NCBI RefSeq assembly: GCF_000010065.1
Contig: NC_006576.1
Span: 1,500,001 to 1,532,000, forward strand
From: Synechococcus elongatus PCC 6301
GTDB lineage: Bacteria > Cyanobacteriota > Cyanobacteriia > Synechococcales > Synechococcaceae
Reading direction: 5' to 3'
DNA: 32,000 nucleotides
A program made the position numbers and the translations under genes. Position 1 is the first letter of the stretch; the number at the start of each line of letters is the position of its first letter. Shown here in pieces: positions 1 through 32,000 of the stretch. Below the pieces are notes generated by a model. The model saw only the letters and a program-made list of their open reading frames with translations, did no database searches and had not been told where the DNA came from.

Positions 1-869
1 CTTTTGTGGCGACAGCGAAGTCGGACTACTACTGGCGGGATGAACAGGGGCTGTTGCCGATCTCGAATCCGACAATGCTGTGGTCGCGCTGGCAGCGCAG
101 CTACTTTGACCCTTGGGATCGCTGGTTGATGAAGCATCCGCGCTGTCGAGCCGTTTTCCCACGCGATCGCCTGACGGCTGAGGGGTTACAGCAGCTTGGG
201 GTACCGGCGATCGCAGTCGGTAATCCGATGATGGACGGCCTCGAGGCACCGGAAGCTGCAGCTTGGTCCCCCCTTTTGCCGACGGGATCGCGTTGGTTGC
301 TGTTGCCAGGTTCTCGGCCGCCGGAAGCTCAGCGAAATTGGTCGCAGATCATTGATGCACTGCCGGTTGATCCCGACCGCGCTTTTGTGGCGTTGGCGGC
401 GATCGCGCCTTCCTTGCCGCTAGCGGAGTTCACGCAAGGTCTCAGCGATCGCGGTTGGCAACCTGCGGCTAGTCCGATTCCCGAGGCGATCGCCTTTCAA
501 AAAGGAGCAGGTTGGTGCCTACTGGGGCAGCGGAATTTCGCGCCGTTTCTACAACTTGCCGAGGGCGCGATCGGAATGGCTGACACCGCGACAGAGCAAT
601 GCGTGGGGCTCGGTAAGCCCGCTTTCACGATCGCGGGACAGGGGCCGCAGTTCACCCGTGGGTTCGCAGAAGCGCAGACTCGCTTGTTGGGGCAATCGGT
701 GCAGTTACTCTCTCAACCTTCGGACTTCCTAACCGCATGGGAGGCTTATCAAGCCGATCTAGCCATGCAAGAAGCGACCGCAACCAATGGACGCTTACGT
801 CTTGGAGAAGCGGGGGCAGCAGCCCGGATTGCCGAGGTCCTGCGATCGCAGCTGCTAGAGTCAGCGTGA
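1..869 (+). CDS. LpxB-like (lipid-A-disaccharide synthase-related) glycosyltransferase, 5'-truncated by the window edge
   Basis: The reading frame of ORF 6..869 stays open to the window start. It contains LLPGSRPPE, which resembles the LLPGSRxxE motif of LpxB-family glycosyltransferases. Composition is native and HIP1-rich. Confidence 0.5.
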   Translation, partial: FVATAKSDYYWRDEQGLLPISNPTMLWSRWQRSYFDPWDRWLMKHPRCRAVFPRDRLTAEGLQQLGVPAIAVGNPMMDGLEAPEAAAWSPLLPTGSRWLLLPGSRPPEAQRNWSQIIDALPVDPDRAFVALAAIAPSLPLAEFTQGLSDRGWQPAASPIPEAIAFQKGAGWCLLGQRNFAPFLQLAEGAIGMADTATEQCVGLGKPAFTIAGQGPQFTRGFAEAQTRLLGQSVQLLSQPSDFLTAWEAYQADLAMQEATATNGRLRLGEAGAAARIAEVLRSQLLESA

Positions 870-888
870 TTTATTCCTGTTGCGCCCT

Positions 889-1374
889 ATGAGTTTGGCG
901 GAAGACGAGCGCTTTATGCGACGGGCGATCGCGCTGAGTCGGCAAGCAGGATTGATCGATTGTACGGGCGGGCCTTTTGGCTGTGTAATCACTCGCAACG
1001 GCGAGATCATCGCGGAAGGCTTCAATCAAGTCCTGACTGAAAGGGACCCGACTTGGCATGCTGAAATCGCCGCCATTCGACAAGCTTGCCAGCACCTACA
1101 AACTGTTGATTTATCGGGATGCACGCTCTACACCAGCGCGGAACCCTGTCCGATGTGTGCGGCAGCCGTTTACTGGGCCAAGCTCGAGCGCCTTGTTTTT
1201 GCGACCCGCTGCTCTGACACTGCTGCCTACGCCGAGTTTGATGACAGCACTATCTATGCTGAGATCCAAAAGCCAGCCCGCGATCGCACAATTCCCCATC
1301 AAGAACTGCTGCGATCGGAAGCTCAGATCGTTTGGCAAGACTATCAGCAACAACGCGATCGCACCCCGAATTGA
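889..1374 (+). CDS. CMP/dCMP-type zinc deaminase (nucleoside or guanine deaminase family)
   Basis: Both zinc-binding motifs of the cytidine/deoxycytidylate deaminase fold are present: HAE (..PTWHAEIAAI..) and PCPMC (..AEPCPMCAAA..). I prefer the ATG at 889 to the TTG at 880 given in the track. Confidence 0.8.
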   Translation: MSLAEDERFMRRAIALSRQAGLIDCTGGPFGCVITRNGEIIAEGFNQVLTERDPTWHAEIAAIRQACQHLQTVDLSGCTLYTSAEPCPMCAAAVYWAKLERLVFATRCSDTAAYAEFDDSTIYAEIQKPARDRTIPHQELLRSEAQIVWQDYQQQRDRTPN

Positions 1375-1589
1375 GGGCTGAGCGATCGCTCCTGATTGCT
1401 AACGATCCATCAACTCGCTCCGACCAGTCTCTAGACTGACCCCTCACGCTGGCAAAGATTGCACTGTCTAGTGTCTAGGGATCAGGCTGCAGCCGACTGA
1501 AATGGAGCAGCAATTTTTTGCAGCCAAAGAAAAGAAAATAGTGTTAACGTCTTGCATTAATTCGTCGCAATTAATCAAGAACTATTACG

Positions 1590-2147
1590 ATGCTGCAGAA
1601 AGTGACTCGCTTCTTGGGAATCCTTGCGCCACTTTGCTTAGCATCTTCGCTGTCTGCTGCGCCGCCCCCTGAAACCTTTGCCATCCGATCGACTGCAGAC
1701 CTCGAGCGTCTGTTAGCCGGTCTCAGCCGCGATCGCGATGCAGGCGCCCGCCAAGAAATTCAAGCCTTGATGGCGGTTCTTCTCGAAAAAGGGGTTCCCG
1801 TCCGCTATCAGCCCAACGGAGAACTGGGGCCCGGCCAGCGCTTTGTCCGTTTCGGCGTCTTTTCCACCAGCGGTCAACTGACCCTGACCGATCAGCCGCT
1901 GCGGGATACACGGACACTCTTGACTACGCTGCGCCATGAAGCTTGGCATGCCGTGCAAGCCTGCGCCACCAATGGCCGTCCTCGGGGACAACTCAAGCCG
2001 GTTGGCATCCGGACAACTGCAGCCGCGCAGCAAGCCGTGATTGACAAGGGCTATCGCCCTCACGACCACGCGATCGAAGCCGAAGCCTTTACCGCTCAGT
2101 TTGTGCCGTATCAGTCCTTAGAGGCACTGAGAGAGTATTGTCCATAG
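1590..2147 (+). CDS. Small secreted hypothetical protein with an HExxH motif
   Basis: The N-terminal hydrophobic signal-like segment is MLQKVTRFLGILAPLCLASSLSAAP. The motif HEAWH (residues 116-120, nt 1935-1949) fits the zinc-metallopeptidase HExxH pattern. The upstream region is AT-rich. Confidence 0.55.
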   Translation: MLQKVTRFLGILAPLCLASSLSAAPPPETFAIRSTADLERLLAGLSRDRDAGARQEIQALMAVLLEKGVPVRYQPNGELGPGQRFVRFGVFSTSGQLTLTDQPLRDTRTLLTTLRHEAWHAVQACATNGRPRGQLKPVGIRTTAAAQQAVIDKGYRPHDHAIEAEAFTAQFVPYQSLEALREYCP

Positions 2148-2448
2148 CTTGCAAGCGCGATCGCGCCATTGATTGACCATGCAGGCTGACCAAAAATGGG
2201 ACGCAGTAGGTCAGTAGAGCAGAAACCCAACGCGACTGCGTCATTTGGCCATTGGCTGTTGCCCAGCCATGGTTAATCGTAAACAGGAGCGTACCGATGA
2301 ATAACGCTACCCGCACAGCTGTCGCGATCGCCCGACGATCGCGACAGGTTTGACGAAAAGCGGCGATCGCAGACAACAGACACTCACTGGGACTCCGATC
2401 GACAGTCTGCACTGCCCCAGCTTGACCGACTGTCTGATTTGCCACCAA
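2089..2448 (-). CDS. Small membrane protein, NrtS-like (putative nitrate/nitrite transporter family)
   Basis: The segments RVALFIGTLLFTINHG and LLTYCVPFLVSLHG resemble my recollection of the NrtS-family pattern (ALVVGTxLxxINHG ... VPYxVS). Start and C-terminal extent are uncertain. The 3' end overlaps the convergent ORF 1590..2147. Confidence 0.4.
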   Translation of the reverse strand: MVANQTVGQAGAVQTVDRSPSECLLSAIAAFRQTCRDRRAIATAVRVALFIGTLLFTINHGWATANGQMTQSRWVSALLTYCVPFLVSLHGQSMARSRLQAMDNTLSVPLRTDTAQTER

Positions 2449-2454
2449 TTGCCC

Positions 2455-3939
2455 CTAGCCTTTCAGCTTTTGGTTGAGGATTTGGTTCGAGAGCTTCGGA
2501 TCGACACGCCCACCCGTTTTCTTCATCAGTTGACCCACAAAGAAGCCCTGCAGCTTGGTTTTACCAGCACGGAACTGCTCTAGCTCCGTGGGGTGCGCCG
2601 CCAAAAGTTCATCAACTAGCGCTTCGATCTGCGCCGGATCGGAGATTTGCGTCAGACCCTTCGCTTCCACGATCGCTTTGGGAGAGCCACCTTTTTCCAG
2701 CAGTTCCGGCAGAATTTCCTTGGCAATTTTGCCGCTGATCGTGCCCGCTTCAATCAGGTTGACCAGTTCCGCCAAATCTTGTGGCTGCAGCGGCAGATCC
2801 GATACCAGCAATTTGTTGGCGTTGACGTAGGCCGCGATGTCGCCCATCAGCCAGTTGGCCGCCTGCTTAGCATCCGCACCGGCAGCCACGGTTGCTTCGT
2901 AGTAATCCGCCGTGCTTTTCTCGTCGGTCAGCACCCGCGCATCGTAGGCCGAAAGTCCATATTGCTCAGCGTAGCGATGGCGTTTTTGCGCCGGTAATTC
3001 CGGCAATTCACTGCGCCAGGTTTCCCGCTGAGTCTCGCTGACTTCGATCGGGCCGAGATCTGGTTCAGGGAAGTAGCGATAGTCGCTTGATCCCTCTTTG
3101 GAGCGCATCGACTTGGTGACTTGCTTGCCTTCATCCCAGAGACGAGTCTCTTGGACGATCGGCTCACCCGTTTCGAGGCAGCGAATCTGGCGCTCAATCT
3201 CGAACTCGATCGCCCGTTGAATGGCGTTGAACGAGTTCATATATTTGATTTCGACTTTGGTACCGAATTTCTCGGTGCCCTTGGGGCGAATCGAGATGTT
3301 GACGTCGCAGCGCAGCGAGCCTTCAGCCATGTTGCCGTCGCTGACGCCGAGGTAGCGCATGATCCGGCGCAGTTCTTGGGCGTATTCCGCTGCTTCCTTA
3401 CCCGTACGCAGATCGGGTTCCGAGACGATTTCCGCCAAGGCCACACCAGCGCGGTTGTAGTCCACCAAGGAGTGGGTCGAACCCGCGAGGCGATCGCTCC
3501 CAGCATGGACGAGTTTGCCCGCGTCCTCTTCCATGTGCAGGCGGGTCACGCCAATTTTCTTGGTGTAGGGTTCTTTGCCCTTCTCGGCGACCTCGATTTC
3601 AATCCAGCCATGTTCCGCGATCGGCAGGTCGTACTGCGAGATCTGATAGTTCTTAGGCAGGTCGGGATAGAAATACTGCTTGCGATCGAACTTGCTGTAG
3701 GGCGCAATCTGGCAGTTCAGCGCCAAACCGGCTTTGACGGCATACTCCAGCACCTTCTGGTTCAGCACCGGCAGGGTACCCGGCAGACCCAGCACCACCG
3801 GATCGATATGGGTGTTGGGGTCGGCACCAAACTCCGTCGAGGCGTTGGAGAAAATTTTAGTGGCGGTGCCGAGCTGGACGTGTGTTTCCAGACCGATAAC
3901 TGCTTCGTACTCAGTCTTTACAGGAGCCGTCGCTGTCAT
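2455..3939 (-). CDS. gatB: Asp-tRNA(Asn)/Glu-tRNA(Gln) amidotransferase subunit B
   Basis: The protein shows a full-length GatB signature: YEAVIGLETHVQL, DYNRAGV.L.EIVSEPD, and a C-terminal YqeY/GatB tail ending GFFVGQLMKKTGGRVDP. I prefer the ATG at 3939 (MTATAPVK...) to the TTG at 3954. Confidence 0.95.
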   Translation of the reverse strand: MTATAPVKTEYEAVIGLETHVQLGTATKIFSNASTEFGADPNTHIDPVVLGLPGTLPVLNQKVLEYAVKAGLALNCQIAPYSKFDRKQYFYPDLPKNYQISQYDLPIAEHGWIEIEVAEKGKEPYTKKIGVTRLHMEEDAGKLVHAGSDRLAGSTHSLVDYNRAGVALAEIVSEPDLRTGKEAAEYAQELRRIMRYLGVSDGNMAEGSLRCDVNISIRPKGTEKFGTKVEIKYMNSFNAIQRAIEFEIERQIRCLETGEPIVQETRLWDEGKQVTKSMRSKEGSSDYRYFPEPDLGPIEVSETQRETWRSELPELPAQKRHRYAEQYGLSAYDARVLTDEKSTADYYEATVAAGADAKQAANWLMGDIAAYVNANKLLVSDLPLQPQDLAELVNLIEAGTISGKIAKEILPELLEKGGSPKAIVEAKGLTQISDPAQIEALVDELLAAHPTELEQFRAGKTKLQGFFVGQLMKKTGGRVDPKLSNQILNQKLKG

Positions 3940-4159
3940 AGCACCAAGGGGCAAAACACTTTGCCATTATATCGCTGCCCTTTGCCGATCCTGTCGCTGT
4001 CAGGCATTTAAGGGGGAAAGTAGCAGCGATCGCTTTAGCAGATATCATTACGAGCCTGTTTCCCGCCTGCACACTATCTGTCATTGACCAACAGAATCAG
4101 CCTGCTAAAGAGTGCCCATCTTCCATAGCGAGATCATGCCTCATTGGAGATTGGAAAAA

Positions 4160-5491
4160 TTAGTTTTTACATGACCAAGGAATAGGCACAATGTGGCCCA
4201 CCCAAGTACACGAAATTCTACTTCTGTAGGCACCATTATAATTAAGAATTTTCAGAATGATAAGTTCTAAGTACCACAAGCATATCTTCCAAGTTTCTGT
4301 TCTCACTGCAGAAGAGTGCCTTGCATATTTAACTCGATTTTTTTGAGTTGGATGAGTTATTGTATTTCGCATGGCTGTCATAGCGTCAGCTGAATCCATC
4401 CAATTCTCTGATTTGGCTAACTTAGATAACTCAACTAGTTCAGAAGGAATATCTGCAGACACTCCAGACCAATGAATAAGTAAACGTATTCTTTCAGCTG
4501 CAGAAATCCTCGTATAACCATCATTGCTAAGCCACTTTTCCCGTTCTACAAGAACGGCAGAAGAAAGTAATTCTAGCGCTGTTTGTGCTTGGATTATAGC
4601 TCCTTCTAACCCACCTGAGAATGCGTTAGCAGAAAGATACCAATGCAGGGCTGTTTGAAGAACTTCACGCCAATCCTCATCATCCCATAACGACATAAAA
4701 CTGCTGAATGGATCCTCAAGGACTTTTGAATACTGCATATCAGTCCATGTAAAACAATTTCTAAAGGGATCAACACGTGGACAAGACCATTCCATCACAC
4801 TTAAACCCGAGGAAGATCCATCATTACCAACTGGAAAAACACAGCCTATCCATCTTCCGACTGCGAAAGATAGATATAGAGAAAAAACATCTAGAACTTG
4901 AATACCTTCGCTAAATTGAAATTTAGAACCATCTAATCTTGTCAATCTCACTGAATGAGTGAGAGCATATCCTGACTGCTCACACAGCGAATTAAGTATG
5001 TTTTTATGTCCTTTTTTAGAATCAACAATAATTTTCCAGTCAGAACATATAAATTTAAGCCTAGCTCTACAAGAGGTTCCATCAGCATACATGATTGGGT
5101 CACCATAGATTTCATGTAGATTGACAATAGAGCAATCAATGTAATCCACTCTATATTGGGGATTATGTTGTATTTTTTGGCTCATAAAGCCAAAAATTGA
5201 CTCTTCTAATCCACCTGTGGAAATATGTGAAATCTTGCAATTCTTGATTAGCTTTTTATTTTTAAGATATAGATCGACAGTATCTAGTAATAGTGATTTT
5301 ATTGTTCCTATGGGCAACCCTGTAATAGAAAAGCGAACTGCAGGAATCGGAAGCCAAGTTAGCCAAATTCTTCCATTAGACTGAACCAGTACATCATCAA
5401 CATTGACGTAAATCTCGTCATTGTAAAATTCAATCTCTTGATTTAAATTGGTGGAAAAATGAATATCTTCCAATGCAAGAGGGTAGTTCAT
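4160..5491 (-). CDS. Orphan 443-aa protein with a C-terminal HEPN-like RNxxxH motif; candidate stand-alone HEPN RNase (ApeA-like abortive-infection/defence protein)
   Basis: It is a long uninterrupted ORF in AT-rich DNA, where random long ORFs are unlikely. R375-N-T-I-T-H380 (nt 4352-4369) matches the Rx4-6H HEPN signature, specifically the RNxxxH form. The C-terminal third looks helical (EGAIIQAQTALELLSSAVL...). The N-terminal two thirds have no motif I recognise. Confidence 0.6.
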   Translation of the reverse strand: MNYPLALEDIHFSTNLNQEIEFYNDEIYVNVDDVLVQSNGRIWLTWLPIPAVRFSITGLPIGTIKSLLLDTVDLYLKNKKLIKNCKISHISTGGLEESIFGFMSQKIQHNPQYRVDYIDCSIVNLHEIYGDPIMYADGTSCRARLKFICSDWKIIVDSKKGHKNILNSLCEQSGYALTHSVRLTRLDGSKFQFSEGIQVLDVFSLYLSFAVGRWIGCVFPVGNDGSSSGLSVMEWSCPRVDPFRNCFTWTDMQYSKVLEDPFSSFMSLWDDEDWREVLQTALHWYLSANAFSGGLEGAIIQAQTALELLSSAVLVEREKWLSNDGYTRISAAERIRLLIHWSGVSADIPSELVELSKLAKSENWMDSADAMTAMRNTITHPTQKNRVKYARHSSAVRTETWKICLWYLELIILKILNYNGAYRSRISCTWVGHIVPIPWSCKN

Positions 5492-5525
5492 TGATTGAAT
5501 CTCGGAAAGAATCTAGATAATCATC

Positions 5526-5551
5526 ATGTTGAATTAGGTCTATATTCAACA
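5526..5551 (-). promoter_or_regulatory. Perfect 9-bp inverted repeat (ATGTTGAAT-N8-ATTCAACAT) in the upstream region of the orphan ORF
   Basis: ATGTTGAAT at 5526-5534 pairs with ATTCAACAT at 5543-5551. The repeat lies 35-60 nt upstream of the ATG at 5491 and downstream of the fructokinase stop. It could be an operator, or a terminator for the fructokinase gene. Confidence 0.3.
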
Positions 5552-5608
5552 TCCTTGTTTTGGCTTTGTATCTCAATTAAATTATTAGTTAATTTGCTGT
5601 TTAGATAG

Positions 5609-6583
5609 TTAAGTTTTAGATAGTAAAGATTGAATAGCATCAGAAGTCGGCTGAGCTGCGATCGCGCCAGGATTCAGGGTCGTCAAGGCACCAGCAGCAC
5701 TAGCCCAGCGAATCGCTGTTTGCACCTGCTCTGCGCTCGTCCACTGGAAGTCCATTTGCGTGTTTTGCGCTAGCCAAGCAGCGACAAATGCATCTCCCGC
5801 GCCGGTCGTATCGATCGCCTTTACCGGAAAAGAGGGACAGTGACCCTGCCAACCAGCAACCCAGTAGTGGCAGCCGCGATCGCCATCCGTAATCAATACT
5901 GCTTGTAGCTGCGGTTGTCGGGCTTGAATTGTTGCTGGATCAACCGTGTCGAACAGCCATTCCGCTTCTTCTCTCGCTAATTTCAACTGCTGAATTTGAG
6001 GCAGGATGGCACGAATGCGATCGGGAGCCAAACTGGGATCAGGCCAGAAACTTGGTCGCCAGTTGACATCCAAGAGAACGGTCATTCCCTGCTGATTGGC
6101 CCAAGTCAGCGCTTGCTGCGCCGCGATCGCACTACTGGGATAAGCCAGCGGAATCGTGCCTAAGCAGAGCACTTTGGCCAAACGAAACCAAGCCTGCGGC
6201 AACTGCTCCGCTTGCAGTTCCGTATCCGCAAATTGATCGCAAGCGATCGCGCCAAACCCTCCGAACTGGCGATCGCCCTGAGCGGTTCGCAGCACTTGCA
6301 CCTGTCGGGTCGGCAGGCGGGGATGCCGCTGCACCGCCGCGATCGCCACGCCATTGTCTTGGAGAACTTGAAAGAGGCGATCGCCTTCAGGATCAGAACC
6401 GAGGCAGGTAATCAGTCCCGACTGAACACCAAGCTTGACTAGCGCCGTTGCAACATTGGCGGGAGCACCCCCCGGCCAAGGTGTCCAACTTTGCACCTGT
6501 TCCGCCGGAAGATCGCGATCGTTGGCCAAACAATCCCAGAGCATTTCTCCCAGACAGATGACCGTTGGCGCTTGGGCTGTCAT
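5609..6583 (-). CDS. PfkB-family carbohydrate kinase (fructokinase-like)
   Basis: The protein carries the PfkB signatures GGAPANVA near the N-terminus and DTTGAGDAF near the C-terminus. At 324 aa its length is typical. Confidence 0.85.
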   Translation of the reverse strand: MTAQAPTVICLGEMLWDCLANDRDLPAEQVQSWTPWPGGAPANVATALVKLGVQSGLITCLGSDPEGDRLFQVLQDNGVAIAAVQRHPRLPTRQVQVLRTAQGDRQFGGFGAIACDQFADTELQAEQLPQAWFRLAKVLCLGTIPLAYPSSAIAAQQALTWANQQGMTVLLDVNWRPSFWPDPSLAPDRIRAILPQIQQLKLAREEAEWLFDTVDPATIQARQPQLQAVLITDGDRGCHYWVAGWQGHCPSFPVKAIDTTGAGDAFVAAWLAQNTQMDFQWTSAEQVQTAIRWASAAGALTTLNPGAIAAQPTSDAIQSLLSKT

Positions 6584-6735
6584 CCCCGCTTCCCCCGTGG
6601 ATCTTTCGCTTCACCCTAGCGAGTCTGCCAACGGAATCGAACGACCCACAAAAAGTGTAGGAAGCGTAGCGATCGCCACAAATATTTACAGAATATTGGC
6701 TAAGCTGTGGGCGCAGTCCGCGGAGGGCCTTGCCA

Positions 6736-7251
6736 ATGGCCTTAGTTCGACAAGTTGAAGTTCTTCCCGTCGAAAGCTTTCGTAGCGGTACTGCTCAGTT
6801 TTTTGCGCCCCAAACCTGCGATCAAACCATGGTGGTTGAGCTCGGTGCAGAGCAGGTGGAAGACTTATTTGTCCATCACTTCCAAACCGACCAACTAATG
6901 GTGCTACAGGGTCAGTTCGTTCTAGTCGTGCTAGAAAATCGGCGCTATCGCTATCTACCCCTGAGCGATCCCAAACGGGAAGTGGTGCGGATTCCGCCGG
7001 GGATTCCCCACGGAGCAGTCAATCTCAGTGGCGAACCTTGCCTACTAGTCAATGCGGTTATTCGCCATGGGGAACCGTGCGATCGCGATTATCGACCGCT
7101 GCAGCCTCCCCTGCCCTACGACTGGGCAGCCATTCAGCAGGCATTGCAGAGCCTGCGATCGCCGCGCCAGCCGCAACCACTACCTAGACAAAGGAATCGA
7201 GATCAAGGGACTTCAGGCCACCTTGCTCAATCTGGCGCATCACATTCGTAA
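6736..7251 (+). CDS. Cupin-fold protein (RmlC/WxcM-like sugar epimerase/isomerase fold)
   Basis: The pattern FVHHFQTDQLMVLQG...RIPPGIPHGAVN resembles the cupin strands of dTDP-sugar epimerase-like proteins. I prefer the ATG at 6736. The low-complexity C-terminal tail overlaps the convergent membrane-protein gene. Confidence 0.45.
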   Translation: MALVRQVEVLPVESFRSGTAQFFAPQTCDQTMVVELGAEQVEDLFVHHFQTDQLMVLQGQFVLVVLENRRYRYLPLSDPKREVVRIPPGIPHGAVNLSGEPCLLVNAVIRHGEPCDRDYRPLQPPLPYDWAAIQQALQSLRSPRQPQPLPRQRNRDQGTSGHLAQSGASHS

Positions 7252-7555
7252 GCTGCCACCAAACCAGCCCTGCCGTCAGCACTGTCAGCGGTAGGGCGAT
7301 CGCGGCAGCAAACCAAGCCGGAAATCCAAAAATTTGCATACCAGCAGCCAAGAACAAGCCGACGCCGATCACCATGGCCAGATAGGGCAAACGCAGTTCA
7401 ACACCCCGCAGAGCGGAGAGTGGCGTCTCTGGGTCAACCAACCATTGCCGGACCAACTGCTTGAGGATTGCAGCAAAGGCAGAACCACTGGTGACCGCAG
7501 CCAAAAACCCTGCAATCAGCAGAAAGTAGGGGGGCTGATCTGGAAAGTAGTACAA
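7184..7555 (-). CDS. Hypothetical integral membrane protein
   Basis: There are three clear hydrophobic spans: FLLIAGFLAAVTSGSAFAAIL, LAMVIGVGLFLAAGMQIFGF and AAAIALPLTVLTAGLVWW. Composition is native. Confidence 0.6.
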   Translation of the reverse strand: MYYFPDQPPYFLLIAGFLAAVTSGSAFAAILKQLVRQWLVDPETPLSALRGVELRLPYLAMVIGVGLFLAAGMQIFGFPAWFAAAIALPLTVLTAGLVWWQLTNVMRQIEQGGLKSLDLDSFV

Positions 7556-7593
7556 GCAGACCTCAGAGATGCAACGGCTTTGATCCTAGCGGC

Positions 7594-7686
7594 TTAGATG
7601 AGCTTGACAGCGCGCAGGCCGAACAGCAGCGCGATCGCAGTAAAAATGCCACCGCCAAGAACCAAGCCAAAAAAGACTGCGCCCAT
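7594..7686 (-). CDS. petL: Cytochrome b6-f complex subunit 6 (PetL), 30 aa; below the ORF-track size cutoff
   Basis: My own translation of the minus strand gives MGAVFFGLVLGGGIFTAIALLFGLRAVKLI*. It is a single transmembrane helix ending in the PetL-type tail GLR.x.K(L/I)(I/L). From memory, petL also sits next to phr in S. elongatus. Confidence 0.75.
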   Translation of the reverse strand: MGAVFFGLVLGGGIFTAIALLFGLRAVKLI

Positions 7687-7741
7687 AATTTCAGTTCTGA
7701 ACTTGCACGCTCTTTATTGAAGCAGAAGCAGCGCCCAGCAC

Positions 7742-9196
7742 CTATGAATCGGGCTCAGCCTCAGGTTCAGCGATAGCCGCTTTGAGCTGGTTGTAGAGCG
7801 CCTTGAACTGTTTCTGGCGCAGGTTGTGATTCACGATCGGGGCAGGATAGCCTCGGCGTCCAATCGGCGTGATCTCCCCACTGATCAAGTCCTTGGGATG
7901 GACATGGCGCAGTTCTGGCAGCCAACGTTTGATGTAGGTCGCCGTGGCATCAAACTTCTTGGCCTGACTAGCAGGATTGAAAATCCGCAGCGGTTTGGGA
8001 TCCATGCCACTGGAAGCGCTCCACTGCCAACCGCCGTTATTTGCAGCCAGATCGCCATCGACCAAGTGCTGCATAAAGAACTGCTCCCCACGCCGCCAGT
8101 CGATGATCAAATCCTTGGTCAAAAAGCTGGCAACAATCATCCAGCAACGGTTGTGCATCCAGCCGGTTTCAGTCAGTTGGCGCATCGCTGCATCAACAAT
8201 CGGATAGCCCGTTTGCGCCTGGGTCCAAGCCGTGAACAGAGCCTCGCGATTTTCCCAAGGGAATTGCTGCCAGAGCGAGCGATAGGGACCATCGGCCAGG
8301 CTCGGGAAATGGTAGAGCGCATGCTGATAGAACTCCCGCCAAGCGAGTTCCTGCTGCCAAACGCGAATGCTGTTGCGGGCTTCGTCGCTGCGGCTGAGGG
8401 CATGGGCTGCACTGGCAGCCCGCCAAGCCTGACGAATACCGATCGCCCCGAATTTCAAAGCGGGACTCAAGCCCGAGGTTCCTGCTTCCGCCGGAAAATT
8501 GCGCTGGGGATCGTAGTCGGCGATCGCGCGATCGCAAAATTCTTGAAGACGGGCGATCGCCGCTGTTTCCCCCGGCTCCACTGGAAAACCCCCGTCCCAG
8601 TCAAAGCCAAGCTGCTTCAGGGTCGGTAGTTCCGACAACAGCAGAGGTGCGATCGCAGTTAGTTGCTCTGGTGAGAGATCGACCAGTTCTGTCGGTGTGG
8701 CAACCGGCGTGGGCTTGGGCTGAGCCTGCCAATTTTTCCAAAACGGCCCGTAGACGCTGTAGGGATTACCGCTGCCGCTGAGGATTTGATCGGGGCTATG
8801 GAGCAGTTGATCCCAGAGTTGAACAGCCCGAATGCCTGCCGTTTTCAGAGCGGCTGCGACCTGCCCATCGCGATCGCGGCCGTAGGGTTCAATGTCTTGG
8901 TTCCAATAAACTGCTTCCGCCTGAAGCTGCTGCGCCAGTTGCGGGATCAGGTGTTGTGGATCCCCTTGGAGCAATAGCAGCCGACTGCCCGCCTGTTGAT
9001 AACGCTGCTGGAGTTCCTGTAGGCAGCCCTGCAGGTAGGCAACCCGTGCTGGCGCCATGTCAGCACTCTGGAGAATCTGAGGGTCGAGGCAAAACAGACC
9101 GATCAGCTGCGCTGATTGTGCCCGCGCCGCCGCCAGACCAATGTTGTCGCTGAGGCGCAGGTCACGCCGGTGCCAAAACAGAATCGGAGCCGCCAC
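7742..9196 (-). CDS. phr: Deoxyribodipyrimidine (class I CPD) photolyase
   Basis: The 484-aa protein starts MAAPILFWHRRDLRLSDN and contains TGWMHNR, DGDLAANNGGWQW and the active-site residues E283, W286, M353 and W392. It matches my memory of the Anacystis nidulans photolyase. The W at residue 352 is discussed in the findings. Confidence 0.95.
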   Translation of the reverse strand: MAAPILFWHRRDLRLSDNIGLAAARAQSAQLIGLFCLDPQILQSADMAPARVAYLQGCLQELQQRYQQAGSRLLLLQGDPQHLIPQLAQQLQAEAVYWNQDIEPYGRDRDGQVAAALKTAGIRAVQLWDQLLHSPDQILSGSGNPYSVYGPFWKNWQAQPKPTPVATPTELVDLSPEQLTAIAPLLLSELPTLKQLGFDWDGGFPVEPGETAAIARLQEFCDRAIADYDPQRNFPAEAGTSGLSPALKFGAIGIRQAWRAASAAHALSRSDEARNSIRVWQQELAWREFYQHALYHFPSLADGPYRSLWQQFPWENREALFTAWTQAQTGYPIVDAAMRQLTETGWMHNRCWMIVASFLTKDLIIDWRRGEQFFMQHLVDGDLAANNGGWQWSASSGMDPKPLRIFNPASQAKKFDATATYIKRWLPELRHVHPKDLISGEITPIGRRGYPAPIVNHNLRQKQFKALYNQLKAAIAEPEAEPDS

Positions 9197-9274
9197 AGCT
9201 GCCTCGGAAATAAGCCTTGGCTATTCTAGAAGGCTGATTTACTGGAGCCGCGATCGCAGCTTGCTGGTTCAGCC

Positions 9275-10870
9275 CTAAAGCTGGATCACCACTTGATTCT
9301 CAACCACGGTTTCCAGGGTCAGCAGATCTTCAATCGTCACCCGCAAAAAACGATCGCGATCAACCCAGAACTGGAGCCGTAGACGGTCAACCCCCGGATC
9401 GCCGGGTGGATCAAGTCGGGCGATCGTGCGGGCGGTTTCGCTATCATTCAGCGCCTTTGCTGCCGTGCGATCGGGCCCAATCCGGCGCGTAATCAGGCGA
9501 TCGCCATCAAAGAAAATCTCCGTCGCGCCGCGATCCTGACTCAGTTCACCGAGGACTAATTCCATGCTGGGTTGTTGCGCCACCGAAGCCCCCAGCACTA
9601 GCTCGACCGGTTCCGCCATCGGGTAGGCTTGGCCGGGCGGAATCAGTGGATGCCAATCATGGCGCTGACTGCGATGGTTCCAGTAGCGAATGCCGTAGCT
9701 GTGATAGAGAAAATCGCGGACTTCTAGCCCTTGCGCCAGTTGCAAAGCACCGCAAGCTACCGCCTCAAAGGGGCGATCGCAGCGAATCTTTTCAGTCGGG
9801 AAATAACCCGCCAGCCAGTCTTGCACAGCAGGAATTTGGGCGCTGCCACCGACCATCAGAACAGCTGCAATCGCATCAGGATTAATGCCTTGGCGGCGAC
9901 CTTGCTGGAGGACTGATTCGAGCAATTCATCCAGTTGTTCAGAGAAGCCGCGATCGTGCAGAATCTGCTGAAATTGCGAGCGATCAAGCTGTAGTTGTAG
10001 GCTTTGCAGCGTTTCGTCATCAAAGTAGACTTCGCTCGCCTCAGGCGTTGTCGAAAGCTGGATTTTGATCCGCTCCGCTAAGCGCGTCAGGACACGCGTT
10101 GGAGCCGTATTCAGTTGTTTCGCAAAGTAGTCGGTCAGCCAGTCATCGAGATCATTGCCGCCAAGGTTTCGACCTGCTTTTGCTAGCACCCGCGCCAGTT
10201 GCGGGCGCTGACCGCTGTTGTCGCCAAAAGATTGGTCGCCCCATTTGAGGATGAAACCCAAGGGCGATCGCACCTTGGAGGTAGTCTGTCCCAACTCAAT
10301 TAAGGCGAGATCGAGGGTGCCACCGCCAAAGTCAAAGACCAGAATGGGCGACTGCTGCTCGACACCGTAGCCCAGCGCTGCCGCCGTTGGTTCGTCAATC
10401 AAGCGGACGCGATCGACCGGCCACTGTTGTGCCACGCGACTCAGCCACAGCCGATAGTTCTCAAAGCTATCGACGGGCACCGTCAGCACGAGGTCAGCGC
10501 CGTCGCGATCGCCCGGTTCTAAAGCAGCAATCACTGTGTCCAAAAACCACTGGCCGACCTGTTCAAAGTCAGGGCAGACACCATCTAAATCCGGCAGAAA
10601 GCCCGTAACTTCTGCCCCAATCCCGCGCTTAAAACTGCGAAAAAAACGGGAATCCTGCGGGCGATCGCGCCCTTGATCGCGCACAGCTTGCCCTGCGAGC
10701 AAACGGGGCATCGTCGCTTCTTCGACGTAGAGCAGACTGGGAATCAGTGGTGGGGTTTGGGAGCCCCGCTGACTGAGATTGGTCAGCGACAGCAATTCCG
10801 GCGATTGCGTTTCTGTATTCCAACGCGCCACCACAGTATTACTGGTGCCGAAATCCAGCGCGATCGCCAC
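9275..10870 (-). CDS. Hsp70/DnaK-like ATPase (non-canonical, with a divergent C-terminal domain)
   Basis: The actin-like ATPase motifs are present: DFGTSNT, IDEPTAAALGYG, FDFGGGTLD and VGGSAQIP. The start is GTG at 10870. The C-terminal 150 aa do not resemble the canonical DnaK substrate-binding domain. Confidence 0.85.
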   Translation of the reverse strand: MAIALDFGTSNTVVARWNTETQSPELLSLTNLSQRGSQTPPLIPSLLYVEEATMPRLLAGQAVRDQGRDRPQDSRFFRSFKRGIGAEVTGFLPDLDGVCPDFEQVGQWFLDTVIAALEPGDRDGADLVLTVPVDSFENYRLWLSRVAQQWPVDRVRLIDEPTAAALGYGVEQQSPILVFDFGGGTLDLALIELGQTTSKVRSPLGFILKWGDQSFGDNSGQRPQLARVLAKAGRNLGGNDLDDWLTDYFAKQLNTAPTRVLTRLAERIKIQLSTTPEASEVYFDDETLQSLQLQLDRSQFQQILHDRGFSEQLDELLESVLQQGRRQGINPDAIAAVLMVGGSAQIPAVQDWLAGYFPTEKIRCDRPFEAVACGALQLAQGLEVRDFLYHSYGIRYWNHRSQRHDWHPLIPPGQAYPMAEPVELVLGASVAQQPSMELVLGELSQDRGATEIFFDGDRLITRRIGPDRTAAKALNDSETARTIARLDPPGDPGVDRLRLQFWVDRDRFLRVTIEDLLTLETVVENQVVIQL

Positions 10871-10934
10871 GCGAAACCACCCTTGCTGTCTGTGCTTTCA
10901 GTTTACGAAAGCCCTGGGATCGCCCTCACTCGTT

Positions 10935-11492
10935 TCAGGACAAACGATCGACTTCCGCCCGCTGGATCAAGCGATCGCGCCAACGATACCCCGGTCGCCA
11001 AATCACAACGCGATCGCCTGGCTCGGCCTGACCCTCGCGCAGCAATTGCCAACTGGGATCAAAGGCGAACTCCTGGCCGATCGTCCCGAGGGTTTCAACT
11101 TGCCAGTCTTTCAACAACTGCTCCAGCGGTTGCAGCAAGGGCAACAGTCGCTCTGCGGGTAAATCCGATCGCTGTTGAGCAGCCCAAGCGGCGCGGGGCC
11201 AGTTCAATAGCCACGGCTCCAAGCGATGCAGCCCATCCTGCTCAAAGGTTTCGCGATCGCTGGTTGAAGCGATCGGGGCAGGAGTCTGGCGGGCTGATTC
11301 CGGCTCGACTAACTTGGCAACATCGATCTGAAGGACAGCCGCGATCGCCGCTAATTGTTTCCAAGTGAGTGAGTCGCCTTGACCTTGTCGCAGGCGCTGC
11401 AAGACTCGCTCAGAGACGCCACTTTGCTGAGCGAGCGATCGCCAACTGGTGAGGCCTTGTGCCTGCATCCACTGCCGCAACTGGGCTTCCAT
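10935..11492 (-). CDS. HTH (XRE-type) domain protein with a GrpE-like C-terminal domain
   Basis: The N-terminus (WRSLAQQSGVSERVLQRLRQG) is HTH-like. The C-terminus (VETLGTIGQEFAFDPSWQLL...PGDRVVIWRPGYRWRDRLIQRAEV) follows the GrpE beta-domain pattern (VExIGxxGxxFDPxxHxA...G.V..V...GY....R..R.A.V). It lies directly upstream of the Hsp70-like gene. Confidence 0.6.
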   Translation of the reverse strand: MEAQLRQWMQAQGLTSWRSLAQQSGVSERVLQRLRQGQGDSLTWKQLAAIAAVLQIDVAKLVEPESARQTPAPIASTSDRETFEQDGLHRLEPWLLNWPRAAWAAQQRSDLPAERLLPLLQPLEQLLKDWQVETLGTIGQEFAFDPSWQLLREGQAEPGDRVVIWRPGYRWRDRLIQRAEVDRLS

Positions 11493-11498
11493 CGGGAA

Positions 11499-12047
11499 CT
11501 AGCTTTCCAGCAGACTGCGCAGCATCCAAGCATTTTTCTCGTGGATTTGCATCCGCTGAGTCAGCAAGTCAGCGGTCGGTTCATCGCTGGCAGCATCGAC
11601 GATCGGGAAAAGAGCCCGCGCGGTTCGCACCACCGTTTCTTGACCAATCACCAACTGCTGAATCATCTCAGTGGCGCTGGGAATGCCGTCTGCTTCTTCA
11701 ATGCTGGTGAGTTTGGCGTAGGCGCTGTAGCTGCCAGGTGCCGGAAAACCAAGGGCGCGAATCCGTTCGGCAATCAAATCGACGGCCAAGGCTAGCTCGT
11801 TGTATTGCGTCTCAAACAGCAAGTGCAGCGTCTGGAACATCGGGCCGGTGACATTCCAATGGAAATTGTGGGTTTTGAGATAGAGGGTGTAGGTATCTGC
11901 CAGCAGTCGGGAGAGCCCATCTGCGATCGCCTGCCGATCGTCATTACTGATGCCAATGTCCACGGGCAGCGTGGCCGCTTTTTTACCTTCCGATTTTTTA
12001 CCCATACAGCTTGCAACCTCAGAATTCCAGTGTTCAGTTTGCCCCAT
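11499..12047 (-). CDS. dpsA: Dps-family ferritin-like DNA-binding protein
   Basis: [25 protein letters not shown] is a typical Dps ferroxidase-region signature. The start is ambiguous: TTG 12050, ATG 12047 or ATG 12005. Confidence 0.85.
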
Positions 12048-12065
12048 CAAGGCCGATCGCCTTAG

Positions 12066-12326
12066 TTAAGCCAGATGCAGAGCCAGCACCGATCGCGGTG
12101 CGCGCCGAATCCGGCAGCGAATCGTTTCCAAGCCTAGCCGCTGGTGCGCTTCGTAGCGGTGACAGCCCGAGAAGCCGTAATATTCGCCCTCGACTTCCAG
12201 CACCTCGATCGGCTCACGCAAGCCTTCAGCCGCGATCGAGACCATCAAGTCCTGCACTTTCTGCGGATCGGTGTTGCGAGGCAGGGGACGGCGAATTTGA
12301 TGGACGGGGAGTTCAGCAACTCGCAT
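12066..12326 (-). CDS. srxA: Sulfiredoxin (ParB/Srx fold)
   Basis: The 86-aa protein carries the sulfiredoxin active-site motif FSGCHRYEA (the F-[GS]-G-C-H-R pattern). Confidence 0.8.
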   Translation of the reverse strand: MRVAELPVHQIRRPLPRNTDPQKVQDLMVSIAAEGLREPIEVLEVEGEYYGFSGCHRYEAHQRLGLETIRCRIRRAPRSVLALHLA

Positions 12327-12498
12327 GGGACTATTGTCATCTCATACTCATTACGAGTTTAATTTAGCTCAGGTTCTTGCGATCGCTGCAGTTTTCCGCT
12401 TTTGGGTGGTCTGGAACAGCAACAGAGAGGTGGCTGTGTTCTGAGCCGCTACGAAAGGAAGCAAGCTAGAGTTCAGGGAATAGCAATTCGCGATCGCA

Positions 12499-13917
12499 GT
12501 GGTGGATTCGCTTCAACAGTGGCAAGAGGTGGAGGCGGTGTTAGCCGACCTCAGCCAAGCCAGTCAGGAACATCACTACCGCCAGACGCATCGGCTGGTG
12601 CAGGACTATCTCGATCGCCTGCAGCTCAGTCCGCGTGAACAACAGGGACTGGAACCGCTGCTGAAAAGTCTGGAGCGCATGCAGGCCAAGCTGGAGCAGC
12701 AAGTCCTCCATATCGCAGTGTTTGGATTGGTGGGACGGGGAAAGTCCTCGCTATTGAATGCGCTAGTTGGGGAAACGGTTTTTGAGACGGGCGCGATTCA
12801 TGGTGTGACGACCGCGATCGCCACGGCTGCTTGGCCGTTGACGACGGATGAGGATGGTGTGCAGCGCTTGCGCTGGTCAGGCTTGGGTGATGTGCAAGTC
12901 GAGCTAATCGACACGCCGGGCATTGATGAAATTGACGGCGATCAATGGGAAGCCCTCGCCAAACGGGTCGCGCAACAGGCCGATTTGATTCTGTTTGTGG
13001 TCAGTGGCGATATCAGTCAGCTAGAACAGGACACGCTGACGGTGTTGCACCAAGCCCATAAGCCGCTGTTGCTGGTCTTGAATAAGGCGGATCAATACGG
13101 CGATCGCGATCGCGAGGCGATTCGCAACAAGCTGGCCGATGAGCGGTTGCGGCATTTGATCTCGATCGATGAAATTGTGACGGTGGCCGCTGCGCCGCGC
13201 CAAGCCGAACCGGAGTATGACGGCGATCGCCTTGTGGGGACGAAGTTAGTCAGTCTGCCGCCCCAAGTTGAGCCACTGCGTCAGCGAATCATCACGCTGT
13301 TGCTGCACGAAGGACAGTCCTTGCTAGCGCTGAATGCCTTGCTGCAAATGGCGATGGTCGATCGCCAAGTCGTGCGCCGCAAGCTACAAAGCCGCGATCG
13401 CCAAGCCGAGGAATTGATCTGGCGATTTGCGATCGCGAAAGGGATGGCTGTCGCCATCAACCCAATCAGTTTTGTCGATCTGCTGGGAGGTGCCGCGATC
13501 GATGTCGCGCTGATTCTGCAACTCTCCCAGCTCTACGATCTGCCGATTGGTGAAGGCAAAGCGATCGCCCTACTCCGCACGATCGCGGTAGGCATGGGCA
13601 GTTTAGGGCTGGGTGAAGGCTTAGTGCGCGTCGGTTTGAGTGCCCTCAAGGGACTCATGGGCGTGGCCGCTCCCGTCAGTGGCGGCTTGAGCTTGGGCGT
13701 TTACGTCCCTGTTGCGCTCACTCAGGCAGGGATTGGTGGTTTTGCCACCTACGCGATCGGGCAAGTGACCAAGGCTTATCTGGCCAATGGTGCAGATTGG
13801 GGGCCAGAAGGAGCCGGACTGCTGACCCAGCAAATCTTGGACAGTTTGGATGAAGCCGCGATTTTGCAACGCCTGCGGGGTGAAATCGATCGCCGCTTAC
13901 GGCTCAAGCAGCTTTAG
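12499..13917 (+). CDS. GTP-binding protein with a C-terminal membrane-associated (DUF697-like) domain
   Basis: The GTPase motifs are G1 GLVGRGKSSLLNAL, G3 DTPG and G4 NKAD. The C-terminal third is glycine- and hydrophobic-rich. The start is GTG at 12499. Confidence 0.7.
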   Translation: MVDSLQQWQEVEAVLADLSQASQEHHYRQTHRLVQDYLDRLQLSPREQQGLEPLLKSLERMQAKLEQQVLHIAVFGLVGRGKSSLLNALVGETVFETGAIHGVTTAIATAAWPLTTDEDGVQRLRWSGLGDVQVELIDTPGIDEIDGDQWEALAKRVAQQADLILFVVSGDISQLEQDTLTVLHQAHKPLLLVLNKADQYGDRDREAIRNKLADERLRHLISIDEIVTVAAAPRQAEPEYDGDRLVGTKLVSLPPQVEPLRQRIITLLLHEGQSLLALNALLQMAMVDRQVVRRKLQSRDRQAEELIWRFAIAKGMAVAINPISFVDLLGGAAIDVALILQLSQLYDLPIGEGKAIALLRTIAVGMGSLGLGEGLVRVGLSALKGLMGVAAPVSGGLSLGVYVPVALTQAGIGGFATYAIGQVTKAYLANGADWGPEGAGLLTQQILDSLDEAAILQRLRGEIDRRLRLKQL

Positions 13918-13929
13918 CGGCGGAGAGCC

Positions 13930-14508
13930 ATGCATTTAGCCCTGTTTGGAACCAGTGCCGACCCGCCCACCTTGGCGCATCAAGCGATCATCCAAGGCTG
14001 CGCTGATTGCTTTGATCATGTGGCGATTTGGGCGTCAGACAACCCTTTTAAGCAACATGCGGCTTCCCTGCGCGATCGCAGTCAGATGTTGGCGGCCATG
14101 GTCAATGCCTGTCAGCCGCCCCTGAGTAATGCACAGGTTTACGCTGACCTCAGTTTTCCGCGCACGATTCAGACCCTGACAGTAGCTCGCGATCGCTGGC
14201 CACAAGCCAAGATTTCGCTAGTGATTGGCAGTGATTTGCTAGCGCAGATTCCCCGCTGGTATCAAGCGGCGCAGTGGTTGCCGAGCGTCTCCTTGTTTGT
14301 GGTGCCCCGTCCTGCCTCTAATGATTGGCAAACCGCCGCCGATTGGTTGACGCAACAAGGCACCACTGTAGCGATCGCACCCTTCCAAGGTCCCGCGATC
14401 GCATCCTCGACCTTTCGAGAAAGCAGCGACTGGCGACTGCTACCGGCTGCCGTTACCGCCTACATTCATCAACATCAGCTCTATTCCTCGGCTTCCGCTG
14501 CCCTATGA
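13930..14508 (+). CDS. nadD: Nicotinate-nucleotide adenylyltransferase
   Basis: LFGTSADPPTLAHQ matches the nucleotidyltransferase (H/T)xxH-type motif. The protein is 192 aa. The gene is translationally coupled to nadE through an ATGA overlap. Confidence 0.7.
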   Translation: MHLALFGTSADPPTLAHQAIIQGCADCFDHVAIWASDNPFKQHAASLRDRSQMLAAMVNACQPPLSNAQVYADLSFPRTIQTLTVARDRWPQAKISLVIGSDLLAQIPRWYQAAQWLPSVSLFVVPRPASNDWQTAADWLTQQGTTVAIAPFQGPAIASSTFRESSDWRLLPAAVTAYIHQHQLYSSASAAL

Positions 14509-16229
14509 AACTGGCGATCGCGCAACTTAATCCCACGATTGGGGATTTGACCGGTAATACCCAAGCGATTGTGGCGGTGGCTCGGGAAGCCCAACAAGCA
14601 GGAGCGCGATTGCTGTTGACGCCGGAACTGTCGCTCTGCGGCTACCCACCTCGCGATTTGCTGCTGTTACCCGATTTTCTGGCGGCGATCGCTGATCAGC
14701 TTGAGCAACTCTGTCGCGAAGCCCCAAAGGATATTGCACTGCTGGTGGGTGCTCCGCTGCCGAATCCGCAAGCGGGCATTGAGGGCGGCAAGCCGCTGTT
14801 CAATGGCGCGGTGCTGATTGAGAACGGTGAAATCCGCGATCGCTTCTACAAACAGTTGCTACCCACCTACGACGTCTTTGATGAAGACCGCTATTTTCAG
14901 TCGGGGCAAGGCGGTTGGTTTGACCTCCAAGCGGAGGGAGAAACCCTGAGAGTGGGGGTCAGCATTTGCGAAGACCTTTGGAATGAACCGGAGTTCTGGG
15001 GAGAGCGTCGCTACGAATCGGATCCGATCGCGGCCTTAGTGGCTGATCAAATTGACTTGCTGGTCAATCTTTCGGCTTCGCCCTACTGCTTTGGCAAACC
15101 CAAACTGCGCGAAGCCCTACTCCGGCATACCTGTCGCCGCTATCAAATTCCGTTGCTCTACGCCAATCAAGTCGGCGGCAATGATGACCTGATTTTTGAT
15201 GGCAACAGCTTTGTCCTGAATGCCGCAGGTGAGGTTTTGCAGAGAGGTAAACACTGCCAAGCTGAATTGCTGATCGTAGATTGGCAGCAGATCCAATTGG
15301 CACCTGCAACTACAGCGATCGCCTCTCCATCACTCACAGAGTCACAACAGGATTTAGCTGAACTCTGGGAAGTGTTGGTGCTCGGACTGCGAGATTACAC
15401 CCGTAAGTGTGGCTTCAAAAGCATTGTCTTGGGGCTAAGTGGTGGGATTGACTCAGCATTGGTTGCTGCTTTAGCTGCTGCTGCGATCGAGGCAGAGAAT
15501 GTGCTCGCGATTCTGATGCCTTCACCCTACAGTTCCGATCACTCAATTACGGATGCGATCGCCCTAGCCGAGAATCTTCAGATTCGCCATGAAACGATCG
15601 CAATCGCACCCTTGATGACGGCTTTTGAACATTCGCTATCGGACTTATTCGCAGGGCGATCGCCGGATGTCACGGAAGAGGATATCCAATCGCGGATTCG
15701 CGGCACTTTACTGATGGCAGCAGCCAATAAATTGGGATCACTTCTGGTTACAACGGGGAATAAGTCAGAGCTAGCCGTTGGCTATTGCACGCTCTACGGC
15801 GATATGAATGGCGGCCTCGCAGCGATCGCAGATCTACCCAAAACTTGGGTCTATCAGTTGTGTCACTGGTTAAATTCTGAAGCGGCAGCCGAGGTGCGAT
15901 CGCAACACTTTCCACAAGCTCCAACAGAAATTATCCCTGACTCAATCCTCACCAAAGCCCCGAGTGCAGAACTTCGGCCCGATCAAGTCGATCAGGATTC
16001 ACTACCAGACTATGCAGTCTTGGATGATATTTTGGTACGGCTGATTGAAAAACATCAGTCCCGCAAGGAGATTTTAGCGGCAGGTCATTCTTCTGAAGTT
16101 CTTGATAAAGTGCTTGGCCTTGTTCGCCGTGCTGAATTCAAACGCAAGCAAGCAGCACCAGGACTGAAAGTGAGCGATCGCGCCTTTGGAACCGGTTGGC
16201 GGATGCCGATCGCTTGTCGTTGGGGCTAA
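14505..16229 (+). CDS. nadE: Glutamine-dependent NAD+ synthetase
   Basis: The N-terminus is a CN-hydrolase domain (MKLAIAQLNPTIGDL..., SICEDLW) and the C-terminus is a synthetase domain with the PP-loop LGLSGGIDS. The ATG at 14505 is in frame with, and preferred over, the track start at 14325, which lies inside nadD. Confidence 0.92.
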   Translation: MKLAIAQLNPTIGDLTGNTQAIVAVAREAQQAGARLLLTPELSLCGYPPRDLLLLPDFLAAIADQLEQLCREAPKDIALLVGAPLPNPQAGIEGGKPLFNGAVLIENGEIRDRFYKQLLPTYDVFDEDRYFQSGQGGWFDLQAEGETLRVGVSICEDLWNEPEFWGERRYESDPIAALVADQIDLLVNLSASPYCFGKPKLREALLRHTCRRYQIPLLYANQVGGNDDLIFDGNSFVLNAAGEVLQRGKHCQAELLIVDWQQIQLAPATTAIASPSLTESQQDLAELWEVLVLGLRDYTRKCGFKSIVLGLSGGIDSALVAALAAAAIEAENVLAILMPSPYSSDHSITDAIALAENLQIRHETIAIAPLMTAFEHSLSDLFAGRSPDVTEEDIQSRIRGTLLMAAANKLGSLLVTTGNKSELAVGYCTLYGDMNGGLAAIADLPKTWVYQLCHWLNSEAAAEVRSQHFPQAPTEIIPDSILTKAPSAELRPDQVDQDSLPDYAVLDDILVRLIEKHQSRKEILAAGHSSEVLDKVLGLVRRAEFKRKQAAPGLKVSDRAFGTGWRMPIACRWG

Positions 16230-16425
16230 CTGAATTTCACATTAGATATAGTTATTCATGACGGCATCAAGAAATGCACTAAAACTTGTGAATGACATCA
16301 GGCTAGGCTTTCAACAATTTGTCATCCCCATACAGCGAGATGCAAGAATAAAAAATGTTTGCAGCCGACAATAATTGTTCTGGAGCAACTATAAGAGATC
16401 GCTGACTTCTAATTAGGAGAAGCTA

Positions 16426-17250
16426 ATGAACTATGCACTCCCCCTAACTGCTTTTGTTGGGAGCTTCACTTTAATGCTCTTGGTAGGGGCACCAGTAAAG
16501 GCTTGTCCACCGGGTCACTATCAAATGGGTGGTGGCAATGCTGGTTGGGTCGGTTGTGCGCCCATGGATGGTGGCGTAGGTTCAGGGAACAGTGCTCCCA
16601 GCATTGCAGATATGAATATCACTGCTCCCAGATTGTCTACCTACGATGCGAAGCAATGGGTGGATTTCTTTGAGCAAATGGCACAGTCCAGCATCGAGAC
16701 TGAGCGCGAACTAGTTGGCAAGGAAAACCCAGAGGTCTATGAAGCTTTGTTGCAAGGAGTTTGGATCTTTGGCAGTTCGAAGCTGGATAGCAAAGTCCCC
16801 ATGTGTACGGCTACTTTTGCAACCCGACGTGGTGGCGTGATGTTCCAAGATTGGACGGGCGATGAGCCAGGGACATTTCTTGCCTTCTACAACGTCAACA
16901 TTCAGAGGGTGAATCAGGTGAAGCGTGTCCGGGTTCGTCTCGAGCAATCCGGCGAAAGTCAGACAGTCGAAGCGTTCCAGACTAATTACCCGCTTGTGGA
17001 CACGATGGGCATGCTGATGTCTCGCGTGCCCTCAACTGAAGCACTTTTGTCGTCCATCGAAGACAACCAAGATTTCAACATCTACATGCGGGAGTCGGAT
17101 ATCGAAACAAGACGCGGCCTAGGGCTCTTACTCCTTCCGAATCGAGGCAGGAACGATGTTGAATACAAAGTCGTTTCTGGAGAATGGCACAGTGGCCTAT
17201 CTGCCCGCGACGCTCTAAAAGCCTGCATTCAAAAGCGTGATGCTCGCTAA
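16426..17250 (+). CDS. Secreted hypothetical protein (signal peptide, Cys/Gly-rich N-terminal segment)
   Basis: A strong AGGAG sits about 7 nt upstream of the ATG. The N-terminal signal-like segment is LTAFVGSFTLMLLVGAPVKAC. GC is modestly lower than nearby native sequence (28-32 per 60 nt in three sampled lines: 16441, 16681, 17041), and there is no perfect HIP1. Confidence 0.6.
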   Translation: MNYALPLTAFVGSFTLMLLVGAPVKACPPGHYQMGGGNAGWVGCAPMDGGVGSGNSAPSIADMNITAPRLSTYDAKQWVDFFEQMAQSSIETERELVGKENPEVYEALLQGVWIFGSSKLDSKVPMCTATFATRRGGVMFQDWTGDEPGTFLAFYNVNIQRVNQVKRVRVRLEQSGESQTVEAFQTNYPLVDTMGMLMSRVPSTEALLSSIEDNQDFNIYMRESDIETRRGLGLLLLPNRGRNDVEYKVVSGEWHSGLSARDALKACIQKRDAR

Positions 17251-17614
17251 ATCGATGAGATCCCTTGCAGAGATCTTGCAGTCTTGCTCTGACGCCTTAT
17301 TCCCCGCTGAAATGGGGCGTAAGAAGGTTGACATTCACAGCACAGATTGTGATGGGGATACGCCACTTCATGTGATGGTGCGACGGGCTGACTTTGCTGC
17401 AGTTCTAGTGCTAATCGAGGCGGGTGCTAACGTAAATGCGATCGGGGATATGGGTGAAACACCGCTGCACATTGCGGTTCGACAAGAGTTAGAACCGATC
17501 GTGGAAGCCTTGCTGGAGGCTGGATCCAATCCAGATATCCGGTCTGAATTTGGTCAAACTCCCAGAGAGCAGGCTGCAAAGCTTAAAGGCACCATCAAGC
17601 AATTATTTAGGTAG
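17240..17614 (+). CDS. Ankyrin-repeat protein (2-3 repeats)
   Basis: GDTPLHVMVRRADFAAVLVLIEAGANVNAIGDMGETPLHIAVRQELEPIVEALLEAGSNPD fits the ANK consensus (G-TPLH-A...LL..GA..N). Candidate starts are GTG 17237, ATG 17240 and ATG 17255. Each one either overlaps the upstream stop (17248-17250) or follows it within 5 nt. Confidence 0.8.
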   Translation: MLAKSMRSLAEILQSCSDALFPAEMGRKKVDIHSTDCDGDTPLHVMVRRADFAAVLVLIEAGANVNAIGDMGETPLHIAVRQELEPIVEALLEAGSNPDIRSEFGQTPREQAAKLKGTIKQLFR

Positions 17615-17644
17615 CTGCCAATCATCAAGGTATTCCTAGAGCAA

Positions 17645-18217
17645 CTACCAAATTTCGCGGAGATCCAGACTGAAACCAGTGAGGAGTGGATCGGCAGAAA
17701 TGATTTCTGGATTCTCAAGACATTCTGGATCTTGGGACGATCGCCATACTTCTACTTGTCGAAATGTCGGTAGAATCAGCCAGCCGAGCTGACAGCCATT
17801 TGCCAGATATTCTGCAAGTTTGCCACGCAGATCATCTGGGCGATCGCTCGCAGACGCCAGTTCAATTACAAAAGCCGGACAGCCTGGAAAGAACTCATCC
17901 AGGCCTCGTGTCACCGCCCGCGTTAACTGTTCCGGTGTCACCCAAGCAGCATCCGGCGAACGAATCGCACCATTCGGCAAGCGAAAACCCGTTGAAGAGT
18001 CAAAGATAGCGCCTTGTTTGGTTTGCCGGAACCACAGACCAAGCTGTGTGGCGATCGCCTGATTGCGACGGCCACTCTGCCAATGGGTAGGGCTCATTTC
18101 AATTAATTGTCCGTCAGCATCCAACTCAAAGCGGCAATCGGGATTGGCCCGACAAAGCTGCTCAAACTGATGCGGACTGAGGTGGAAGTTCCGAGGAATC
18201 GCAACCATGCTGGCCAC
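17645..18217 (-). CDS. Uma2-family (DUF820) PD-(D/E)xK putative endonuclease
   Basis: The pattern ELDADGQLIEMSPT ... RSPDAAWV ... FVIELASASD is typical of the cyanobacterial Uma2 family. Composition is native and the gene contains HIP1. Confidence 0.7.
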   Translation of the reverse strand: MASMVAIPRNFHLSPHQFEQLCRANPDCRFELDADGQLIEMSPTHWQSGRRNQAIATQLGLWFRQTKQGAIFDSSTGFRLPNGAIRSPDAAWVTPEQLTRAVTRGLDEFFPGCPAFVIELASASDRPDDLRGKLAEYLANGCQLGWLILPTFRQVEVWRSSQDPECLENPEIISADPLLTGFSLDLREIW

Positions 18218-18288
18218 TCAGACTCTGGCCTCTATTCTGTCTCAGCCCCCGTGCGATCGCAGCAAGGACTGAGACAACCCAACAGCAG

Positions 18289-19623
18289 CTAGGACTTCGC
18301 CAACTCTTTTTCGGCCGGATTAGTCATCGCTGCCGGGGCCGACATGCGGTGATGATTGACGATTAGGCGAGTGCCGCGTTTCTGGTTGAAGTAGGTCCAA
18401 GCCCACTGCACCATCACCAGCAATTTGCTGTCGAATTCAATCAAATACCAGACGTGGATAAAAGCCCAGACCAGCCATGCGGGGAAACCACTGAGGCGAA
18501 TACCTGCTAAGCGGGCAACCGCAGCGTTACGGCCAATCACTGCCATGCTGCCGAAGTCTTGGTAGCGGAAGGGATCAACGGGTTGACTCTTCAGCCGCCG
18601 CTTGAGTGCCTTACCGAGATAAGCCCCCTGCTGCATCGCGACTGCTGCCACACCGGGCAGTGGGTTGCCTGCTTGATCAGGGCAGTGGGCCAGGTCACCC
18701 AAGACGTAGACGTTGGGGTCAGTCGGCAGCTGCAAATCAGGCTGGACGATGACGCGACCAATGCGATCGAGTTCTGCACCGGTTCGTTGCGCTAGGAGCT
18801 TGCCCAAGGGTGACGCTTTGACGCCCGCAGCCCAAAGGGTCGTGCGGCTAGGGATCTCATGCAAGTCGTCGCCAGTCTTAAAGACGACGCGATCTTCTTG
18901 AATGTCGGTGACCATGGCTTTGGTTTGCACAGTCACGCCCAAGCCTTCTAGCTGTACTTGCGCTTGGGCTGACAGCTCTGGCGGGAAGGGTGGTAAGACC
19001 CGATCCATGCCTTCAATCAAAATGACCTTGGCTTTGGTGGTGTCGACATTGCGGAATTCTTTGCGCATTTCACCGCGGGTTAATTCCGCGATCGCGCCAG
19101 CTAGTTCAACGCCGGTGGGGCCTGCTCCCACGATCGTGAAGGTCAACCAAGCTTGCTGACGCTCTGGATCGCTCTCCTGCTCAGCTTGCTCGAGGGCAAA
19201 GTAAATCCGGCGGCGCATTTCCAGCGCATCTTCAACCGTTTTCAGCCCCGGAGCAAAGGGCTGCCATTGGTCGTTGCCAAAGTAGTGGTGGCTGGCACCC
19301 GTCGCCACAACCAAGTAGTCGTATTCGACAATTTCATCGCCAACGCGCACCCAATGGGCCTGCGGATCGATGTCAGTCACTTCACCGAGAATGACGCGGG
19401 TATTGGGGTTACGACCTACGATCGCCCGGAGCGGCGCAGGGATATCGCCCGGCGAAATTTCCCCTGTAGCCACTTGGTACAGCAAGGGTTGAAACAGGTG
19501 AAAGTTTCGTTTATCAATCAGGGTGAGCTCGACAGAGGTCTTGCCAAGATTGAGGGCGGTATACAGCCCTCCAAAACCGCCGCCAATGACGACGACACGC
19601 GGTTTGCTGACAGTCGAAATCAT
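18289..19623 (-). CDS. Type II NADH dehydrogenase (NDH-2)
   Basis: Two dinucleotide-binding motifs are present: VVVIGGGFGG and IVGAGPTGVELAG. I prefer the ATG at 19623 (MISTVSKPRVVVIGGG) to the GTG at 19689. Confidence 0.88.
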   Translation of the reverse strand: MISTVSKPRVVVIGGGFGGLYTALNLGKTSVELTLIDKRNFHLFQPLLYQVATGEISPGDIPAPLRAIVGRNPNTRVILGEVTDIDPQAHWVRVGDEIVEYDYLVVATGASHHYFGNDQWQPFAPGLKTVEDALEMRRRIYFALEQAEQESDPERQQAWLTFTIVGAGPTGVELAGAIAELTRGEMRKEFRNVDTTKAKVILIEGMDRVLPPFPPELSAQAQVQLEGLGVTVQTKAMVTDIQEDRVVFKTGDDLHEIPSRTTLWAAGVKASPLGKLLAQRTGAELDRIGRVIVQPDLQLPTDPNVYVLGDLAHCPDQAGNPLPGVAAVAMQQGAYLGKALKRRLKSQPVDPFRYQDFGSMAVIGRNAAVARLAGIRLSGFPAWLVWAFIHVWYLIEFDSKLLVMVQWAWTYFNQKRGTRLIVNHHRMSAPAAMTNPAEKELAKS

Positions 19624-19799
19624 GGGCGCTAGGAGTGAAATCTCTGTAGTGTGAGCGATCGCAGCGGCTGAAATGGTGGCTTGCGGCACCCTTTGACGCA
19701 GTAGGTCAAGAATTGTAAGGCACGACCGTAGCCTAAGTCACATTACTCATCATAGCGTGGCACTCTAAGGCCGCTTTTACACTGAATGATTTTGTGATT

Positions 19800-20354
19800 A
19801 TGACTATCGACACACAAACTGCTTTAGAACCGCTCTTAAAAGACATTGCTCAGCAACTAGGCGCGATCGCCCAAGCCCTGCGACCGGCGGATGAATCCTT
19901 GGGCTTTGGCCCCAGCCCCGGACGCCAGTACATCTATGTCAACCGTAGCCAAGGCTGTAATTGGTATCGCCTCGATGCCGAGGGTCATCCAATCGCAATC
20001 GAGGCACCAGCACTTACCGGCTATATCGTCGGTCTTGAAATTCGGGAGCTGCAGCGGCGCGGCAAAGCCGTTCCCAAGCTGCATTTGCACATCAAAGCCG
20101 ATCGCCATTACGTGCTGGAATCCGGTGCGCAATCGGTGTTCAGTAAGTCCTTACTGGTGGCGATCGCCCAACTCCAACCGGCACAACTACGGCAGCCAAT
20201 TACCCTGGAGCCCCAAGCGGCTGAGGGCAACGAAGCGGAGTTTGCCCGCCTTTACATCAACGGTGAGTACGTGCATGCCCCTTGGGATGACAACAGTGAC
20301 TTTCCGCATCTGACCCAGCAGGCGATCGCCGTCGTCCAAGCCGCCCAGAACTAG
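19800..20354 (+). CDS. Conserved hypothetical protein
   Basis: It is a long ORF with native composition and internal HIP1 sites. I recognise no motif. The ATG is at 19800. Confidence 0.5.
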   Translation: MTIDTQTALEPLLKDIAQQLGAIAQALRPADESLGFGPSPGRQYIYVNRSQGCNWYRLDAEGHPIAIEAPALTGYIVGLEIRELQRRGKAVPKLHLHIKADRHYVLESGAQSVFSKSLLVAIAQLQPAQLRQPITLEPQAAEGNEAEFARLYINGEYVHAPWDDNSDFPHLTQQAIAVVQAAQN

Positions 20355-20680
20355 CGGTTGTCGCCGTCGCCCTGCAAGACGCCCCGCTGTTGGCGCGATC
20401 GCAGTTTTTCCAAATTGGCTGACGCGATCGCGTCCATCTCGAGTCCCAGTTCCGTCGCCAGTTGCGCCACGTACCAGAGCACATCGCCCAATTCCTTGGC
20501 GATCGCCGCTTGGGTTTCGGCATCGATCTGGCCATGGCGATCGCGAATCACCTTTTTAATTTTCTCGGCCACTTCGCCCGCTTCACCGCACAAGCCTAAG
20601 GTGGGATAGAGAAAGTTACGACCGGCCTGGGGGTAGCAGGCGGTTTGGCGCGACTGTCGCTGGTAGTCCTGAAAATCCAC
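20351..20680 (-). CDS. MazG-like nucleotide pyrophosphohydrolase (single-domain)
   Basis: LCGEAGEVAEKIKK ... ELGDVLWYVAQLATELG matches the MazG/all-alpha NTP-pyrophosphatase EExxE...D pattern. Confidence 0.75.
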   Translation of the reverse strand: MDFQDYQRQSRQTACYPQAGRNFLYPTLGLCGEAGEVAEKIKKVIRDRHGQIDAETQAAIAKELGDVLWYVAQLATELGLEMDAIASANLEKLRSRQQRGVLQGDGDNR

Positions 20681-20795
20681 CGTTGAGTTTCCTCTGCATC
20701 AAAACAGCAATAAGACGGGTCCCTGTTGGTACTATCTTCCGTGAGTCCTGGTCTCTCTTTTCCACGGCTATCCGCCCCATTCGCCTCTGCTGTCG

Positions 20796-22580
20796 ATGCA
20801 ACCCAACGACTTTCAGCGCCGCACTAAAATTGTCGCCACGATTGGCCCTGCAACGTCCAAGCCCGAGGTGCTACGGGCGTTGATCGAAGCTGGCGCATCG
20901 ACATTACGGCTCAATTTCTCCCACGGAACCCACGACGATCATCAGCGCAGCATTCGCCTGATCCGTCAGATCTCCTTCGAGCTCAATCGTCCCGTTGGCA
21001 TTCTGCAAGACTTGCAGGGACCGAAAATCCGCCTCGGTCGTTTTGCCGATGGCCCAATTACAGTCCAAAAGGGTGACTCCTTCATCCTGACCAGCCGCAG
21101 TGTACCGGGCTCGCAAACAATCAGCTCGGTCACCTATGAACCGCTGGCCGATGAAGTGCCGGAAGGCGCAACGATTCTGCTTGATGATGGCCGCGTCGAA
21201 ATGACGGTGGTCAAGGTCGATCGCCAAACTCGTGAGCTGCACTGCGAAGTCGTGGTGGGTGGCATCCTCTCGAATAACAAAGGGGTCAACTTCCCCGGCG
21301 TCTATCTGTCTGTCAAAGCCCTGACGGATAAAGACCGCGAAGACCTGATCTTTGGTCTGGATCAAGGGGTGGACTGGGTCGCCCTCAGCTTTGTCCGCAA
21401 CCCGCAGGATGTTCTCGAAATCAAAGAACTGATCTCTCGGGCTGGGAAGTCAGTGCCCGTGATCGCCAAGATTGAGAAGCACGAAGCGATCGAGCAGATG
21501 GAAGCCGTGCTCTCGCTCTGTGATGGCGTGATGGTGGCGCGGGGTGACCTCGGCGTTGAGCTGCCAGCAGAAGAAGTGCCGATTCTGCAAAAACGACTGA
21601 TTCGCACCGCCAATCGTCTCGGCATTCCGGTGATTACCGCGACCCAAATGCTGGACAGCATGGTCAGCAATCCGCGGCCGACCCGGGCTGAGATTTCGGA
21701 CGTCGCTAACGCCATTCTGGATGGCACCGACGCGGTGATGCTCTCCAACGAAACAGCCGTCGGTAAGTTTCCGATTGAAGCCGTTTCAACCATGGCCACG
21801 ATCGCCCATCGGATCGAAGCTGAGCAGCAATACATCACCCTCAACCCGACGCCGACTAGCTCGATTCCCAATGCGATCAGCCAAGCGGTGGGTCATATCG
21901 CCGAGCAATTAGATGCGGCCGCAATTATGACCCTGACCCAAAGCGGCGCGACAGCCCGCAACGTCTCCAAATTCCGCCCGACCACGCCGATTTTGGCGGT
22001 TACGCCCAACATTGATGTAGCGCGTCAGCTGCAACTGGTTTGGGGCGTGCAGCCGCTTCTGGTCGTTGATTTGCCTTCGACGAGCCAAACCTTCCGCGCT
22101 GCCCTCAACGTCGCCCAAGAGCGCACTTTGCTCAAAGAAGGCGATCTGGTAGTGATGACAGCCGGCACCCTGCCGGGCGTTTCCGGTTCCACTGACTTGG
22201 TCAAGGTCGAAATCGTCACGGCAGTGATTGCTCGGGGGATTGGCGTTGGACAGGGTAGTGTCAGTGGCAAGGCTCGCGTCATCCACAATGCAGCGGAAGC
22301 GGCGACCTTGGCCCAAGGTGAAATTCTGATTGCCACCCAGACCTCAGCGGACTACATCGAAGCGATTCGCAAAGCCAGCGGCATTGTCACGGAAGAGGAA
22401 GGCTTGACCAGCCATGCCGCCGTGATTGGCCTGCGCCTCGGTATTCCCGTGATTGTTGGCGTCAAGAACGCCACTAGCGTCGTGCGTGACGGTTCAATCC
22501 TGACGCTGGATGTGAAGCGCGGGCTACTCTACTCCGGTGCCGTTGGGGCTGTTGCTGCCGAGCAGCCGATTTCCGTCTAA
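20796..22580 (+). CDS. pyk: Pyruvate kinase with a C-terminal PEP-utilizer (phosphohistidine swivel-like) domain
   Basis: The core contains RRTKIVATIGPA, MVARGDLGVE and the rest of a typical pyruvate kinase. An extra domain of about 107 aa (from nt 22257) carries the GLTSHAA motif, with the His codon at 22413-22415. Confidence 0.93.
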   Translation: MQPNDFQRRTKIVATIGPATSKPEVLRALIEAGASTLRLNFSHGTHDDHQRSIRLIRQISFELNRPVGILQDLQGPKIRLGRFADGPITVQKGDSFILTSRSVPGSQTISSVTYEPLADEVPEGATILLDDGRVEMTVVKVDRQTRELHCEVVVGGILSNNKGVNFPGVYLSVKALTDKDREDLIFGLDQGVDWVALSFVRNPQDVLEIKELISRAGKSVPVIAKIEKHEAIEQMEAVLSLCDGVMVARGDLGVELPAEEVPILQKRLIRTANRLGIPVITATQMLDSMVSNPRPTRAEISDVANAILDGTDAVMLSNETAVGKFPIEAVSTMATIAHRIEAEQQYITLNPTPTSSIPNAISQAVGHIAEQLDAAAIMTLTQSGATARNVSKFRPTTPILAVTPNIDVARQLQLVWGVQPLLVVDLPSTSQTFRAALNVAQERTLLKEGDLVVMTAGTLPGVSGSTDLVKVEIVTAVIARGIGVGQGSVSGKARVIHNAAEAATLAQGEILIATQTSADYIEAIRKASGIVTEEEGLTSHAAVIGLRLGIPVIVGVKNATSVVRDGSILTLDVKRGLLYSGAVGAVAAEQPISV

Positions 22581-22594
22581 GCCAGCACCCGTCG

Positions 22595-22620
22595 GAGGCG
22601 ATCGCCTCTTCATTCATTCT
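22595..22620 (+). terminator. Possible intrinsic terminator after pyk (HIP1-centred palindrome plus T-rich tail)
   Basis: GAGGCGATCGCCTC (22595-22608) is a perfect 14-nt palindrome followed by TTCATTCATTCT, and it begins 15 nt after the pyk stop. The tail is only moderately T-rich. Confidence 0.3.
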
Positions 22621-22715
22621 GAAAAGCGGAGCAATACCGGTTGACCTCTGGGCTGACCGGCAACAGCTTGATAGTCAACTGCTGTATAACGCAGAAGACC
22701 CACCCGAGAATCTGA

Positions 22716-25700
22716 ATGCACCGACTCGCGGCCATCCCCGGCGGTTGGACACCAGCCACCGAGGGCGTGATCTTCGTGGAACAGTCGCCTGCCCCGATTG
22801 TTTTTCTGACGGCGGCCGACACGGATGTCAGCGCGATCGCCCAAGCTCGGGCTTTTTTGCCCGCTGACTTTCCCGCTGTGCGCGTGGTCAATCTGCTGCA
22901 GTTACAGCAGCAACTGTCGATTGATACCTACGCCGAGTCGGTGCTGGCACAGGCGCAGGTTATCCTGCTGCGGTTGCTGGGAGGCCGCTCCTACTGGTCT
23001 TACGGCTTAGAGGTTGTGCGCGAGACGGTTGAGCGCAGTGGGGCCACACTGATTGTCTTGCCGGGCGACAATCAGCCAGATTTAGACTTGATGAGCCAGT
23101 CGGCCTTACCCTTGGCTGAGGTGCAGCAAGGCTGGCAATACTTTCTCGAAGGCGGTGTTGCCAATCTGGCCAATGCCCTGCGATGGGCAGCCCACCAAGG
23201 TGTATCCCCAAGGTTTAGTTATGAAGCACCGCAACGAATTCCAGCGGTAGGTCGCTATCCCTTCCTGACAGCACTAGACTATGCAACCACACCGCAGGTC
23301 GGCATTCTTTTCTATCGTGCTCACTATCTAGCAGGGAATCTGGCGGCGATTGATGCACTTTGCCAAGCCTTGTGCGATCGCAGTCTCTATCCAGTGCCGC
23401 TCTTTGTGACATCCCTGCGTGATGCGGAGATCCAAGCGGAGATAGTTGACTACTTCAAATATCAGCCTGAATCCGAGATTCAAGTCCTGATCAACACCAC
23501 CAGTTTTTCAGTTTTGCAACCGCTAGCACTGCAGCGGGAAGCGATCGCAGAAGCAGAACCCTCGCAGCTTTGGCAGTTGCTTAATGTACCAGTCTTACAA
23601 GTCATCCTCAGCGGCGGTAGCCTCGAGAGTTGGCAACAGGATTGGCGAGGTTTATCACCACGAGATGTGGCGATGAATGTCGCCTTGCCAGAAGTCGATG
23701 GCCGGATCATTACCCGGGCAATTTCCTTCAAAGCGACTCAAGGCTGGAATCCAGCCTTAGAAACCGATGTTTTGGGCTATCAGCCCTTGCCCGATCGCAT
23801 TCAGTTCGTAGCGGATTTAGCAGCGAATTGGGTGAAGTTACGAACAAAACCAACCTGCGACCGCAAAGTAGCACTGATCCTTGCGAACTATCCAACTCGC
23901 AATGGTCGTATTGCTAATGGCGTTGGTTTAGATACCCCTGCAAGCTGTCTAGAAATCCTTAAAGCTTTGCGACAGGAAGGGTATTATCTCAGCGATCTTC
24001 CCGAGGATGTCGATCAACTCATTCAGCAACTCACTACAGGTATTACCAATGATCCTGAAACCCAAGGGCTGAATCCCATTTATCAGTGCTTGAGCCACGA
24101 GCACTATTCTGCTTGGTTCCAGACGCTACCCAAAACTGTTCAGTCTGCAATTCAAACTCGCTGGGGTCAGCCTGAATCCAATTTTGCGATCGCGGGGATT
24201 CAGTTTGGGAATGTCTTCATTGGAATTCAACCAGCTCGGGGCTACGATCGCGATCCAGCCTTGAACTATCACGCACCCGATCTTGAGCCGACTCATGACT
24301 ATTTAGCCTTTTATGAGTGGCTGCGATCGGATTTTGGGGCTGATGCGATTGTCCATGTCGGCAAGCATGGCAACCTAGAATGGCTACCGGGCAAAAGTCT
24401 GGCACTTTCTGAGCAGTGCTATCCCGAAATTGCTCTTGGTCCGCTGCCCCATTTCTATCCCTTTATTGTCAACGATCCCGGTGAGGGTTCTCAAGCAAAA
24501 CGGCGATCGCAGGCAGTTATTCTCGATCACCTGACGCCTCCGATGACACGAGCTGAACTCTATGGCGGGCTGCAAAAGCTAGAGAGTCTAATTGATGAAT
24601 ATTACGATGCTCAAACGCTTGACCCCAAGCGACTACCTGCAATTCGCGATCGCATTAGCCAACTGATTCAACAAGATCATCTCAGTGCTGAAATTCAGGG
24701 TTTGACGCCAGATCAAGATCCTCGGCAACTCGATCCCGATCAACTGGCTGCCTTGATTACTAATGCCGATCGCTATCTCTGTGAACTGAAAGAGTCACAA
24801 ATTCGCGATGGTCTCCATATCTTTGGCAGTTGCCCCCAAGGTCGACAGCTGCGCGATCTGATCATTTCCATTGCTCGCCATCCCACAGCCGGTCGCCAAG
24901 GTTTAACCCGCGCGATCGCTCAAGCCTACGGATTGGAATTTGATCCTCTGACAGCAGATCTAGCTAGTCTATTGACGCCCAACCTGCAAGTACAGTCCCA
25001 CTGCTGCAGAACAGTAGGCGAAGCAGTTGAGCAACTAGAGGCGATCGCGGCGGATGCAATTGATCAGTTACTACAAGGGCAGGCAATCACGACCGTTACT
25101 GACTCAATTGAGCTACAGGCAGAACTCGATTGGATTGAACAATCGCTGTTGCCCAACCTCCGGCAAACCGATCAGGAAATGACAGCATTGCTGCGCGGTC
25201 TGGCCGGTCACTATATTCCTGCTGGCCCTTCGGGTGCCCCAACTCGTGGCCGACCTGAAGTTTTACCAACGGGTCGCAATTTCTACGCCGTCGATATTCG
25301 ATCGCTGCCAACAGAAAGTGCTTGGGATGTGGGACGCAAAGCAGCCGATCGCTTGATCGAGGCCTACACCCAAGAGCAGGGCGAATATCCGCAGACACTG
25401 GCTCTGTCGTTGTGGGGAACCGCCACGATGCGCACCGGCGGTGATGATCTGGCCGAAGCAATGGCGCTGATTGGCGTGCAGCCGGTTTGGGAGGGCAGTT
25501 CGCGGCGGGTGATTGATTTTGAAATCCTGCCGCTATCACTATTGCAACGCCCGAGAGTCGATGTCACTTTGCGAATTTCCGGCTTCTTTCGAGATGCATT
25601 TCCCAATCTGATTGACTTGTTTGACCAAGCAATCGCAGCAGTTGCCGATTCAGACGAGCCTGAAGATTGGAATCCGATCGCTGCCAAAGTTCGTCAAGAA

Positions 25701-26507
25701 ACTAAGAGTTGGCAACAGCAAGGATTGACGCTCGAGCAAGCCCAACGGCGATCGCGTTATCGGGTCTTCGGTTCCAAGCCCGGTGCCTACGGCGCGGGTT
25801 TGCAGGGGTTAATTGAATCGCAGAATTGGGACTCTGCCGATGATTTGGGGCGGGCCTATCTCAATTGGAGTAGCTATGCTTACAGCGGACAAGGCATTGG
25901 TCAGCCTGAGCCCGAAGCATTTACGCAACGACTCCAACAGCTACAAATTGTGCTCCAGAATCAGGACAATCGCGAGCACGACCTACTTGATTCCGATGAC
26001 TATTATCAGTTTCAAGGTGGGCTAGCAGCAGCGACAGCCTTGATTCAAGGGCAGCAACCCCAGCTCTACTTTGGGGATCATTCCTGTATGGATAATCCCA
26101 GGGTGCGATCGCTACAACAAGAAATAGCGAGGGTTTATCGTTCCCGCGTCATCAATCCCAAATGGATTGAAGGGGCAATGCGCCATGGTTATAAAGGCGC
26201 ATTTGAAATGGCTGCAACGCTCGACTTTTTGTTTGCCTATGATGCAACAACGGCAATTGTTCCCGACTATATGTATCAGGGAGTTGCTGAGACTTATTTA
26301 CTTGATCCCAAAATTCAAGCCTTCATTCAAACCCACAATCCTTTGGCCTTGCGAGATATGGCTGATCGCCTCCTAAAAGCTCATCAGCGAGATCTCTGGC
26401 AACAGGTCAGTCCGGCACTCCTTGATCAACTGCGATCGCTTTCCCTTGAAGCAGAAGCTGATATTGAAGGTCGACTAGGAAGTATTCCAGATAACAAGTT
26501 GCGCTAG
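22716..26507 (+). CDS. cobN: Cobaltochelatase subunit CobN
   Basis: The 1263-aa protein has a CobN/Mg-chelatase H-family N-terminus (MHRLAAIPGGW...). Its length is typical of CobN rather than ChlH. Confidence 0.88.
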   Translation: MHRLAAIPGGWTPATEGVIFVEQSPAPIVFLTAADTDVSAIAQARAFLPADFPAVRVVNLLQLQQQLSIDTYAESVLAQAQVILLRLLGGRSYWSYGLEVVRETVERSGATLIVLPGDNQPDLDLMSQSALPLAEVQQGWQYFLEGGVANLANALRWAAHQGVSPRFSYEAPQRIPAVGRYPFLTALDYATTPQVGILFYRAHYLAGNLAAIDALCQALCDRSLYPVPLFVTSLRDAEIQAEIVDYFKYQPESEIQVLINTTSFSVLQPLALQREAIAEAEPSQLWQLLNVPVLQVILSGGSLESWQQDWRGLSPRDVAMNVALPEVDGRIITRAISFKATQGWNPALETDVLGYQPLPDRIQFVADLAANWVKLRTKPTCDRKVALILANYPTRNGRIANGVGLDTPASCLEILKALRQEGYYLSDLPEDVDQLIQQLTTGITNDPETQGLNPIYQCLSHEHYSAWFQTLPKTVQSAIQTRWGQPESNFAIAGIQFGNVFIGIQPARGYDRDPALNYHAPDLEPTHDYLAFYEWLRSDFGADAIVHVGKHGNLEWLPGKSLALSEQCYPEIALGPLPHFYPFIVNDPGEGSQAKRRSQAVILDHLTPPMTRAELYGGLQKLESLIDEYYDAQTLDPKRLPAIRDRISQLIQQDHLSAEIQGLTPDQDPRQLDPDQLAALITNADRYLCELKESQIRDGLHIFGSCPQGRQLRDLIISIARHPTAGRQGLTRAIAQAYGLEFDPLTADLASLLTPNLQVQSHCCRTVGEAVEQLEAIAADAIDQLLQGQAITTVTDSIELQAELDWIEQSLLPNLRQTDQEMTALLRGLAGHYIPAGPSGAPTRGRPEVLPTGRNFYAVDIRSLPTESAWDVGRKAADRLIEAYTQEQGEYPQTLALSLWGTATMRTGGDDLAEAMALIGVQPVWEGSSRRVIDFEILPLSLLQRPRVDVTLRISGFFRDAFPNLIDLFDQAIAAVADSDEPEDWNPIAAKVRQETKSWQQQGLTLEQAQRRSRYRVFGSKPGAYGAGLQGLIESQNWDSADDLGRAYLNWSSYAYSGQGIGQPEPEAFTQRLQQLQIVLQNQDNREHDLLDSDDYYQFQGGLAAATALIQGQQPQLYFGDHSCMDNPRVRSLQQEIARVYRSRVINPKWIEGAMRHGYKGAFEMAATLDFLFAYDATTAIVPDYMYQGVAETYLLDPKIQAFIQTHNPLALRDMADRLLKAHQRDLWQQVSPALLDQLRSLSLEAEADIEGRLGSIPDNKLR

Positions 26508-26596
26508 TTGGACTTTATTACAAGCAGTTGCAATCTTCGGACGATTCTGCTGTCGCTGGTTACCGTAGAACTATTCCTAATGCTTGCTCAATCCCT

Positions 26597-27118
26597 ATGA
26601 GTTCACTTGTTGTTGTCGGATTTCCCAATTCGCAAGAAGCCGAAGAAGTCCGAATCAAACTTGCTCAGCTACAGACAGAACATTTAATTGCCCTAGAAGA
26701 TGCTGTTGTTGTCAGCAAGGATTCCGAGGGCCATGTCAAACTCAATCAAGCGATTAATTTAACGGCAACTGGTGCCGTCAGCGGCGGTTTTTGGGGCACC
26801 CTTGTCGGCTTGATCTTCCTCAATCCCTTGGCGGGTGCGGCGATCGGTGCAGCGGCTGGTGCACTCAGCGGTTCCTTGAGCGACATTGGCATCAACGATG
26901 ACTTTCTGCGCGAGGTCGGCGAAACCCTGCAGGTCGGATCAGCCGCCCTCTGCCTCCTCATCCGCGAAGCAACCCCCGATCGCATCCTGAAAGAGTTGCG
27001 AGTCTACGCCAAAGACGCCCGGATTCTACAAACGAACTTGAGCTTTGCCGATGAAGAAAACCTCAAGGCAGCCCTAGAAAAAGCCAAAGCCGAAGCCCAA
27101 GCCCTGCGTCTCAATTAA
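26597..27118 (+). CDS. DUF1269-like membrane protein (glycine-zipper)
   Basis: The N-terminus (MSSLVVVGFPNSQEAEEVRIKL..LIALEDAVVVSKDSEGHVKL) is followed by the Gly-zipper GAVSGGFWGTLVGLIF...AGAAIGAAAGALSGSL. I prefer the ATG at 26597 to the track start at 26528. Confidence 0.6.
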   Translation: MSSLVVVGFPNSQEAEEVRIKLAQLQTEHLIALEDAVVVSKDSEGHVKLNQAINLTATGAVSGGFWGTLVGLIFLNPLAGAAIGAAAGALSGSLSDIGINDDFLREVGETLQVGSAALCLLIREATPDRILKELRVYAKDARILQTNLSFADEENLKAALEKAKAEAQALRLN

Positions 27119-27542
27119 TCTCCAACGCTTCGATCGCTCCTGATTACTTGAGTTGATCAAGGCTCAGATCAAGAGCGATCGCTACTTCAATACAGCTTAC
27201 TTTTGGCCGCTATCTCAACAGCAGTTCAATCCTAAGAAACTGCAGAAGCAGGGATTGAGTAATTTGATGGTTGACTGCAGTCCTTATCAGTTGCTTCTCA
27301 ACAATTATCCAACCGCAATTACGGACAGAGCACTGGACTAGCACCACTGCTAAAACCGCAAAGCTCGGACAAATATAAAGACAACTTAAAGATTTTCTAC
27401 GCCCTGCGACCTCACCAGAACAGAGCCACTATCATTTTTAAGAAAACATAAATTGATCCGCTGTAAGCCGCTGCCAGCACAAAGCTTACCGCGTTTTTGC
27501 TAAAGCCTAGTCCGCTGGTTTGTCCTCCCGGAATGTTACCCT

Positions 27543-28292
27543 ATGAAACCCCGCATCCTCGTGATCGATGATGACTCAGCCATCTTGGAGCTGGTCGCCG
27601 TCAATCTGGAGATGTCTGGCTATGACGTACGCAAAGCTGAGGACGGCATTAAAGGTCAGGCTTTAGCTGTTCAGCTAGTTCCCGACCTGATCATGCTGGA
27701 TCTAATGCTGCCGCGGGTTGATGGCTTTACCGTCTGTCAGCGACTGCGGCGCGATGAGCGTACTGCCGAAATTCCGGTGCTGATGCTGACCGCCCTCGGA
27801 CAGACTCAGGATAAGGTTGAAGGCTTCAACGCGGGTGCTGACGATTATCTGACTAAGCCCTTCGAAGTTGAAGAGATGCTGGCCCGCGTGCGTGCCTTGC
27901 TGCGGCGCACCGATCGCATTCCCCATGCAGCCCGCCATAGCGAAATTCTCAGCTACGGTCCGCTGACCCTGATTCCCGAGCGGTTTGAGGCCATTTGGTT
28001 CAACCGCACGGTCAAGCTGACTCACTTGGAATTTGAGTTGTTGCACTGCCTGTTGCAACGCCACGGCCAAACGGTTGCGCCGAGCGAAATCCTCAAAGAA
28101 GTCTGGGGCTATGATCCCGACGATGACATCGAGACGATTCGCGTCCACATCCGTCATCTGCGCACCAAGCTCGAGCCCGATCCCCGGCACCCGCGCTACA
28201 TCAAAACGGTCTATGGAGCGGGCTACTGCCTTGAGCTGCCGGCCGAGACGGAACTCCACCAACACGCCGATCAGTTTCCTTCGGCGTCCTGA
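27543..28292 (+). CDS. rpaA: OmpR-family response regulator RpaA (circadian clock output regulator)
   Basis: The 249-aa protein begins [11 protein letters not shown], has its receiver Asp in IMLDLMLP, and ends in a winged-helix domain ([13 protein letters not shown]...[10 protein letters not shown]). It matches my memory of S. elongatus RpaA. Confidence 0.9.
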
Positions 28293-29209
28293 ACCCAAGC
28301 ACTGAGCAGCACTTCCCAGACGAGTCGCGGCTGAACAAAGGCTCGCAGTTGTTTCTGTGCCTGTTCGAGCTGGAGCAGTTGCTGGGACTGCAGCTGTTGC
28401 TGGGACCAGCCCTGCTGCTGGAGGTAGCGACAAAGCCAAAGCTGGGCTTCGACGTCGAGGCCAGCATCGATCGCTTGCGCCAGTTCCAAAGCCACTTGCA
28501 AAGAGTTTGGCCGTTGCTGAAGGCGATCGCGCAATTCTGGCGGGATTGCTTGCAGTTGTTGCCAATGGCTGATAGCTGCTCCTGGACTGCCTTGAGCTAA
28601 GGCCAGAACCGCTGGCGCGTCGAGAATTTCTGTAAAGCCGTGGGTCTGCAAAATTTGCGCCATCGCCTGCTCAGAAAGGCGATAGAAGGGAATTCGCTGG
28701 CAACGAGAAACAAGGGTTGGCAGTAGCAGCTCAGGACTCGGTGCCATCAGGATAATCGTGGCTTGACCGGGCTCTTCTAGCGTTTTGAGCAACCCATTGG
28801 CTGCCGCCTCAGCCATCGTTTCAGCCTGTTCAATCACCACCAGTGATCGCGGGGCAGCGAGAGGAGGTCGTGCCAGAAACTGAGTGATTTGGCGAATTTG
28901 CTCCAGTCGCACTTGGGGCGGTGTTCGCCGCTGAATTCCCTGGGCTTGGGCTTGACTTGCAGGAATCAAGGTTCCCTGCTGGGAATAAGTCGGCTCAACC
29001 CAGAGCAGATCGGGATGATTGCCGCGAGCGACCCGTCCCGACTGATCAGCCAAGAGGAGCGGTGCCCAACAACGGGCAGCCAGTCCACGACCGGTGCCAT
29101 CAGGACCAGCAAACAGGTAAGCCGGCGCCAAGCGATCGCGATCGCAGGCTGCCAGCAGCAACTGAACGGCAAGGTCTTGACCGATGAGCGGCGCAAAGGG
29201 ATTCATCAC
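28271..29209 (-). CDS. holB: DNA polymerase III delta-prime subunit
   Basis: The motifs [22 protein letters not shown] and [10 protein letters not shown] are typical of HolB. Its ATG overlaps the tmk stop (ATGA). Confidence 0.85.
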
Positions 29210-29853
29210 CGGGGCCAGCGCTGTTGCACCACGGCTTGAATACGAGCGGCAACCTGATCAGGATCTCCAGCTGCATCGATGCGAACCACCCGATCAGGCT
29301 CTGCCGCCGCGATCGCCTGAAATCCTTGACGCAGGCGCTCTTGAAACGCCAGCCCTGCGGCCTCCATCCGATCGCCCTGACCCCGAGCTTGGCAGCGTTC
29401 TGCCGCGATCGCCACGGGCAAATCAAGCCAGAGGGTCAGATCACTGCGCAAACCAGCAGTCGCAAGGGCATTGAGTTGGGCGATCGCAGACTGATCCAAA
29501 CCCCGGCCATAGCCTTGGTAGGCCACCGTGGAATCTACATAGCGATCGCAGACGACAACGGCACCTGCGGCTAGTTGGGGCCTGAGCACGGTTTCCACAT
29601 GCTGAGCGCGATCGGCCGCATAGAGCAACAGCTCCGCCATCGGTTGCAGTGGCTGATCTGCCCAATCCTGAGTCAAGAGCAGCGATCGCAGGGCTTGACC
29701 TAAGGCCGTGTCGCCCGGCTCTCGCGTCGCCACAATCACTTGCCCAGGTTGCAATAACGAGGAGTGGGGCAGCCAATTAACCAAGCGCTGTAGCTGCGTG
29801 CTTTTGCCGCAGCCATCAATGCCTTCTAGGACAATGAAGTTACCGAAGTTCAA
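29206..29853 (-). CDS. tmk: Thymidylate kinase
   Basis: The protein has the P-loop FIVLEGIDGCGKSTQ and a DRY motif, and is 215 aa long. Confidence 0.9.
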   Translation of the reverse strand: MNFGNFIVLEGIDGCGKSTQLQRLVNWLPHSSLLQPGQVIVATREPGDTALGQALRSLLLTQDWADQPLQPMAELLLYAADRAQHVETVLRPQLAAGAVVVCDRYVDSTVAYQGYGRGLDQSAIAQLNALATAGLRSDLTLWLDLPVAIAAERCQARGQGDRMEAAGLAFQERLRQGFQAIAAAEPDRVVRIDAAGDPDQVAARIQAVVQQRWPR

Positions 29854-29951
29854 TCTTCTTCCTTGAGCCAGTCACCTTAGTGACATTACGAACAATTAAA
29901 CCTGCAGATTCTACGCTTCAATAGTCCTAATTCTTGCTTGCCTAGGCGCCC

Positions 29952-30299
29952 ATGGCTCGCTACACCTGCTCTACAACCGTTGAAATTCCTCTCGGTTCGC
30001 TCTATCCAGTGCTACATGAGACCCTAGAAGCCTGCAACCTAAGTATTCTGCACAATTCAGCAGACTATCTAGTGGCGCGGGAACCGGCTGGCAAAGTTCC
30101 TTTTTCGCAACTGGTTGTGACTGAAGTCTTGGTCAACACCACAATGGCAAAAGGCGATCGCATTTCGCTACAGTTCATTTGCAAAAACGAAGAACTGCCA
30201 TTGAAGTCCAATAACCACTGTGAACAGGTCTTTCGTCGTCTCAGCGATCGTCTGCAGCAGACCAACGAATGGAAGCTGGTTGATTTTGTTGCAGCCTAG
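29952..30299 (+). CDS. Hypothetical protein (115 aa)
   Basis: It is an ORF of reasonable length in an otherwise empty intergenic space. I recognise no motif. Confidence 0.45.
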   Translation: MARYTCSTTVEIPLGSLYPVLHETLEACNLSILHNSADYLVAREPAGKVPFSQLVVTEVLVNTTMAKGDRISLQFICKNEELPLKSNNHCEQVFRRLSDRLQQTNEWKLVDFVAA

Positions 30300-30555
30300 C
30301 ACTGCGATTCTCGACCCCGCAGCCCAACACCGTTCCTCTTCAGTCAGGCCTCGCGCAGTTTTTTGAGGCAAGCTAGCACTGTCACCTTGGCAAGAACTGC
30401 TACGAGTCAGATTAGGCCATGGCGATTGCCAGTCTGCTCAAGTCAGCTGAGTCCCTGAGCTAAAAACAGGATTTCTGCCAAAACACAATCGGGCAGCCAC
30501 CCATAACTTCGGGATCGTTAGAATCAGGGTAACGTTAACTTCTGTAACGAAATTA

Positions 30556-31167
30556 ATGGCTTCCAGCGATCGCGGTACTTCCACTTTGCAGGGCTGGCAT
30601 GCCTTACAAACGCTCTGGCGGGGCGATCAGCGATCGGTCATTCAGGGATTGCCCCACAGTCAACTCGCTCCCGCTTGGCAATTGCTCCTGCTGGGGGATG
30701 GCTCGCCCACACGCCACCTACAGCTCCTGACAGGGGAACCGACTGCGGTGGACGTCATCGAAATGGCCCCGATCGCCGATCAAGATGACGGCGCCCCTCC
30801 ACCAATCCGTGCGATCGCGGGGCCACGGCTACGGCGACAGGTCTGGTTGCGCACTGCTTCCGGTCAGCGTCTCGCCTACGCCACCTCTTGGTGGACCCAG
30901 CAGCGGGTTGATGCCTACCTACGCGATCGCGCCCAACCGATTTGGGCCAATCTTGCCGATTTACGGACAGAGCTCTATCGCGATATCCAAGGCGTTGAAT
31001 ACGGTGATAGCGCCGCTCTGAGTGAGGCTTTCGGCCAGACTGGGCCGTTCTGGGGACGCTATTACCTGTTCTGGCACCAAGGACAGCCGCTGACGCTAAT
31101 CTATGAGGTGTTTTCGCCGGCGATCGCCACCTATCTCGGACCAAGTACACCTCAGCCTGTGGTTTAG
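30556..31167 (+). CDS. Chorismate lyase (UbiC-like, DUF98 family; plastoquinone precursor pathway)
   Basis: The pattern LLLGDGSPTRHLQLLTGEPTAVDVI is typical of the cyanobacterial chorismate pyruvate-lyase family. Confidence 0.65.
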   Translation: MASSDRGTSTLQGWHALQTLWRGDQRSVIQGLPHSQLAPAWQLLLLGDGSPTRHLQLLTGEPTAVDVIEMAPIADQDDGAPPPIRAIAGPRLRRQVWLRTASGQRLAYATSWWTQQRVDAYLRDRAQPIWANLADLRTELYRDIQGVEYGDSAALSEAFGQTGPFWGRYYLFWHQGQPLTLIYEVFSPAIATYLGPSTPQPVV

Positions 31168-32000
31168 TTCAAACCCAGTTCCCGCTTCAGCAGAGCGATC
31201 GAGGCCTCGCTGATGTAGCTTTTGCTGCAGAGCAAACGGGGTAAGCGGATCAAGTCGTCCCGAATCGCACTGACGCGCTGCTTGACGTTGTCAATGCTGG
31301 ATTGATCGCAGATGATCACCGACGCACTGCGCAGCATCGCTTCCAACTTGGTTTGGTCATTGGGCTGACAGGACATGATCAGCAGTGCTTCGCCGCGCAA
31401 GCTGTGGATGATAATTTCCGCCGCCCGCAGGATGCCCGGGCTAATACTGACAATGCCGATGCAGCTACCTTCCTTTTGCTGACTCAAGAATGAGAGTTCT
31501 TCGCGATAGTCGTAGAGATCCAGCGCGATCGTGCGAGCCCCAAGGCTAGCAGTAATCGCCTCGGCATCTTGGAAGAAGTAGTGGCTTGTGACCACAGTGC
31601 CGCTGTCTTTTTGTTTGAGGATGGCGCCCAACTCTTCCAAGGGAACCACTTCAACGGGCACACCCAAGGCTTGGGACAGCTCCCGATACATCAACTCCGC
31701 CGCTCCTAGGTCTTGCAAAGGCGCTGTGACTAGGACGCTGGCGCTACAGCGCAACCGCCAATCCACCTCTGCTAAGAACAGTTCACGGATCTCAGCTAGG
31801 GAGCAACCCTGCTGCAACAACGTGTCAATGTGATCACGAATCTGTTGATCGATATCGGGATACTGCTTGCGCAAGCGCTGACTCTTCGCCGTCTCACGAG
31901 GGTCATTGCCCCCCCGCACATAGATGCCGGAACCGGCCTGGGCTTCGACAACGCCGTCTTCTTCGAGCAGGCGATAGACCTTGCTGATCGTGTTGCGATG
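31164..32000 (-). CDS. plmA: GntR-family transcriptional regulator, 5' end beyond the window (possibly PlmA)
   Basis: The frame stays open from 31919 to the window end. Translating that stretch gives ...HRNTISKVYRLLEEDGVVEAQAGSGIYVRGG, a GntR winged-helix signature. The plmA symbol rests only on my recollection that the GntR gene five genes from rpaA in S. elongatus is PlmA. Confidence 0.55.
   Translation of the reverse strand, partial: HRNTISKVYRLLEEDGVVEAQAGSGIYVRGGNDPRETAKSQRLRKQYPDIDQQIRDHIDTLLQQGCSLAEIRELFLAEVDWRLRCSASVLVTAPLQDLGAAELMYRELSQALGVPVEVVPLEELGAILKQKDSGTVVTSHYFFQDAEAITASLGARTIALDLYDYREELSFLSQQKEGSCIGIVSISPGILRAAEIIIHSLRGEALLIMSCQPNDQTKLEAMLRSASVIICDQSSIDNVKQRVSAIRDDLIRLPRLLCSKSYISEASIALLKRELGLN

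Follow-up and report, generated by a model that had tools for sequence, protein, structure and literature searches.

Between gatB and a fructokinase gene of Synechococcus elongatus PCC 6301 lies an AT-rich islet with a single long gene, and the locus raises the questions of how that gene came to be there and what its product does. The DNA analysed was a stretch of 32,000 nucleotides (the window). A sequence-only reading of it had described the gene as an orphan of accessory or defensive character, horizontally acquired and dropped between two housekeeping genes, with nothing nearby to explain its arrival.

Composition and gene content of the islet

The changes in composition that the sequence-only reading placed at about 4140 and about 5640 are borne out. 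In a sliding profile the stretch from about 4050 to 5650 has a GC content of 0.34-0.42, down from about 0.55-0.60, and in 30-nt bins the fructokinase-side step at 5640/5641 is abrupt (0.67 at 5670-5641, 0.23 at 5640-5611), with the gatB-side step at about 4141-4170. The strain-specific segment, 3995-5648, has a GC content of 0.374 against 0.556 in the remainder of the window (z = -6.4); the lowest value among 541 other segments of the same length is 0.485. The tetranucleotide L1 distance of the segment is 0.67, and elsewhere it does not exceed 0.34. GC3 of the ORF at 4160-5491 is 0.28, compared with 0.55-0.69 in four neighbouring genes. The compositional observation adds nothing new, because the gene, Synpcc7942_0117, has been in a list of alien genes since 2011. 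Delaye et al. 2011 (PMC3025956) give its coordinates and locus tag and tabulate it with a G+C content of 37.24% (-2 SD), 0 HIP1 sites, a 'PA' flag and a best match to Planctomyces. Their 'putative alien' genes of PCC 7942 were selected on the same criteria as those of the sequence-only reading and include this exact gene, but their account leaves out what the gene does, which family it belongs to, what else can occupy the slot and how the junctions look (PMC3025956).

The HIP1 octamer GCGATCGC is absent from 4034-5657, that is, between the copies at 4026-4033 and 5658-5665, just as had been claimed, and the window carries 106 sites in all, about one per 300 bp, with a chance expectation of 1.3. 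The HIP1 gap of the islet is not exceptional by itself: it ranks third in length within the window, behind gaps of 2053 bp (GC content 0.58) and 1658 bp (0.49), and chance would be expected to produce about 0.5 gaps of 1624 bp or longer.

The islet holds exactly one long ORF, on the minus strand, and the ORF list contains no second plausible ORF in 3940-5660. Exact-sequence accessions of its product are ABB56149.1 and BAD79577.1. Neither an integrase nor a transposase was found among the ORFs of the islet, no tRNA was found in window positions 1-12000, and Rfam gave no match in 3800-5800. As to direct repeats, a single HIP1-containing 12-mer flanks the islet (4022-4033 and 5654-5665). On these observations an integrase- or tRNA-associated island was rejected. 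The sequence-only reading was thus right about the single ORF, the missing mobility genes and tRNA, and both neighbours (Table 1). Of these neighbours, gatB is given as essential in the supplement to Adomako et al. 2022 (PMC9239245). The spacer upstream of Synpcc7942_0117 yielded no promoter match, and the spacer RNA fold was no better than that of shuffled sequences.

Table 1. Features of the gatB-cscK interval (window positions)
Feature	Position	Strand	Basis
gatB (Synpcc7942_0118)	2455-3939	-	Pfam GatB_N and GatB_Yqey
Conserved native block upstream of gatB, with TATAAT box at 3966-3971 (minus)	3940-4000	-	Three-way alignment, sequence
Lineage-specific segment (PCC 7942), the replaced cassette	4001-5657		Bounded by UTEX 3055 and IITB7 homology
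Strain-specific spacer, host-like GC (about 0.5), one HIP1 (4026-4033)	4001-4140		GC bins, alignment
AT-rich, HIP1-free islet core	4141-5641		30-nt GC bins, sliding GC, HIP1 list
Synpcc7942_0117, 443 aa, YopA family (end includes stop codon)	4160-5491	-	ORF list, exact-sequence match, Pfam, tblastn
Residues 251-443, all-alpha C-terminal domain, predicted HEPN-type RNase	4163-4741	-	AF2 model, pLDDT 92.4
RNxxxH (Rx4H) motif, codons for R375-N-T-I-T-H380	4352-4369	-	Sequence
Residues 141-250, conserved alpha/beta middle domain	4742-5071	-	AF2 model
Residues 1-140, beta-rich N-terminal domain, proposed sensor	5072-5491	-	AF2 secondary structure
Fructokinase cscK (Synpcc7942_0116)	5609-6583	-	Pfam PfkB
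HIP1 palindrome common to all three strains, encoding 'AIA' of GAIAAQP	5658-5665		HIP1 list, junction alignments

Replacement of a cassette between cscK and gatB

When the gatB-fructokinase interval was aligned across strains, the islet proved to be absent from UTEX 3055 and IITB7. Gene order is the same in both, the flanks being 97-98% (UTEX 3055) and 86-89% (IITB7) identical to the window, and in both the slot is occupied by a different gene (SUKH/SMI1-KNR4) in place of Synpcc7942_0117. The blastn breakpoints fell at window positions 5649/5648 and 4000/4001 against UTEX 3055 and at 5649 and 3994 against IITB7, and the junctions were inspected in three-way alignments of the window, UTEX 3055 and IITB7. 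The slot ORF of UTEX 3055 (L095 9166-9816) matched SMI1_KNR4 with 45.8 bits (cut-off 25.4) and SUKH_6 with 42.5 bits (cut-off 27). The SUKH alleles of the two strains are 62% identical at the amino acid level and 71.6% at the nucleotide level, with flanks at 85-98%. Adomako et al. 2022 (PMC9239245) tabulate the strain difference and, in the supplement, pair the SUKH gene with PCC7942_pg0120.

Judged from these alignments, the islet is a replacement in a slot that other strains have occupied, and it overwrites the last fructokinase codons. The final 13 or so codons of cscK (5609-5647) fall inside the foreign segment; with a GC content of 0.33 this tail is the lowest 39-nt window of the gene, and at least six different fructokinase tails exist among S. 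elongatus strains. The fructokinase-side breakpoint, where the cscK tail is rewritten, lies no more than 10 nt from the HIP1 shared by the three strains (5658-5665), which is the last fully conserved block ahead of it. The gatB-side edge of the replacement is formed by the native block 3940-4000, and that junction has no HIP1. Recombination associated with HIP1 has been cited for Synechococcus (Adomako et al. 2022, PMC9239245), and the positions of the breakpoints would fit either homologous or HIP1-associated recombination; a HIP1 so near a breakpoint could also be chance, at roughly 5% for one site per 300 bp.

We regard horizontal acquisition by cassette replacement as solid, and a strain-specific accessory gene is what the comparison reveals, since UTEX 3055 and IITB7 carry another gene in a syntenic setting. 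The picture of a gene dropped between two housekeeping genes is imprecise; the event was a cassette replacement in a slot that is occupied in other strains. The remark that nothing explains the arrival is partly answered by breakpoints that lie in conserved flanks. Because the strains differ at the slot, and because 0 of 80 other cyanobacterial fructokinase loci have gatB or Synpcc7942_0117 nearby, the interval is not one that relatives share with the same content. The fructokinase contig search returned cyanobacteria only and is uninformative on an empty site, because its matches were about 50% identical and none adjoined gatB. We also considered a donor in which pfkB adjoined yopA, with the crossover in pfkB. 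This idea is unsupported: pfkB does not adjoin the closest homologue whose context could be read, and the nearest homologue of all is 45% identical.

The YopA family and its predicted nuclease domain

The gene is not an orphan. In the precomputed Pfam table the window protein and all 34 close homologues carry YopA_M (PF26308) and YopA_C (PF27216) at E <= 1e-5; a Pfam scan of the window protein gave 0 matches at E <= 10, the YopA models apparently being missing from that copy. Besides the 34 close homologues there are 2,946 representatives (clusters at 50% identity), nearly all full length at 430-480 aa. By tblastn, yopA of SPbeta (SPBc2) is 24.7% identical to the window protein over 99% of the query (E = 2e-31), and on this sequence evidence Synpcc7942_0117 is a full-length homologue of YopA of the Bacillus prophage. 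The two proteins are alike in length (438 and 443 aa), in keeping RNxxxH and in being encoded by a stand-alone accessory gene in both hosts; they differ in that identity is about 25% and in that one gene is prophage-borne whereas the other is chromosomal in a cyanobacterium. The homologue search found relatives in a Bacillus phage, E. coli, Methylophaga and cyanobacterial plasmids, and the family spans cyanobacteria, Proteobacteria, Planctomycetes (the best match in Delaye et al. 2011) and a Bacillus prophage, and probably Actinobacteria, from one soil-metagenome label. A metagenome profile search recovered 13 loci, and no relatives were found on IMG/VR viral contigs. NCBIfam gave one match to the ORF, far below the cut-off (E 0.11), and PHROGs gave none. 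The label 'thiol methyltransferase 1-like' in UniRef and old GenBank records is a spurious legacy name, with no methyltransferase family match behind it. Membership in YopA names the gene without explaining its function, because the family carries no assigned function in the sources searched; the literature searched held no paper on YopA function, nor one on Synpcc7942_0117 in its main text.

The AF2 model divides the protein into three domains (Table 1). In this model, which has a pLDDT of 92.7, residues 1-160 are almost all beta-strand, and the N-terminal domain varies fastest, with a mean pairwise identity of 0.18-0.26 versus 0.34-0.38 in the C-terminal domain; many family matches align only from about residue 120-170 onward. 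Foldseek gave weak similarities of the N-terminal region to poxin, split-barrel flavin reductases, PilZ domains and small phage proteins. The middle domain, with conserved positions G174, T178, F209, G212 and W249, probably corresponds by position to YopA_M, and the C-terminal domain, modelled with a pLDDT of 92.4, probably to YopA_C.

The window protein contains the conserved Rx4-6H motif of the HEPN superfamily (R375...H380). Only R375, H380 and L413 are invariant across 109 diverse members, whose mean column identity is 28%, and conservation of N376 reaches at least 90%; R375 and H380 are also invariant in a 31-sequence alignment. Near the top of the Foldseek list, HEPN toxins, Csm6 and archaeal HEPN proteins come up repeatedly (TM <= 0.53, all E > 1), and some of the best superpositions of the C-terminal domain are with the HepT structures 7bxo, 7ae6/8/9 and 8xdj. 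HEPN_Apea is the sole Pfam family matched by more than one member (6/31, best E 0.0024; 16/109, best E 0.0056), and Las1, another HEPN family, was matched once among the relatives. No curated HEPN profile matched the window protein at threshold, searches of the PDB by sequence and with two profiles found nothing relevant, and Foldseek with the full-length model found no significant match in PDB or BFVD. Because significant HEPN profile, Foldseek and PDB matches are lacking, the HEPN assignment rests on the motif and on weak convergent signals. Weak but recurrent matches support the C-terminal domain as a predicted HEPN RNase.

Among known systems the best functional analogy is ApeA, in which ligand-activated cleavage of the tRNA anticodon leads to abortive infection; something similar may apply to YopA. 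Both are single polypeptides with non-catalytic N-terminal domains and a divergent C-terminal HEPN domain, which is predicted in the window protein, and for both the nearest solved folds are HepT-type toxins (10.64898/2026.01.26.701840); weak HEPN_Apea matches occur in the 16 YopA members noted above. In the ApeA preprint, HepT structures including 7AE8 are the closest match to its HEPN domain (10.64898/2026.01.26.701840). The structure 7AE8 is also among the Foldseek matches of the C-terminal domain studied here. Unlike the window protein, with its 443 aa and beta-rich N-terminal half, ApeA has about 580 aa, is mostly alpha-helical and consists of N, Mid and split-HEPN parts. Membership in ApeA was rejected: there is no ApeA_NTD1 match, HEPN_Apea lies below threshold and in relatives only, and PADLOC, which presumably includes ApeA models, gave no match. 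DARNA / PD-T7-3 (10.64898/2026.02.22.705581) resembles the window protein as a single-gene Rx4H HEPN protein of 456 aa, and DARNA performs a triggered cleavage of the tRNA anticodon loop. Its HEPN domain is N-terminal, followed by a helical Pds5-like C-terminal domain, whereas the window motif lies at 375-380 of 443 residues; identity was rejected because the domain order is opposite, and no PADLOC match was obtained for the YopA family. HepT/MNT modules share the type of catalytic motif, but HepT is a minimal HEPN protein of about 130-150 aa paired with an MNT antitoxin, while the HEPN-like domain here is fused to about 250 extra residues. A HepT/MNT module was rejected, as no nucleotidyltransferase ORF is adjacent (3940-5660) and no neighbour is conserved across contexts.

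Genomic contexts, alternatives and proposed function

Restriction-modification (RM) genes, toxin-antitoxin clusters, integrases and SPbeta accessory genes adjoin homologues of Synpcc7942_0117. Individual contexts include a type I RM system with a toxin-antitoxin pair; a type III RM system with HepT/MNT; three VapBC pairs with IS elements; an MmeI-type RM system with an NB-ARC/TPR protein and an integrase; and, on an E. coli IncY plasmid, a type I RM system with two DUF262 genes. The SPbeta accessory region around yopA contains the toxin gene yonT, entered as hypothetical in the record, and also encodes a protein with a RES domain and a member of the Sie-B family. Most annotated contexts include RM, toxin-antitoxin, STAND-like or integrase neighbours, and some homologues are adjoined by ordinary genes. 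Neighbour ORFs match 398 PADLOC models versus 69 in a size-matched control, a coarse comparison over about 15 loci in which the models are redundant and the control is not matched for taxon. At 9 of 10 loci the family gene is AT-shifted relative to its flanks. PADLOC gave no match for the window protein and 10 diverse relatives, and the family has no PHROG match. No partner gene is conserved across the homologue contexts, and Synpcc7942_0117 would therefore act as a single gene. A defence role, which the sequence-only reading had suggested, is plausible, judging from the neighbourhoods of homologues.

These observations can be brought together as follows. The cassette 4001-5657 replaced an earlier occupant of the strain-variable cscK-gatB slot in the PCC 7942/6301 lineage, entering probably through recombination in the conserved flanks without an integrase, with one crossover inside the 3' end of cscK, within 10 nt of the shared HIP1. 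Synpcc7942_0117 would be a stand-alone sensor-effector toxin, probably a phage-triggered, RNA-cutting defence protein. In its predicted C-terminal HEPN RNase domain the catalytic RNxxxH residues R375 and H380 would come together from two copies of the protein, paired as a homodimer, in one composite active site, and the middle domain and the fast-evolving N-terminal domain may keep the nuclease off until a cue derived from infection is sensed. Cellular RNA, with tRNA or mRNA as the likeliest targets, would then be cleaved and the infected cell arrested, which would amount to abortive infection or would shut out a mobile element. Taken jointly, this account of a 1.65-kb foreign cassette with a YopA-family sensor-effector HEPN RNase toxin seems to us reasonably probable.

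The gene could instead be a selfish or addiction toxin, or a leftover of a mobile element, with no anti-phage function and no benefit to the host, that spreads through recombination and persists because its loss is neutral or mildly toxic. Family copies do reside on plasmids and in a prophage, beside integrases or transposases, some lie amid housekeeping genes with no defence neighbours, and PADLOC has no model for them. We consider this unlikely, given that the islet contains no ORF for a cognate antitoxin or partner and none is conserved across contexts, that about 2,900 clusters retain the full-length architecture and the motif, a pattern that speaks for selection on function, and that copies are found repeatedly in or beside RM operons, a location typical of defence genes. 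Slightly less likely again is that the C-terminal domain is not HEPN and that the invariant R and H serve some other chemistry or binding in a role that has nothing to do with cutting RNA, as in a different enzyme, a receptor or a non-catalytic exclusion factor. The absence of a significant HEPN profile or structure match for the window protein, and the modest best Pfam E-values of relatives (0.002-0.006), would suit such a protein; against it, nothing in the family is more strongly conserved than RNxxxH, the canonical HEPN signature, the domain is all-alpha with HEPN folds a recurrent class among its better-superposing neighbours, and the one repeated Pfam match, like the single Las1 match, is to a HEPN family.

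That the islet is native, its AT-richness and lack of HIP1 being due to local selection (on expression or DNA structure) and its gene a housekeeping 'thiol methyltransferase 1-like' enzyme, would agree with the HIP1-free stretches of similar length that hold native genes elsewhere in the window, and with the name in the UniRef and old GenBank records. It is nevertheless extremely improbable: the strain comparison already refutes it, the gene being absent from the syntenic locus of UTEX 3055 and IITB7, and the composition is that of an outlier (z = -6.4). Moreover, the nearest homologue is 45% identical, other relatives are those in Bacillus phage, E. coli, Methylophaga and cyanobacterial plasmids (Delaye et al. 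2011 had their top match in Planctomyces), and no methyltransferase family is matched.

Returning to the sensor-effector toxin, we tentatively extend the proposal, as a possibility somewhat short of probable, to YopA as a widespread, unrecognised single-gene HEPN abortive-infection system combined with the cscK-gatB interval as a HIP1-bounded site of conflict-gene exchange. Such a site would swap a HEPN toxin and a SUKH immunity gene by recombination in a naturally transformable host. The hallmark of YopA, absent from PADLOC v2, would be its fast-evolving, beta-rich N-terminal proposed sensor, which differs from the sensors of ApeA, DARNA and PD-T4-2. A clean natural cassette replacement beside a HIP1 palindrome bears on the old question of a recombination-promoting role for HIP1 in cyanobacteria, and for engineers who use PCC 7942, Synpcc7942_0117 is a dispensable-looking, strain-specific locus beside cscK. 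The new element is that a large family, so far uncharacterised, is given a function that can be tested; copies occur in S. elongatus PCC 7942 and in the SPbeta lysogen of B. subtilis, both highly tractable models. If the proposal is true, YopA would join the single-protein RNase defences, and its new sensor domain could reveal a new infection cue.

Composition and gene content of the islet

Sequence comparison matched the window to about 108-121 kb of the PCC 7942 chromosome (CP000100.1), with 10 differences in 12,583 aligned bases and none inside the islet. The differences lie at 583, 778, 1188, 3243, 6971, 7860, 8143, 8421, 9942 and 11233, that at 3243 making GatB residue 233 Y in the window as against N in CP000100.1; we believe that laboratory strains of PCC 7942 would be expected to differ by fewer than ten bases.

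A 300-nt sliding profile showed that GC drops from about 0.55-0.60 to 0.34-0.42 across approximately 4050-5650. When 30-nt bins were used, the step on the fructokinase (cscK) side was very sharp (0.67 at 5670-5641 to 0.23 at 5640-5611), and that on the gatB side fell at about 4141-4170. Composition statistics were computed on the strain-specific segment 3995-5648 and compared with the rest of the window. The GC content of the segment was 0.374 against 0.556, the lowest value among other windows of equal length being 0.485 (z = -6.4 for the segment), and its tetranucleotide distance was about twice the maximum found elsewhere in the window. GC3 was 0.28 in the islet ORF and 0.55-0.69 in neighbouring genes. 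The abrupt GC drop described in the sequence-only reading is thus confirmed, as is its observation that HIP1 is missing from 4034-5657: HIP1 (GCGATCGC) occurs at 106 sites in the window, where 1.3 are expected, and none lies between those at 4026-4033 and 5658-5665. The gap is, however, unremarkable by itself, as about 0.5 gaps of that size are expected by chance, and two longer HIP1-free gaps in the window have ordinary or near-ordinary GC. A second HIP1-free stretch, at 16182-17839, has a GC of 0.49; its three ORFs, tabulated below, are a 274-aa ORF with no Pfam match and genes for an ankyrin-repeat protein and for a putative restriction endonuclease of the Uma2 family.

The ORF list and searches of the islet agreed with the earlier description of one long ORF (4160-5491, minus strand, 443 aa) and detected no tRNA, Rfam match, integrase or transposase. 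The AT-rich spacer of 117 bp that separates the cscK stop from the start of the ORF contains an inverted repeat, ATGTTGAAT-N9-ATTCAACAT, at 5526-5552. Taken as a whole, the spacer did not fold better than shuffled sequences (z = -0.74).

The ORF is Synpcc7942_0117 (ABB56149.1; identical protein BAD79577.1 in PCC 6301). The features by which it had been noticed are those used by Delaye et al. 2011 to define alien genes, namely a scarcity of HIP1, a deviant G+C content and unusual codon usage (PMC3025956), and the supplementary table of that study lists Synpcc7942_0117 (115391..116722, G+C 37.24%, -2 SD, 0 HIP1) as "PA", putative alien, with Planctomyces maris as best hit and phage SPBc2 as neighbour. 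In Adomako et al. 2022 (PMC9239245), a supplementary listing pairs UTEX3055_pg0115 SMI1-KNR4 with "PCC7942_pg0120 hypothetical protein", which at the same time bears out the strain assignment. The alien status and the strain difference at the slot are therefore already tabulated; we found no discussion of the function of Synpcc7942_0117 in the searchable literature. Its legacy name in UniRef and older GenBank records, "Thiol methyltransferase 1-like", was rejected and looks like a propagated annotation error, because no methyltransferase family matches the protein.

Coordinates of slot occupants, ORFs of the second HIP1-free stretch and regions of Synpcc7942_0117
Feature	Location	Strand	Remark
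SUKH/SMI1-KNR4 slot gene, UTEX 3055	L095 (UTEX 3055 locus) 9166-9819		alternative occupant
SUKH/SMI1-KNR4 slot gene, IITB7	L084 (IITB7 locus) 9174-9824		alternative occupant
274-aa ORF	window 16426-17250	+	in second HIP1-free stretch; no Pfam match
ORF	window 17237-17614	+	in second HIP1-free stretch
ORF	window 17645-18217	-	overlaps second HIP1-free stretch
Beta-rich N-terminal region	about residues 1-160		AlphaFold2
Alpha/beta middle region	to about residue 250		AlphaFold2
All-alpha C-terminal domain	about residues 255-415		AlphaFold2

Cassette exchange in the cscK-gatB slot

Species-representative genomes were scanned with the fructokinase and the flanks inspected within 8 kb. The matches, at about 50% identity, came from cyanobacteria only, and neither gatB nor a Synpcc7942_0117-like gene was present within 8 kb of these loci; therefore, cscK adjoins gatB specifically in S. 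elongatus. Fructokinases sharing 90-97% identity led to two genomes that were informative, IITB7 (CP143859.1) and UTEX 3055 (CP033061.1). IITB7 is syntenic across the entire neighbourhood, and its slot gene encodes a 216-aa SMI1_KNR4/SUKH protein; the flanks in UTEX 3055 are 96.9% and 98.0% identical to the window, with a gene for a 217-aa SMI1_KNR4/SUKH_6 protein between them. GC is likewise about 40% in the SUKH cassettes, and that of IITB7 is HIP1-free. Both comparisons placed the fructokinase-side breakpoint at 5649|5648 and the gatB-side one at about 4000|4001.

The absence of Synpcc7942_0117 from the syntenic slot in both genomes, together with its outlier composition, bears out the proposal that the gene was horizontally acquired. 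The proposal that it was dropped between two housekeeping genes names the flanks correctly, cscK and gatB, but replacement in a variable slot describes the locus better. By parsimony, SUKH would be the older occupant and the YopA-like gene a replacement in the PCC 7942/6301 lineage, since SUKH is present in both the close and the more distant lineage. Identity between the SUKH alleles of the two genomes is only 62% in amino acids (71.6% in nucleotides) despite flanks of 85-98% identity, so the SUKH gene is itself fast-evolving or has been repeatedly replaced. No toxin gene adjoins it at the slot in UTEX 3055 or IITB7; the family comprises immunity proteins of bacterial toxin systems, according to a table in Adomako et al. 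2022 (PMC9239245).

On the fructokinase side, the sequences of all three strains agree up to the end of the HIP1 at 5658-5665, which codes for "AIA" of the fructokinase sequence GAIAAQP, and PCC 7942 diverges within the next 10 nt. The last 13 or so fructokinase codons lie inside foreign DNA and form the lowest 39-nt GC window of the gene (0.33), and the tail that they encode still aligns with those of other strains (TSDAIQSLL versus SLSEVQTFLL). S. elongatus strains have at least six different fructokinase tails after GAIAAQP (proteins of 324-334 aa; window 5609-5657; fructokinase proteins P0175, P0176 and P0303-P0309). All of these tails part right behind the HIP1-encoded "AIA". Further cassette types therefore probably exist, and judging from the tails PCC 11801, IITB4 and some Logan assemblies may carry them. 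On the gatB side, conservation sets in about 60 nt ahead of the gatB ATG, and the conserved block contains a TATAAT box. The adjoining 140-bp strain-specific stretch (4001-4140) has host-like GC (about 0.5) and a HIP1 at 4026-4033, and is missing at the corresponding position in UTEX 3055 and IITB7; neither a foreign nor a native origin suits it neatly.

Homologous recombination fits the cassette swap because the breakpoints lie in conserved flanks, no recombinase is present and the host is naturally transformable. A HIP1 would fall within 10 nt of a random breakpoint with a chance of about 5%, and the swap is perhaps HIP1-associated; HIP1-linked recombination in Synechococcus is cited by Adomako et al. 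2022 (PMC9239245).

The YopA family and its C-terminal domain

The description of the islet gene as an orphan did not hold. A word-indexed search returned 34 homologues (best 45% identity), all with precomputed Pfam PF26308 (YopA_M) and PF27216 (YopA_C), and an exhaustive search of 50%-identity clusters returned 2,946 representatives at E <= 1e-3 (918 at E <= 1e-30), almost all of 430-480 aa and aligning end to end. In tblastn against 50,697 phage records, yopA of SPbeta (SPBc2) was the sole match and a full-length homologue (E = 2e-31, 99% of the query). Relatives also reside on seven plasmids, of Nostoc, Oscillatoria, Planktothrix, Crinalium, Methylophaga and E. coli (two). Local Pfam, NCBIfam, PADLOC and PHROG scans of Synpcc7942_0117 gave nothing significant, the local Pfam apparently being without both YopA models.

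The full-length AlphaFold2 model, built from the family alignment, has a pLDDT of 92.7, a pTM of 0.91 and three parts (see the table); a separate model of residues 251-443 has a pLDDT of 92.4. Only R375, H380 and L413 are invariant in 109 diverse members (28% mean column identity), and N376 is at least 90% conserved among them, so that R375, N376 and H380 spell RNxxxH, which is the canonical Rx4-6H signature of HEPN proteins, including the polar residue that usually follows the arginine. HEPN_Apea was the sole Pfam family matched by more than one member (6/31 and 16/109, best E 0.002-0.006); Las1, another HEPN nuclease family, was matched once. Foldseek with the C-terminal domain gave no significant match, every E-value exceeding 1. 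Among the better-superposing neighbours, at these same E-values, HEPN proteins recur with target-normalised TM up to 0.53: HepT toxins (7bxo, 7ae6/8/9, 8xdj), archaeal HEPN proteins (1wol, 2q00, 4nqf) and Csm6 (6tug). 7AE8, found here, is with 5YEP one of the HepT structures that are reported to be the nearest structural neighbours of ApeA (preprint 10.64898/2026.01.26.701840). We consider it likely, although not proven, that Synpcc7942_0117 belongs to the HEPN superfamily. Conservation climbs from the N to the C terminus (mean pairwise identity 0.18 for residues 61-140 versus 0.38 for residues 331-443), and for many relatives the alignment begins only at about residue 120-170, as would be expected if a conserved effector carried a variable recognition module.

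Genomic contexts and a proposed mechanism

Contexts of homologues were read with precomputed Pfam annotation. Homologues were found directly behind a type I hsdR-hsdM-hsdS operon containing a DUF433/DUF5615 pair; adjoining a type III RM system that encloses a HepT/MNT pair; adjoining three VapBC pairs and IS elements; directly behind an MmeI-type RM gene, with NB-ARC/TPR proteins and an integrase coming next; within an integrase-bearing element; on an IncY plasmid of E. coli (homologue WP_032177718.1), where type I M and S subunits and two DUF262 genes lie downstream; and on a conjugative Oscillatoria plasmid among integrase, transposases and reverse transcriptase. The yopA gene of SPbeta is an accessory gene that is terminated separately; near it lie the RES-domain gene yopC, the Sie-B-family gene yopH and yonT, a toxin gene listed as hypothetical in the record. 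Two contexts were ordinary or unannotated save for a nearby PIN pair, and no partner gene was conserved across the contexts examined. One metagenome locus of the YopA family (L088, 16001-16924) also includes, about 6.5 kb away, a PfkB kinase gene, probably by coincidence; no PfkB neighbour accompanies the closest homologue whose context could be read.

As a rough control, ORFs were called within 6 kb on each side and matched to PADLOC at E <= 1e-5. The 15 family loci (147 ORFs) matched 398 models, foremost those for MADS components and for the methyltransferase and specificity subunits of type I systems (4 ORFs for each subunit), and 13 fructokinase loci of equal span (125 ORFs) matched 69, mostly MkoA and PD-T4-6, the latter a kinase. 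The comparison is coarse, since the models are redundant and the control is not matched by taxon, but its direction toward defence-rich family contexts is clear. Family genes were AT-shifted relative to their own flanks in nine of ten loci.

Two single-protein HEPN defence systems may serve as models for the mechanism: ApeA, which is switched on by 5'-phosphorylated deoxydinucleotides and cuts tRNA anticodon loops (preprint 10.64898/2026.01.26.701840), and DARNA/PD-T7-3, which is switched on by SSB-bound ssDNA and cuts tRNA (preprint 10.64898/2026.02.22.705581). By analogy, Synpcc7942_0117 would be a self-contained sensor-effector whose HEPN-like domains would dimerise, forming the active site; the N-terminal and middle domains would hold the nuclease off until an infection cue is bound, and RNA cleavage would then arrest the cell. 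We infer activity, trigger, target and phenotype in this way, our observations being confined to anatomy and associations. Membership in either known family was rejected: ApeA is about 580 aa and helical throughout, unlike the 443-aa Synpcc7942_0117 with its beta-rich N-terminus; the HEPN domain of DARNA is N-terminal, whereas the HEPN-like domain here is C-terminal; and no PADLOC model matched any of 11 YopA family members tested. PADLOC includes ApeA and PD-T7-3 models, as far as we are aware.

What is new here is the assignment of Synpcc7942_0117 to the YopA family, the recognition of a HEPN-type motif as the most conserved feature of that family, the defence-rich contexts of its homologues, and the nucleotide-level anatomy of a cassette swap next to a HIP1 site. 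It is plausible that Synpcc7942_0117 represents a new form of single-protein HEPN immunity, and its host is a genetically tractable model organism.
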